Origin: a virus
Lineage: Duplodnaviria; Caudoviricetes
Virus record (IMG/VR): IMGVR_UViG_3300037010_002778
Coordinates: 1 to 54,223 of that record
DNA: 54,223 nt
Reading direction: 5' to 3' (one strand)
The notes under the pieces are model-generated. The model was given only the letters and a program-made list of their open reading frames with translations. It made no database searches and was not told the origin of the DNA. Position 1 is the first letter of the stretch. Each line of letters opens with the position of its first letter. The position numbers and the translations under genes were made by a program. Below are positions 1 through 54,223 of this stretch, piece after piece.

Positions 1-1921
1 AGTTATAGGAAATCAAGGAACTCAAGGAAATACTGGAGCTCAAGGATCTCAAGGATTCCAAGGAATTATAGGAAATCAAGGAACTCAAGGAAATACTGGA
101 GCTCAAGGTTCTCAAGGGTATCAAGGAATTATAGGAAATCAAGGAACTCAAGGAAATACTGGAGCTCAAGGTTCTCAAGGATTCCAAGGAATTATAGGAA
201 ATCAAGGAACTCAAGGAAATACTGGAGCTCAAGGTTCTCAAGGGTATCAAGGAATTATAGGAAATCAAGGAACTCAAGGAAATACTGGAGCTCAAGGTCC
301 TCAAGGATTCCAAGGAATTATAGGAAATCAAGGAGCTCAAGGAAATACTGGAACTCAAGGTCCTCAAGGATTCCAAGGAATTGTAGGAGTTCAAGGACCT
401 CAAGGAAATACTGGAGCACAAGGTCCTCAAGGATTCCAAGGAGTTATAGGAAATCAAGGAACTCAAGGAAATACTGGAATTCAAGGTCCTCAAGGGTATC
501 AAGGAGTTATAGGAAATCAAGGATTCCAAGGTAAAACTGGAGCTCAAGGATCTCAAGGGTATCAAGGAGTTATAGGAAATCAAGGAACTCAAGGAAACGC
601 TGGAGCTCAAGGATCTCAAGGATTCCAAGGAATTATAGGAAATCAAGGAACTCAAGGAAATACTGGCTCTCAAGGATCTCAAGGACCTCAAGGCACTCAA
701 GGAAATACAGGAACTCAAGGAGTTCAAGGACCTCAAGGAAATACTGGAGCTCAAGGAACTCAAGGATATACAGGAGTTTGCGAATGTGATAAAATAATAA
801 TAGTAACAAACGATGATGATGTAAATTGTTCAAATTTATTAAGTATAGTCGATCCGTCAGGATCATCACTAACATTATGTGATTATTATAAACTTACAAA
901 TTTAACAGCAAAAAAAGTTACTATTTATGATATAAATGGATGTACAAAAGACTTTATAATTTCAAAAGATGGAAATGGTAATTGCACATGTGAAGAAAAA
1001 GAAAAATGTTGTAAAAATGGAGATTTAAGCAAAGTTGTTCCTGGTAGTGGTGGATTAACTCAAGGACAAATTTTAAATTCATTAAACGCTTATGCAAATA
1101 CATTATCTCCTCCTTTAGGTCCTTATACTTTAAATAATTTATGTATGGCTTATAATAGTGATGATAATAAAATTTTTCAACCTGATGGCATTTACTATAC
1201 GGAAAGTGACAAAGTATATAAACTTGAAGTAGAAAAAGATGACTGTGGATGTAAAATAATTTCATTTGAACTTTTTGGTTGGATACGTACATTTGCTAAT
1301 CCAGTTTTAAATACACAAAATACATCACAAATATTTAATTTAGATTCAGTTTATATAAAAGGATCAGGAGCTTATAGAATACCAATTGAAATAAAAAATT
1401 CTATAACAGCTACATCAGGAACTTTTATATCATCATATTTATATCAAGCAACAGCAACAACTGTTTTAGAATCTACACCAATATGGCAATATTATACATC
1501 AATCTATAATCCATATCCTACATTAACTGGTTTTCAAGGTTATGTATTAACAAATACTGGTACAAGTGTAACTTGGAATAATATTTCAGGATTTCAAGGA
1601 AATCAAGGATTTCAAGGATTTCAAGGTTCACAAGGAAGTGGTTTGCCAACACCAAATCAACAGACTGATATTGGAAAAATAATTACATACGCAGGACAGC
1701 CCCAAGGAGGTATTATATGGAATACAATCCATAATTTAAATATATCTGGATTTACATCAGTTGCAAACGAACCACGTACAATAACAATATTAGATGATTC
1801 AACATGGAATTATTCAGATCCTAATGTATTTTTTGCAGCTGGAAATATGCAAAGTACAGTAGCCGCAATTAAAACTTTACAAACTAATTATAATCGTCTT
1901 TTATCAAAATTAGTATTTTAA
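1..1921 (+). CDS. Collagen-like (G-x-Q) fibre/tail protein, 5'-truncated by the window edge
   Basis: Frame 2 reads open from base 2 to the TAA at 1919-1921, so the track ORF 1145..1921 is only its C-terminal part. It has about 255 aa of G-X-Y triplets (VIGNQGTQGNTGAQGSQGFQG), a Cys-rich stretch (CECD, CTCEEKEKCC) and a second short GFQGNQGFQG block. Confidence 0.85.
   Translation, partial: VIGNQGTQGNTGAQGSQGFQGIIGNQGTQGNTGAQGSQGYQGIIGNQGTQGNTGAQGSQGFQGIIGNQGTQGNTGAQGSQGYQGIIGNQGTQGNTGAQGPQGFQGIIGNQGAQGNTGTQGPQGFQGIVGVQGPQGNTGAQGPQGFQGVIGNQGTQGNTGIQGPQGYQGVIGNQGFQGKTGAQGSQGYQGVIGNQGTQGNAGAQGSQGFQGIIGNQGTQGNTGSQGSQGPQGTQGNTGTQGVQGPQGNTGAQGTQGYTGVCECDKIIIVTNDDDVNCSNLLSIVDPSGSSLTLCDYYKLTNLTAKKVTIYDINGCTKDFIISKDGNGNCTCEEKEKCCKNGDLSKVVPGSGGLTQGQILNSLNAYANTLSPPLGPYTLNNLCMAYNSDDNKIFQPDGIYYTESDKVYKLEVEKDDCGCKIISFELFGWIRTFANPVLNTQNTSQIFNLDSVYIKGSGAYRIPIEIKNSITATSGTFISSYLYQATATTVLESTPIWQYYTSIYNPYPTLTGFQGYVLTNTGTSVTWNNISGFQGNQGFQGFQGSQGSGLPTPNQQTDIGKIITYAGQPQGGIIWNTIHNLNISGFTSVANEPRTITILDDSTWNYSDPNVFFAAGNMQSTVAAIKTLQTNYNRLLSKLVF
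2..775 (+). repeat. 63-bp (21-aa, 7-triplet) tandem collagen repeat
   Basis: The unit ataggaaatcaaggaactcaaggaaatactggagctcaagg(t/a)(t/c)ctcaagg... recurs about 11-12 times with 63-bp period and decays toward 775. Confidence 0.95.
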
Positions 1922-1935
1922 AATTTAAATTTTTG

Positions 1936-1945
1936 AATATATAAA
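1936..1945 (+). promoter_or_regulatory. Putative late promoter, AATATATAAA motif
   Basis: The same motif lies about 15-35 nt upstream of several late/structural genes (13336, 14275, 17647, 30264, 31784, 37554 minus strand, 52358). A gp55-like sigma is encoded in the window. Confidence 0.5.
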
Positions 1946-1970
1946 AAAATTTAAAAAAATACTCGAATCA

Positions 1971-2753
1971 ATGGATGATATTATTCAACAAAACTTACAT
2001 TCGTTCGTATACACTTTCGGTAGTATAGCGTTAATGATATTATTATATTTATTAAATAAAATAACCGGTGATTTTATTGTAAGTACAATAAAAAAAATAT
2101 TTAAAAATATATATGAATTTATTATAGGCGATAGAATAGATGTAAAATCTCAAAATATAATATATTGTATAAATAATGATTTATCTGAACTTAGAGTTTA
2201 TACCGAAGCTTCAAGAGCTTTTGTATTAGAGTTTCATAATGGCTCAGAATATTTGTCAAATTTTCCACAATGGAAATTATCTCAAAGCTACGAAAAAAAT
2301 GCTCCTGGTATTGCGTACAATGGTTATGAATTTCAAAATATACCAGCAACATTAATATGGGATGATTATTTAAAAATATTTTTTGATAAAGATATAGAAT
2401 TACCAAAAGGTATAATTAAAATTGATTCTATTAAAAAATGTCCAAATATGTGTAGTGAAAATAGACCAATTTTTTTAATTACAACTGAAAATTTAGATTA
2501 CGATGCAGGACCAGCACGAAGTCTTTTTGAAAAAAGAGGAATAAGATATAGTATACAAACTCCTATAATATCAAATTTTAATAAATCAATTATTGGAATA
2601 GCAGGTTTAGATTATATTGATGAAAATGTAGATTTAAACGAAATAAATGAGTGTTTTTTATGTAAATTTAGTTCAAATTTAGCATTTATTTGGAATGATA
2701 GTATTAAAAAACAAAAACTTTTAAAGCATCATATAAAAATTTTACAAGAATAA
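1971..2753 (+). CDS. Putative holin (T4 T-like: N-terminal TM helix plus GAF-like domain)
   Basis: Hydrophobic helix FVYTFGSIALMILLYLL, ASRAFVLEFHNG motif, and GAF-like end IQTPII...IIGIAGLDY. It lies directly after a fibre gene. Confidence 0.55.
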   Translation: MDDIIQQNLHSFVYTFGSIALMILLYLLNKITGDFIVSTIKKIFKNIYEFIIGDRIDVKSQNIIYCINNDLSELRVYTEASRAFVLEFHNGSEYLSNFPQWKLSQSYEKNAPGIAYNGYEFQNIPATLIWDDYLKIFFDKDIELPKGIIKIDSIKKCPNMCSENRPIFLITTENLDYDAGPARSLFEKRGIRYSIQTPIISNFNKSIIGIAGLDYIDENVDLNEINECFLCKFSSNLAFIWNDSIKKQKLLKHHIKILQE

Positions 2754-2782
2754 AAAAAATAAAATGTAAATTACAAAAAATT

Positions 2783-3055
2783 ATGATATTTTTCAAAACA
2801 TTTAAATATTTATATTTAGATTTTAGAGCATTTTTATATGCAGTACAACAAGGTAAAAAACTAAGAGTTACAAATGAAATAGCAAATCAACGAATAGGAA
2901 TTTGTAAAAATTGTGAAAATTTAAATCAAGAATTTAAAATTTTTAATTATAAGTTTTTAAGGTGTGGTATTTGTGGATGTATTTTACGAGCAAAAACAAA
3001 ATTGACATTTGAAAATTGTCCTGATAATCCTCCTAAATGGAAATCCTCGTTTTAG
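2783..3055 (+). CDS. Small Cys-rich putative zinc-binding phage protein
   Basis: R..IC..C, RCGICGC and CP...KW pattern. Confidence 0.7.
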   Translation: MIFFKTFKYLYLDFRAFLYAVQQGKKLRVTNEIANQRIGICKNCENLNQEFKIFNYKFLRCGICGCILRAKTKLTFENCPDNPPKWKSSF

Positions 3056-3068
3056 AGGATTTTTTTTT
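3041..3068 (+). terminator. Rho-independent terminator
   Basis: AAATCCTC-gtttta-GAGGATTT stem-loop followed by a T run. Confidence 0.8.
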
Positions 3069-3114
3069 AAACAAAAATGAAAAATTTTAATATAAAAAAC
3101 AAAAATTATAATAA

Positions 3115-3831
3115 ATGGCTATTATTATTTCATCTACAGGTGTTGTAACTGAAGTTGCTCCTGATCCTCAAGTTGGATATTTTACAATGAAAACAATTTA
3201 TAATTTTTTAAAAGCTTTAGTTGAACCTGTTTTTATAGGCACTAAATGGATGTTTCATTGTAAAACAGGTTTATCTTTAGGATACCAAATAAATAAGCAA
3301 GCTTCGGAAATTGCAGGATTTTTAGTATATGGTGATGTTTTAATAGCCGATGATTTTGAACTTTCGTCAACTTTTTTTATTCCAGAAGATTTAAAAAATG
3401 AAATAAAAAACGAAATCATAAAATTTTATAAAAATTTTGAACAAAGTTATCAAAATGAATTATCACAAAATATAAAACAAAAAAGAAGTAAAAGGGATAT
3501 ACTTTCTTTACTTAAAGAAGATGATGAAACGATTAATGAATTTACACAATCATTAAATAGAAAAGAAACAATAACTGAAAAAATAATGTCAAGTTTATAT
3601 AAATATTTGTTTGGTAGTAAAAAAAGTTTTAAACAATTAATGAAAAATTTTATATTAAAAATAGATAATACAGAATTTGTAATTGAAGATTCGTTAGAAT
3701 ATAGGAATAAAATATTTAATGTTTTATTACAATTTTATATTAATAAAGAAGATTATGAAAAATGCGAAAAAATAAAAAAATATATAGAAAATTTAAACAA
3801 ATATTACGAGGTTAAAAATGAAAAAAATTGA
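3115..3831 (+). CDS. Hypothetical protein with C-terminal UVR-like motif
   Basis: 238-aa ORF; EDYEKCEKIK resembles the UvrB/UvrC coiled-coil motif. Confidence 0.6.
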   Translation: MAIIISSTGVVTEVAPDPQVGYFTMKTIYNFLKALVEPVFIGTKWMFHCKTGLSLGYQINKQASEIAGFLVYGDVLIADDFELSSTFFIPEDLKNEIKNEIIKFYKNFEQSYQNELSQNIKQKRSKRDILSLLKEDDETINEFTQSLNRKETITEKIMSSLYKYLFGSKKSFKQLMKNFILKIDNTEFVIEDSLEYRNKIFNVLLQFYINKEDYEKCEKIKKYIENLNKYYEVKNEKN

Positions 3832-4573
3832 GTTAAATTTATTAAACTCAAAATTATTAATTGATTTTATTATAAAATTTAGAGTTTTAGATAAAAATAT
3901 TTTATTAGAAATTAGTAGTGACAAATTAATAGCAAAAACATTTAAAGATGAATTAAATATTATGAAGTATGGAATTATAGAATTTGATGATATATTTGCA
4001 TATTCCAAAAAAAATGATAAAATAGATGAAACTATAAAATTATGGGTTTATAATATCGATAAATTTAAAGCAGCTTTATTAGCAGTAGGAGATTGTAAAT
4101 TTATTATTTCTTATGATGAAACTGATATGTCAGCTACTCAAATCGAATTAAAAACAAAAAATATTAAAAAAATAATAAAAGTTTTAAATAATTTAGAATT
4201 TAACGAAATTGAAGGTGACAAAATTGAAAAATTATTTGATATAAAAAATTGTTTTGCTAATATTTATTTAAATAAAGAATTTTTATTTAAATTAAAACAA
4301 TTAACTGATTTAGAAGTTGAAGGCGGTTTTGTAATTAGTACTGAAGATTCAAAAATTATTTTTATAGGTTCTGAATTTGAATTAAATTTTGACGGAGAAT
4401 TTAAAATTTTAAATGATGAAATTAAAAAATTTATAGTTAATCGATCAATTTTTAAATTTATAGATAACGAAGATTATAATGTTTATTTGAAAGAAAATGC
4501 TATTTTATTCTTTGACAATAATAATTTTAAATTAGCATCAGGTTTATTGGAATCGCAGGATGAAATTAACTAA
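3818..4573 (+). CDS. Putative sliding clamp (gp45/PCNA-like)
   Basis: 251 aa, acidic, alternating helix/strand pattern of clamp size. It is directly upstream of the PolB fragment and a clamp loader is present in the window. There is no diagnostic motif, so the call is partly contextual. Confidence 0.5.
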   Translation: MKKIELNLLNSKLLIDFIIKFRVLDKNILLEISSDKLIAKTFKDELNIMKYGIIEFDDIFAYSKKNDKIDETIKLWVYNIDKFKAALLAVGDCKFIISYDETDMSATQIELKTKNIKKIIKVLNNLEFNEIEGDKIEKLFDIKNCFANIYLNKEFLFKLKQLTDLEVEGGFVISTEDSKIIFIGSEFELNFDGEFKILNDEIKKFIVNRSIFKFIDNEDYNVYLKENAILFFDNNNFKLASGLLESQDEIN

Positions 4574-5717
4574 AGAATATGAAAATATGACAAAGGAAGA
4601 ACTGGAAATTGAATTAAAAGGTTTAATTTCTAATAGGAATAATGTTTCAAATTTAGAAAAAGCTATAAAACGAATTTTAGTTTCTTCCTATGGTGTATTT
4701 GGTAATAAATATTTCAATTTTTTTAATAAAGATATAGCTGAAACAATAGCATTACAAGGACAAACGTTAATAAAATTTTCAAGTGATATTATAAATAAAT
4801 ATTTTTTAAATTATTGGCATAAAGATAAAAAATTACATAAAACATTAAATATTACTGATGTTAAACCTATAGATCGTAATTTAATTATAGCTGGTATTGT
4901 TGATTCATTGTTTGTAGATTTTAATACTGTAATTAATAGTTGTAAATTTGAATATTCAAAAATTGAATTTATTTTAAATCTTTATAATTATAGATTAAAG
5001 CAGTTTATAAAATTACAAATAGATAAATTTTCAAATAATTATAATACAAATAGTATTTATAATTTTGAATTAAAATCAGTATCTGAATATGCTGCATTTT
5101 TTTCAAAAAATCATTATATTTTATCAATTAAATGGGCAAATGATATAGTATATGAATCGTTAGAGAAATTTAAAATTGCAGGCGTTGAAATTATAAACAA
5201 AACATATCCAAAATTTGCAAGAGACAAATTAAATGAATTAATGAAATACTTTTTTAAAAATAATTTTAGTATATCAACTAATGAAATTATTGAAAAATTA
5301 AAAAATTTAAAAAAACAATTTAAACTTCAAGATATTAATGATATTTCAATGTCAATTGGTATAGGAGAATATGAAAAATATGTCACTCATAAAAAAAATG
5401 AAATTATAATTGAAAGCAAAACTCCTATACACATAAAAGCAGCAGCAAATTATAATAGTGAATTATTAAAAAATAAAAACTTTAGAAATAAGTACATGCT
5501 AATACGCAAATCATCAAGAATAAAATATTTTTATTCAAAAGGAAATTATGAAACTTTTGCTTTTATAAATGGATATTTTCCTATTGAATTTGCGCCAGAA
5601 TTTGATTACGATAAAATGTTTCATAAATTAATAGTTGAACCTATTCAAAAATTTATGAAACTTTTTAATAAAAATAATATACCAGAAAATTTAATAACAT
5701 TTAAAAAAATTTTTTAA
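4560..5717 (+). CDS. Family B DNA polymerase C-terminal half (gp43B-like) with degenerate catalytic motifs
   Basis: Motif B region EKAIKRILVSSYGVFGNKYFNFF...AETIALQGQ, motif C region IIAGIVDSLF, thumb motifs KIAGVE and TPIHIKAAANYN. Exonuclease domain and motif A are absent. Confidence 0.85.
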   Translation: MKLTKEYENMTKEELEIELKGLISNRNNVSNLEKAIKRILVSSYGVFGNKYFNFFNKDIAETIALQGQTLIKFSSDIINKYFLNYWHKDKKLHKTLNITDVKPIDRNLIIAGIVDSLFVDFNTVINSCKFEYSKIEFILNLYNYRLKQFIKLQIDKFSNNYNTNSIYNFELKSVSEYAAFFSKNHYILSIKWANDIVYESLEKFKIAGVEIINKTYPKFARDKLNELMKYFFKNNFSISTNEIIEKLKNLKKQFKLQDINDISMSIGIGEYEKYVTHKKNEIIIESKTPIHIKAAANYNSELLKNKNFRNKYMLIRKSSRIKYFYSKGNYETFAFINGYFPIEFAPEFDYDKMFHKLIVEPIQKFMKLFNKNNIPENLITFKKIF

Positions 5718-5718
5718 A

Positions 5719-6114
5719 ATGGCTGATAAAATAAGTATTGAAGATATAAAAAAGAAAATTGAATATTTAACAACTTCTCAAGAAGTTTGGGGTCCTTCAG
5801 ATGACAAAATAAAAGCAGATTTAAGTTTGGCGTATATGAGAAAAAAATTAAGAGAAGTTTTAGATGATATTACAAATTTTGAATTGTATATTGAAGATTA
5901 CATAAAACAAGAAATTGACAAAGTTATAAAAAATGAAATTCCAAATAAAATTGGATTAGCAACGAACAGTATAAACTTTAATATTGATTTAAAATTAACA
6001 ACAATAAAAGACAATATAAATATTTTATATAAAAATGAAACATTAATTAGTCAAAAACTTAAAGATTTACTTGGTTCTGAATTGAAAATTGAAGAAATAA
6101 AAGGAAACATTTAA
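5719..6114 (+). CDS. Hypothetical protein
   Basis: 131-aa ORF tightly packed in the operon. Confidence 0.7.
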   Translation: MADKISIEDIKKKIEYLTTSQEVWGPSDDKIKADLSLAYMRKKLREVLDDITNFELYIEDYIKQEIDKVIKNEIPNKIGLATNSINFNIDLKLTTIKDNINILYKNETLISQKLKDLLGSELKIEEIKGNI

Positions 6115-6392
6115 TGAAACAATTAAATCCACCTATTTTAAAACAATTTGATGTTCATAGAGCGTTGGATATAATATATGATAGTGCAAATAGTAATGTA
6201 GTTGGATATTTAAACGAAGATCCTGATGAACAAGCTTGGTTCTTTTTTATAAAAGATTATATAAGTGAATTATATTCTACAAAGGATAAAGCACTTGAAG
6301 AATTGGTAAAATTTTATATTCAAAATAGGTATGATACTTTATTTAGTAAAATGGGATTAGTAAACAATGAAAATTTTGTAAAAGGAAAATAG
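6114..6392 (+). CDS. Hypothetical protein
   Basis: 92-aa ORF with TAATG stop/start overlap. Confidence 0.7.
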   Translation: MKQLNPPILKQFDVHRALDIIYDSANSNVVGYLNEDPDEQAWFFFIKDYISELYSTKDKALEELVKFYIQNRYDTLFSKMGLVNNENFVKGK

Positions 6393-6394
6393 AA

Positions 6395-6706
6395 ATGGCA
6401 AAAAAGAAAATAGAAGAAAGTATTGGGTCCAAATTTTCAATAAATGATTTGGCAAAAAAATTAAGTATATTAAATTTAGTCGAGGAAATTAATATTGCAG
6501 ATACGAATGAACGAGTTAAAATTAAAGATTGGATTAGTACAGGTAATTTATTATTAAATGCACAAATTTCAAGTTCTTTAGAAAAAGGTATACCTTCTGG
6601 TAGAACTGTATTATTAGCCGGAGAATCTGGATGTTTGCATCCTACTCAAAAAATAAAAGTATACATATCTCAATTTGACGAAGAAAAAGAAATCGAAACT
6701 ATATAA
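6395..6706 (+). CDS. uvsX: UvsX/RecA N-extein (79 aa) fused to a 24-aa split-intein N fragment
   Basis: WISTGNLLLN...GIPSGRTVLLAGESG is the RecA N-terminus up to mid Walker A. It is followed by intein block A CLHPTQKIKV (Cys at 6632) and a stop. Confidence 0.9.
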   Translation: MAKKKIEESIGSKFSINDLAKKLSILNLVEEINIADTNERVKIKDWISTGNLLLNAQISSSLEKGIPSGRTVLLAGESGCLHPTQKIKVYISQFDEEKEIETI

Positions 6707-6751
6707 AATCACCAATAAACTTTAAGAAATTTTTTAAAAGCGAGATTTTAA

Positions 6752-8200
6752 ATGAGCATGATAGAAGAAAAATTAAATGAATTATTAAAATTTTATGGAA
6801 ATTTTTGTGAAATAGAAAAAGTTTTTAATATTAGTAAATATGATTTAGATGATAAACTAATTGAAAAAATATTTAATATTCATTGTGAAAAAAATTCAAT
6901 AGAGATTGAAGTAGAAGAATTATTTACAAAATATAAAGATAAGCGAATATATGTAAATTCGTTAGATGGCTATAATAAAATAAATAGAATTTTTAAAAAG
7001 TCAAAACGTAAAATGTATCAATTGTTAACTAAAGATTATTCAATTAAATGTTCTTATGACCATTTAATTGAAACACCCGAAGGGTTTATTAAAACTGAAA
7101 ATTTAAATATAAATTCTTTTGTAGTTGGCGAAAAAGGAAATCAAGTAATTTTAAGTAAAGAAACAATAGAAGATTCTATTGTTTATGATTTTGAAATTAA
7201 TCATATTAATCATAGATATTTATGTGGTGGGTTTTCAAATCATAACACAGGTAAAACATTTTTATGTCTTAATATAGCAAAAAATGCACAAAAAAAGGGT
7301 TATAAAATAATATGGATCGATAGTGAAAAAGCTGCTGATGATTTAATGTTTGAGCGTTTTGGAATCGATACGACATCAATGATTTATGTTGATGATATTG
7401 ATACAGTGAATAGACTTTCAACATTTCTTGTAAATTTTGTTGATATGTTACAAGAAGCAAAAGCAAAAAATGTTGAGGTTGATAAATACATAGTTATTAT
7501 AGATTCATTAGCTAATTTGTCAACTGATAAAGAAATAAAAGATGTTCAAACGGGTTCTGACAAAGCTGATATGACAAGACCTAAAGAATTAAGAAGATTA
7601 TTTAGAGTTTGTACTTCAAAATTAGGTAGAATTGATATACCAGTTATTATAACTAATCATGTTTATGCTTCTATTGATATGTTTACACATGGAAATACAA
7701 TGTCAGGTGGAGGAGGTCCTGCGTATAATGGTTCAATAATTGTAGAATTATTTAAATCACAGTTAAAAGAAACGGCTGATTCTGCAGCGACTGGAATAGT
7801 AGTTCGTTCTGTTATTAAAAAATCAAGGTTTTCAAAATCAAATATTCCAATAAAGTTTCATATTTCGTTTTATAAAGGTATGAATCAGTATGTTGGTTTA
7901 GATGATTATATTGATTGGGAAACATGTGGAATTGGTTGGGGTAAAATAGAAAAAGGTGAATTTATACCTACAACAACTGGTAGAACAATAGCAGTTAAAC
8001 ATTTAGAAAAACATATATCGCCAAAAGAATTATTTACAAATAAAGTTTTTACAAAAGAAATTATAAAAGAGCTTGATAAAAAAATTCAAAAAGTTTTTGA
8101 ACTTCCAAAATCAAATGATTTAGAAACTGAATTAGAAGATATAGCAAATATAATTGAGTTTGAAAAAAATGAAGTAGAACTAAATGAAACCGAGGGTTAA
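6752..8200 (+). CDS. uvsX: Split-intein C fragment (165 aa) fused to the UvsX/RecA C-extein
   Basis: Intein block B CSYDH, block F VYDFEI, block G SNHN ending at 7246. Then TGKT (completing Walker A), IDSEKA, IIDSL, ITNHVY and SGGGG RecA/UvsX motifs. Confidence 0.92.
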   Translation: MSMIEEKLNELLKFYGNFCEIEKVFNISKYDLDDKLIEKIFNIHCEKNSIEIEVEELFTKYKDKRIYVNSLDGYNKINRIFKKSKRKMYQLLTKDYSIKCSYDHLIETPEGFIKTENLNINSFVVGEKGNQVILSKETIEDSIVYDFEINHINHRYLCGGFSNHNTGKTFLCLNIAKNAQKKGYKIIWIDSEKAADDLMFERFGIDTTSMIYVDDIDTVNRLSTFLVNFVDMLQEAKAKNVEVDKYIVIIDSLANLSTDKEIKDVQTGSDKADMTRPKELRRLFRVCTSKLGRIDIPVIITNHVYASIDMFTHGNTMSGGGGPAYNGSIIVELFKSQLKETADSAATGIVVRSVIKKSRFSKSNIPIKFHISFYKGMNQYVGLDDYIDWETCGIGWGKIEKGEFIPTTTGRTIAVKHLEKHISPKELFTNKVFTKEIIKELDKKIQKVFELPKSNDLETELEDIANIIEFEKNEVELNETEG

Positions 8201-8205
8201 AAACG

Positions 8206-9597
8206 ATGACAAATTCTATTCAATTAGAAAAAATACTATATTCTTATATAAGAAGTAATCCAAGTTTATATAAAAAAGTAAAAACTAATTATTTTGAAAA
8301 TAAAGAATTAGCATTTATTTATAAAATTGAAAAAGGATTTGTTGAAAAATTTAATTCAATACCAACTTCAAAACAAATTAAAGAACTTATAAATATTGAA
8401 TTTGAAAAAAATAATGAAATTGATATTGATACATATTTTACGATAATAGATAATTTATATAAAATTGATTTAACTGAATATGACATCGAATGGTTAAAAA
8501 AGACAATTGAAGCTATAATTTATTGGAAAACTTTAGATAATTCGATGTTTGATGCTATTACTTTTATGAAGTCAAGTGATGTAAAAGTTGATAATGTTGT
8601 CGAAATAGTTGAAAAAGTAAAAGAAATAATTTTAGAACGAAATAATTTATCGTTTGGTTTTAGTCAAGGATTAGATTTTTTAAATTATGAAGCACATATA
8701 CAATCAAAAGGTGATTATTTTACGACTGGTTATCCATTTTTCGACAAATGTTTAGGTGGCGGTTATAAAAGAAAAACTTTAGTAGCATTTTTAGGTAAAC
8801 AAAAATCTGGTAAGTCGTTAATAATGACAAATTTAGCAGCTGAATTAATTAAACTTGGAAAAAATGTAGTTATTGTAACATTAGAAATGTCAGAGAAATC
8901 AGTCATTAAAAGAGTAGGTTCGAATTTATTAAAAATAAATATGAAAGATTATGATGAAATTTCAAATGATGAAAAAAAATTTAAACTTATTTTAAATAAA
9001 TTTAAAAAACGATACGAATCGCGTCTTGATGGATTAGGTAAATTGTTTATAAAAGAATTTCCAACAAGTGCTGCTGGCGTACCAGAAATAGAAAATTATA
9101 TTAAACAATTAGAAGAAGTACAAAATATAAAAATTGATACTGTTATAGTTGATTATATAAATATTATGAAAAATTGGAGAAATCCAAATTCTGAAAATAC
9201 TTATTTAAAAATAAAAACAATTGCTGAAGATTTACGAGCTATGGCGGTTAGAGGAAATTATGTTGTTATTACAGCAACACAAACTGTTAGAAAAAAAGAA
9301 TCAAGTACTGAATTAAGTGCAGAAGATGTATCCGAATCAATAGGTTTAATTTCAACAATTGATGCATTATTTGGAATAATTCAAGATGAAAGTATGAGAG
9401 CTGATGGAAAGTATATTTTAAAGGCATTGGCTTTGAGAGATAGTGAATATACACATGAAAAACAACATTTTTTAGTTAATTACGAACAAATGAGAATTAA
9501 ACAAGATATGAATACTCAAAGTTATTCAAATGACAATGTTTTTAAAAATGTTAATGAAATTAATGGAGATACCGATGAACCGACGACCTGGGGATAA
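8206..9597 (+). CDS. Replicative DNA helicase (T4 gp41/DnaB-like)
   Basis: Walker A GKQKSGKS, TLEMSE, IKEFPT, IVDYINIM, IAEDLRAMA, TATQT, SESIG. Confidence 0.93.
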   Translation: MTNSIQLEKILYSYIRSNPSLYKKVKTNYFENKELAFIYKIEKGFVEKFNSIPTSKQIKELINIEFEKNNEIDIDTYFTIIDNLYKIDLTEYDIEWLKKTIEAIIYWKTLDNSMFDAITFMKSSDVKVDNVVEIVEKVKEIILERNNLSFGFSQGLDFLNYEAHIQSKGDYFTTGYPFFDKCLGGGYKRKTLVAFLGKQKSGKSLIMTNLAAELIKLGKNVVIVTLEMSEKSVIKRVGSNLLKINMKDYDEISNDEKKFKLILNKFKKRYESRLDGLGKLFIKEFPTSAAGVPEIENYIKQLEEVQNIKIDTVIVDYINIMKNWRNPNSENTYLKIKTIAEDLRAMAVRGNYVVITATQTVRKKESSTELSAEDVSESIGLISTIDALFGIIQDESMRADGKYILKALALRDSEYTHEKQHFLVNYEQMRIKQDMNTQSYSNDNVFKNVNEINGDTDEPTTWG

Positions 9598-10009
9598 AAT
9601 ACTTGACAATTCATACAATTTAGGAACTGTTGAGTTTGAAAGTTATGAAAATTTTGTTATAGATCCTACGTTTAAAGATACAGTTGATGATTATACAAAA
9701 TATCATGATTATAAATTGTACGAAATTTTGGACAATATTATAGAAAATTCAAAATGGAAAGAATATAAAACAATAAATAAAAAAATATCAAAATTTGATA
9801 TTTCTGAATATTTTGAATATATGCGATCTAATTTTAAAGAAACAACTTATTCAGAAATTGAAATATTTATAACAATAGCAGATATTGTGAATATAAACTA
9901 TAAATTATTTTACGATATGATTCCAAATCAATATAAAACAATTTTATTAAAAGAATTGGATAAAAATTATGATATTTTTAAAGATATAAAAAGTACAAAA
10001 TTATTTTAA
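9575..10009 (+). CDS. Hypothetical protein, possibly gp33-like late-transcription coactivator
   Basis: Start moved to the ATG at 9575 (GGAG upstream). The C-terminal helical pattern loosely resembles gp33 and the protein ends KSTKLF. The function call is weak. Confidence 0.4.
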   Translation: MNRRPGDKILDNSYNLGTVEFESYENFVIDPTFKDTVDDYTKYHDYKLYEILDNIIENSKWKEYKTINKKISKFDISEYFEYMRSNFKETTYSEIEIFITIADIVNINYKLFYDMIPNQYKTILLKELDKNYDIFKDIKSTKLF

Positions 10010-10020
10010 AGGAAAAATAT

Positions 10021-10278
10021 ATGGAAATGCCACCGAAAATGTTCTCTGTGAGAGCTGAAGATATTGTAGTAGGATCTATTTTTTATTCAGATGATTACGA
10101 AAATGGAAATGGTATAGTACCATTTAAATTATTGGAACCGATGATTGAAAAAAATGGGGTTATCATACTTAAAGTTTTAAATTTAAATATGAAACAAGAG
10201 CAAGATTTTTTAATAAATAAAACAATGCCAAGAGAAATTTTTTTAGATAAATTAAATACAAATTGGAGAAGAATATGA
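10021..10278 (+). CDS. Hypothetical protein
   Basis: 85-aa ORF with AAGGA upstream. Confidence 0.65.
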   Translation: MEMPPKMFSVRAEDIVVGSIFYSDDYENGNGIVPFKLLEPMIEKNGVIILKVLNLNMKQEQDFLINKTMPREIFLDKLNTNWRRI

Positions 10279-10646
10279 CAAAAATAATATTTGGAATTAA
10301 AATCCCTAAAAGGATAATTTTACAAGATAATGATTTTAAGCATTTTAAAATTTATGATATTTATGATGAAAAGTATGTAATATTTGGAATTTTTTTTAAA
10401 GAATATGATAAAATTTTTGAAATGACTGATGAAATAATGGCAACGATGAATAAGATTTCAGAATTAAACGTTGAGACTGAAGACAACGAAAATTTTGTAA
10501 ACGATGTAACTAAATTATTGTCAAATTGGTCAAAAGAATTAGATGCTATAGAACAAACTGAATATACCGAAGATATTATAAAACAACAAGAATACCTGGA
10601 TTTACCTCAAAATTTAGAATTTAACTGGTATTTTGTGAATGAGTAG
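10275..10646 (+). CDS. Hypothetical protein
   Basis: ATGA overlap start at 10275 with GGAG upstream. Confidence 0.65.
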   Translation: MTKIIFGIKIPKRIILQDNDFKHFKIYDIYDEKYVIFGIFFKEYDKIFEMTDEIMATMNKISELNVETEDNENFVNDVTKLLSNWSKELDAIEQTEYTEDIIKQQEYLDLPQNLEFNWYFVNE

Positions 10647-11661
10647 AATTTTTTTAATTTCAGACATACATTTTGGTGTTCATAGTAATTCAATTGAATT
10701 TTTAAAAAATCAAGAAAATTATTTTTATAATTTTTTAATACCTATTTTAATTGAACATAGCAAAGATTCTTGTTTATTTGTATTAGGCGATATTTTTGAC
10801 AATAGAACTATAACTAATAATAGAGTTTTGTATAGTGCTTTAAAAATATTTAAATATATGTCTGAAATTTTACCAATTTATATTTTAATTGGTAATCATG
10901 ATTTAAATAATTTAGAAAATTCAAATGAAAATTCAGTAACTCCAATTAAAATTTTTGAAAATATTCCAAATATTAAAATAATTTATAATAAAGAAATTTT
11001 AAATTTTAATAATAAAAAAGTATATGCATTGTCTTGGGTTGAAAACCACAATGATTTAAAAAATGAATATGAACTTGTAAAAAAATCAGATGCTGATTAC
11101 TTTTTTTGTCATACAGATTTTAATGGGGTATCTTATAATAATTTTTCAAAAATAGAAAATGGTTTAGAGTTAGATAGTGACAATAAAATAAAAATATTTA
11201 CAGGACATATTCATTTACGACAACAAATAAATAATTTATATGTAATTGGTAGTCCCTATCATATAACAAAGAATGATATTAATAATAAAAAAGGAATTTA
11301 TTGGATTGATTTAAACAATGGTGAAATTAATTTTATTGAAAATAATTATTCACCAGAGTATAAAAAAATTCAGTATAAAGACATAAAAAATATTGATTTT
11401 AAAAATGAAATTAATAATAATTTTGTAGAAATTGAAATAAATGAAGAAGATTTTAATAATGATATTATTAAAAATTTTGAAAAAGGTAATGCAAAAAAAA
11501 TAGAATTTTCAGTTATTAAAAATAAAGATGATGAATTTATCGAGGAAGTTGAAATATTTAATAATGATATATTTACATCTATAAAAAATTATATAAATTC
11601 TTTAAATTATGATGAAAATTTAAAAAATATTTTAGTAAAAAAAATAGAACAATATTTATAA
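10639..11661 (+). CDS. Recombination endonuclease (gp47/Mre11/SbcD)
   Basis: Metallophosphoesterase motifs SDIHFG, LGDIFD, GNHD, GHIH. Confidence 0.93.
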   Translation: MSRIFLISDIHFGVHSNSIEFLKNQENYFYNFLIPILIEHSKDSCLFVLGDIFDNRTITNNRVLYSALKIFKYMSEILPIYILIGNHDLNNLENSNENSVTPIKIFENIPNIKIIYNKEILNFNNKKVYALSWVENHNDLKNEYELVKKSDADYFFCHTDFNGVSYNNFSKIENGLELDSDNKIKIFTGHIHLRQQINNLYVIGSPYHITKNDINNKKGIYWIDLNNGEINFIENNYSPEYKKIQYKDIKNIDFKNEINNNFVEIEINEEDFNNDIIKNFEKGNAKKIEFSVIKNKDDEFIEEVEIFNNDIFTSIKNYINSLNYDENLKNILVKKIEQYL

Positions 11662-11679
11662 AACAGTTTAAAGTAAACT

Positions 11680-13344
11680 ATGAAAATTAAAAAAATTACT
11701 TTTCAAAATTTTAACGCTTATGGTAATCAACTCCAAACTTTAGAATTCAACAACGATAATTCATTTGATTTAATTTATGGTAAAAATGGTAGTGCAAAGT
11801 CTACTTTAAAAGAAATTATAGAATTTGCTATTTATGGTAAAGTGATTAATAAAAATTTAAAAGATTTACCAAATCGTATAAACAAAAATTTAAAAGTTGA
11901 AATTGATTTAGAAATAAATGGTAAAAATTTAAATATTCAAAGAGCTTTAGAACCTACTTTATTTAAAGTAGAATTAGAAGATGATGATAAATTTTCAAAT
12001 AAAGCAAATAAATCAAAACAACAAGAGCTTATAGATGAACTAATAGGTATACCACAATTATTATTTAATAATACAATAGCTGTTTCAATAAATAATTTTA
12101 AATCTTTTGTTGAGTTGTCACCCGATGATAAAAGAAAAATTATAGATAAAATTTTTGGAATTGAAATAATTAATAAAATTAATGAAGATGTTAAAAATGA
12201 AGTAAAATTAACAAATAAAAATATTGAATTATTAAATAATAAAATAGATATACTTAATAATCAAAACAGCGAATTAAAAAATAAAATTGCTTCAATTTTA
12301 AAACAATTAAAAGAAAAAATTCAAATTGATATAAATAAAATTGATGAAAAAATTAATGATTTAAATATTATAAATATTGAATTAAGTAAAAAAGAAAAAG
12401 AACTTAGTTCAAAAATTAATAAAATAGAAGCAAATATTTTAAAAATTAAAAATTTAGTTCAAAAAAATAAATATGAACAATCGTCAATAGAAGAAAAAAT
12501 TAATTTATTTAGTAAAAATCAATGTCCTGTTTGTGGTTCACCATTTAATACTGATGATTTTAAAAAATTATTAGACGAATATAAAAAAGAGTTTAATGAA
12601 AAAGAAAGTTTAATTAAAGAATATTTAGTTAAATTAAATAAACTTGATGAACAATTATTAAAATATAGACAAAAATATAATGAAATTTTAAAAGAAATAA
12701 AAAATATTGAATTTAAAATTTCGGAATTAGTTTATGAAAAAAAATCAATTTCAAATAAAGAAATAAATGATAACACAAGTGAACTAAAAAGTATTATTAA
12801 ATCAAATTTAAAAAAAATCAAAGAATTTAAAACAGATTTAATTACTTTTGAAAATGAAAAAGATATTCAAAACAAATTGATGGAAATTTTTTCTGATAAA
12901 GGTTTTAAAAAGTATTATATAAAAACACTATTACCTACAATTAATAAAAAAATACCAGAATATTTAAAAAAAATAAATGTTAATTATAATGTTAAATTTG
13001 ATGATAATTTTAATGCTAAAATAACTTCTTTAGGTGATGAGATACAGGTACACACATTATCAACAGGGGAAAAGAAAAAAATTGATATTTCAGTTTTAAT
13101 AAGTATTTTATACTTTTTAAAATTAAAAATTCCATCAATTAATTTGTTATTTTTAGATGAAGTTTTTTCAAGTTTGGATATAGAAAGTATTGATAATTTG
13201 TTACTTATTTTAAAAGATTTAAGTAAAGAATTAAATTTCCATACATTTGTCATAAATCATAGTATTATGGACGAGAATTTATTTGATAACTGTTATTTTA
13301 TAGAAAAAATTAATGGTTTTTCAAGAATCAAAAAAAATATATAA
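11680..13344 (+). CDS. Recombination ATPase (gp46/Rad50/SbcC)
   Basis: Walker A GKNGSAKST, coiled coils with CPVC zinc hook, signature LSTGE, Walker B LFLDE. Confidence 0.95.
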   Translation: MKIKKITFQNFNAYGNQLQTLEFNNDNSFDLIYGKNGSAKSTLKEIIEFAIYGKVINKNLKDLPNRINKNLKVEIDLEINGKNLNIQRALEPTLFKVELEDDDKFSNKANKSKQQELIDELIGIPQLLFNNTIAVSINNFKSFVELSPDDKRKIIDKIFGIEIINKINEDVKNEVKLTNKNIELLNNKIDILNNQNSELKNKIASILKQLKEKIQIDINKIDEKINDLNIINIELSKKEKELSSKINKIEANILKIKNLVQKNKYEQSSIEEKINLFSKNQCPVCGSPFNTDDFKKLLDEYKKEFNEKESLIKEYLVKLNKLDEQLLKYRQKYNEILKEIKNIEFKISELVYEKKSISNKEINDNTSELKSIIKSNLKKIKEFKTDLITFENEKDIQNKLMEIFSDKGFKKYYIKTLLPTINKKIPEYLKKINVNYNVKFDDNFNAKITSLGDEIQVHTLSTGEKKKIDISVLISILYFLKLKIPSINLLFLDEVFSSLDIESIDNLLLILKDLSKELNFHTFVINHSIMDENLFDNCYFIEKINGFSRIKKNI

Positions 13345-13359
13345 AAAAATAAAATTTTA

Positions 13360-14253
13360 ATGTCTGAATATTTATACAAACAAAACTTAAACGATGATTT
13401 TGTTTTTAATTTAATAGTTGCTTTAATTCAATTTTTAAACAACAAATTAATTATTAAACAATATTTAGACAACGAAGAAACTGAATATATAATTCCGTTT
13501 TTTTATAATGCATCTGGTGATGAAAGATTTATACAAGATATTTTTCAACAAACAGCTTTTAATCAAAGTATAAGAAATAAAGTTGCTGAGGGTAGTTACG
13601 ATATTATACCAAGAGGTCACATAACTTTGTCATCTGCCTCGATTATTGCATCTTCTTTAACAAATAGATTTGTTAGAGGAGAATATCAAGTTGAAACCAT
13701 GACTGAAATTGAAACAATGTCTGCTAATATAAATATAATTCCTTTAGGTTTTCAATTTGAAGTTAAAATTAAAACAGATACTCTTTCGATGTTAATGAGA
13801 GTTTGGGAAAATATTGTAAAAATATTTTATAAATCTCATGCTTTTGAATTTATGCACGAAGGAATGCCAATTAGAGCTCATGTTGGATTTCCAGAAGATA
13901 ATACATTTGAACATAGTTATGAATTTTCATTTGGAGATTTGAATGAAAATTCATTAACTTTTAATTTAGAAATAGAAAGTTATATGTATGTTAAAGATCT
14001 AACAAGTGAATTTAAAAAATCTCAGCGAATGGAAGGATTTAATGTAACTACTCACAATTCAGATTTTAATTTTAAAAATATTGGAGACGAAATTCCAATT
14101 GGTGATTATATTGTCAGTGACAGTTTAAATACAACATCTATTGGTAATGTCAACGATATAAACTTAAATGATGACAGTGATGGTAATAAAATTTATGATG
14201 ATAAAGATCACTCAACCGGAAGAGTTTTAAATAAAAATATCGAAATGAATTAA
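13360..14253 (+). CDS. Tail sheath terminator/completion protein (gp15-like)
   Basis: IPFFY, IIPR and IPLGFQFEVKIKTD...WENIVKIF resemble the gp15 pattern. Preceded by AATATATAAA. Confidence 0.65.
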   Translation: MSEYLYKQNLNDDFVFNLIVALIQFLNNKLIIKQYLDNEETEYIIPFFYNASGDERFIQDIFQQTAFNQSIRNKVAEGSYDIIPRGHITLSSASIIASSLTNRFVRGEYQVETMTEIETMSANINIIPLGFQFEVKIKTDTLSMLMRVWENIVKIFYKSHAFEFMHEGMPIRAHVGFPEDNTFEHSYEFSFGDLNENSLTFNLEIESYMYVKDLTSEFKKSQRMEGFNVTTHNSDFNFKNIGDEIPIGDYIVSDSLNTTSIGNVNDINLNDDSDGNKIYDDKDHSTGRVLNKNIEMN

Positions 14254-14318
14254 AAAACAAATGGAAAATTTTTTAATATATAAAAAAAGTTTGTAAACTA
14301 CAAAATAAAAATACATAA

Positions 14319-16148
14319 ATGAAAACATTTAAAGATAGACTTATTGCTTTAGAGCTGGAAACAACAGTTCAAGAAGTAAAAAATGAATGTAAGAGAATTT
14401 TAGAAATTGTTCAATTTGGCAACGAACATTTATTACGAGAATCGATTTTAGAGGCATTATCGATGTTAGAGGTATTATCAAATATTAAATTAGATAAACC
14501 TGCTAAAAAATTTTTTGAAAATGAATTAAAAATTCAGACTATAAATACAATGAAATTAGAAAAGTCATTTAATGATATATTTGAGTCTGAAGCTTTTAAA
14601 AAAAATGTTCAAATTCAGTATCCGTTAAATGGTCTTTATAAAAATTATAAAAATGGAGTCAATACAATTTATATAGCAGAATCGTTATTAGAAACAATTA
14701 AGCCTTATGATTATGATCCAAAAATTGAAAAGGTAGTTAATCAAATAGCAGAAATTTTTAAAAAATATTCAGAAGATATTGATTTAGCGAAATCAATATA
14801 CGAAATGAAAGCTTCGAAATATTCGTTAAAATTTAATAACATAATCGATTTATTAGAAGAACATTTTTATGAAAAAAAATCAAGACGTTCATTAATTGAA
14901 AAAATGAAAATATATTCTTATGATCCAAATGTTATGGAAGCAATGAAAAGAATTGCAAAATACGAAAACGATGATTCTATGTTTTTAATTAACGAAAATA
15001 AAGCATACGATATAAATAATGTATATTCGTTTATTTATATTGACTCTGAAATTTCTGAAGATATGAAATTTTATACAAGTGGAAGATATTTTAATTTTAA
15101 TGGAACTGAATTAACTCAATTAGACGAAAGTGAAAAATTAGTTTTACCAGAAACATTTAAAGTAATCAATGAATTCATTAATAATGGTTATATTAAAGTA
15201 ACTGAAAATAAAGTTTTAATTAATATTAATAATTCACAAATATTATTAGAAATTAGAGATGATTTACCTAATAGAGCATTTTTAAATAACATAGAAATTA
15301 CAAATGATGTTTATAAAAATTTAATTGAATCAAAATTATTTAATCCATTACATTATTCTGATTTGTCAAAAATTAAAAAAGTATGGGAAAATCTTGATAC
15401 GTTAATAAATATTGATATTGCTCAAGAAATTAAGTCTAAACAGGGCTTTTCAAAAGCAATAGTTTTTAAAGTTAATGAAGAATTTTATTTATTAAAGTCT
15501 GATCCTCAACGAAGAATTAGTATATTTGAAAAAAATATTAATGGTCTTCAATTGCGAAATTCCTTGTTTGAATTTATGAAGTATGATATTTCTGAAAAAT
15601 TATTTGAATATTTAAAGGGACCTGCTAAAGAAATAGGTATATTAAAAGAAAAGCAATCACAAATACAAACTAAAATTAACGAATTATATCAAAAATTAAT
15701 CCAAATTGATGAACAAGTTAAAGCTGATATTTTATTAAATGATTCAAAATCTATTGAGACAATTAATAAATTAAAAATTATTATAGAAGACGAAATTAAT
15801 AAATTAAAATCTGAGTATTTTTCATTAGAAGAATCAATTAATGAAATAAGTAATATTAGCGAAGATGACAACGCTTTAAAAGTAGGTGATACAATAAGAA
15901 TTAAAAACTCAGGTATTGTTGGAAAAATAACAGCAATAAATACAGTCACAAAAGAAATAAGTGTTTTAGATGATGAAGGTAATACTATTTCAACTAGTTT
16001 AGATGATATAGAAAAAATTGATGGTGAAATTGCACAAAATTTAACAGATATAGAAGCAAAGGCCGCTAAGGCAAATAGTTTACATTTTGCAACTGAAAAA
16101 GATGAAAGAGCGAAAAAATTATTTGGAAAACTTAAAAATTTAAATTAA
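14319..16148 (+). CDS. Probable virion/prohead protein with coiled coil and C-terminal KOW/SH3-like motif
   Basis: 609 aa with many hydrophobic-x-E sites (LRES, LINE, LDES, LIES) and LKVGDTIRIKNSGIVGKITAI. Late motif upstream. Confidence 0.55.
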   Translation: MKTFKDRLIALELETTVQEVKNECKRILEIVQFGNEHLLRESILEALSMLEVLSNIKLDKPAKKFFENELKIQTINTMKLEKSFNDIFESEAFKKNVQIQYPLNGLYKNYKNGVNTIYIAESLLETIKPYDYDPKIEKVVNQIAEIFKKYSEDIDLAKSIYEMKASKYSLKFNNIIDLLEEHFYEKKSRRSLIEKMKIYSYDPNVMEAMKRIAKYENDDSMFLINENKAYDINNVYSFIYIDSEISEDMKFYTSGRYFNFNGTELTQLDESEKLVLPETFKVINEFINNGYIKVTENKVLININNSQILLEIRDDLPNRAFLNNIEITNDVYKNLIESKLFNPLHYSDLSKIKKVWENLDTLINIDIAQEIKSKQGFSKAIVFKVNEEFYLLKSDPQRRISIFEKNINGLQLRNSLFEFMKYDISEKLFEYLKGPAKEIGILKEKQSQIQTKINELYQKLIQIDEQVKADILLNDSKSIETINKLKIIIEDEINKLKSEYFSLEESINEISNISEDDNALKVGDTIRIKNSGIVGKITAINTVTKEISVLDDEGNTISTSLDDIEKIDGEIAQNLTDIEAKAAKANSLHFATEKDERAKKLFGKLKNLN

Positions 16149-16152
16149 AAAA

Positions 16153-16470
16153 ATGAAATCAATATCTAATTTATATGAAGATATAGGAAAAACTGGAAAC
16201 AATAATATAGGTTTTGGTGTTAAAGATGATTTTAAAGTAAATAAAAATTCAAAGGATATAATAAATCCGTATACTAAAATTGTTGAAGAAGATTTAAAAG
16301 TACTCTCTGAAATATCAGAAAATCTTATAAACTATATTAATAATTTAACAGAAATGTATAATTATTTGGATAAATTTGGAAAAATAAACCCAAATCCTAT
16401 ACAAACTGTTATAAATACTTTAAAAAGTTATCAAGAAGAAATTGCTAAAGAATTAAAAAATGTGAAGTAA
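16153..16470 (+). CDS. Hypothetical protein
   Basis: 105-aa ORF coupled to the preceding gene. Confidence 0.65.
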   Translation: MKSISNLYEDIGKTGNNNIGFGVKDDFKVNKNSKDIINPYTKIVEEDLKVLSEISENLINYINNLTEMYNYLDKFGKINPNPIQTVINTLKSYQEEIAKELKNVK

Positions 16471-16510
16471 ACAATGACAAGAATCTTGATATAAATTTTA
16501 AAAAAAGATC

Positions 16511-16870
16511 ATGGCAAATTATTTAGATAAAAAAGAATTGTTAACTGAAATTTTAAATTCTAAAAACAAAGGAGAATTAACACCAAGAGCTTTAGAACTT
16601 TTAATGTTAATGGTTATTAAATTATCAACTACTTTAAAATGGAGAAATCCAATGGACAAACAAGATTGTATTTCAGCGGCAAATATGGATTTGTTAATGT
16701 ATTGGAAATCTTTTAATGAAAATCATCCAAAGGCTAATGTTTTTGCATATTATACGCAAATTATTAAAATGGGATTTGCAAAAGGTATGCATGTTTGTCA
16801 TCCAGAAATAAGAAAAGATATAAGAATAACTAATTTTTCACAACAAAGTGAAAACATTTACAATATCTAA
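16511..16870 (+). CDS. Late-transcription sigma factor (gp55-like)
   Basis: NYLDKKEL, D.QDCIS.A, and FN...NVFAYYTQII match the gp55 family pattern. Confidence 0.85.
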   Translation: MANYLDKKELLTEILNSKNKGELTPRALELLMLMVIKLSTTLKWRNPMDKQDCISAANMDLLMYWKSFNENHPKANVFAYYTQIIKMGFAKGMHVCHPEIRKDIRITNFSQQSENIYNI

Positions 16871-16963
16871 AAAAATAAAAAAAATGAAAAAGATTAAAGT
16901 TAAATTAGGTTGTAAAGGTAGTAAAGGTGGTTGTTTACCAAAACGACAAAAAGAGACAAAATT

Positions 16964-17161
16964 ATGGATAAACCAAGAAAAATGCAATGTTTTAAATTTG
17001 AACAAGAAATTATAGACAAAATATATCACAATTTAACAATGAGAGCAATTGTTGATGGCAATAATATTCCTGAAAGTAAATCAGATTATATACGTAGAAT
17101 TGTTAATGAAGATTACGAAAAATGGGAAAAAATAATTGGTAAAAAAAATGAAAATCTTTAA
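16964..17161 (+). CDS. Small ribbon-helix-helix DNA-binding protein
   Basis: Strand MQCFKF, then helices ending SKSDYIRRIV. Start moved to the in-frame ATG at 16964. Confidence 0.55.
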   Translation: MDKPRKMQCFKFEQEIIDKIYHNLTMRAIVDGNNIPESKSDYIRRIVNEDYEKWEKIIGKKNENL

Positions 17162-17643
17162 TAAATATTGTTGTTAAAAAGTTTTTTTAATTCATTTTCT
17201 GTAATTATCCAAAAATCCAAACTTTTAGAATCCGCAAACTCTTTTGCGGATTTCCATTTTGATAAATTCAACATATATTCTTTTAATTCATAACTATAAT
17301 TTTCAATTTGTTTTTGTGTATAATTATGATTTTCTTTTAGAGTAGGTTTTAATGTTTGCTTATAAGGTTTTATTTCAATAAGAATTTTTTTATCTTTTGT
17401 TTCTATCCAAAAATCAATAAAATACTTGTGTACTTTATTGTCCAAAATTGAAATATATGGAATTGCAATAGGTTCTGAACTCCATTTTAAAATATTTATA
17501 TTCATATCACAATATATCATAAATTTATATTCATAAGATGATCTATAAATTATATTATTAAGTTCTCCAATATATTTTTGAGGATTTTTAGGTTTAAATA
17601 AACCATTTTTAAATCTTTTTGTGTTTATATTTGGTTTATACAT
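17158..17643 (-). CDS. Head completion nuclease (T4 gp4, TnsA-like)
   Basis: FKPKNPQKYIG, IYRSSYE, WSSE..AIPY, YFIDF, IEIKP, KW.SA and ITE motifs. Confidence 0.9.
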   Translation of the reverse strand: MYKPNINTKRFKNGLFKPKNPQKYIGELNNIIYRSSYEYKFMIYCDMNINILKWSSEPIAIPYISILDNKVHKYFIDFWIETKDKKILIEIKPYKQTLKPTLKENHNYTQKQIENYSYELKEYMLNLSKWKSAKEFADSKSLDFWIITENELKKLFNNNIY

Positions 17644-17646
17644 AAA

Positions 17647-17669
17647 AATATATATTTAAAAATAAACAA
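17647..17669. promoter_or_regulatory. Palindromic AATATATATT core in a 23-bp element; candidate bidirectional late promoter
   Basis: AATATATATTTAAAAATAAACAA is identical at 52358-52380, and both copies lie between divergent genes. Confidence 0.55.
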
Positions 17670-17676
17670 AATAAAT

Positions 17677-19176
17677 ATGATACTAAATTTTGAACAATTT
17701 GAACTTTTTGTTCTAATAGAATCTTTATTAAATAGTTCTTTAAATGAACAAACTATAACTTTTTCTGATGATGTTAAAGAAATTTTTAATAAAATTCAAA
17801 ATGAAAATCAAATTGCTTTATTTTTATTGGATCAATTAAGCGCCAAAGGTGAAATGGAAATCGATGGTGAAATAAAGAATGTAGAAGAAGTTTTTGTGCA
17901 TCCTAAAAAATCAGATTTTTTCGAAATTCACTACACAAAGCCAAATGGTTCAAAAGCAAAACAAGAAATGAAAGTTGGAAAATTTATAACAGCTTTGTTG
18001 GATCAAATAAAGAACAAAAAAATTCATGTCAAACCTAACGATATAGAAGCTTTTGTTAAAAAAGTTTATGCTTATAGAGAGTCTGGTGGTCAAGTTGATA
18101 CAGATTATGAATATGCATTAGTTGATGGTAAAGACATAAATAAGTATTATTTAGAGTCAAATTCGGAATGTCTTTCTGGAGGCCTTGGTGGATCTTGTAT
18201 GAGACATAAAGAAACAAATGAATTTGTAAATGTTTATGCTAATGAATTTAAGCAATTTGTTAAATTACTTGTAAAAAGAAATAAAATGACTGATAAAATA
18301 GTTGCAAGAGCATTACTTTGGAAAACAGATCAAGGAATGTATTTAGATCGTATTTATGCTTCTGATGACAAAATTATTGAAGAGATGATGGAATATGCAA
18401 AAAAAGCATATAAAATTAAAGAAGCGTATAATATGAAAGAATTTAGTAAAGATTTTACAGTTACAATTAAAATGAATTCTAAATTTAAGCCTAAATATAT
18501 GCCTTATTTAGATACTTTCAAACGTGCTGTTTATAATACAGACAAAAAAGAATTTATATTATGTACAGTTGATACGTTAAATAAAATTACTAAAAATATT
18601 GAAAAGCATATTGAATATACATTTAATAAAGTAAATGGTACGTATGAAGAAAAAATAACAAATAATTATTTTATTGAAAAATATCCTTGGCTTGGAGATG
18701 CTAAATATTCTAGAGATTCTGTTTTTGATGAAAAAGATGGTGATCTTATTTTCAAATCTGGAACTTGGATAGATGGTTATTGGTCTGAAGGTATTTGGGA
18801 AGATGGTATTTGGGAAAATGGAACTTGGCGCACTGGTATTTGGAAAAATGGAGAATGGAAAAATGGAGAATGGCAATATGGAGAATGGAGAAATGGAAAA
18901 TGGAAAAATGGTATTTGGAAAAGTGGAACTTGGGATGACGGAACTTGGGAAGATGGAACTTGGAAAAATGGAGCTTGGGAAGATGGTGTTTGGGTAAATG
19001 GAACTTGGGAAAAAGGTATGTGGAGAAATGGAGAATGGAAAAATGGAATTTGGAAAAAAGGTACTTGGCAAAAAGGAACTTGGAAAAAAGGAACTTGGGA
19101 AGATGGAAAATGGAAAGGTGGAACATGGGAAAAAGGAATTTGGAAAAACGGCGAAGGTAAACCTGAAAATGCATAA
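17677..19176 (+). CDS. Tandem paralog 1: conserved N-domain plus 26 G-x-W-x-x repeats
   Basis: GSCMR, VARALLW, YLDRIY and PYLDTF motifs, then a Trp pentapeptide tail ending GKPENA. Confidence 0.9.
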   Translation: MILNFEQFELFVLIESLLNSSLNEQTITFSDDVKEIFNKIQNENQIALFLLDQLSAKGEMEIDGEIKNVEEVFVHPKKSDFFEIHYTKPNGSKAKQEMKVGKFITALLDQIKNKKIHVKPNDIEAFVKKVYAYRESGGQVDTDYEYALVDGKDINKYYLESNSECLSGGLGGSCMRHKETNEFVNVYANEFKQFVKLLVKRNKMTDKIVARALLWKTDQGMYLDRIYASDDKIIEEMMEYAKKAYKIKEAYNMKEFSKDFTVTIKMNSKFKPKYMPYLDTFKRAVYNTDKKEFILCTVDTLNKITKNIEKHIEYTFNKVNGTYEEKITNNYFIEKYPWLGDAKYSRDSVFDEKDGDLIFKSGTWIDGYWSEGIWEDGIWENGTWRTGIWKNGEWKNGEWQYGEWRNGKWKNGIWKSGTWDDGTWEDGTWKNGAWEDGVWVNGTWEKGMWRNGEWKNGIWKKGTWQKGTWKKGTWEDGKWKGGTWEKGIWKNGEGKPENA

Positions 19177-19193
19177 AAATAAATAAAATAAAT

Positions 19194-20597
19194 ATGATAT
19201 TAAATTTTGAACAATTTGAGCTTTTTGTTCTAATAGAATCTTTATTAAATAATTTTTTAAACGAACAAACTATAATTTTTTCTGATAATATTAAAGAAAT
19301 TTTTAACAAAATTCAAAATGAAAATCAAATTGCTTTATTTTTATTAGATCAATTAAGTGCCAAAGGTGAAATGGAAATCGATGGTGAAATAAAGAATGTA
19401 GAGGAAGTTTTTGTACATCCTAAAAAATCAGATTTTTTTGAAATTCACTACACGAAACCTAATGGTTCTAAAGCAAAACAAGAAATGAAAATTGGAAAGT
19501 TTATAACAGCTTTATTGGATCAAATAAAGAACAAAAAAATACATGTTAAGCCTAATGATATAGAAGTTTTTGTTAAAAAAGTTTATGCTTATAGAGAATC
19601 AGGCGGTCAAGTTGATACAAATTATGAATATGTACTTGTTGATGATAAAGATATAAATAAGTATTATTTAGAGTCAAATTCGGAATGTCTTTCTGGAGGT
19701 CTTGGCGGATCTTGTATGAGACATAAAGAAAAAAATGAATTTGTAAATGTTTATGCTAATGAATTTAAGCAATTTGTTAAATTACTTGTAAAAAGAAATA
19801 AAATAACTGATAAAATAGTTGCAAGAGCATTACTTTGGAAAACAGATCAAGGAATGTATTTAGATCGTATTTATGCTTCTGATGATAAAATTGTTGAAGA
19901 GATGATGGAATATGCAAAAAAAGCATATAAAATTAAAGAAGCATACGATATGAAAATAAGAAAAAAAGATTTTACAATTACAAGTAAAATGGATTCTGAA
20001 TTTAAACCTAAATACATGCCTTATTTAGATACTTTTAAGTATGCTATTTATAATGTAAATAAAAAAGAGTTTATATTATGCACAAATTATACATTTGATA
20101 AAATTATTGAAAATTTTGACTATTTTGTAGTATATTTCAAATATACATTTGAAAGTACAGAAGGTAACTATACAAAAAGAAAACAATTCGGTTATTTTAT
20201 TGAAAAATATCGTTGGCTTGAAGATGTTAAATATTCTAAAGATTCTGTTATTACTGAAAAAGGTGATGAACTTGTTTTCAAATCTGGAATTTGGATAGAT
20301 GGTTATTGGTCTGCAGGCATTTGGGAAGATGGTATTTGGAAAAATGGAACCTGGGAAAATGGAACTTGGAATAAAGGAACTTGGGAAGATGGTATTTGGA
20401 AAAATGGAACCTGGGAAAATGGAACTTGGAATAAAGGAACTTGGGAAGATGGAATTTGGAAAGATGGAATTTGGAAAAATGGAATTTGGGAAAATGGAAC
20501 TTGGGAAAATGGAATTTGGGAAGATGGAGAATGGAAAGGTGGAACATGGAAAAAAGGAACTTGGAAAAATGGTAAAGGTAAACCTGAAAATGCATAA
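19194..20597 (+). CDS. Tandem paralog 2 (19 pentapeptide repeats)
   Basis: N-terminal ~280 aa nearly identical to paralog 1. Confidence 0.9.
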   Translation: MILNFEQFELFVLIESLLNNFLNEQTIIFSDNIKEIFNKIQNENQIALFLLDQLSAKGEMEIDGEIKNVEEVFVHPKKSDFFEIHYTKPNGSKAKQEMKIGKFITALLDQIKNKKIHVKPNDIEVFVKKVYAYRESGGQVDTNYEYVLVDDKDINKYYLESNSECLSGGLGGSCMRHKEKNEFVNVYANEFKQFVKLLVKRNKITDKIVARALLWKTDQGMYLDRIYASDDKIVEEMMEYAKKAYKIKEAYDMKIRKKDFTITSKMDSEFKPKYMPYLDTFKYAIYNVNKKEFILCTNYTFDKIIENFDYFVVYFKYTFESTEGNYTKRKQFGYFIEKYRWLEDVKYSKDSVITEKGDELVFKSGIWIDGYWSAGIWEDGIWKNGTWENGTWNKGTWEDGIWKNGTWENGTWNKGTWEDGIWKDGIWKNGIWENGTWENGIWEDGEWKGGTWKKGTWKNGKGKPENA

Positions 20598-20613
20598 AAA
20601 AATAAAATAAAAT

Positions 20614-22050
20614 ATGATACTAAATTTTAAACAATTTGAACTTTTTGTTCTAATAGAATCTTTATTAAATAACTCTTTAAACGAACAAACTATAACTTTT
20701 TCTGAAGATGTTAAAGAAATTTTTAATAAAATTCAAAATGAAAATCAAATTGCTTTATTTTTATTGGATCAATTAAGCGCCAAAGGTGAAATGGAAATTG
20801 ATGGTGAAATAAAGAATGTAGAAGAAGTTTTTGTGCATCCTAAAAAATCAGATTTTTTCGAAATTCACTACACAAAGCCAAATGGTTCAAAAGCAAAACA
20901 AGAAATGAAAGTTGGAAAATTTATAACAGCTTTGTTGGATCAAATAAAGAACAAAAAAATTCATGTCAAACCTAACGATATAGAAGCTTTTGTTAAAAAA
21001 ATTTATGCTTATAGAGAGTCAGGCGGTCAAATTGATACAGATTATGAATATGCACTTGTTGATGATAAAGATATAAATAAGTATTATTTAGAGTCAAATT
21101 CGGAATGTCTTTCTGGAGGTCTTGGTGGATCTTGTATGAGACATAAAGAAAAAAATGAATTTGTAAGTGTTTATGCTAATGAATTTAAATCAGTTGTTAA
21201 ATTACTTGTAAAAAGAAATAAAATGACTGATAAAATAATTGCAAGAGCACTACTTTGGAAAACAGATCAAGGAATGTATTTAGATCGTATTTATGCTTCT
21301 GATGACAAAATTGTTGAAGAAATAATGGAATATGCAAAAAAAGCATATAAAATTAAAGATGCGTATGATATGAAAAAATTTAATAAAAATTTTACAGTTA
21401 CAATTAAAATGGATTCTAAATTTAAGCCTAAATATATGCCTTATTTAGATACTTTTGAAAGTGCTATTTATGATAAAAGTAAAAAAGAATTTATTTTATG
21501 TACAATTGATACATTAAATAAAGTTACTCAAAATATCGAAAAATATATTGAATATACATTCAATAAAACAGATGGTACATATGAAGAAAAAATAACAAAT
21601 TATTTTATTAAAAAATTTGCTTGGTTAAAAGATGCTAAATATTCTGAAGATTCTGTTTTTGATGAAAAAGACAATAATCTTATTTTTAAATCTGGGACTT
21701 GGATCGATGGTTATTGGTTTAATGGTATTTGGGAAGATGGTATTTGGGAAAACGGGACCTGGAAAAATGGAATTTGGGAAAATGGAGTTTGGAAAGATGG
21801 TATTTGGTATAAAGGAACTTGGGAATATGGTACTTGGGAAGATGGCACATGGAAAGATGGTATTTGGAAAAATGGTATTTGGAAAGATGGCTCTTGGTAT
21901 AAAGGAACTTGGGAAAAAGGAACTTGGAGAGATGGAATTTGGAATAATGGTATTTGGAAAGATGGAACTTGGAAAAACGGAGAATGGTATAATGGAACTT
22001 GGGAAAAAGGAACTTGGGAAGATGGTGAAGGTAAACCTGAAAATGCATAA
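20614..22050 (+). CDS. Tandem paralog 3 (22 pentapeptide repeats)
   Basis: Same architecture as paralog 1. Confidence 0.9.
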   Translation: MILNFKQFELFVLIESLLNNSLNEQTITFSEDVKEIFNKIQNENQIALFLLDQLSAKGEMEIDGEIKNVEEVFVHPKKSDFFEIHYTKPNGSKAKQEMKVGKFITALLDQIKNKKIHVKPNDIEAFVKKIYAYRESGGQIDTDYEYALVDDKDINKYYLESNSECLSGGLGGSCMRHKEKNEFVSVYANEFKSVVKLLVKRNKMTDKIIARALLWKTDQGMYLDRIYASDDKIVEEIMEYAKKAYKIKDAYDMKKFNKNFTVTIKMDSKFKPKYMPYLDTFESAIYDKSKKEFILCTIDTLNKVTQNIEKYIEYTFNKTDGTYEEKITNYFIKKFAWLKDAKYSEDSVFDEKDNNLIFKSGTWIDGYWFNGIWEDGIWENGTWKNGIWENGVWKDGIWYKGTWEYGTWEDGTWKDGIWKNGIWKDGSWYKGTWEKGTWRDGIWNNGIWKDGTWKNGEWYNGTWEKGTWEDGEGKPENA

Positions 22051-22067
22051 AAATAAACAAAATAAAT

Positions 22068-23504
22068 ATGATACTAAATTTTGAACAATTTGAACTTTTT
22101 GTTCTAATAGAATCTTTGTTAAATAGTTCTTTAAATGAACAAATTATAACTTTTTCTGATGATGTTAAAGAAATTTTTAATAAAATTCAAAACGAAAATC
22201 AAATAGCTTTGTTTTTATTGGATCAATTAAGTGCTAAAGGTGAAATGGAGATCGATGGTGAAATAAAGAATGTAGAAGAAGTTTTTGTGCATCCTAAGAA
22301 ATCTGATTTTTTTGAAATTCATTATACAAAACCTAATGGCTCTAAAGCAAAACAAGAAATGAAAATTGGAAAATTCATAACAGCTTTGTTGGATCAAATA
22401 AAGAACAATAAAATACATATTAAACCTAATGACATAGAAGCCTTTGTTAAAAAAGTTTATGCTTATAGAGAGTCGGGTGGTCAAGTTGATACAGATTATG
22501 AATATGCACTAGTTGATGATAAAGATATAAATAAGTATTATTTAGAGTCAAATTCCGAATGCCTTTCTGGAGGTCTTGGTGGATCATGTATGAGATACGA
22601 GAAAAGAAATAAATTTGTAAGTGTTTATGCTAACGAATTTAAATCAGTTGTTAAATTACTTATAAAAAGAAATAAAACAACAGATAAAATAGTTGCAAGG
22701 GCACTACTTTGGAAAACAGATCAAGGAATGTATTTAGATCGTATTTATGCTTCTGATGACAAAATCATTGAAGAGATGATGGAGTATGCAAAAAAAGCAT
22801 ATAAAATTCAAGAAGCGTATAATATGAAAAAAATAAAAAAAGATTTTACAATTACAATCAAAATGGATTCTAAATTTAAACCAGAATATATGCCTTATTT
22901 AGATACTTTTAATCATGCTGTTTATAATATAAATAAAAAAGAATTTACATTATGTACCGATGACACAATAGATAAAGTTATTAAAAATGTTGAAAAATAT
23001 ATAGAATATACATTTAATAAAACAGATGGTACATACGAAAAAAAAATAATAAATTATTTTATTAAAAAATTTGATTGGTTAAAAGATGCTAAATATTCTA
23101 ACGATTCTGTTTTCGAAGAAAAAGACAATAAACTTGTTTTCAAATCTGGAATTTGGGAAGATGGTATTTGGGAAAATGGAATTTGGGAGAATGGAACTTT
23201 TGAAAAAGGTGTTTGGGAAGATGGTATTTGGGAAAATGGAATTTGGGAAAATGGTGTTTGGGATAAAGGAACTTGGGAAAATGGAACTTGGAAAGATGGA
23301 ACTTGGAAAAAAGGTACTTGGAATGATGGAATTTGGATAGATGGTTATTGGAAAGATGGCGTTTGGAATAAAGGAACTTGGGAAAATGGAGAATGGAAAG
23401 ATGGAATTTGGAAAGATGGAATTTGGAAAAATGGATGGTGGAGAAATGGAACTTGGGAAAAAGGAACTTGGGAAAAAGGTGAAGGTAAGCCTGAAAATGC
23501 ATAA
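22068..23504 (+). CDS. Tandem paralog 4 (22 pentapeptide repeats)
   Basis: Same architecture as paralog 1. Confidence 0.9.
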   Translation: MILNFEQFELFVLIESLLNSSLNEQIITFSDDVKEIFNKIQNENQIALFLLDQLSAKGEMEIDGEIKNVEEVFVHPKKSDFFEIHYTKPNGSKAKQEMKIGKFITALLDQIKNNKIHIKPNDIEAFVKKVYAYRESGGQVDTDYEYALVDDKDINKYYLESNSECLSGGLGGSCMRYEKRNKFVSVYANEFKSVVKLLIKRNKTTDKIVARALLWKTDQGMYLDRIYASDDKIIEEMMEYAKKAYKIQEAYNMKKIKKDFTITIKMDSKFKPEYMPYLDTFNHAVYNINKKEFTLCTDDTIDKVIKNVEKYIEYTFNKTDGTYEKKIINYFIKKFDWLKDAKYSNDSVFEEKDNKLVFKSGIWEDGIWENGIWENGTFEKGVWEDGIWENGIWENGVWDKGTWENGTWKDGTWKKGTWNDGIWIDGYWKDGVWNKGTWENGEWKDGIWKDGIWKNGWWRNGTWEKGTWEKGEGKPENA

Positions 23505-23517
23505 AAATAAATAAAAT

Positions 23518-25098
23518 ATGATACTTAATTTCGAACAATTTGAACTTTTTATTTTAATAGAATCTTTATTAAACAATTTTTTAAACGAACAAACTATAAC
23601 TTTTTCTGAAGATGTTAAAGAAATTTTCAATAAAATTCAAAACGAAAATCAAATAGCTTTGTTTTTATTAGATCAATTAAGTGCAAAAGGTGAAATGGAG
23701 ATTGATGGTGAAATAAAAAATGTAGAAGAAGTTTTTGTGCATCCAAATAAATCAGATTTTTTTGAAATTCACTACACAAAACCTAATGGTTCTAAAGCAA
23801 AACAAGAAATGAAAATTGGAAAGTTTATAACAGCTTTATTAGATCAAATAAAAAATAAAAAAATACATGTTAAACCTAATGACATAGAAGCTTTTGTTAA
23901 AAAGATTTATGCTTATAGAGAATCAGATGGTCAAGTTGATACAGATTATGAATACGCATTAGTTGATGGTAAAGACATAAATAAGTATTATTTAGAGTCA
24001 AATTCCGAATGCCTTTCTGGAGGTCTTGGTGGATCTTGTATGAGACATAAAAAAACAAATGAATTTGTAAATGTTTATGCTAATGAATTTAAACAATTTG
24101 TTAAATTACTTGTAAAAAGAAATAAAACGACTGATAAAATAGTTGCAAGAGCACTACTTTGGAAAACAGATCAAGGAATGTATTTAGATCGTATTTACAC
24201 TACCGACAATAAAATTATTGAAGAGATGATGGAGTATGCAAAAAAAGCATATAAAATTCAAGAAGCGTATGATATGAAAAAAATAAAAAAAGATTTTACA
24301 ATTACAAGTAAAATGAATTCTAAATTTGAACCCGAATATATGCCTTATTTAGATACTTTTGATCATGCTGTTTATAATACAGACAAAAAAGAATTTATTT
24401 TATGTACAGAAGATACATTTAATAAAGTTATTAAAAACATTGATTCTAATGTAGAATATATTATATATACATTTTATAGTATAAGTGGTAAGTATACAAC
24501 AAAAAAATCTAGTTATTTTATTGAAAAATATTATTGGCTTGGAAAAGCTAAATATTCTAGAGATTCTGTTTTTGCTGAAGAAGACGATGAATTTGTTTTT
24601 AAATCTGGAACTTGGATAGATGGTTATTGGCATGAAGGTATTTGGGAAGATAGTGTTTGGGAAAATGGAATTTGGCGTAGTGGTATTTGGAAAAATGGAG
24701 AATGGAAAAACGGAGAATGGCAATATGGAGAATGGAGAAATGGAAAATGGAAAAATGGTGTTTGGAAAAATGGAACTTTTAAAAATGGAACTTGGAATGA
24801 TGGAACTTGGGAAGATGGAGAATGGAAAGGTGGAACATGGAAAAAAGGAACTTGGGAAAAAGGTTTTTGGGAAAATGGAACTTGGGAAAATGGAACTTGG
24901 AAAAGAGGAACTTGGAAAGATGGAACTTGGAAAGATGGAACTTGGAAAAATGGAATTTGGGAAAATGGAATTTGGAAAGGTGGAATGTGGGAAAATGGAA
25001 CTTGGGAAGATGGAATTTGGGAAGATGGAGAATGGAAAGGTGGAACATGGAAAAAAGGAACTTGGAAAAATGGTAAAGGCAAACCTAAAAATGCATAA
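23518..25098 (+). CDS. Tandem paralog 5 (31 pentapeptide repeats)
   Basis: Same architecture as paralog 1. Confidence 0.9.
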   Translation: MILNFEQFELFILIESLLNNFLNEQTITFSEDVKEIFNKIQNENQIALFLLDQLSAKGEMEIDGEIKNVEEVFVHPNKSDFFEIHYTKPNGSKAKQEMKIGKFITALLDQIKNKKIHVKPNDIEAFVKKIYAYRESDGQVDTDYEYALVDGKDINKYYLESNSECLSGGLGGSCMRHKKTNEFVNVYANEFKQFVKLLVKRNKTTDKIVARALLWKTDQGMYLDRIYTTDNKIIEEMMEYAKKAYKIQEAYDMKKIKKDFTITSKMNSKFEPEYMPYLDTFDHAVYNTDKKEFILCTEDTFNKVIKNIDSNVEYIIYTFYSISGKYTTKKSSYFIEKYYWLGKAKYSRDSVFAEEDDEFVFKSGTWIDGYWHEGIWEDSVWENGIWRSGIWKNGEWKNGEWQYGEWRNGKWKNGVWKNGTFKNGTWNDGTWEDGEWKGGTWKKGTWEKGFWENGTWENGTWKRGTWKDGTWKDGTWKNGIWENGIWKGGMWENGTWEDGIWEDGEWKGGTWKKGTWKNGKGKPKNA

Positions 25099-25112
25099 AA
25101 AATCAAATAAAC

Positions 25113-25784
25113 ATGAATTATTCTGAAATTTTATCACCTTTAACAGCTTATAAAATTATTGAACATTCTCAAGGATGGGAACGTTCTGGTATTGAATCTT
25201 ATAGATATTTTCAAAAGGAGTATTTTAGACCTAAAAAAAATCCAAAATCTGATATAGTAACAAATTTTAAATTTTTAATACCAGGGCGAATTTATACTTA
25301 TAAATATAATCCTTTATATAAAGATGAATTAGATTTTTATGATAAAAGACCAATTACATTAATAATAAAACATTATATTCATCCAAATACTGGTAATAAT
25401 TTACAATTAGGAATTAATTTAAATTTTATACCAAGAGAAATTAGAGTTTATATTTTGGAATCGATATGGAATTCATTTAAAAATGTTATAAGTCAAGATT
25501 TAGAGAGAAGACAATTAGATGATAATCCTAAATTAAGACAAACTTTATTATTTACTGATAATTTTGATTATTATGGACTTTTAGAATATTTATTAGGAAC
25601 TATCGCTAAAACAAATTGGAAATTTGCAATAAGACAATATATATGGGGTAGAATATTGAATGCAAAATTTATAGATTATACCGATTGGCATCATATAGGT
25701 TTTTTAGAGTCAAAAGATATTGTAGGAATTTCTGAAAGAGAACTTTTAAAAATCTATTGGAACAAAAAAAATAAAATAAAATAA
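25113..25784 (+). CDS. DNA end protector protein (T4 gp2-like)
   Basis: PGRIYTYKYNP..K..L.FYD..P, LGINLNF and AIRQY. Confidence 0.8.
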   Translation: MNYSEILSPLTAYKIIEHSQGWERSGIESYRYFQKEYFRPKKNPKSDIVTNFKFLIPGRIYTYKYNPLYKDELDFYDKRPITLIIKHYIHPNTGNNLQLGINLNFIPREIRVYILESIWNSFKNVISQDLERRQLDDNPKLRQTLLFTDNFDYYGLLEYLLGTIAKTNWKFAIRQYIWGRILNAKFIDYTDWHHIGFLESKDIVGISERELLKIYWNKKNKIK

Positions 25785-25813
25785 AATAAAAAAACTTTAA
25801 AAGTGGGAGTGAA

Positions 25814-27379
25814 ATGGCAGGTTTTATAAAAAGATTAGGCAATAGTACTTTAGTTACAGGTATTTCTGATACTATAAGAAATATTTCAAATTTAGGTATG
25901 AAATATGATGATAAAGTAGTGTCAATGTCAAAAGCCGTAGGAGTAACTGAAGCACAATTTTCCGCCGAAGGTCCATTACCGCAAGATTTACTATATTCGT
26001 TAGCAATGAGCGATATAGGACCTAAAAAATATATTGCTTTTTTCGATAAAGATTATAAAAGTAGAAGAGAATTTTTAAGAAAATTCGCAATGAATGGTGA
26101 AATTGAATGGATTCTTGATACTATAACTGATGAAACTATAGTATATGATGAAAAAAACTTTTTTTGTAGACCTGATACAACAGGTATAGTTAATCATATA
26201 AAAGAAGAACTAAAAGATGAAATTTTAAATAAAATAGAGAATAATTTTAAATGGATTTATAATGCATTTCACTTTAATGATGATATTTCAGCTTGGCAAA
26301 TATTTAAGCAATTTTTAATTGATGGTTTTTTGTCATTTGAGATAATTTATAATGAAAAAGGTGATAAAATTTTAGGTTTTAAAGAATTAGATCCTACTTC
26401 TTTAAGACCAGCTGTTATAAATACTCCAAATGGTTTTAAAAGAGTTTGGATGCAATACGAGGAAATACCAAATTTAAAAAGACAATTATTAGATTCTCAA
26501 ATTATTTATATTTCTTATTCAAAAGGCTCAATTGTTTCAAGAGCTTCTTATACTGAGAGACTTGTAAGATCATTTAATTTATTAAGAATGATGGAAAATA
26601 CAAGGTTAATATGGAATTTAATGAATTCTACTTATAGAATGAAAATGGTTGTTCCAATAGGAACAAAATCAGTACAAAAAGCAAAGGAGTCGTTAAATGA
26701 ATTATTAGCTATTTATAAAGAAGATATTTATTTAGATTCAGATTCTGGTGAATTGTTAATAAATGGTAAACCTTCAATGCAATTTTATAAAAATTATTTA
26801 TTTCCAAGTAAAAATGGAGAACAACCTGACATAGAAACAATTGCATCTGATGGACCTGATTTAAATTCCACTGAATCATTACAATATTTTTTGGATAAAT
26901 TAAAACAGGATTCAGAAATTCCTTTTTCACGTTGGGATAAATCATCTGGAGCAGCTTGGGCAATAGGAGCTGATGGATTAGATAGAGAAGAAATTAGATT
27001 TGCAAAACTTATAAATAGATTTAGATCAGTATATCAAGAAATTATTGTAAAGCCTCTTTGGATACAAATGTCGTTGGATTATCCTGAATTAGCCGACGAT
27101 GAAATTTTTAAATCAAATTTAGGTATAAAATTTAATAAGGATAATGTTTTTGAGGAAATGAAAAATATTGAAATAGCTCAAAAACGTCTTGAATTTATGA
27201 CAACTATGAAAGATTATACAATGAACGATGGTAGTACACCATATTTTGATGCAGAATTTTTAGTTAAATATTTGCAGTTGTCAAAAGATGAATTAGATGA
27301 AAATGCAGCTATTAAAAAGAAAAATTTAACAACAGATGCAAAAGATGCTGATACAGCTGCAACTACAGGAAGTTGGTAA
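25814..27379 (+). CDS. Portal protein (T4 gp20-like)
   Basis: 521 aa with FLIDGFLSFE, ELDP, FNLLRMME and IPFSR...REEIRFAKLINR. Confidence 0.9.
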   Translation: MAGFIKRLGNSTLVTGISDTIRNISNLGMKYDDKVVSMSKAVGVTEAQFSAEGPLPQDLLYSLAMSDIGPKKYIAFFDKDYKSRREFLRKFAMNGEIEWILDTITDETIVYDEKNFFCRPDTTGIVNHIKEELKDEILNKIENNFKWIYNAFHFNDDISAWQIFKQFLIDGFLSFEIIYNEKGDKILGFKELDPTSLRPAVINTPNGFKRVWMQYEEIPNLKRQLLDSQIIYISYSKGSIVSRASYTERLVRSFNLLRMMENTRLIWNLMNSTYRMKMVVPIGTKSVQKAKESLNELLAIYKEDIYLDSDSGELLINGKPSMQFYKNYLFPSKNGEQPDIETIASDGPDLNSTESLQYFLDKLKQDSEIPFSRWDKSSGAAWAIGADGLDREEIRFAKLINRFRSVYQEIIVKPLWIQMSLDYPELADDEIFKSNLGIKFNKDNVFEEMKNIEIAQKRLEFMTTMKDYTMNDGSTPYFDAEFLVKYLQLSKDELDENAAIKKKNLTTDAKDADTAATTGSW

Positions 27380-27405
27380 AAAAAATAAAATTATAAATTT
27401 AAAAT

Positions 27406-28794
27406 ATGAAGATTAAAAATTTTTTTGAATTTTCAAATTCAATAAACGAACAGTTTTCGTTAAAAACTAGTGAAAAAGTATTAGAATTAATTTTAAAATA
27501 TTTAAATTCTAAATTAGGTACACTATATCAATTACCAGGTTTTGAAACAATTAAAAAACAATCTGGTGAAATTTTATATGGAGTTCATTATATCGATAAC
27601 GAAGGTAATAGTATAAGATTTAATTGGGATATAAAAGGAAAAGATTCAACAGAAATACATTCAATAGACTTTTTTGCACCAGAAAATATGTTTTCAGACC
27701 CAGACGTTACGTTATTTTTATTTGGTGAATCAATAGCAAAAATATTACCAGCAGTAGTAGAAATATTTAAAAAAAGAAATCAAAATATTAATATTTCAAA
27801 ATATTATATTAAAGAATCGTTTCAAGGATTTAATAAATTATTTAAAGGAAAACAAGATGACAAACCTGAATCTAATTCTGAACCTAAATCCGAACCTAAA
27901 TCTGAACCTATTGCTGAACCTATAGTTACAAAAGCTGCAAAAGAAAGAAAGAAAAAAACAAAAACCGAAGAAACTGCCGAAAAATTATTAGATAAAATTG
28001 AATATGCAGATCCAGATACAATTTTTGATGATGTAGATGCTTATGTTGATATGGTCGTAAAAAAAATACAACCCTCGCTTATAATTTGCGGTGCACCTGG
28101 TATAGGAAAAACTTATGGTATAACAAAAAAAATTAAAGATTCTGGATTAAAATCTATAGAGCCGATTCCTTTACCAGACGATGCCGCAGATATTGAAGAC
28201 AATCAAGATGCTATTCTTAATGCTGAAACTGACGGAGATTGGGTTCATATTAAAGGAGCTTCTACCGCATTTGGATTATATATGAGTCTATTTAAATACA
28301 AAAATAAATTAATTGTTTACGATGATTGTGATAGTATTTTTAAAGATAAAAATGCAGTTAATTTATTAAAAGGTGCATTAGATTCAAGTGATAAAAGAAT
28401 TATTTCTTGGGTTTCTAAAACTACTACAAGTAAAAAGGCGGAAGTACCACAAAGATTTGAATTTACAGGTAGTATTATATTTATTTCAAATTTAAATGCT
28501 AAAGATTTAGATTCGGCGGTTAGAAATAGATCATTTGTTGTAGATATTCAATTAAAATTAAGCGATGTTTTAAAAAGAATACAATCAATTTTAAAGTATA
28601 TAGGAAAAGATTTAGATGTACCATTAAGTGATGATGCTAAAAATAGAGCCTTTCGTTTTTTAGAAGAAGCTTCTAAAGATGAAAACAATAAAATGGAAAT
28701 ATCTATAAGAACATTGATCAATTTTGCAAAAATTGCACAATCAGGAGTTCCTCAATGGAAAAGACTAATGGAAATTCAAGCAAAAAATATTTAA
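27406..28794 (+). CDS. AAA+ ATPase with N-terminal virion-type leader
   Basis: Walker A GAPGIGKT, Walker B VYDDCD, IFISN, and a (S/A)EP(K/I) repeat linker. Starts MKIKNFFEFSNSINE. Confidence 0.8.
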   Translation: MKIKNFFEFSNSINEQFSLKTSEKVLELILKYLNSKLGTLYQLPGFETIKKQSGEILYGVHYIDNEGNSIRFNWDIKGKDSTEIHSIDFFAPENMFSDPDVTLFLFGESIAKILPAVVEIFKKRNQNINISKYYIKESFQGFNKLFKGKQDDKPESNSEPKSEPKSEPIAEPIVTKAAKERKKKTKTEETAEKLLDKIEYADPDTIFDDVDAYVDMVVKKIQPSLIICGAPGIGKTYGITKKIKDSGLKSIEPIPLPDDAADIEDNQDAILNAETDGDWVHIKGASTAFGLYMSLFKYKNKLIVYDDCDSIFKDKNAVNLLKGALDSSDKRIISWVSKTTTSKKAEVPQRFEFTGSIIFISNLNAKDLDSAVRNRSFVVDIQLKLSDVLKRIQSILKYIGKDLDVPLSDDAKNRAFRFLEEASKDENNKMEISIRTLINFAKIAQSGVPQWKRLMEIQAKNI

Positions 28795-28813
28795 AATATA
28801 TCAAATTTTTATC

Positions 28814-28838
28814 AAAAGGAGCTAAAAGCTCCTTTTTT
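28814..28838 (+). terminator. Rho-independent terminator
   Basis: AAAAGGAGCT-aaa-AGCTCCTTTT plus T run. Confidence 0.85.
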
Positions 28839-28894
28839 ATTTGAACAAAATTAATTAACTGGAATAAAATGATAAATTTAAAAATTAAAAAATT

Positions 28895-29842
28895 ATGAGT
28901 ATTTTAAATAATCTCTTAATCGAGCGATTAAGACCTAAAACATTAGATTCGATAATTTTATTAGATCGTATTAAAAAACAAATTTCAGAAGATATACCTC
29001 AACATTTATTATTAACGGGCGCTCCTGGAATTGGTAAAACAAGTTTGGTAAAAATTTTATCGTCAAAATACACAACAAAATTTATAAATGCGTCTTCGGA
29101 TGCTCGAATTGATATTTTAAGAGATTCGTTAGAGGAATTTTGTTCAACTAAATCGTTGAGCCAATCACCAATAAAAATTGTTGTACTTGATGAAATTGAT
29201 TATGCATCAAGTTCATTTTTTGCTGCTTTAAGACCATTTGTTGAAAAGTATAAACATATACGTTTTTTAGCGACAGCTAATTATGAAAATAAAATACCTG
29301 ATGCAATATATTCAAGGTTTTTACATATTAAATTTGAACCCTTAAATTCAGATGAAGAAAAAGAATTAATGTTAAAATATTCAAAACACATATTAAATAT
29401 ATGTAAACAAAATAATTTAAAATTTGATTCAAAAAATACATTAAAAATATTTATAGAAGCTTCGTTTCCAGATTTACGTTCTTTAATATCAAAATTACAA
29501 TCGTTTATCATTTCAAATATTAAAGAAATAAAACTGGAACACATTAAAATGGCCAATTATTCGTTTGAAAATTTGTACAAAATGGCTATATCAACTCCTA
29601 ATAGTATTGAAAATTTTAAAATTATAATGTCTGAGTATTCAAATAAAGTTAGCGATGTTTTTTATTCATTTAGTAGAGAATTTCCGGAATTTTTAGAAAG
29701 TAAAAATGTTGATCCTATTTTATTTGGACAGACTTTAGTTATAATGGCGAAATACGAATTCCAGTCACGAAATGCAATAGATCCAGTGTTACATTTACTA
29801 GCAATGATTTTTGAACTTCAAAATTTATTTTTAAAAAAATGA
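28895..29842 (+). CDS. Clamp loader ATPase subunit (gp44/RFC-like)
   Basis: ERLRP, GAPGIGKT, INAS, LDEID, SRF and FPDLR. Confidence 0.92.
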   Translation: MSILNNLLIERLRPKTLDSIILLDRIKKQISEDIPQHLLLTGAPGIGKTSLVKILSSKYTTKFINASSDARIDILRDSLEEFCSTKSLSQSPIKIVVLDEIDYASSSFFAALRPFVEKYKHIRFLATANYENKIPDAIYSRFLHIKFEPLNSDEEKELMLKYSKHILNICKQNNLKFDSKNTLKIFIEASFPDLRSLISKLQSFIISNIKEIKLEHIKMANYSFENLYKMAISTPNSIENFKIIMSEYSNKVSDVFYSFSREFPEFLESKNVDPILFGQTLVIMAKYEFQSRNAIDPVLHLLAMIFELQNLFLKK

Positions 29843-30264
29843 AATTAAGAAAAATTAAAAAAGAAATTAATAGATTTTATAAGCATTGGAAAATTTTAAA
29901 AGAAGTAGATGCTCAAATTCAATTAGTATATCCTAAAAAAATACTTGACTATATTGGATTTTTTTATGTTGATGAGAATTTTAAACTTAAAATTCTTTTA
30001 AATGCTCACTATTTTTTGGTAAATGACAAAAATTTTTTATTGTATACACTAAAACATGAATTTGCACATTTACTACAATATGTAATTAATGGTGGTTTTA
30101 AGCTCAATGAAAATGGTGAAGTTATCGAACATGATGAAGAATTTCAAATTTTGTGCAAAAAAATAGGAATTAAATTTTTTGAAACTTGCGATTTTAAAGT
30201 AAATAGAAATTTTAAACATAAACCTGTTAAAGGAATCAAATTAGGACCGAATGTAATTTTTTAA
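29839..30264 (+). CDS. SprT-like zinc metalloprotease
   Basis: TLKHEFAH and downstream HDEEF..LC..IG. Confidence 0.8.
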   Translation: MKLRKIKKEINRFYKHWKILKEVDAQIQLVYPKKILDYIGFFYVDENFKLKILLNAHYFLVNDKNFLLYTLKHEFAHLLQYVINGGFKLNENGEVIEHDEEFQILCKKIGIKFFETCDFKVNRNFKHKPVKGIKLGPNVIF

Positions 30265-30301
30265 ATATATAAACAAATAAATAAACAAAAAGGAGTAACA
30301 C

Positions 30302-31717
30302 GTGAAAAAATTTTTAATAGCAATAATAGCTTTTCTTGCATTTAGTACTACATTATTCGCAGATAATTGGTCAGGTATTCAAAATTTTTATTTTGAAAAA
30401 ACATACACAATTAAATATACTGATATTTTAGGACCAATACCTCACAACAAAGGTTTTATTGAAATAGTTTTAGCTGACACTATATTAAAATCACAAATAT
30501 TTACAGCTGACGAAATAGGAAATATTTATTCTCAATTGACTTTTTCTATACCAGTCACTGGTACATATAAGGCTTTTTATTTTGGTAATCCAAATACAGA
30601 CCAAGAGAGTAATTATGTAAAACTAGATAGTACAGAATTAAATTTTATTTATGCTGATGCTTTAAGCATCGAAAGTTGTCCACAATATGTAATTAAAAAT
30701 TCTCCGGATTATCAAATACAGCCATACATAAAATTTATATTTAAAGTTAAAGGTAAAGATGAACAATTACCTGATAAATTATTATTACAATACTCAACTG
30801 ATGGAAATATTTGGCAAACATTTGATATTTTACACATAAATTATTTCGATACAACTTATTCATATGATCTAAAAAATAATTATCCAACAACCAACAAATT
30901 TAAATTAAGAGTTACTTATTTAAGTGATGAATCTTATACGTTAGCAAAATCCGATTGGATTGAATTTAAAACATTTGAAAATTCATATTTTAATTTTATA
31001 AAATCAAGTGATATTTTACCTTATGATTTAAAGTGGCAAATTAGCGATGATTTAAAATTGATTATTCTTACATATACTTATGATCTAAATACTCTTTTAG
31101 ATGAAAATATCAATATGGAAAATAAAAATAATTTGCTTATAGGACATCAAACAAAAGCCGATTCTGTAGCTGTAAATGGTTTGGCGTGGAATGATTTTAT
31201 TCAAATTGAAAAAACTGTATTTTTTTATGATGAAAATTTATATGTCACCAAAATTAAAAAATTAAACGACTCTATTAATGTATTAAATAATAAAATTGTA
31301 GATTTAGATTCAACAATAGTACTTTTAAATAACAAAAACATTAAGTTAAATTTTAAAATTAATGAATTAAATTTAATAATTGATAGTTTAAATACCATTA
31401 AAAAAGACACTACTATTTACATAACAGCAATTTACAGTTGTGATTCAAATATAACATCTGTAAAAAGTTCATTAGAAACTATGCCACAAAAAATAAAAGG
31501 TTTAGAGTTATTAGATCGAAACGATATAGTAATTATTTTTAATTTACAAGGTAAAGTTCTTTGGAAATACGAAGGTCCTAATCAAATCGATATTTTTAAA
31601 GATGCACTAAACAACGATTTAACAAAAAATGAAAAATTAATTTTAGTCTATATAATTAAAAGAAATAGTCAAGGTGGAATTTTACAAAATGAAATTTATA
31701 AATTAATTTTAAATTAA
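30302..31717 (+). CDS. Secreted protein with signal peptide and T9SS-CTD-like C-terminus
   Basis: GTG start with AAGGAG; signal peptide MKKFLIAIIAFLAFSTTLFA; beta-rich body and coiled coil; tail ITSVK...IIFNLQGKVL...YII...YKLILN. Confidence 0.7.
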   Translation: MKKFLIAIIAFLAFSTTLFADNWSGIQNFYFEKTYTIKYTDILGPIPHNKGFIEIVLADTILKSQIFTADEIGNIYSQLTFSIPVTGTYKAFYFGNPNTDQESNYVKLDSTELNFIYADALSIESCPQYVIKNSPDYQIQPYIKFIFKVKGKDEQLPDKLLLQYSTDGNIWQTFDILHINYFDTTYSYDLKNNYPTTNKFKLRVTYLSDESYTLAKSDWIEFKTFENSYFNFIKSSDILPYDLKWQISDDLKLIILTYTYDLNTLLDENINMENKNNLLIGHQTKADSVAVNGLAWNDFIQIEKTVFFYDENLYVTKIKKLNDSINVLNNKIVDLDSTIVLLNNKNIKLNFKINELNLIIDSLNTIKKDTTIYITAIYSCDSNITSVKSSLETMPQKIKGLELLDRNDIVIIFNLQGKVLWKYEGPNQIDIFKDALNNDLTKNEKLILVYIIKRNSQGGILQNEIYKLILN

Positions 31718-31736
31718 AAAATATATAGATTTTTTT

Positions 31737-31767
31737 CAAAAGGAGACATAAGTCTCCTTTTGTTTTT
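31737..31767 (+). terminator. Rho-independent terminator
   Basis: CAAAAGGAGAC-ataa-GTCTCCTTTTG plus T run. Confidence 0.85.
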
Positions 31768-31807
31768 AAACATTTTTTTTAAAAATATATAAAATAAAAA
31801 TAAAACT

Positions 31808-32215
31808 ATGGCAAAGAAAAAACAAATAGAGCTAAACGATGAATTAGACTCAAATGAAATAACCGATGCAACTGAAATAATTAACGCAACTGAACAAAGT
31901 AATATTGAAAAAACTGAACAACCTGTTAAAATAGTTGAGAAAATTATTGAAGTTGAAAAAATAGTTGAAAAAATAATTGAAAAACCTGTTGAAAAAATAG
32001 TTGAAAAAATTGTTTATAAAACAGTTGATTCTAATTTTAAGCAATCATTCCAAATAGGTGATTATGTTTATTTGCCTAATAAATATCAAAGAATGAGATT
32101 TGAAATAAGAAAAATTACAGGTATTTCAGAAGAAATGGCATTATATCGTTTATTATGCCACGATACAGGAATTGTTGAAAATTATGTAAGAGATGATGAA
32201 ATAGTCAAAGCATAG
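31808..32215 (+). CDS. Hypothetical protein with (I/V)VEK repeats and C-terminal SH3-like motif
   Basis: KIVEKIIEVEKIVEKIIEKPVEKIVEK and FQIGDYVY. Confidence 0.7.
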   Translation: MAKKKQIELNDELDSNEITDATEIINATEQSNIEKTEQPVKIVEKIIEVEKIVEKIIEKPVEKIVEKIVYKTVDSNFKQSFQIGDYVYLPNKYQRMRFEIRKITGISEEMALYRLLCHDTGIVENYVRDDEIVKA

Positions 32216-32225
32216 TTTAGGATTT

Positions 32226-32304
32226 GGAGGGTTTGTGTAAATGTATTATAATAATTTTAAAATTACCAGGAATTTTTATGGGAGTTCGATTCTCTCACCC
32301 TCCA
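32226..32304 (+). tRNA. Degenerate tRNA (Leu-UAA-like), possibly a pseudogene
   Basis: Perfect acceptor stem GGAGGGT/ACCCTCC with discriminator A, and T-arm GGGAG-TTCGATT-CTCTC. The loop could be TT-TAA-AA, but the D-arm lacks GG and the anticodon stem is out of register. Confidence 0.55.
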
Positions 32305-32323
32305 CAAAAAATATACAAAATTT

Positions 32324-32575
32324 ATGAATTTTTATAGTCAAATATTTTTTTTAGTTGTAATTATTATTTTAGTAATTTTGCAATTTTTAAAAAATAAACA
32401 TTTAAGTAAAGAAATAGATCAAATAAAAGAAGCTCAATTGAATTCTTTTTACTTACTGAACGATGCGAACAAAGAAATCAATAAAATAAACAGAAAAATA
32501 CAATTTTTTGTTAAAGATAATGATTTAAAAAACGAAATCAAAAAAAATACACTTAAAAAAAGGAGTAAAATTTGA
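32324..32575 (+). CDS. Small membrane-anchored coiled-coil protein
   Basis: N-terminal IFFLVVIIILVIL. Confidence 0.65.
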   Translation: MNFYSQIFFLVVIIILVILQFLKNKHLSKEIDQIKEAQLNSFYLLNDANKEINKINRKIQFFVKDNDLKNEIKKNTLKKRSKI

Positions 32576-33123
32576 ATACAAAAATTTTAAAATATATTGA
32601 ACACAACGCTATAGTGATGGCATTTGTAATACTACTTTTTGGTATTATAAATAGTAGTTTTTCGTTAAATAAAGTATCTGCAAATAATTCGTTTGGAAAT
32701 AATTATTTAATAAATAAAGAACTTCAAAAAAAAGATTCAATTATAAATTTTTATGAATCTACTTTAAATTCTAATAAAAGGTTATTGCAACATTTTTACG
32801 CTGTTATATATTCTGATTCAGCAATTAGTAAAGCAAATATAATAACATTTTTAAAAATTTCGGGTTTTAAAAATGTCAACGAAGCTTTTGCAACAGCTCT
32901 TTTAGAAACAGACAATGGAAAAACGGGAATAGGACCTTTACACAATAATCATTTTGGCATGAAACAATCAACAACACGATTTAGTTGGTCAGTTGGTTTA
33001 GAAAAAAGTGGCTATGCTAAATATGAAAGTTGGACATTTTCTTATTTAGACTTTTTTGAATATATTCAAAAAGGCTATAAAAATTGGCAAAAAAGTGCAA
33101 AAAATTTAAAATTGAATTTTTAA
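32572..33123 (+). CDS. GH73/glucosaminidase-like peptidoglycan hydrolase with N-terminal TM segment
   Basis: ALLET, NNHFGMK and YAKYESW..S..D. Confidence 0.7.
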   Translation: MNTKILKYIEHNAIVMAFVILLFGIINSSFSLNKVSANNSFGNNYLINKELQKKDSIINFYESTLNSNKRLLQHFYAVIYSDSAISKANIITFLKISGFKNVNEAFATALLETDNGKTGIGPLHNNHFGMKQSTTRFSWSVGLEKSGYAKYESWTFSYLDFFEYIQKGYKNWQKSAKNLKLNF

Positions 33124-33140
33124 ACAAAAGGAGAAATAAA

Positions 33141-34316
33141 TTGAAAGACAAGTTAGTAGTACTTTTAGTTTCACCAAATGAAATAGATTTAAAAAAATTA
33201 AAATTAAATTACCCATTTTGGATTCAAAATGAATTTGAAATATTTCATTTAAAAGATGAAAATAAAATTTTTAAAGCATTAGCTGATTATGAACCTGATG
33301 TAATTGTTACGAGACAAACTGATAATATTTCTTATTATCCCAATATGGTAAATATGAGATTTGAAGAACGTAAAAAATGGATTCATTTGAACGAATTTGA
33401 TGATAGTGAAGCAGTAATGAATTGTTTTATAAATTCTTTAAATGACAATAGACAAAAACTTTTTAGTGTAATAACACCTACTTATAACACTGAAATATAT
33501 CAAATTGAAAGAGCTTATAATTCGTTAATTAATCAAACTTATACAAACTGGGAATGGATAATTTTAAATGTAGGTGATAATGAAGAAACTTTTAAAAAAT
33601 TAAAAGAAATATCTTCAAATGATATTAGAGTTAGACTTTTTAGTGGTTATTCGAAACAATATAGCATAGGACATAATAAAAAAATGCTTAGTGGATTGAC
33701 AGTTGGTGAATATATTGTTGAAATGGATCATGACGATGAATTAACAAACGATGCTTTACAACTAATCAATGAAGCGTTTGAAAATTTTAAAAATGTAGGT
33801 TTTGTTTATTCTGATTGTTGTGAAGTTTACGATAATGGTACATTTGTAGAATATCCTGAAGGGTGGGGTTTTGGATATGGTTCTAAATATTGGCAAGAAT
33901 ATAATGATAAAAACTGGTTAGTTATGTCAACACCTGAAATAAATCCTCAAACTATTAGGCATATTACAAGTGCACCTAATCACGTTAGAGCTTGGAAAAA
34001 AGAAATTTATGATAAAATACATGGACATAACGAAAAAATGTTTGTAGCTGATGATTATGAAATAGTGGTAAGGACTTTTTTAAAAACTATAATGTTAAAA
34101 ATTCCTAAATTACTTTATATTCAACATTATAAAGATGGTAATACAGCTCAAAGAGAACGGAATAAAGAAATACAAAGATTGGTTCAATATGTTTCAAATT
34201 TTTATAACGAAGATTTTAAAAATAGATTTGAGGAATTAATGGTCAGAGATTATGTTTTTTATAATGAACCAGTACCTGAAATACAGCAAAATGTCAATAT
34301 TTTATTAAAAAATTAA
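33141..34316 (+). CDS. Family 2 glycosyltransferase
   Basis: FSVITPTYN, MDHDD and ADDYE. The TTG start at 33141 follows AAGGAG. Confidence 0.9.
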   Translation: MKDKLVVLLVSPNEIDLKKLKLNYPFWIQNEFEIFHLKDENKIFKALADYEPDVIVTRQTDNISYYPNMVNMRFEERKKWIHLNEFDDSEAVMNCFINSLNDNRQKLFSVITPTYNTEIYQIERAYNSLINQTYTNWEWIILNVGDNEETFKKLKEISSNDIRVRLFSGYSKQYSIGHNKKMLSGLTVGEYIVEMDHDDELTNDALQLINEAFENFKNVGFVYSDCCEVYDNGTFVEYPEGWGFGYGSKYWQEYNDKNWLVMSTPEINPQTIRHITSAPNHVRAWKKEIYDKIHGHNEKMFVADDYEIVVRTFLKTIMLKIPKLLYIQHYKDGNTAQRERNKEIQRLVQYVSNFYNEDFKNRFEELMVRDYVFYNEPVPEIQQNVNILLKN

Positions 34317-34326
34317 AAATTATAAA

Positions 34327-34857
34327 ATGAATTTTTTGCAATTTTTAAAAGAGTCAAGAGAATTTGATGCAATTTCGAAAAATGATTATTTGGTTGACTT
34401 TTTATTGAATTTAGTTGACGATAAAGATTTTGTAATGAAAAACAACAAAAAAGAAAAAGAATTAGAAATAATATTTAAATTATTTAAAAATAATACTCAT
34501 AAAGGAATTTTATATAGAGGAGTTTATAAACACGAATTACATTTTTTAAAAGAAAATGAAACTGTAAAATTCAATAAATATTTGTCATTTAGTGAAGATG
34601 TAAATATTGCAAAAAATTTCACAGATTGTAAAACTATTTTAAAAATTGAAGATCCTAAAGGTTTTTTTCCTTATTCAAATTGGTTAATTAATCACTTTAA
34701 AAAAAATAAAGAAGACTACGAAATTTTTGATGGTGAGAAAAAAACAAAAATCACTCAAAAAGAAAAAGAATGGATTGCGAATTTTGATGAATTTTTTCAT
34801 GTTGAAAAAATTTTAAAAAATAAAAATTTAACTGAAGTACATTTGATACAAAAATAA
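34327..34857 (+). CDS. Putative ADP-ribosyltransferase (R-S-E class)
   Basis: LYRG, LSFS and EKE motifs in the expected order. Confidence 0.7.
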   Translation: MNFLQFLKESREFDAISKNDYLVDFLLNLVDDKDFVMKNNKKEKELEIIFKLFKNNTHKGILYRGVYKHELHFLKENETVKFNKYLSFSEDVNIAKNFTDCKTILKIEDPKGFFPYSNWLINHFKKNKEDYEIFDGEKKTKITQKEKEWIANFDEFFHVEKILKNKNLTEVHLIQK

Positions 34858-34880
34858 TTAAAAATTTTTAAATTTAAACT

Positions 34881-34921
34881 AAATCCTATTTTAAAAATAT
34901 AAATTTAAAATAGGATTTTTT
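34881..34921 (+). terminator. 15-bp perfect inverted repeat; terminator-like and overlapping a putative promoter
   Basis: AAATCCTATTTTAAA-aatataaa-TTTAAAATAGGATTT plus T run. Confidence 0.65.
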
Positions 34922-35476
34922 GTGGCAAAAGTCATAAATTTTTTTGGAGCTCCAGGAGTTGGAAAATCAACGGTCGCTGCTGAAATATTTTCTCAACTAA
35001 AGAAAAAAGGACTTAATGTTGCTTTAGTTACAGAGTTCGCTAATTTTAAAATAACAGAAAAATCTTTTAAAGCCGTTCAAAATCAATACTATGTAACCTC
35101 AAAACAACTATACAATCAAGAAGTTTTTGAAGACAAATACAATATAGTAATTACTGATTCACCTATTTTATTAAGTTTTATATATTCGAATGACTCTATA
35201 GTTGACAAAAAATTTAATGAATTTATTTTAGAGAAATTTAAAGAAAAAGAAAATATTAATTTTTTGTTAAACCATGATACTGTAACTTTAAATAATTTTT
35301 CAATGAATGGTAGACGTCATAAAAAATCAAAATTAGAACAAATTCACAATAAAATTGTTGAAACATTAAAAAGTAATAATATTGAATATAAAAATGTTTT
35401 TAAAGATTATATTCAATTAAAATATTACGTTGAACAGGATTCATTAGTAGACTATATAATTAAAGGGCTCGTTTAA
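34922..35476 (+). CDS. P-loop nucleotide kinase (NadR/AAA_28-like)
   Basis: INFFGAPGVGKST, ITDSP and GR.H. Confidence 0.8.
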   Translation: MAKVINFFGAPGVGKSTVAAEIFSQLKKKGLNVALVTEFANFKITEKSFKAVQNQYYVTSKQLYNQEVFEDKYNIVITDSPILLSFIYSNDSIVDKKFNEFILEKFKEKENINFLLNHDTVTLNNFSMNGRRHKKSKLEQIHNKIVETLKSNNIEYKNVFKDYIQLKYYVEQDSLVDYIIKGLV

Positions 35477-35485
35477 AGAGCCCTT
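35463..35485. terminator. Hairpin between convergent genes
   Basis: AAGGGCTC-gtttaaa-GAGCCCTT. Confidence 0.7.
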
Positions 35486-35489
35486 ATTA

Positions 35490-36275
35490 TTACAAAATAT
35501 GTTCACCAAAAAAATAGTGGTTTTTCTTTTTAATTTTTATTTTTTCAAAGTCTCCTTTAAAAAGTAAAACTGTTTGCGATCCCCAATTAAAATTACCTAT
35601 TCTGTCACCAATTTTTACATTTTGGTTGGTTTTTATATTAAAATCAAAATCTTGGATCGTTGATTCGCCTACTAATAACAAAAATACATTTCCTATTTTG
35701 GTATTATATTTGACAATCCAAAGTGAATTTTTACCAAATATTCTTAAATCTTTTGAAATAGGCATTAAATCTACTATTTTCCCAGAGACAGGAGAGTGTA
35801 TATTATGGTAATAACTTACATATAATTTCATATTAACAAAATTATATGTATCATCGACACCTACTTGTTTTAAATCTTCGATTACAGTATTTGTTGGTTT
35901 TTTTAGTCTTATTATAGAAGACATATCTGAAGTTTTTCCAATCGATTCAATTACACATTCATTAGGAATTATAATTTTTGTATTTTTTGAATTTTCTTTT
36001 ATTTCATTAAGTTTAGTTTCTTTTAAATTTCTTGTGAAAAAATCCATAAAATTATCAAATTCTGTTTTCTCGTACCAATCCATAGAAACTGGAGACATTT
36101 TTATTTTCTTTTTAATGTTATTTATTGTGTCTCTATTTTGAAAACCTTCGATTAATTTTTTTAAATTTTCTTTTCCAATATTTTGCGATTTGACAAACTT
36201 TAATTTAGCAAGAACATAACGCTCATTTACTTTGTTTTCTACACGCTCCATCAATTCATAAATTATTTTCTCCAT
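35490..36275 (-). CDS. psd: Phosphatidylserine decarboxylase-like proenzyme
   Basis: FMDFFTRNLK, YHNIHSPVSG, LVGE and self-cleavage motif GNFNWGSQTVLLF (LGST equivalent). Confidence 0.8.
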   Translation of the reverse strand: MEKIIYELMERVENKVNERYVLAKLKFVKSQNIGKENLKKLIEGFQNRDTINNIKKKIKMSPVSMDWYEKTEFDNFMDFFTRNLKETKLNEIKENSKNTKIIIPNECVIESIGKTSDMSSIIRLKKPTNTVIEDLKQVGVDDTYNFVNMKLYVSYYHNIHSPVSGKIVDLMPISKDLRIFGKNSLWIVKYNTKIGNVFLLLVGESTIQDFDFNIKTNQNVKIGDRIGNFNWGSQTVLLFKGDFEKIKIKKKNHYFFGEHIL

Positions 36276-37533
36276 TTAAAATAGTTGTTTTTTTAATTGG
36301 TCTTAAGACTGTATTTGGTGATATTTTATTTTTTAAAGCTATTAAAACACCTGCAGCCTCTAAATAATTATTTACCTCGATCAATTGGTTTTGTCTCCAA
36401 GGTAAATCTTTTAAATTATTTTTCATTACATTATTGTTATCTTTTACTGAAATCACTGTAATATTTTGTTCTAAAGCTGCCAATAATGGTATACCTATTG
36501 CTCTTTCTGGTGTAATTAAAACGTGGACATCTTGATTTGTTAAAATTCCTTGTTCTATAGAATAATTTACTATTTTTGGTGAATTAAAAAGCCCTTTTAT
36601 TACACAAAATAATTCAGTTTTTGATAAAGTTTCAGCACACTTTTTAGGATTAACGATTCCATATTTATATAAAAGTTGACTTTCATAGAACATTGGTGCA
36701 TGTGCGATACTAACATTTGACAAATTAGATATACTATGAGTTAACATACTTTCTATACCGCCCCAAGGATTTACATTTAAATTATCGTTAAAATAATTAT
36801 CGAATAATTCATCAGAATCTCCCTCCATTAATGTATGTAAAACTATAGAATCATAATCGTTTTTATATTTTTCAACTATTTCTATTAAATTTTCTAAATT
36901 ATTTACTTTTCCAACTGCCATATTATTTTCGTTATAATAAAAATAATATTTTGGTGGCTTTTCAATTTGAACAACATCGATGTCGGCTCCAAGAACAACT
37001 CTTGCGGCAGAAGCTGTATTTATTGTATAATTTGAAATATAATCATGTTCTGACTTATCAGAAATTAAAAGTATTCTATTACCTCTTGTTGGTGATAAAC
37101 CAATTTGCCCCGTTATAAACCTATTTAAAATAGAGCCCTCTACATATAAAGTATTTTCAGTCATTTCATTCATATCGGCAGCGTTTACTACATTTGGGTG
37201 AGTTATTAATGTATCTACTGTACTTGCAATTAATTTAGCAGCTGCATTTGCATCTCCAGAGTCTCCGCCAACATTTGCTCCAATTCCAGTAGGAACTATC
37301 ATTATGGCATTAAATTTAGAATTATTAACATTTTTTCTTGGATTAAAATTAAAAATATTTTTATAATTATAACTCTGTTCTGTTAATTCAGCGTATTCTG
37401 CTTCCATCAATTCGTTATTAAAAATAGCAAATCTTACAACTTGCTTATTTTTAAAATAATTTTTTAAATTTTCAAAATTTCCATTTTTTTCAATTTGAAA
37501 ATTTAATTTTTCGTTCATTTGAACAATGTCCAT
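36256..37533 (-). CDS. DUF3326-family protein
   Basis: IVPTGIGANVGGDSGDA, LITHPNVVNAAD, LYVEGS, GGIESMLTH, AHAP and NYLEAAG. Confidence 0.8.
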   Translation of the reverse strand: MDIVQMNEKLNFQIEKNGNFENLKNYFKNKQVVRFAIFNNELMEAEYAELTEQSYNYKNIFNFNPRKNVNNSKFNAIMIVPTGIGANVGGDSGDANAAAKLIASTVDTLITHPNVVNAADMNEMTENTLYVEGSILNRFITGQIGLSPTRGNRILLISDKSEHDYISNYTINTASAARVVLGADIDVVQIEKPPKYYFYYNENNMAVGKVNNLENLIEIVEKYKNDYDSIVLHTLMEGDSDELFDNYFNDNLNVNPWGGIESMLTHSISNLSNVSIAHAPMFYESQLLYKYGIVNPKKCAETLSKTELFCVIKGLFNSPKIVNYSIEQGILTNQDVHVLITPERAIGIPLLAALEQNITVISVKDNNNVMKNNLKDLPWRQNQLIEVNNYLEAAGVLIALKNKISPNTVLRPIKKTTILNGENNL

Positions 37534-37673
37534 TGCCTTTAGTATAATTTTTTTTTATATATTTTAAAATAAAATTTTTTTAAACAAAAAATCTATTGCA
37601 AAATGGAATTTTTTAAAAATCTTAGAATCGTTTAAATTTTAAACAAAATTTAAAATTCTTTATAAAAATAAAT

Positions 37674-38543
37674 ATGAAAAATTTAATTATATTAGGAAAT
37701 GGTTTGGCTGCATTGATTTATGCAACATATAATATTGACAAAAATGTTGTAATTGTTGGTAATAAAATAGGTGGACAAATGTCAAGTGAAATTTCACTTG
37801 GTCCACGTATAATACAAAGTGATAATTATACAAAAAATTTTATTAAAAATTTTTTATTATTAGATGACATTAAAACAAAAAAAACTTTTATAAAATATAA
37901 ATATAATGATAAATTTTTAAAAAATTCTACTCCTGAATTTAGAAACAAATACTCAATTATTACTCGTGATAAAGATGTAGCAAGTAATTATACGATGTCT
38001 CAAAATAAAAATGAAATTGAATATTTTGACATAAAGTACAATATTTTTATTAATATTTTATATCAAAAATTATTGACATATAATAACATTCAATTTATTA
38101 ATGGTGATGTTATAAAAATAACAAGTGATTATATTGAATTGAATGATTTAAGAAAAATATACACTAAAAACTCAGAAAAAGTTAATACAATACCTCTTTA
38201 CATTTTTAAAAAATTAATAAATATGGATTATTTGGAATTAAATAGTAAGCCTGTATATTTTTATCACAAAAAAAATAAAAAATTTATTAACAATTTTTAT
38301 TATGTTTATCAAATCAACGATTTTAAAGTTGTTCCACATAGAATTACATATTATGATGATAATATAATCGAGGAAAGTATTGAAAAAATAAGTGACAATT
38401 ATATTGCAATTATACCAAAAATTATAAACGAAACTCCATTCGATTTAATAGGTGATTGGAAAATGTTTGGTAGATTTGCTGAATGGGATCAGAGTATAAA
38501 AATAAATGAAATGTTAAAAAAATTGGAAAATTCAAATGATTAA
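37674..38543 (+). CDS. FAD-dependent oxidoreductase, UDP-galactopyranose-mutase-like
   Basis: N-terminal IILGNGLAAL dinucleotide-binding motif, IGG, and C-terminal FGRFAEW. Confidence 0.65.
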   Translation: MKNLIILGNGLAALIYATYNIDKNVVIVGNKIGGQMSSEISLGPRIIQSDNYTKNFIKNFLLLDDIKTKKTFIKYKYNDKFLKNSTPEFRNKYSIITRDKDVASNYTMSQNKNEIEYFDIKYNIFINILYQKLLTYNNIQFINGDVIKITSDYIELNDLRKIYTKNSEKVNTIPLYIFKKLINMDYLELNSKPVYFYHKKNKKFINNFYYVYQINDFKVVPHRITYYDDNIIEESIEKISDNYIAIIPKIINETPFDLIGDWKMFGRFAEWDQSIKINEMLKKLENSND

Positions 38544-39429
38544 TTTGTGGAATTTACAATTAGAGTTTGAAAAAAAATTTTTTAAATATAAAAAATTAAA
38601 TATTGAAGAACTAAATTTAGAACAAAAACGTATTTGGACAAAAGAATTTTATATGCATATAATTGTTGAGTTGTCAGAAATGATAAACAGTTTACAATAT
38701 AAAATGCATCGTAATTATATTGATGAAATTAATGAAAATAATATTAAAGAAAATTTAATTGATGCTCAAAAATTATTAATGGGATTATCGCAACTTTGGT
38801 TTAACGATTATTATGAATTTGAAAATTTATTTATTGATAAATCAATAGTTGTTGATCTTAGATTTGAATTTGAAAAAGTACAAAATATTGCATTAACTAA
38901 TAAAAATATAGCTATTATTGATATAGACGGAGTTTTAGCCGACTTAGAGTATTCAACGATGGAATTTATTAAAGAAAAGTTTAGTGATTTTTCACACTTT
39001 AAAAATACACGTGAGATTAAAAATAAATTTCCAATTGAATACGAAAAAATTAAAGCTGAATTCCGTTTAGGTAAGTACCATAGGAATGTTAAATTAATAG
39101 ATAAAGCTGACGATTTCATAAATAAATTAGCGGAAGATTTTAAAATAATAATTATTACAGCTCGACCTTATGAAAAATATAATAATTTATGGGCTGATAC
39201 AATGTATTGGTTAAAAAATAATAATATTAAATTTGATGCTTTGTATTTTGACAATAAAAAACACGAAAAAATAATAGAAATATTTAAAAATAATTTAAAT
39301 AATATTAAATTCATTGTTGACGATTCAGCTGAAATTTGTAAACAAGTCGAAAAAATAGGTATAAAATCATTTAATATAGATCATAAAAATATAACATTTA
39401 ATACAATTTTAAACAATATAAAAAAATGA
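38536..39429 (+). CDS. Fusion of an all-alpha dNTP pyrophosphatase (dimeric dUTPase/gp56/MazG-like) and a HAD nucleotidase
   Basis: N-domain LQ..F, ELSE, YKMHR, ENLID; C-domain DIDGVLAD, ITAR, VDD. Confidence 0.8.
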   Translation: MINLWNLQLEFEKKFFKYKKLNIEELNLEQKRIWTKEFYMHIIVELSEMINSLQYKMHRNYIDEINENNIKENLIDAQKLLMGLSQLWFNDYYEFENLFIDKSIVVDLRFEFEKVQNIALTNKNIAIIDIDGVLADLEYSTMEFIKEKFSDFSHFKNTREIKNKFPIEYEKIKAEFRLGKYHRNVKLIDKADDFINKLAEDFKIIIITARPYEKYNNLWADTMYWLKNNNIKFDALYFDNKKHEKIIEIFKNNLNNIKFIVDDSAEICKQVEKIGIKSFNIDHKNITFNTILNNIKK

Positions 39430-39860
39430 AAGAAACAATTGTAATTTTAGATGGTGTCGATAAAACCGGTAAAGATACACTTCAAAAAGAATTAATAAAA
39501 ATTGCAAATGGTAAAATTATGCCAATAAACAGAGGTTTTGTATCGCAAATTGCATATAGTCGAATTTATAATAGAGGTATTGACGAAGATTATTTTTTTA
39601 AAAAAGCTAATGCTTTTTATAAATTAGGAGTTAAACTTATTATACTTACAGCATCAGAGAATGAATTAATAAAAAGATTTGATATTCATGGTGAAAAAGA
39701 CTTATTAAAATCTGATATAAAAAAACATTTGAATGTGTTTGACTCGGTTGTTAATGATTTAATTACAAAAGCAGCTGTTGAGGTATTATTAATTGACACG
39801 ACAAAAAAAGATATAAACGAAACAGTAACTGAAATTTTAAATTTTATAGGGGAAAAATAA
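39426..39860 (+). CDS. dNMP kinase (thymidylate-kinase-like)
   Basis: LDGVDKTGKDT, NRG..SQ.AY and IDTT. Confidence 0.8.
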   Translation: MKETIVILDGVDKTGKDTLQKELIKIANGKIMPINRGFVSQIAYSRIYNRGIDEDYFFKKANAFYKLGVKLIILTASENELIKRFDIHGEKDLLKSDIKKHLNVFDSVVNDLITKAAVEVLLIDTTKKDINETVTEILNFIGEK

Positions 39861-40909
39861 TGAATATATTTATTACAGGTGAATCGGGTGCTATTCCAAA
39901 AGCTATGCAAAATGACGAATTACTTAAAACATTCGATTTTAAAATTACAAATCACCAACAACATGATCCTTTTAAAATTAAAATTCTAAAAGCACATCAA
40001 TCTTTTAAAGTTAGAGAACCAGAAATAGATTTTTTAAATAAAGAGCTTCTTTTTTCAAAAAAAATGGAAAAAGTTTGGGAAAATACCGATGTAATTATAC
40101 ACTCAGGAGCTTTTGTAGGTACAGATTATTGCAATGCCAATACTAATTTGGCTATAAGAACAAATATTGAAGGAACTCAAAATATTGTTGAAATTGCAAA
40201 TAAATTTAATATAAAATTAGTATATCTTTCAACAACAATTATTTTTGATACCGATGATTATGGTGAATATAAATTAATAACTGAACAAACAAAAACAAAT
40301 CCTAAAACTTTATATGGTATAACAAAATATGCAGGTGAACAAATAGTTGAAAAAACATGCAAAACAGATAAAGTTATAGTTAGACCTGTATTTGGTTATT
40401 CTAATTACCCTGATGATTTACATAGTGCATTAACAAAATTTATATATGTAAAATTATATAATTTAATAAAAAATCCTATTACGCCTTTAAAATTAAATAT
40501 TTTGTTAAATAAAAATATTGAAAAAACGTATACTCATGCTGAAAATTTAGCTTATTTAATTTTTAAAATTTTAAAATCAAACTATTGGAACGATGCTTTT
40601 AATATTGGTGATAAAGCTGAAAATTCAGCTAATTGGTATCAATTAAATTCAATAATAAATAATTTAATTTATAATAAATTAAATATAAAATTGTTAGACG
40701 ATGATTTTAATGATGTAAATTTTATTGAAAATGAAGATTATTTACATTGGCATAATATTTCAACTATAAAATTACAAAGAATGGGATTATTTAATAATTT
40801 TAATAAAAATTATATTTCATTAGAAAATGGAATAGAACAAGTAATAGATTCAGTTGTAAAAAATATTGATCAATTACCTTATTGGACACTAAGCGATAAA
40901 ATTATATGA
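39860..40909 (+). CDS. NAD-dependent NDP-sugar epimerase/dehydratase (extended SDR)
   Basis: IFITGESG, IIHSGA, NIEGT and catalytic YGITK. Confidence 0.85.
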   Translation: MNIFITGESGAIPKAMQNDELLKTFDFKITNHQQHDPFKIKILKAHQSFKVREPEIDFLNKELLFSKKMEKVWENTDVIIHSGAFVGTDYCNANTNLAIRTNIEGTQNIVEIANKFNIKLVYLSTTIIFDTDDYGEYKLITEQTKTNPKTLYGITKYAGEQIVEKTCKTDKVIVRPVFGYSNYPDDLHSALTKFIYVKLYNLIKNPITPLKLNILLNKNIEKTYTHAENLAYLIFKILKSNYWNDAFNIGDKAENSANWYQLNSIINNLIYNKLNIKLLDDDFNDVNFIENEDYLHWHNISTIKLQRMGLFNNFNKNYISLENGIEQVIDSVVKNIDQLPYWTLSDKII

Positions 40910-40932
40910 AAAATATTTAAACAAATTAAAAA

Positions 40933-43900
40933 ATGAGAAAATTTAAAAACTATATACCTTTACATTTACATTCTACATATTCAATTGGTGATGGTGTTTC
41001 AAAAATAGAGGACATTATAAAACGTGCAAAAGAAATTGGATCTAATTCTATTGCTATTAGTGAACATGGTACAATGGCATCATTTTATAAATTTTATTTA
41101 ACTGCAAAAAGTAATAATATTAATCCAATTATTGGATGTGAATTTTATGTAAATGATTTATATTTTAGTGATAATGAAAAATTTTTAAAAATAAAAAGGA
41201 CAAAAAGTAGTTCAAGCGATGATTTAGAGGGTGACGAGGACAATTATGACAAAACTGATGCTGCTAATTCTCATTTAATCGTATATGCTAAAAACTTTGA
41301 AGGGTTACAAAATATTATTCATTTAAATAATATAGCAGCTCAAAATTTTTATCGTAAACCTTTAATTTCAACTGATCATGTATTTAATATTTTAGATGAA
41401 AATAATATTGTAACAACTGCATGTTTAGCATCAAAATTTAATAAATTAATTTTAAAAAATGAACTTAACGAAGCAGTTGATTTGTTAAAAAAATATAAAA
41501 ATAAATTTAAAGATGATTTTTATATTGAATATCATATTAACGATTTAAAGGAACAACTTAAAGTTAATAAATTTTATGAAGTAGTATCAAAAAAATTAAA
41601 AATACCTCTTGTTTTAGGTATTGATGCTCATTACGTTTATAAAGAAGATTGGAAAATACAATATTTATTATATGTAATTAAAACTCGTAATACAGTTAAT
41701 ACAATGCCTGAAAGCAAATGGTTTTATACCGTTAGAGATTTGTATATTAAAACAGTTGATGATATTTACGATAAAGCTGAATTATTAAATTATAATATCG
41801 ATGCTGTTAATGAAGCAATTGCATCGACATTTGATATTGCCAATAAAGTAAATATTGAAATTCCTAAATATCGTAATAATTTTCCTAAATTTTTTGAAAA
41901 CTATGAAGATTCTGTTGATACTTTTAATAAAAAATTAGAAATAAAATGGGATGAAAAAGTAAAAAATGGTTTAATCCCAAATGACAAAATTGAACAATAC
42001 CGTGAACGTTTAGAACAAGAACGAAAATTAATGATCGACAAGGGGTATATTGACTATTTTTTAATATTAGATGATTTATTAAACAATTTTGTTTATAAAA
42101 CTGGAGGCTCTTCTGGAGCAGGACGTGGATCAGCCTCTGGTTCTTTAATACTTTTTATTTTAGGTGTTACAAAAATAGATCCATTAAAATACGATTTAAT
42201 ATTTGAACGATTTATAAACGAAGCTAGAACTGATCCACCTGATGTGGACTGTGATATAGATCATATTACGCAAAAAAAGGTTGAAAATTATTTAATAGAG
42301 CGTTGGGGACATGACAAAGTTTGTCATGTTGGTAGTTTTGGTAAATTTGGTACTAAAACTCTTATAAAGGATATTTGTCGAGTTTATGAATTAGATTTTA
42401 ATTTGTCGAATCAGTTGACAGCGTTATTTAGTACTACAAAAAGTGATTCCGATATAAGAATTGAATTGGAAAATGCTTATAATATTGCTCAAAAAACAAA
42501 TAATTATAATTTAATTGACTTTATCGACAAAAACAAATCACTGTTTATTGAACTATGCGACAAAATGACAGGAATGATACGACAACAAAATAGACATGCA
42601 TCCGGGGTACTTATTAGTGACAAAACATTTGAAAATAGTGATCTTCCAATTGCATATACAAAAGGTAGTTTAATAACAAATGTACAGGAGGGTGGTGAGG
42701 ATCGTGAGGTTTCGGAGTTAGGGTATCTAAAATTGGATATTTTAGGTTTAATTACAGCTACAATTAATGGTGAGACGATAAAATTAGTAGAAAAAAATTA
42801 TAATATTAAAAATTTAGAAAATCAATTATTATTGTCAAATTTTGATGACGTTAATGTATATAAAGAATTTGGAATTGGTAACTCAAAAGATATTTTTCAA
42901 TTTGGTTCTGATTCGATGATTGAGTTAATGAAGCGAATAAAGCCAAATAGTATACAAGAACTTACAACTATAAATGCATTGTTTAGACCTGCCCTCGTTC
43001 AAAATGGTTCTATTAATGAATATATTAAAAATCGTGAAAATCCAAATAAAGCTAAAAAAGAATACGATAAAATAAGTAAAGATATTTGGCCTTTATTTAA
43101 AGAAACATTTGGTATTCCTTTATACCAAGAATCAATTATGCTTATTTTACAAAAAATAGGTGGTTTTACATTGGCTGAAGCTGACAAAGTAAGAAAAACT
43201 TTAAAACTTTTTTATAAAAAATATCAAGACAAATCAGAAACTTTTTTAAATGTAATCGATAAATTTAAAACACAAGCTATAAATAATGGTCTTTCAGAGG
43301 AAGGAACCGAAGTATTGTTACAAAAATTAGCTACTTATACAGAATATTCGTTTAACAAATGTCTTTCTGGTAATACTTATGTTCAAACTATTAATGGTAT
43401 AAAACAAATTTCTGATTTTTTAGGTGGTGAAATTGTTATATCAGTTGATCCTGTTACAAAAAAAGTATATCAAACTAAAGTTAAAAAATTACATAAAAAT
43501 GGTATAAAAAAATTATATTCAATTAAAACTGAAACAGACGAAATTATTGAATGTACGTTAGATCATAAATTTATGATAAAGTCTGGAAAAATGAAGACGT
43601 TAAAACAAATTATTGAAAATAACTATAAAATTTGTATTGTTGGTAATAAAAATGTAATTTTAAATAAAGACTCTTTAAAAGAAATAGGTTTTGAAGAAAC
43701 ATTTGATTTGGAAATTGATGATAAAAATCATAATTTTGTATTGTCAAATGGTATAGTAACATCAAATTCTCATGCCGTTGCTTATGCGATGAATGCTTAT
43801 ATTTCACAATGGCTTAAAATTCATTATCCCAAAGAATATTATGCAACGTTATTAAATTACACAAATATAGATGAAATTTCAATTTTTATTAAACAAGCTA

Positions 43901-44736
43901 CTTTACAAAATGTTAAAATAGGTAGTTGTACTTATGGTAATTCGGACAACAAATTTACAGTTGATTATAAAAATAATATAATTAGATTTGGTCTTAATTT
44001 AGTCAAAGGATTAAGAACAAATGACATTGAAAAAATAAATAATAATTCTAAAATAAAAGACAAAGTAATGTTAATTAAATTTATAATTGACTCTAAACTT
44101 AACAAAAAAACAGTTGAAGTATTATCACGTTTAGGTTATTTTTCAAATATAATAAGTAACAATAATTTATTTACTGAAAAATTATTATTAAAATTAAAAA
44201 ATTCTAAAAATTTTGATTTGGAATTAAATGCTTATTTAAAGTATGAGCCAAAATTTGCAAATTATCAAAAATACGAAACGTTACAATTTGAAAAGGAATA
44301 TTTAGGATTTTATTTAAGTGAACACCCGTTTGGAGAGTTTTACAATAAATTATTACAAAAAAATATTGCAAAAAATTATATAAGACCTAAAGACTTAAAT
44401 GAAATTTCAAATAAAAAACAAGGTATAAATTTAGTTGCATTATTAGGTGATATTATTTTGTTAAAGTCAAAAAAGACAGGTAAAGAATATTACAGGTTGG
44501 TACTTGAAGATGATGAAACACAAATAAATGTTACAATTTTTGACGCTGAATTGATTAAAAATTTAAACAAAGGTGATTTTATAAATATAATTATAAATAA
44601 AGATATTTTTGGTTATTCAGCTATTAAAAACAAACAAATAAAAATATTTAATAATGATAACGAAATTGATTTTAAAAATAAAATTATTGATTTTGAAACA
44701 ATTAATGTGCAACAAAGAACAAAAAGGTTATTTTAA
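40933..44736 (+). CDS. dnaE: DNA polymerase III alpha subunit (family C) containing a mini-intein
   Basis: PHP domain LHLHSTYSIGDG, GAGRGSASGS, PPDVDCD, RHASG, KLDILG, LYQE, FNK|SHAVAY, and an OB-fold C-terminus. Confidence 0.95.
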   Translation: MRKFKNYIPLHLHSTYSIGDGVSKIEDIIKRAKEIGSNSIAISEHGTMASFYKFYLTAKSNNINPIIGCEFYVNDLYFSDNEKFLKIKRTKSSSSDDLEGDEDNYDKTDAANSHLIVYAKNFEGLQNIIHLNNIAAQNFYRKPLISTDHVFNILDENNIVTTACLASKFNKLILKNELNEAVDLLKKYKNKFKDDFYIEYHINDLKEQLKVNKFYEVVSKKLKIPLVLGIDAHYVYKEDWKIQYLLYVIKTRNTVNTMPESKWFYTVRDLYIKTVDDIYDKAELLNYNIDAVNEAIASTFDIANKVNIEIPKYRNNFPKFFENYEDSVDTFNKKLEIKWDEKVKNGLIPNDKIEQYRERLEQERKLMIDKGYIDYFLILDDLLNNFVYKTGGSSGAGRGSASGSLILFILGVTKIDPLKYDLIFERFINEARTDPPDVDCDIDHITQKKVENYLIERWGHDKVCHVGSFGKFGTKTLIKDICRVYELDFNLSNQLTALFSTTKSDSDIRIELENAYNIAQKTNNYNLIDFIDKNKSLFIELCDKMTGMIRQQNRHASGVLISDKTFENSDLPIAYTKGSLITNVQEGGEDREVSELGYLKLDILGLITATINGETIKLVEKNYNIKNLENQLLLSNFDDVNVYKEFGIGNSKDIFQFGSDSMIELMKRIKPNSIQELTTINALFRPALVQNGSINEYIKNRENPNKAKKEYDKISKDIWPLFKETFGIPLYQESIMLILQKIGGFTLAEADKVRKTLKLFYKKYQDKSETFLNVIDKFKTQAINNGLSEEGTEVLLQKLATYTEYSFNKCLSGNTYVQTINGIKQISDFLGGEIVISVDPVTKKVYQTKVKKLHKNGIKKLYSIKTETDEIIECTLDHKFMIKSGKMKTLKQIIENNYKICIVGNKNVILNKDSLKEIGFEETFDLEIDDKNHNFVLSNGIVTSNSHAVAYAMNAYISQWLKIHYPKEYYATLLNYTNIDEISIFIKQATLQNVKIGSCTYGNSDNKFTVDYKNNIIRFGLNLVKGLRTNDIEKINNNSKIKDKVMLIKFIIDSKLNKKTVEVLSRLGYFSNIISNNNLFTEKLLLKLKNSKNFDLELNAYLKYEPKFANYQKYETLQFEKEYLGFYLSEHPFGEFYNKLLQKNIAKNYIRPKDLNEISNKKQGINLVALLGDIILLKSKKTGKEYYRLVLEDDETQINVTIFDAELIKNLNKGDFINIIINKDIFGYSAIKNKQIKIFNNDNEIDFKNKIIDFETINVQQRTKRLF
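43360..43767 (+). mobile_element. Contiguous 136-aa mini-intein in DnaE, no homing endonuclease
   Basis: CLSGNT (block A), CTLDH (B), TFDLEI (F), NGIVTSN|S (G). Removing it restores FNKSH. Confidence 0.93.
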
Positions 44737-45503
44737 TGAATGTATTAAGTTATGAATATATTGAAAATTTAAGAGTAGTTGCAGGCACATTACCTTCAGA
44801 GACTCCTAAAAAAAATACAAAGTTAATTAAAATTAATGATTCTATTGAAGTTGAGATGGTTGATCATAATTTAAATCCTTATAAAGCAATGTTTTTAACA
44901 GCAACTGCAACTTGGGGAAACAATGAATATGCGAATAAATGGAACAAAACTTTTAAAGAAGGTAAATTTGAAGTTATAAAAGCAGTTTTGTCTCATAATA
45001 CATTACCTCAAGCACGTGAAGTTGTTAATTTTATTTTTAGAGTTAAAGGTGTTCCTCGTTGGCTTTTTGACGAACATACACAGGTTAAATTTATGACAAT
45101 TATGAGTATAGGTTGTAGAGATAATAATAAATTGGATGCCGATATTATTACAGAATCAACATCAAATGTTTTTTTAAAATTAAAGGATTTATACGAAGAA
45201 ACTTTAAATAAAAACGGTGGATCTTGGCAAGTTGCTCGAGCGTTTTTGTCTCAATCGTATTCGCATTCATATTTTTTTGCTCAAAATTTATTAGCTATTT
45301 CAAATGCAATTAACTTTAATTCAAATATTAAAAATTTATATTTAAATTATATTGTACCTGAGATTGAAAATAATTTCCCTTTATTAGGTGATTATTTAAA
45401 TTCAATTTGGGATAAAAATTTAAAAAATAAATTTTTTGAAAAATTAAAAAATATGAAGTATAATGAATTGTCTGAATTAGACAAAAAATATTTTGGAGTA
45501 TAA
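44736..45503 (+). CDS. ThyX (Thy1)-like protein A, divergent
   Basis: PQAREVVNFIFRVKGVPRWLFD and WQVARAFL follow the ThyX pattern, but RHR is absent (HTQVK). Confidence 0.65.
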   Translation: MNVLSYEYIENLRVVAGTLPSETPKKNTKLIKINDSIEVEMVDHNLNPYKAMFLTATATWGNNEYANKWNKTFKEGKFEVIKAVLSHNTLPQAREVVNFIFRVKGVPRWLFDEHTQVKFMTIMSIGCRDNNKLDADIITESTSNVFLKLKDLYEETLNKNGGSWQVARAFLSQSYSHSYFFAQNLLAISNAINFNSNIKNLYLNYIVPEIENNFPLLGDYLNSIWDKNLKNKFFEKLKNMKYNELSELDKKYFGV

Positions 45504-45504
45504 A

Positions 45505-46176
45505 ATGATTGAATATAAAAATTTAAAAATTTTTAAAGGCGTTGAAGATTTAAAAATTGACATAATTTCATTAAATGAAGATTCTGTTGAATATACAGTC
45601 AGTAATACTCCTATTTGTCAATGGGATCAGCATTCACGAGCTCGTATAGGTATTAAATTTTTGGATTATAAAGTTAGTGACATTCCTGAATATGTAATGT
45701 ATACATTTGTTTACAACGAAATGGTAAAAAATGAAAATTATAAAAATAAAGTATTGACAGCATTATTAGAATTAGAGGAAGAACGTAATAAATCAGATTT
45801 TAAAACAGACTTTAATTTAATGACACGTAATTGTTCATATAGAGTTATACAAACTTTTGAATCATTAGAAGGTCAAATGGCAAGACGTCTTAAATTATGT
45901 GAAGAAGAATTTATTGTTGGAACTCATGTACTTTTACGTGACAAATTAATTAAATTAGGACTTGAAAAAGCAAAAAAATATAAACCTGGTTGTGATTTTA
46001 TTCAAAAATGCGATTATTCATCAGCTGACTATTTGTCAAATATGTTTGGTTGTTTATTTGCTGGATGTGGTAGATGGTCTTCTGGTACAAATTTTGCAAC
46101 ATTTAATTTTTCATGTACAACAGTTGAAGAAATTGAACAACAATTAATGATTGAATACCCAAAAAAAGAAATTTAA
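45505..46176 (+). CDS. ThyX (Thy1)-like protein B, divergent, with Cys-rich C-terminus
   Basis: DQHSRAR (RHR-equivalent), MARRL, and CDFIQKC...C...C. ATG at 45505 follows GGAG. Confidence 0.55.
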   Translation: MIEYKNLKIFKGVEDLKIDIISLNEDSVEYTVSNTPICQWDQHSRARIGIKFLDYKVSDIPEYVMYTFVYNEMVKNENYKNKVLTALLELEEERNKSDFKTDFNLMTRNCSYRVIQTFESLEGQMARRLKLCEEEFIVGTHVLLRDKLIKLGLEKAKKYKPGCDFIQKCDYSSADYLSNMFGCLFAGCGRWSSGTNFATFNFSCTTVEEIEQQLMIEYPKKEI

Positions 46177-46191
46177 GGAGAAATTGAAAAT

Positions 46192-46743
46192 ATGTTTAAT
46201 GATTTTTATTTAAATATAAAATTAGAAGAAAATGGAATTATGCCAACTCGAGCACATGATTCTGACGCTGGGTTGGACTTTTATTCACCTGGTAATTATG
46301 AAATTAAACCTAATGGTGATATTTTAATACCATTACAAGTTAGAACTGAATTTCCAAAAGGCTATGCTTTAATTTTTAAAGAAAAATCAGGAATAGCCAC
46401 TAAAAAACATCTATCGCTTGGAGCATGTGTATCGAGTAGTACTTATGTTAAAACTAATAAAGGAACTTTTTCGGTTTTGAATTTAAACAGTGAATTTATA
46501 AAAAATAATGAAATTCAAATTTTATCTTACAATAGAGATTTAAACAAATTTGAATATAAAAATTTTGATGGATTTCGACCAACAGGAGAGAAAAAAGTTT
46601 ATAAAATAACCTTTGAAGATGATTCGTTTATTGAAGTAAGTGAAGACCATAAATTTTTAACAGAAGATAATCTATATGTATCAATTGAACAATATTTAAA
46701 CGAAGAAGAAAATATAAATTTTGATTTTAAAATTTTAAAATAA
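46192..46743 (+). CDS. dut: Trimeric dUTPase N-extein (78 aa) plus 105-aa split-intein N fragment
   Basis: dUTPase motifs I (DAGLD) and II (KSG), then CVSSST (Cys at 46426) and block B VSEDHKF, with an acidic tail. Confidence 0.92.
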   Translation: MFNDFYLNIKLEENGIMPTRAHDSDAGLDFYSPGNYEIKPNGDILIPLQVRTEFPKGYALIFKEKSGIATKKHLSLGACVSSSTYVKTNKGTFSVLNLNSEFIKNNEIQILSYNRDLNKFEYKNFDGFRPTGEKKVYKITFEDDSFIEVSEDHKFLTEDNLYVSIEQYLNEEENINFDFKILK

Positions 46744-46783
46744 TAAAAAGTTTTATTTGAAACAACAAAGGAGTTAATTTTAA

Positions 46784-47092
46784 ATGAAAATAAAAAAAAT
46801 AGATTTCATTGGAATTCAAAAAGTATACAATACCAACGTCGATGACAATGGTAATTATGTATCAGAAAATGGAATTGTACATAAAAATTGTGTAGTGGAC
46901 AGTGAATATCGTGGTATTTTAAAATTACATTTATTTAATCACTCTAATATGTATGTACCAATTAAAAAAGGTGAAAAAATAGTCCAAGCTATTGTTATGC
47001 CTATATGGACAGGTCAACCTATTTTAGTTGATGAACTTGATTTAAACTCAAAAAGAGGTGAAGGTGGATTCGGATCAACTGATAAAAATTAA
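46784..47092 (+). CDS. dut: 35-aa split-intein C fragment plus dUTPase C-extein
   Basis: Own AAGGAG RBS. MKIKKI...VYN..V..NGNYVSENGIVHKN|CVVDSEYRG (motif III), KIVQ (IV), RGEGGFGST (V). Confidence 0.92.
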   Translation: MKIKKIDFIGIQKVYNTNVDDNGNYVSENGIVHKNCVVDSEYRGILKLHLFNHSNMYVPIKKGEKIVQAIVMPIWTGQPILVDELDLNSKRGEGGFGSTDKN

Positions 47093-47672
47093 AACAAATA
47101 TTGTCGAACTTAATAAATTATTCCAAATACCTTGTCAAGAATGGTACAGTAAATTTATTGATGGTAAAATTGATGCCCATCGAGCTTTTAATGAATATGG
47201 TGAACAATATAATTGGTTATATAAAAATTCCAATTATGATTTGATCGGATGGCAAATCGAAAATTATTGTTTTAATTGGGAAACAAGTAGTCATCATATT
47301 GTTCAAAATTGTCCAGAATATTTTGATACAAAAAAATATAATTGGAAAGAATATAGTTGGGCAATTGTTCGATACTCTCCACAATTTTTTGATACAGAGA
47401 AATATAATTGGGAAAAAGATAGTTGGGCAATTGCTACATTTTGTCCACAACTTTTTGATACAGAAAAGTATAATTGGGAAAAAGATAGTGCAGCGATAAT
47501 AAAATTTTGTCCTCAACATTTTAATGCAGAAAAATACAATTGGAAAAAAGACAGTGCAATAGTTGCTATATTCCATCCACAACTTTTAGATGCAGAAAAG
47601 TATAATTGGGAAAAAGACAGTGGGGCGGTAAAAAAATATTGTCCAAAAAAATTAAAATTAAAACAAATTTAA
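47058..47672 (+). CDS. Hypothetical protein with six 22-aa repeats (YNWEKDSxAIxxFCPQxFDxEK)
   Basis: 66-bp tandem units at about 47271-47650. The start codon is uncertain. Confidence 0.75.
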   Translation: MKVDSDQLIKIKTNIVELNKLFQIPCQEWYSKFIDGKIDAHRAFNEYGEQYNWLYKNSNYDLIGWQIENYCFNWETSSHHIVQNCPEYFDTKKYNWKEYSWAIVRYSPQFFDTEKYNWEKDSWAIATFCPQLFDTEKYNWEKDSAAIIKFCPQHFNAEKYNWKKDSAIVAIFHPQLLDAEKYNWEKDSGAVKKYCPKKLKLKQI

Positions 47673-47715
47673 AAAAATTTTTACAAATTTAATTTAAACT
47701 TTAAAAGAGAACAAT

Positions 47716-47958
47716 ATGAATTCAAGTCAACCGACAAAAATTAATAATTTACAAAACGAATATGTAAATTCAATTTTACAAAATATAAAATCTTGTGAAA
47801 TTAATTTATTTAAAAATTTTGATGATGATAATAAAATTTACAAATACGAATTTGATTTCATATCGAACGACGATAAAGTTCATAAATACGAAATTGTTTT
47901 TAAAATAAATAAAGAATATAATTTTTCACTTTCATCAGAATTTAAAAACAAATCATGA
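47716..47958 (+). CDS. Hypothetical protein
   Basis: 80-aa ORF with ATGA overlap to the next gene and an internal DDxKxxKYE duplication. Confidence 0.6.
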   Translation: MNSSQPTKINNLQNEYVNSILQNIKSCEINLFKNFDDDNKIYKYEFDFISNDDKVHKYEIVFKINKEYNFSLSSEFKNKS

Positions 47959-49355
47959 AGCAAATCAATCCTCCATTAGACCAAAAATATTTGACTTTTG
48001 GCGATTTTGTTGATTTAGTTTATGTTTTTGGGTATAAAAACAAACATTACATTAAAGAAAATTTAAGAAAATTAGGAATTTACAATCCAATTTTTACATT
48101 AAATGATTTTAATAGTACTTTTTTTAAAAATTTAAAATATTTTTTGAATGATGATAAAAACACAAAACGTATTTTATTTTTAAAAGACAATGTTCATTTT
48201 CATTCAAAAATTGTTGATTATTGTTGGTTAACAAATAATAACGTTCCTTCAAATTTTGACGTTTTTTTAGTGGGTTATGAAGGTAAAATTAGTTTAGGTG
48301 AAAAAATAAATTATTTTACCTTTAATTTACCTAATCCTGACAATATAGAGTTAAAATTAATTAAAAATTATAACGAAATAAATGACATTTATGGTTTAGT
48401 TTTAAATAAAGATTTTATTTTAAACTTAAATAATGAAGTAAATTCAATTGAAGATATATTAAAAAATACTAATTCTAATCATATAATTTTAGCACCTACT
48501 ATAAAATATTTTGAGACTGATATAAATGACTCTAACTATGTTCCAATAGTACAAAAAGATTTAAATATTTTTAAATTTAGACAACTTAATGAACATTTTG
48601 GAGACTCAATTTGGTATATAACATTTTTTAATAAATTACTTAAAAAATATTCAGAAATATCAATTTATTATTATGTTCGCGGCCACTACTTATATGAACT
48701 AAATAAATTAAAAACTTCAAATCGTCTTCAACTTTTTGATATAAAAGACTTAAATGAAGACATACCATTTATTCATTTTGGACAAGATGATAGTGTTTTG
48801 GAAACAGCTCAAAAGTTTTCGTTTCAATTTTCAAAAATAAAGCAATATTATTTTAATGATTTTTTAAAAAAGCATTTTAATATCAACAATTTTGAGTTTA
48901 GTGAAGATGAAACATTTTATGAGAATGATGATATAAAAAATAATTATAATTTTGAATTTTTAATTGTTAACTCAAATTCAATGGCTTTAAATTTTGCCAC
49001 TGAAACTGAAAAATTAAATGAATTATTTGAAATTTTAGCCGACAAATTAAATGAACTTAATGTAAAATTTATAACAACTGAAAAAATAAAGGATTATCCT
49101 TGTACTCGTGAATTAGCACCCAATTTTATAGATATTTTTAATTTATCACAAAATTTAAACTATATTGTAGGTATGGACACTGGTCCTGTAAATGTAGCTG
49201 TTAATAAAAATAACTTATATAAACTTAAAAAATTTATAATTTTAAACACAAATGGATGGAATTATAATAACTATAAAAATTCAATGGCAATTTTTAGTAC
49301 AAAAGATTTTGAAAATTTAATAAACAATTTAGGTGATTTTTTAAATGGAAATTAA
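47955..49355 (+). CDS. Glycosyltransferase with GT9/heptosyltransferase-like C-domain
   Basis: HFGDSIW and IVGMDTGP motifs; paralog of 50442..51806. Confidence 0.6.
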   Translation: MKQINPPLDQKYLTFGDFVDLVYVFGYKNKHYIKENLRKLGIYNPIFTLNDFNSTFFKNLKYFLNDDKNTKRILFLKDNVHFHSKIVDYCWLTNNNVPSNFDVFLVGYEGKISLGEKINYFTFNLPNPDNIELKLIKNYNEINDIYGLVLNKDFILNLNNEVNSIEDILKNTNSNHIILAPTIKYFETDINDSNYVPIVQKDLNIFKFRQLNEHFGDSIWYITFFNKLLKKYSEISIYYYVRGHYLYELNKLKTSNRLQLFDIKDLNEDIPFIHFGQDDSVLETAQKFSFQFSKIKQYYFNDFLKKHFNINNFEFSEDETFYENDDIKNNYNFEFLIVNSNSMALNFATETEKLNELFEILADKLNELNVKFITTEKIKDYPCTRELAPNFIDIFNLSQNLNYIVGMDTGPVNVAVNKNNLYKLKKFIILNTNGWNYNNYKNSMAIFSTKDFENLINNLGDFLNGN

Positions 49356-49854
49356 AGTTTACAAAGACAAAATATACCCTCATTTTCAAACAGAAGGTTT
49401 CGCTGCTCAATATGTATTTCCTTTTGCTCAAAAAGTATGTGAAGGAGTTGGTTGTGATATAGGTCCAAACAAACTCGAGTGGGCTTTTCCAGGTTCTATA
49501 CCAGTGGATATTGTTTTTAATGACAAATTTCACGCTTTAAATTTACCTAAAACTAAAAAATTATACGATTACATTTTCTCATCTCATTGTTTAGAGCATA
49601 TAAAAGAAAATTGGACTGACGTTTTGGACTATTGGATGTCCAAAATTAAAGGTGGCGGTATTTTATTTTTGTACTTACCTGATTATTCACAAGAATATTG
49701 GAGACCTTGGAACAATAAAAAACATATTCATATTTTTACGCCTCAAATAATGCAGGATTACTTTAATGACAGAAATGATGTAAAACATTTTTTTGTCTCA
49801 GGTATTGACCTCTATAATTCTTTTTCGGTTGTTGTTGAAAAAGCAGGTTTTTAA
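49345..49854 (+). CDS. Class I SAM-dependent methyltransferase
   Basis: CDIG, DYIFSSHCLEH and KGGGILFLYLP. Confidence 0.85.
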   Translation: MEIKVYKDKIYPHFQTEGFAAQYVFPFAQKVCEGVGCDIGPNKLEWAFPGSIPVDIVFNDKFHALNLPKTKKLYDYIFSSHCLEHIKENWTDVLDYWMSKIKGGGILFLYLPDYSQEYWRPWNNKKHIHIFTPQIMQDYFNDRNDVKHFFVSGIDLYNSFSVVVEKAGF

Positions 49855-49855
49855 A

Positions 49856-50440
49856 ATGGGTTATATTTGGGATCACGATGTAAAATTTTTAAAAAATAAG
49901 TATAGTTTAAGAAATTTTGTTGAGACAGGTACTTATAAAGGTGATGCAATTTTATATGTGTCTCAATTTAATTTTGAAAAATACTACACTGTTGAACTCA
50001 ACGATATTTTTATACAAATTGCTCTTGAAAAATTTAATGGTATTAAAAATTTTAAAATTTTTAAAGGTAGTTCGTCTTATTGCCTAAAGACTATTTTGCG
50101 TGAATTAAATGGATGCCCTACACTTTTTTGGCTTGATGCTCATTTACCCGACATATACCCAGAAACAAATGACGAAATTTTAGAGGAAGACTTAAGGTTT
50201 CCACTTATAAATGAATTAAATACAATTTTAAAAAATAGAAATATTTCAAACGACTGTTTTATAATTGACGATTTGAGACTTTACGAGGATTTAAATTATG
50301 AAAAAGGCAATATTGATGATGCACGTAAACCTAAAAACCAAGATTTAAGTAAAGTTATAGAGAAATTTGAACATACTCACAACATTATAAAGTCTTTAAA
50401 TAGCGAAGGCTTTTTAATTTTTGAGCCTAAAGGAGATTGA
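49856..50440 (+). CDS. Class I SAM-dependent methyltransferase
   Basis: FVETGTYKG, FWLDAH and IIDD. ATG at 49856. Confidence 0.8.
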   Translation: MGYIWDHDVKFLKNKYSLRNFVETGTYKGDAILYVSQFNFEKYYTVELNDIFIQIALEKFNGIKNFKIFKGSSSYCLKTILRELNGCPTLFWLDAHLPDIYPETNDEILEEDLRFPLINELNTILKNRNISNDCFIIDDLRLYEDLNYEKGNIDDARKPKNQDLSKVIEKFEHTHNIIKSLNSEGFLIFEPKGD

Positions 50441-50441
50441 A

Positions 50442-51806
50442 ATGGATGTTTTATTTAGAGCACCTTTGAAACTTACTGATTTTGTTGATCAAATTTTTAT
50501 TTTAGGATCAAAAAATTTTTTAAGTATAAAAAGAAGTCTTACGAATTTGGACTTTACAACTAATATTAATTTTTTTGTGCAAAATAATGAAAATTTTATA
50601 CAACAACTTAAAAATTTTGACTTTAAAAAAAATATTTTAATTTTAAATTCAGACTATTTTGTAGACGATGAGCTTATTTATAAAAATTTAAATTTTGTAG
50701 TTGCACCAAATATTAATAAATTTGACATTATTTTTTGGAGTGGAGAATATGAAAATTTAAAATTAATTGAGGGCTTAGGTTCATATTGGGATAAACTAAA
50801 TACTTTTAAAAATAATATAAACGACATAAATATTTATAAATTAAATGAAGATGTTATTATAAAAAATTGGCATGCTGTTGTAATTTCAAATGAATTTTTA
50901 AAAAATTTACCAAACAATATTAAAAGTATAGAAGAACTTTTATTTTTGTCAAAAAATAATTATATAGTCCAACCTAATTTATTAAAAAAAAACTTAATCA
51001 AAATTACTAAAAGTCCTAATTTCTCAGTTGTTTTAAATTTTAAACAGGGTGATCATTTAGGTGACAATTTATTCACTTTAATATATCTAAATAAATTAGT
51101 AGAGAAATTTAATCATATTTATATTAATTTTTATATAAATTCAAGTAATATTTCACAAATTAATAAATTAAAAACAAATAATAATATTCAAATTTTTGAC
51201 ATAAATGAAAGCTCAGAGGATATTCCTTATTTAGGACTCGGTTTTGACTTAAAACTTTTTGAGGATGCCAATTATGTTGACAAGGATCTTTTATATTTTA
51301 GGTTATTAAATTACGAAAAATTCTCAAAATTTTTAAATGTACCTAAATTATTTTATAATATTGATGATGTACTTTATAGTAACAAAAATATAAAATTTGA
51401 CGAATCAGCTAATTATACTCATATTTTAATAAACTCAAGATCGATGTCTTATACATTTTCAAATTCTTATAATTTAATAAACGAACAATTTATTAAAATA
51501 GCTGATTTTCTTTATAATAAAGGAATTAAATTTATAACAACAGAAAAAATAAAAGACTACCCTTGTACTCGTGAATTATATCCAAATTTAATTGACATTT
51601 ATAAAATAACTCCAAATTTAAAAGTTATAGTTGCTATTGACACAGCTCCTTTAAACATAGTTATAACAAAAGAAAACTATAAAAATTTAAAGCAATTCTT
51701 ACACTTAAATCAAAATATTTTTAATTATAAAAGGTCTATACCAATAAGTCAAAATATAAGACAAATTAAAGAATTCGAACAAATTAATTTAAATTCTTTA
51801 GTATAA
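50442..51806 (+). CDS. Glycosyltransferase with GT9-like C-domain (paralog)
   Basis: HLGDNLF and IVAIDTAP; shares KFITTEKIKDYPCTREL with 47955..49355. Confidence 0.6.
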   Translation: MDVLFRAPLKLTDFVDQIFILGSKNFLSIKRSLTNLDFTTNINFFVQNNENFIQQLKNFDFKKNILILNSDYFVDDELIYKNLNFVVAPNINKFDIIFWSGEYENLKLIEGLGSYWDKLNTFKNNINDINIYKLNEDVIIKNWHAVVISNEFLKNLPNNIKSIEELLFLSKNNYIVQPNLLKKNLIKITKSPNFSVVLNFKQGDHLGDNLFTLIYLNKLVEKFNHIYINFYINSSNISQINKLKTNNNIQIFDINESSEDIPYLGLGFDLKLFEDANYVDKDLLYFRLLNYEKFSKFLNVPKLFYNIDDVLYSNKNIKFDESANYTHILINSRSMSYTFSNSYNLINEQFIKIADFLYNKGIKFITTEKIKDYPCTRELYPNLIDIYKITPNLKVIVAIDTAPLNIVITKENYKNLKQFLHLNQNIFNYKRSIPISQNIRQIKEFEQINLNSLV

Positions 51807-52352
51807 AGTTGATATTATAATTTTTAGTTTTTTGTCTCTATTAATCCAACCTTTGAGGAATTTCTTTTTAGAATGGTTATGCTTTACAATCAAATACCTA
51901 AATTTTATTCTTTTATCGCAATATTGAAGAGCTCTTAAAGAATCATTTAACGTTGAATCAGTTTCGTTTAAAAGTTTTTGAGCACCTGTGAGTCCAAAAT
52001 TAACTGCTGTGTCAAAATGTACCAAACACATTCTTATTGGCATTTCTGAGGCTCTAGACTTAAAGTAATACATATTATAATAGATTTCATATACTTCATT
52101 TTTCGTGATGTTTATAACGTCGTTTCTTTTTAAATGATGGGTATTTCTATATTTATTATAAGTTCCTTGTGTTATTCCGAAATTTGTATGTTCTTCTTTA
52201 AAGTAGCCACCTTCAAATTTTAAAACAATTTCAATTGTTTTTACAAATTTTTGGTCTTCGGCTGTGATGTTTTGAGCGATTTTGGTATTTGCATTTAAAC
52301 TTATTTTGTAAAAACTTAAAAAAAACAATAATATGTAAACAATTTTTCTCAT
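51798..52352 (-). CDS. GH108 lysozyme (endolysin) with signal-peptide-like N-terminus
   Basis: FEGGY, TNFGITQ, FDTAVNFG and FLKGWINR. Confidence 0.88.
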   Translation of the reverse strand: MRKIVYILLFFLSFYKISLNANTKIAQNITAEDQKFVKTIEIVLKFEGGYFKEEHTNFGITQGTYNKYRNTHHLKRNDVINITKNEVYEIYYNMYYFKSRASEMPIRMCLVHFDTAVNFGLTGAQKLLNETDSTLNDSLRALQYCDKRIKFRYLIVKHNHSKKKFLKGWINRDKKLKIIISTLY

Positions 52353-52389
52353 TTCTTAATATATATTTAAAAATAAACAACTTAAAAAA

Positions 52390-52647
52390 ATGACAAATTC
52401 TCAATACTTTAAAAATATTATTTTGACCGCTTTTAGCATAAATTACGATCAATCTTTATTAATTTTTAAGCAGTATATAAAAATTGAAGAGGTGCATCCT
52501 TCTTTAAAGACGATTAATATGAAATTTAATTCTTACTTAAAGGAAAGTCCTGATTTGGCATTCCAGTTAATTCAACATTTACACCAAGAGGTTATGAACA
52601 ATTCTGCTCAAATGAGACAAAGAAACTCAGCAGGCATAACATATTAA
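52390..52647 (+). CDS. Hypothetical protein
   Basis: 85-aa ORF downstream of the 23-bp divergent element. Confidence 0.55.
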   Translation: MTNSQYFKNIILTAFSINYDQSLLIFKQYIKIEEVHPSLKTINMKFNSYLKESPDLAFQLIQHLHQEVMNNSAQMRQRNSAGITY

Positions 52648-52660
52648 AAAAATAAATAAA

Positions 52661-53137
52661 ATGTTTTGCGAAAAAATACAAATTTTAGATGATTACAATT
52701 TGTTAATTGATGAATTTTTTGTTTTTTCAGCCAAATATTGTCCAAATTCTTTAATTACTTGGAATAAACAAACATTTACTTTAAAGTTAAAAACTCCATT
52801 TTTTGAAAATTTTACATTTAAAGACTATATTGAAAAAAATGAATTAAAGTTCATACAATTACTTACAACATTTAATAGTAATTTAATTTTTGGAAATTGG
52901 ACAAATAATGAATTTTTTGTGACTGATATACTTAATATAAACAAAAAATATATAAACTATGAAATTTACAATACTTATTTAGATGAAACGAATATTAAAT
53001 ATTTACATACTTTAGGTAAATTTACTAAAAGCTCATTTTTAGAGAATTTAAAAAATAAAATATTTAAAAATGAAAATTTTATTGTAAAAAAATACGATTC
53101 TCAAAATTTTTATAAAATAAATTTAAACAAAACCTAA
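52661..53137 (+). CDS. Hypothetical protein, possibly an eroded RNA-ligase-like fold
   Basis: FFVTDI and ENFIVK loosely echo ligase motifs IIIa and IV. There is no KxDG motif. Confidence 0.4.
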   Translation: MFCEKIQILDDYNLLIDEFFVFSAKYCPNSLITWNKQTFTLKLKTPFFENFTFKDYIEKNELKFIQLLTTFNSNLIFGNWTNNEFFVTDILNINKKYINYEIYNTYLDETNIKYLHTLGKFTKSSFLENLKNKIFKNENFIVKKYDSQNFYKINLNKT

Positions 53138-53180
53138 ATTAAATTATAAAAATTTTAAATTAAATTGTAATGGACTAAAA

Positions 53181-53513
53181 ATGATAACTTACGAGAACTT
53201 TGCATTTTTAATGAACTCTATAAAAAGGCAACTAGAATCAGATAAAGAAATTTCACATAAAATAATGGAGATGTTTCACAATTCTTATTTTGTAAAAGAT
53301 ACTGTTTTAATTGATGATGCAATAACTTTTTTAAAGACTGAGTTTAATGACACAGAAGATTGGATTAGTTATTTTATATTTGAACTTGAGTTTGGTGAGC
53401 TTGCTACACCAGAGTCAGTTTTAGTTGATAATAAATGTGTTCCAATTGCAAATTTAAATGATCTCTATTTAAATTTTTTAGTTCCAAACTACATAAAAAA
53501 AATAAGGAGTTAA
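53181..53513 (+). CDS. Hypothetical phage protein
   Basis: DWISYFIFELEFG...LNDLY, a pattern typical of small phage proteins. Confidence 0.7.
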   Translation: MITYENFAFLMNSIKRQLESDKEISHKIMEMFHNSYFVKDTVLIDDAITFLKTEFNDTEDWISYFIFELEFGELATPESVLVDNKCVPIANLNDLYLNFLVPNYIKKIRS

Positions 53514-53520
53514 ACACAAA

Positions 53521-53817
53521 ATGAAAAAATTGCTAATTTTAACATTTTTTTTGATTGCAACCGGTTTATTTGCTCAAGTTGCAACAAATCAAGGTAAAGG
53601 AATTCTTGTTCAGCCAACGCCTGTAACAAAACCTATTACACAACCTATAACAAAACATGAAGCAAAACACATAAAATATGAAGCAAAGCACATAAAACAT
53701 GAAGCAAAGCATATAAAACATATTACTAAACATAACACAAAACACAATTTTAAACCTGTAACTAAACCTATAGTAAATCCTGTAACAAAACCTGTAACTA
53801 AACCTAATTTATTTTAA
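53521..53817 (+). CDS. Small secreted Lys/His-rich repeat protein
   Basis: Signal peptide MKKLLILTFFLIATGLFA|Q, with P(V/I)T(K/Q) and KHEAKHI repeats. Confidence 0.75.
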   Translation: MKKLLILTFFLIATGLFAQVATNQGKGILVQPTPVTKPITQPITKHEAKHIKYEAKHIKHEAKHIKHITKHNTKHNFKPVTKPIVNPVTKPVTKPNLF

Positions 53818-53837
53818 ATTTTTTAAAAAATAAATTC

Positions 53838-53883
53838 AAAAGAAAAAGGACTTATTTTATTCAAAAGAGGTCCTTTTTCTTTT
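53838..53883 (+). terminator. 16-bp inverted repeat, terminator-like
   Basis: AAAAGAAAAAGGACTT ... AGGTCCTTTTTCTTTT. Confidence 0.7.
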
Positions 53884-53904
53884 AAAGTAAAAGGAGAGGT
53901 AAAG

Positions 53905-54078
53905 ATGGATGAATTTGATGATATTTTTGACGAATACGATCCCGCTAATGATTGGGTCTTGCATGGTAATAAGGCTATTGAATCTGAAAATGATGTATAT
54001 TGGAAAAAGCAACCTGAAAAATTTAATGACGACAATTATGATACTTGGAAAACACGAAGTAAACAATATAAAAAATGA
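53905..54078 (+). CDS. 57-aa acidic hypothetical protein (not in the ORF track)
   Basis: AGGAGAGG RBS, then MDEFDDIFDEYDPANDWVLHG...QYKK-stop. Confidence 0.65.
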   Translation: MDEFDDIFDEYDPANDWVLHGNKAIESENDVYWKKQPEKFNDDNYDTWKTRSKQYKK

Positions 54079-54096
54079 GAAATAAAACAATTAATG

Positions 54097-54223
54097 GTGA
54101 ACTAACACAACTCTAAAGAGTTGTATCTTCCTGCTTCATAGTTCACACTTACAATAGATTTTAAATAATTTATTGCAGAGGAGTTAAACTCCACAGGCTT
54201 AAAATTCCTACGTTCCATAGGTA
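54097..54223 (-). mobile_element. tnpB: 3' end of a probable tnpB (IS200/IS605 or IS607 type) element with right-end hairpin
   Basis: The minus strand reads PMERRNFKPVE...YEAGRYNSLELC-stop (54102), with hairpin ACAACTC-TTTA-GAGTTGT followed by TAGTTCAC. The RuvC motifs would lie outside the window. Confidence 0.65.

Follow-up and report, generated by a model that had tools for sequence, protein, structure and literature searches.

A virus-restricted nucleotide gene module with a paired, divergent ThyX: a candidate route to a modified pyrimidine

Introduction

What might a phage gain from an operon that joins two ThyX-like genes to a mutase-like flavoprotein, a nucleotide-destroying hydrolase, a kinase, a sugar-nucleotide-type enzyme, a DnaE polymerase and a dUTPase? 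This question is raised by positions 37674-47092 of a 54,223-nucleotide stretch of viral DNA (hereafter the window; IMG/VR record IMGVR_UViG_3300037010_002778). An earlier note, made from the sequence, had proposed a modified-nucleotide pathway, possibly with a furanose sugar on the base and a dedicated DnaE to incorporate it. The conserved module and the non-canonical ThyX of that proposal stand, but the sugar and the dedicated polymerase are not supported. The operon may represent a nucleotide-pool module that is conserved and phage-only, and our tentative reading is that it supplies a modified pyrimidine by a pre-replicative route.

Organization of the operon

The window is a fragment of the genome of a large T4-like jumbo phage, with the operon embedded among replication genes; it covers only ~17% of that genome, and absences from it carry little weight. 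The genome is A+T-rich (77%), and the four sequencing runs containing the stretch are labelled as microbial mat or sediment metagenomes. Nine open reading frames, every one on the + strand, include all of the genes listed in the earlier note, and the tight packing described there is borne out by successive inter-gene distances of -8, -4, -1, +23, -1, -11, +15 and +40 nt:

37674..38543, +, flavoprotein, 289 aa; N-terminal GxGxxA dinucleotide-binding motif, UDP-galactopyranose mutase (UGM)/protoporphyrinogen oxidase (PPO)-type fold
38536..39429, +, NTP pyrophosphatase/nucleotidase fusion, 297 aa; NT5C and a weak dUTPase_2 match
39426..39860, +, P-loop kinase of the YorR/thymidylate kinase type, 144 aa; GVDKTGKD
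39860..40909, +, extended SDR of the NDP-sugar epimerase/dehydratase/reductase class, 349 aa; YGITK catalytic motif
40933..44736, +, DnaE-type DNA polymerase III alpha, 1267 aa; DNA_pol3_alpha (1.9e-56), PHP, finger and HHH_6
44736..45503, +, ThyX-like paralog A, 255 aa; Thy1 at 7e-4, under the cut-off
45493..46176, +, ThyX-like paralog B, 227 aa; aligned to single-gene homologs, no Pfam match
46192..46743, +, dUTPase N-extein (aa 1-78) with the N-terminal half of a split intein (105 aa); dUTPase and Intein_splicing
46784..47092, +, C-terminal split-intein half (35 aa) with the dUTPase C-extein; dUTPase at 7.6e-12

A terminator scan found a single terminator-like site on the + strand inside the operon, at 42308 within dnaE. 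Promoter-like sites numbered 151 against 127.7 +/- 9.3 in shuffled sequences, a scan that is uninformative in DNA of 23% GC.

The divergent ThyX pair

Both ThyX-like proteins belong, as paralogs, to a single divergent ThyX family that is restricted to viruses and bears a Cys-rich tail. Their assignment to ThyX is transitive, by way of single-gene homologs of 335-390 aa: paralog A shares 37-54% identity with their N-terminal and central part, and paralog B aligns with residues about 86-320 (E 1e-18 to 1e-28). On their own, the paralogs show weak similarity to canonical ThyX (probability 3.2% for A and 1.6% for B), from which the residue register was taken. The model of a full-length homolog (pLDDT 91.1) finds PDB ThyX chains as its top Foldseek matches (TM 0.60-0.75, target-normalised), and the divergent family profile matches Thermotoga maritima ThyX at 4.5e-5 and the phages' own canonical ThyX with a probability of 96.9% (hhalign).

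The divergent family keeps the equivalents of Arg66(Hp), Arg78, Arg80, Arg90, Arg147 and Arg174, the nucleotide- or flavin-binding arginines of the canonical enzyme, but the His of the RHR motif is replaced by Ala, the His53 equivalent by Leu and the residue at the Tyr91 position by Asp or Asn. One study describes Tyr91 and Ser88 of ThyX as critical and strictly conserved, with His53 stacking on both flavin and folate (PMC11940539). With the His53 and Tyr91 equivalents absent, the pair is non-canonical, as had been suspected.

The ThyX active site is composite, with the RHR motif and the Arg174 equivalent contributed by one subunit and an Arg/Ser/Arg/Tyr loop by another, as described in a second source (PMC6514825). 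Paralog A keeps the loop side (R108, S124-I-G-C-R128 and R168; invariance taken from 28 A-type sequences) and has no RxR motif, Arg174 equivalent or Cys-rich tail. Paralog B, with invariant residues derived from 7 B-type sequences, keeps DQHSRAR (the RxR motif), the Cys-rich C-terminal domain and an RR where Arg174 would lie, and has neither the Ser/Arg loop nor an Arg147 equivalent. Judged by these residues, each paralog appears to retain the half of the active site lost by the other, matching the published division of subunit roles. On this reading, the ThyX gene was duplicated in the window phage and each copy lost a complementary half, so that the enzyme should work only as an A/B heteromer in which B supplies the flavin-binding RxR motif and Arg174 equivalent and A the Ser/Arg substrate loop. 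A and B are indeed predicted to bind each other: the modelled complex reaches an ipSAE of 0.76 (best of three controls 0.00), passing a mark that 58 of 80 solved complexes and 2 of 110 mismatched pairs attained. The runs share 59% or more of their contacts and the pLDDT of the partners is 71 or higher; this pass may reflect only likeness to the solved ThyX homotetramers. Intein-type domains occur in two ThyX-like homologs (Hint in L024 and LAGLIDADG in L035); inteins tend to reside in essential enzymes of replication and nucleotide metabolism.

The flavoprotein, hydrolase fusion, kinase and SDR

The earlier enzyme labels largely hold, that of a mutase-like protein agreeing with the fold. The flavoprotein has no match in Pfam, PHROG or NCBIfam; its AlphaFold model (pLDDT 80.5) is structurally closest to UGM chains (Z 18.3, rmsd 3.6, 282-283 of 289 residues aligned) and next to PPO (Z 16.3; VIA-align). 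The GLF profile is found in none of 13 family members and NAD_binding_8 in 8, and the protein is shorter, at 289 aa, than every matched mutase chain (361-519 aa); from this short length, the UDP-holding helical domain is presumably missing. Its family of ~300-aa proteins is large, unnamed and dominated by viruses: a profile search returned 878 cluster representatives at E<=1e-3, and look-alike clusters in the Atlas are 95-100% viral.

The hydrolase fusion joins an NTP pyrophosphatase domain of the all-alpha, MazG/dimeric-dUTPase-like kind (about aa 1-110) to a HAD phosphatase of the 5'(3')-deoxyribonucleotidase type with a DIDG motif (about aa 120-290), in which D129 and D131 are invariant. 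It matches NT5C at 1.1e-5 (25.9 bits; cut-off 24.8) and dUTPase_2 at 0.007, and among 13 homologs these domains are detected in 8 and 6, respectively (best dUTPase_2 2.8e-5). In the PDB, its profile finds pyrophosphatase 4qgp (6.3e-4), the Campylobacter jejuni dUTPase (0.045) and the putative deoxyribonucleotidase 3bwv (0.077). A second clade shows partial replacement of the acidic residues in the pyrophosphatase domain, which may be inactive there, a point against the modified-pyrimidine reading.

The 144-aa protein is, by its sequence matches, probably a dNMP kinase: it matches phrog_761 thymidylate kinase (1.7e-10) and, under the cut-off, Pfam Thymidylate_kin (6e-4), and its profile finds, in the PDB, YorR of the SPbeta prophage (1.1e-17) ahead of thymidylate kinases (1e-5 to 1e-6). 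The SDR matches RmlD_sub_bind (3.9e-23) and Epimerase (4.4e-18), and its profile finds, again in the PDB, Pal (6bwl; 2.3e-27) and dTDP-glucose 4,6-dehydratase (5.2e-24); all NCBIfam equivalog scores lie far under their cut-offs.

A module of uncultured phages

Conservation of the gene set, which the earlier note had suggested searching for, is found: the families recur together on 28 other contigs, beyond chance. All contigs were found by searching with module genes, making co-occurrence partly a matter of ascertainment, and the 29 contigs (window included) hold near-identical members (c04/c05/c06 and c10/c14), leaving fewer independent lineages. The flavoprotein and the hydrolase fusion each occur on 28 of the 29 contigs and the divergent ThyX on 25, and these three form the constant core. 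Frequent neighbours are the YorR/Tmk-like kinase (15/29), the SDR (16/29), DnaE (near the module on 24/29) and a UDG-like DNA-binding domain, fused to the kinase (L001 and L034) or to DnaE (L008); the inconstancy of the kinase and SDR speaks against the modified-pyrimidine reading. Where both are present (27 contigs), the hydrolase gene follows the flavoprotein gene at a distance of -60 to +500 nt in 24 cases. The ThyX-like gene overlaps or abuts that of the flavoprotein on 11 of 25 contigs, and two different gene orders are seen. At all 14 loci recovered with a ThyX-like query, the flavoprotein and hydrolase are present; the flavoprotein profile added 11 contigs, 7 with divergent and 2 with intermediate ThyX.

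The nucleotide genes form a conserved module that is virus-restricted and common to uncultured phages. Among 185,579 species genomes there was a single match, to a MAG contig of 9.5 kb that carries the whole module, and 50,697 GenBank phage records gave none; the module was encountered neither among cultured phages nor in the literature searched.

Proposed function and its alternatives

From the observed gene content, folds, residue patterns and co-occurrence, we infer the catalytic steps and the DNA modification itself as follows. The split-intein dUTPase (in relatives, also dCMP deaminase) would feed dUMP to the ThyX-like enzyme, which would add a non-methyl group to the pyrimidine or alter it otherwise; the small kinase would phosphorylate the product towards the triphosphate, and the hydrolase fusion would break the competing canonical dNTP down to the nucleoside. 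The UGM-fold flavoprotein would most likely act as a redox partner or tailoring oxidase with the ThyX-like enzyme or the hydrolase. DnaE, whose occurrence near the module on most contigs comes with no mark of specialisation, would be the lineage's ordinary replicase, incorporating the product, rather than the dedicated polymerase first envisaged. Eight contigs carry canonical ThyX alongside the divergent one; on L008, a canonical ThyX (Thy1 7.6e-70), a dCMP deaminase and a 211-aa thymidylate kinase lie directly upstream of the divergent gene and a second kinase of 154 aa downstream. This arrangement is compatible with a non-standard pyrimidine being made in parallel, and with a hydrolase clearing a competing nucleotide, and suggests that the divergent enzyme probably does not serve ordinary dTMP synthesis.

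Somewhat less likely is that the A/B heteromer makes dTMP from dUMP and that no modified base is produced. The Cys-rich tail and the flavoprotein would then provide a different electron input, for example in low-oxygen mats or sediments, with which the labels of the four source runs agree; the hydrolase fusion would balance or sanitise the pool, and the kinase would be a dTMP kinase. All of the dUMP-contacting arginines are kept, which counts against the modified-pyrimidine reading and is compatible with dTMP synthesis by a variant mechanism, the A+T-rich genome imposes a high dTTP demand, and the ThyX-like and flavoprotein genes overlap or abut as those of partner subunits would. The kinase's best PDB match is of the YorR type from SPbeta, which also has the YorS deoxyribonucleotidase and is not known to modify its bases. 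In G001, the most complete relative (82%) with the two-gene form, no other ThyX or ThyA was found, as expected were A/B the sole thymidylate synthase, an absence that also fits full replacement of T. Against this explanation, the canonical ThyX on eight contigs would make the divergent enzyme redundant, the equivalents of Tyr91 and His53, described as critical or conserved in ThyX (PMC11940539), are absent, and complete destruction of a nucleotide would be wasteful for pool balancing.

Improbable is a module directed not at DNA but at a free nucleotide or nucleoside, for depletion of a host defence signal, a nucleoside-type inhibitor or RNA modification. A pyrophosphatase fused to a phosphatase yields a nucleoside rather than a DNA precursor, the tightest pair is flavoprotein and hydrolase rather than ThyX and kinase, and some ThyX-type enzymes act on ribonucleotides in nucleoside-antibiotic pathways; however, the module always lies among replication and dNTP-synthesis genes (RNR, dCMP deaminase, DnaE, primase and exonucleases), and the UDG-like fusions point to DNA.

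Slightly less probable still is the furanose sugar, whereby SDR and flavoprotein would make an NDP-furanose (as do Fcf1/Fcf2 or GalE/Glf) for a glycosyltransferase to place on a hydroxymethyl-pyrimidine from the ThyX pair. UGM chains are the flavoprotein's best structural matches, the best PDB relatives of the SDR all act on NDP-sugars, the window has a GT2 gene 3.4 kb upstream, and Bacillus phage G has a homolog of the kinase-UDG fusion, in a cluster whose annotations comprise thymidylate synthase, two alpha-glucosyltransferases, glucose-1-phosphate thymidylyltransferase, HAD hydrolase and DnaE; phage DNA glycosyltransferases needing a partner epimerase are also described in a preprint (bioRxiv 10.1101/2023.12.21.572611). 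Against it, beyond the missing GLF profile and the short flavoprotein, the SDR is an accessory part outside the core, found in 1 of 4 relatives at least 90% complete; three relatives with the core, each 100% complete, do not have it. As in the operon, where no obvious DNA glycosyltransferase had been seen, none travels with the module: the window's GT2 has a homolog in 0/5 relatives, GT2 occurs in 3/5 and GT1 in 1/5 without being near the module, a sugar nucleotidyltransferase (NTP_transferase) in 0/5, and neither GT2 nor GT1 occurs in G007, which is 91% complete and has the module in full.

Inteins in dUTPase and DnaE

The dUTPase named in the earlier note is confirmed by Pfam matches on both of its parts, the gene being, by sequence, two reading frames bridged by a split intein. 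In the first, dUTPase (1.1e-7, aa 14-85; phrog_135 8.6e-19) is followed by Intein_splicing (0.0028, aa 100-160), the intein half beginning at Cys79 (DNA 46426) and running to the stop codon. The second lies 40 nt further on in a different frame, with its own AAGGAG ribosome-binding site and ATG; its intein half ends in HKN, the C-extein starts at Cys36 (DNA 46889), dUTPase is matched over aa 29-99 (phrog_135 1.5e-19), and its first 40 aa match N-termini found in other families of phage proteins. The earlier note was silent on this split intein and on a mini-intein in DnaE, 136 aa long (aa 810-945; DNA 43360-43767; Intein_splicing 9.3e-11), which sits within a conserved polymerase motif; the DnaE proteins of relatives L002 and L013 lack it and align continuously across the gap.

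Operon structure and source contig

The region at 37674-47092 had been described in an earlier note as one tightly coupled operon, and this description is borne out by the gene layout, with nine plus-strand ORFs occupying the region:

37674-38543, plus strand, flavoprotein of 289 aa
38536-39429, plus strand, putative NTP pyrophosphatase fused to a 5'-nucleotidase (the hydrolase fusion)
39426-39860, plus strand, small kinase
39860-40909, plus strand, SDR protein
40933-44736, plus strand, DnaE
44736-45503, plus strand, ThyX-like protein A, 255 aa
45493-46176, plus strand, ThyX-like protein B, 227 aa
46192-46743, plus strand, N-terminal part of dUTPase with an intein N-half
46784-47092, plus strand, intein C-half with the remaining part of dUTPase

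The inter-gene distances, in this order, are -8, -4, -1, +23, -1, -11, +15 and +40 nt, and a 140-nt gap precedes the operon and separates it from two minus-strand genes. Only one terminator-like site is found on the plus strand within the operon, inside dnaE, and a promoter scan returned 151 sites against 127.7 +/- 9.3 in shuffled sequences, a scan made uninformative by the A+T-rich DNA.

The window is the entire record for its genome, 54,223 bp classed as linear and estimated to be 17% complete, which implies a genome of roughly 300 kb. Its G+C content is ~23%, and neither terminal repeats nor tRNA genes are found in it. The presence of a T4-type portal (Portal_T4 7.5e-58), a RecA-family recombinase, a DnaB-like helicase, a Rad50-like/Metallophos (SbcCD-type) pair and a GH108 lysozyme identifies it as a fragment of a large T4-like phage. 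Four public runs contain the stretch, all labelled as microbial mat or sediment metagenomes, and no RNA run is listed among them. A tblastn search with DnaE against GenBank phages found no close cultured relative (1422 records, all below 60% identity, the best at ~28%).

Conservation and distribution of the gene set

The core of the operon is a triad comprised of a divergent ThyX, a flavoprotein with the fold of UDP-galactopyranose mutase (UGM) and the pyrophosphatase/nucleotidase fusion, which is conserved, phage-specific and situated amid genes of dNTP synthesis and replication. Conservation in other phage genomes had been put forward as a check on the proposed modified-nucleotide pathway, and the core families do recur together across 29 contigs, the window and 28 others. 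A search of IMG/VR with protein A gave 14 loci and a search with B added 2 contigs, while 24 loci were recovered with the flavoprotein profile, 11 of which lay on contigs not found before. Of these 11, seven carry a divergent ThyX and two (L027 and L029) a less divergent Thy1 protein; of the other two, one locus stops at the contig end just past the hydrolase gene and one holds no more than a fragment.

Occurrence of each family on the 29 contigs

Flavoprotein: 28/29
Hydrolase fusion: 28/29
Divergent ThyX: 25/29
DnaE: 24/29
UDG-like domain: 17/29
SDR: 16/29
Small kinase: 15/29
dCMP deaminase: 9/29
Canonical ThyX: 9/29 (one being the intermediate form of L027 itself)

These counts overstate independence, since some contigs are near-identical and all were found through genes of the module. 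The hydrolase gene lies directly after the flavoprotein gene on 24 of the 27 contigs that hold both, and on 11 of 25 contigs the flavoprotein gene is next to the ThyX-like one. Canonical and divergent ThyX are found together on 8 contigs, among them L008, where the order is RNR, GIY-YIG endonuclease, canonical ThyX (7.6e-70), a small ORF, dCMP deaminase, a 211-aa thymidylate kinase, divergent ThyX, flavoprotein, hydrolase fusion, DnaE with an N-terminal UDG domain, a 154-aa kinase, SDR, an ORF without known function and PolA; the standard dTMP branch and the divergent set thus adjoin. Among five window-type relatives, including the virus genome G001 (82% complete), the Thy1 matches are the divergent proteins only, and no ThyA is found.

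The family is essentially viral. A single match was obtained among 185,579 species genomes; it lies in an archaeal MAG, on a 9.5-kb contig with the complete module, and neither the ThyX-like protein nor the flavoprotein has a match in 50,697 GenBank phage records. Among 7379 candidates in a metagenome protein collection, 291 were ThyX-like at E<=1e-3 and named, if at all, as hypothetical or ThyX. For the flavoprotein, 1.84 billion representatives were searched with its profile, which yielded 878 relatives at E<=1e-3, with 505 passing 1e-10 and 259 passing 1e-30. Nearly all of these relatives are 280-340 aa long (range 258-413, among the 150 listed of the 878), and the look-alike clusters of the flavoprotein in the atlas are 95-100% viral. 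The 291 ThyX-like proteins and 878 flavoprotein representatives indicate a widespread module, and its absence from cultured phages marks a blind spot. In a full-text literature search of main texts, no paper turned up that pairs a divergent ThyX with a UGM-like flavoprotein, and the module is not described in the excerpts available of PMC7824862, PMC8989533, PMC5954106, PMC6514825, PMC11940539, bioRxiv 10.1101/2021.08.24.457595 and bioRxiv 10.1101/2023.12.21.572611.

The divergent ThyX family

Two ThyX-like genes, as in the window, are present at only 3 of the 14 loci found with protein A (L001-L003), the remaining 11 having a single gene of 335-391 aa. The single-gene homologs align with A over their first ~260 residues and with B over ~86-320, and since both align within the same protein, A and B are truncated paralogs of one ancestral gene. 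Pfam Thy1 scores 19.8 bits on A, below its cut-off of 24.8, and gives no match on B; across the family, 12 of 17 members scanned match Thy1 at E<=0.1 (best 2.9e-13). A profile of a mixed ThyX-like alignment had no PDB match at E<=10, and a cleaner alignment then found ThyX; a profile of 46 divergent sequences matches T. maritima ThyX at 4.5e-5. The fold was tested on the full-length homolog from L013 rather than on A or B, and its model (pLDDT 91.1) retrieved in Foldseek top matches that are all ThyX, at E ~2e-8 and with TM scores of 0.60-0.75 on the target. Comparison by hhalign of the single-gene proteins and the canonical ThyX encoded by the same phages gave a probability of 96.9%.

The core fold and the arginines that contact flavin and dUMP are common to this family and to canonical ThyX (Pfam Thy1; T. 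maritima TM0449 and M. tuberculosis ThyX). Arg66 (H. pylori numbering) and Arg78, Arg80, Arg90, Arg147 and Arg174 (T. maritima numbering) are all kept in the single-gene proteins. Other positions differ: the His of the RHR motif is replaced by Ala, His53 (T. maritima numbering) by Leu, and the Tyr91 position by Asp or Asn within an invariant R-D-N, the loop alignment here being uncertain by one residue. In the part available of a study of ThyX, Tyr91 and Ser88 are described as strictly conserved and critical, and His53 as stacking on flavin and folate (PMC11940539). The signature RHRxxSxxxxSxR is not found in one chain; the single-gene homologs read RAR...S-I-G-x-R, and in the window the motif is divided, A having the S-I-G-C-R part alone and B the RAR part alone. 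The divergent proteins also bear ~40 additional N-terminal residues relative to the canonical enzyme and a C-terminal extension of ~90 residues with four invariant Cys, for which Foldseek found nothing similar.

Forms of intermediate character are encoded beside flavoprotein, hydrolase and DnaE genes at L027:16878-17645 (Thy1 2.3e-34) and L029:7672-8697 (1.5e-17). The L027 protein keeps RHR, carries Met in place of His53 and Cys in place of Tyr91, and ends in a Cys-containing tail; it may bridge the canonical and divergent forms.

Complementary loss in the A and B paralogs

Comparison of 28 A-type and 7 B-type sequences reveals that the conserved residues are partitioned between the two proteins.

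Conserved ThyX features in A and B

Arg66 equivalent (H. pylori numbering): A, R108 kept; B, Cys
RxR motif: A, lost (Q-V-K in the window, consensus T-Q-V-P without Arg); B, R49-A-R51 kept
Ser/Arg loop: A, S124, G126 and R128 kept; B, lost
Arg147 equivalent: A, R168 kept; B, lost
Arg174 equivalent: A, lost; B, R132 kept
Cys-rich tail: A, lost; B, kept

Canonical ThyX likewise builds its active site from several subunits. According to the portion available of PMC6514825, the RHR motif of one subunit holds the flavin, dUMP is held by the first RHR Arg together with the Arg174 equivalent of that same subunit, and the other subunit gives dUMP an Arg, a Ser, an Arg and the lid Tyr. In the window, duplication has instead left two paralogs, each defective alone and complementary to the other. 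As A and B each keep one of the two canonical subunit roles, a complete site would be rebuilt only by an A/B heteromer, and an A2B2 tetramer, we infer, would carry half the usual number of sites.

Binding of A to B is supported by complex prediction, with an ipSAE of 0.76 (runs 0.76, 0.80 and 0.75) against 0.00 for the best of three controls; the 0.76 mark is reached by 58 of 80 solved complexes and by 2 of 110 mismatched pairs. Contact agreement between the runs was at least 59% and partner pLDDT at least 71. Because ThyX homotetramers have been solved, this pass may reflect mere likeness to them. Taken singly, neither paralog is more than weakly similar to canonical ThyX (probability 3.2% for A, 1.6% for B), though both align in the expected register. 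The pair would be a neat example from nature of duplicates that have subfunctionalised to form an obligate heteromer, each paralog retaining a complementary half of a multi-subunit active site.

The flavoprotein companion

The flavoprotein has no match in Pfam, PHROG or NCBIfam. Its 13 aligned homologs are 22-31% identical, with G8, G10, A12, G43, R45, Y210, Y212, R223, G266 and R267 invariant, and family profiles applied to these members gave NAD_binding_8 in 8 of 13 (best 0.0019) and DAO in 6 of 13. In sequence-profile searches of the PDB only the N-terminal Rossmann portion matched, to thioredoxin reductases at best (0.0055); a thioredoxin reductase-like role was rejected, as the family has no invariant Cys and the fold is that of UGM and protoporphyrinogen oxidases.

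The AlphaFold model (pLDDT 80.5, pTM 0.80) retrieved many flavoprotein classes at similar scores in a Foldseek search of the PDB, with no discrimination between them, and the top matches in BFVD were uncharacterised phage proteins only. VIA-align placed UDP-galactopyranose mutases first (Z 18.3, rmsd 3.5-3.6, 282-283 of 289 residues, 14-16% identity), followed by protoporphyrinogen oxidases (Z 16.3) and L-amino-acid oxidases (~15.5). UGMs have a three-domain build with a helical UDP-binding domain. This build is not seen in the flavoprotein, whose model has only a few short helices beyond the Rossmann part; the whole protein, 289 aa long, falls 72-230 residues short of the UGM chains that it matched (361-519 aa). 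The flavoprotein presumably has three motifs in common with UGM: GxGxxG near the N-terminus, a loop resembling 'GP(H/R)xxH', and 'GR(L/Y/F)' towards the C-terminus. In the phage family an invariant Arg takes the place of the loop His. The invariant R45, R223 and R267 are candidates only for the Arg pair that binds the UDP pyrophosphate. The term "mutase-like" chosen in the earlier note is therefore apt as a fold label, UGM being the top structural match, but fails as a statement of family membership, since the GLF profile matches 0 of 13 members and is not among the 14 families found at E<=1.

Hydrolase, kinase, SDR and replicase

The C-terminal half of the hydrolase fusion matches NT5C at 25.9 bits (cut-off 24.8) and bears a DIDG motif with invariant D129 and D131, and the N-terminal half matches dUTPase_2 weakly, at 17.1 bits against a cut-off of 22.9. 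Among 13 homologs, NT5C matches 8 and dUTPase_2 matches 6 (best 2.8e-5). The profile of the fusion finds in the PDB the MazG-like pyrophosphatase 4qgp (6.3e-4), the dimeric C. jejuni dUTPase (0.045) and a putative 5'(3')-deoxyribonucleotidase (0.077). The acidic residues E45, E48, E73 and D76 are all present in the N-domain of the window protein, with D76 alone invariant across homologs; the N-domain is homologous throughout, and its acidic residues are partly replaced in one clade.

The small kinase has the P-loop GVDKTGKD, and its best profile match is YorR of SPbeta (1.1e-17), with thymidylate kinases next. DnaE is complete, with PHP, NTPase, finger and HHH domains. The SDR has an invariant Thr-Tyr-Lys triad (T125, Y152, K156) and the features of an extended NDP-sugar SDR (RmlD_sub_bind 82.4 bits, Epimerase 66 bits), is closest in the PDB to Pal (2.3e-27) and dTDP-glucose 4,6-dehydratases, and reaches no NCBIfam equivalog cut-off.

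A UDG-superfamily domain, of which there is none in the window, recurs in the neighbourhood of the module in three arrangements: free-standing after the kinase (e.g. L013 and L022), fused to the small kinase (L001:7707-8558 and L034:12120-13031), and fused at the N-terminus of DnaE in L008 (13108-13770; 6e-17), the fused forms bearing a G(L/M)NPS motif. The kinase-UDG protein has a homolog in gp315 of Bacillus phage G (NC_023719, 222-241 kb region), itself annotated as a thymidylate kinase, which aligns across both the kinase and the UDG-like domain with 84% of the L034 protein at 28.6% identity (3e-13). By annotation only, the neighbours of gp315 are dCMP deaminase, thymidylate synthase, HAD hydrolase and DnaE-like genes, along with two alpha-glucosyltransferases and a glucose-1-phosphate thymidylyltransferase. 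Phage G differs in having no detectable homolog of the divergent ThyX or of the flavoprotein. The joining of a base-flipping domain to a P-loop kinase might denote a DNA-base kinase like 5-HMUDK; the closest kinase relatives are YorR and thymidylate kinases.

Readings of the module

The weakest reading is the sugar part of the proposal in the earlier note, in which the pyrimidine possibly carries a furanose sugar, and this fails on co-occurrence, a criterion named in that note itself: the SDR profile matched 3 of 8 relatives and, among those at least 90% complete, 1 of 4 (G007 only), the gene being absent from the 100%-complete genomes G009, G011 and G013. The GT2 glycosyltransferase of the window has no homolog in any of five relatives (5/5). 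GT2 domains are found in 3 of these 5 and GT1 in 1 of 5, at a distance from the module wherever positions are comparable, and G007, which is 91% complete and carries the whole module, has neither; NTP_transferase is found in 0 of 5. The T4 alpha-glucosyltransferase family gave 0 of 5, its control being silent as well and the result thus uninformative, as is a single match to T4 beta-glucosyltransferase below cut-off. Phage DNA glycosylation clusters with an epimerase do exist and, in the part available of that work, the epimerase is paired with its own glycosyltransferase (bioRxiv 10.1101/2023.12.21.572611).

The best single explanation, given a little under an even chance, is a parallel pathway to a non-standard pyrimidine. 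It draws on the coexistence of canonical ThyX, the loss of two residues of the methylation mechanism, the second kinase and a hydrolase that would run a dNTP to the nucleoside. The main rival holds that the divergent protein still serves as a normal thymidylate synthase, if an unusual one, fed electrons by another route; this is kept alive by the conserved dUMP-binding arginines and by G001, which is without any other thymidylate synthase, and we rate it as the less likely of the two.

A fuller form of the parallel pathway, which we consider less likely than not, is that these T4-like phages, from mats and sediments, produce a pyrimidine for their DNA outside the known pathways by means of flavin chemistry throughout. 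A ThyX devoid of the folate-stacking His and catalytic Tyr, bearing a four-Cys domain and working as an obligate heteromer of two half-dead paralogs, would act with a minimal UGM-fold flavoprotein as partner, and the fusion would erase the canonical competitor. UGM-fold flavoproteins are a class known for covalent catalysis through flavin N5.

Candidates for a modifying enzyme, a dNMP kinase and a dNTP hydrolase, so assigned by predicted activity, are encoded together in the window and recur together. In T4, pre-replicative pyrimidine replacement is carried out by the dCMP hydroxymethylase gp42, the dNMP kinase gp1 and the dCTPase gp56, and the hmU phages SPO1 and phi-e also replace a pyrimidine before replication. 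These systems share with the module the presence, amid replication genes, of a dNMP-modifying enzyme, a dNMP kinase and a hydrolase of the competing dNTP, and differ in the modifying step, for which all known enzymes are of the ThyA family and which would be of ThyX type in the window. The module is further set apart by the 5'-nucleotidase fused to its hydrolase, its obligatory UGM-fold flavoprotein companion and its DnaE replicase. The Z-genome cluster (PurZ/MazZ/DatZ/DpoZ) effects purine replacement, and there too a MazG-type pyrophosphatase and a dNTP-destroying hydrolase adjoin the enzyme of the replacement nucleotide and a phage polymerase; it differs in concerning a purine rather than a pyrimidine, and its homology to the module is limited to the broad all-alpha pyrophosphatase class.

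To our knowledge, every known pre-replicative pyrimidine modification in phage DNA begins with a ThyA-family enzyme. Should the module make a non-standard pyrimidine, it would supply the first ThyX-family enzyme to fill the role that ThyA-family hydroxymethylases and methylases have in phages with modified DNA, and with it a second, independent origin of pre-replicative pyrimidine modification. It could then reveal a new nucleotide reaction and new flavoenzyme chemistry, possibly with a new base relevant to restriction evasion, sequencing artefacts and enzyme tools.

A split-intein dUTPase and other inteins

The last two ORFs of the operon together encode a dUTPase interrupted by an intein. 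ORF 46192-46743 comprises dUTPase residues 1-78 and a 105-aa intein N-half that starts at Cys79 and is followed by a stop codon, and ORF 46784-47092 comprises a 35-aa intein C-half ending in HKN, then Cys36 and the remaining dUTPase. The two lie in different frames with 40 nt between them, a gap that contains AAGGAG, and the C-half ORF has its own RBS and ATG. Pfam Intein_splicing scores 17.9 bits on the first of these ORFs against a cut-off of 35.8, and the two ORFs jointly contain what we take to be the usual conserved dUTPase motifs. From its sequence the pair has the anatomy of a natural split intein, and trans-splicing is predicted.

Naturally split inteins are known in phage and cyanobacterial genes, such as DnaE, gp41-1 and NrdJ-1. 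The window pair resembles these in its ~105-aa N-half with an initial Cys, its 35-aa C-half with Asn before Cys and its separate ORFs, and differs in interrupting a trimeric dUTPase and in the short distance, just 40 nt, between its halves. No relatives of the dUTPase N-fragment were found in IMG/VR viral contigs, and a full-text literature search, again of main texts, found no paper pairing 'split intein' with 'dUTPase', making this a possible new natural trans-splicing pair.

DnaE bears a mini-intein of 136 aa (residues 810-945, DNA 43360-43767) in a conserved motif, without an endonuclease domain, beginning CLSG and ending ...TSN before Ser; none is present in the relatives L002 and L013. 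Intein-type domains also occur in homologs of the divergent ThyX, with Hint in L024:17750-19195 (481 aa) and LAGLIDADG in L035:11891-13881 (663 aa).

Other features of the contig

Just upstream of the operon, a divergent pair at 35490-37533 (minus strand) encodes a DUF3326 protein (1.1e-74) and a phosphatidylserine-decarboxylase-like protein (6.4e-19), neither having a homolog in the first 14 related loci. The adjoining 33084-35476 encodes the GT2 glycosyltransferase (8.1e-14), an ADP-ribosyltransferase-like ORF with a weak DRAT match (8.8e-4, below cut-off) and an AAA_28 P-loop protein with a 30%-identical homolog near the module in L012.

Downstream, 47058-47672 holds a 204-aa ORF of ~24-residue repeats of the type ...CPQ(L/H)FDTEKYNWEKDS..., with no family match and with a 121-aa ORF spanning these repeats on the opposite strand. 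A 466-aa ORF without a family match is translationally coupled to a 169-aa class-I methyltransferase (Methyltransf_23 5.3e-9) at 47955-49854, a pair absent from the related loci. Five successive ORFs of 467-526 aa at 17677-25098, the first without a Pfam match, display a strong GC skew of 0.37-0.43, and at 1-1921 the contig begins inside an ORF that reads, over the first 100 bases, as collagen-like Gly-X-Y repeats.
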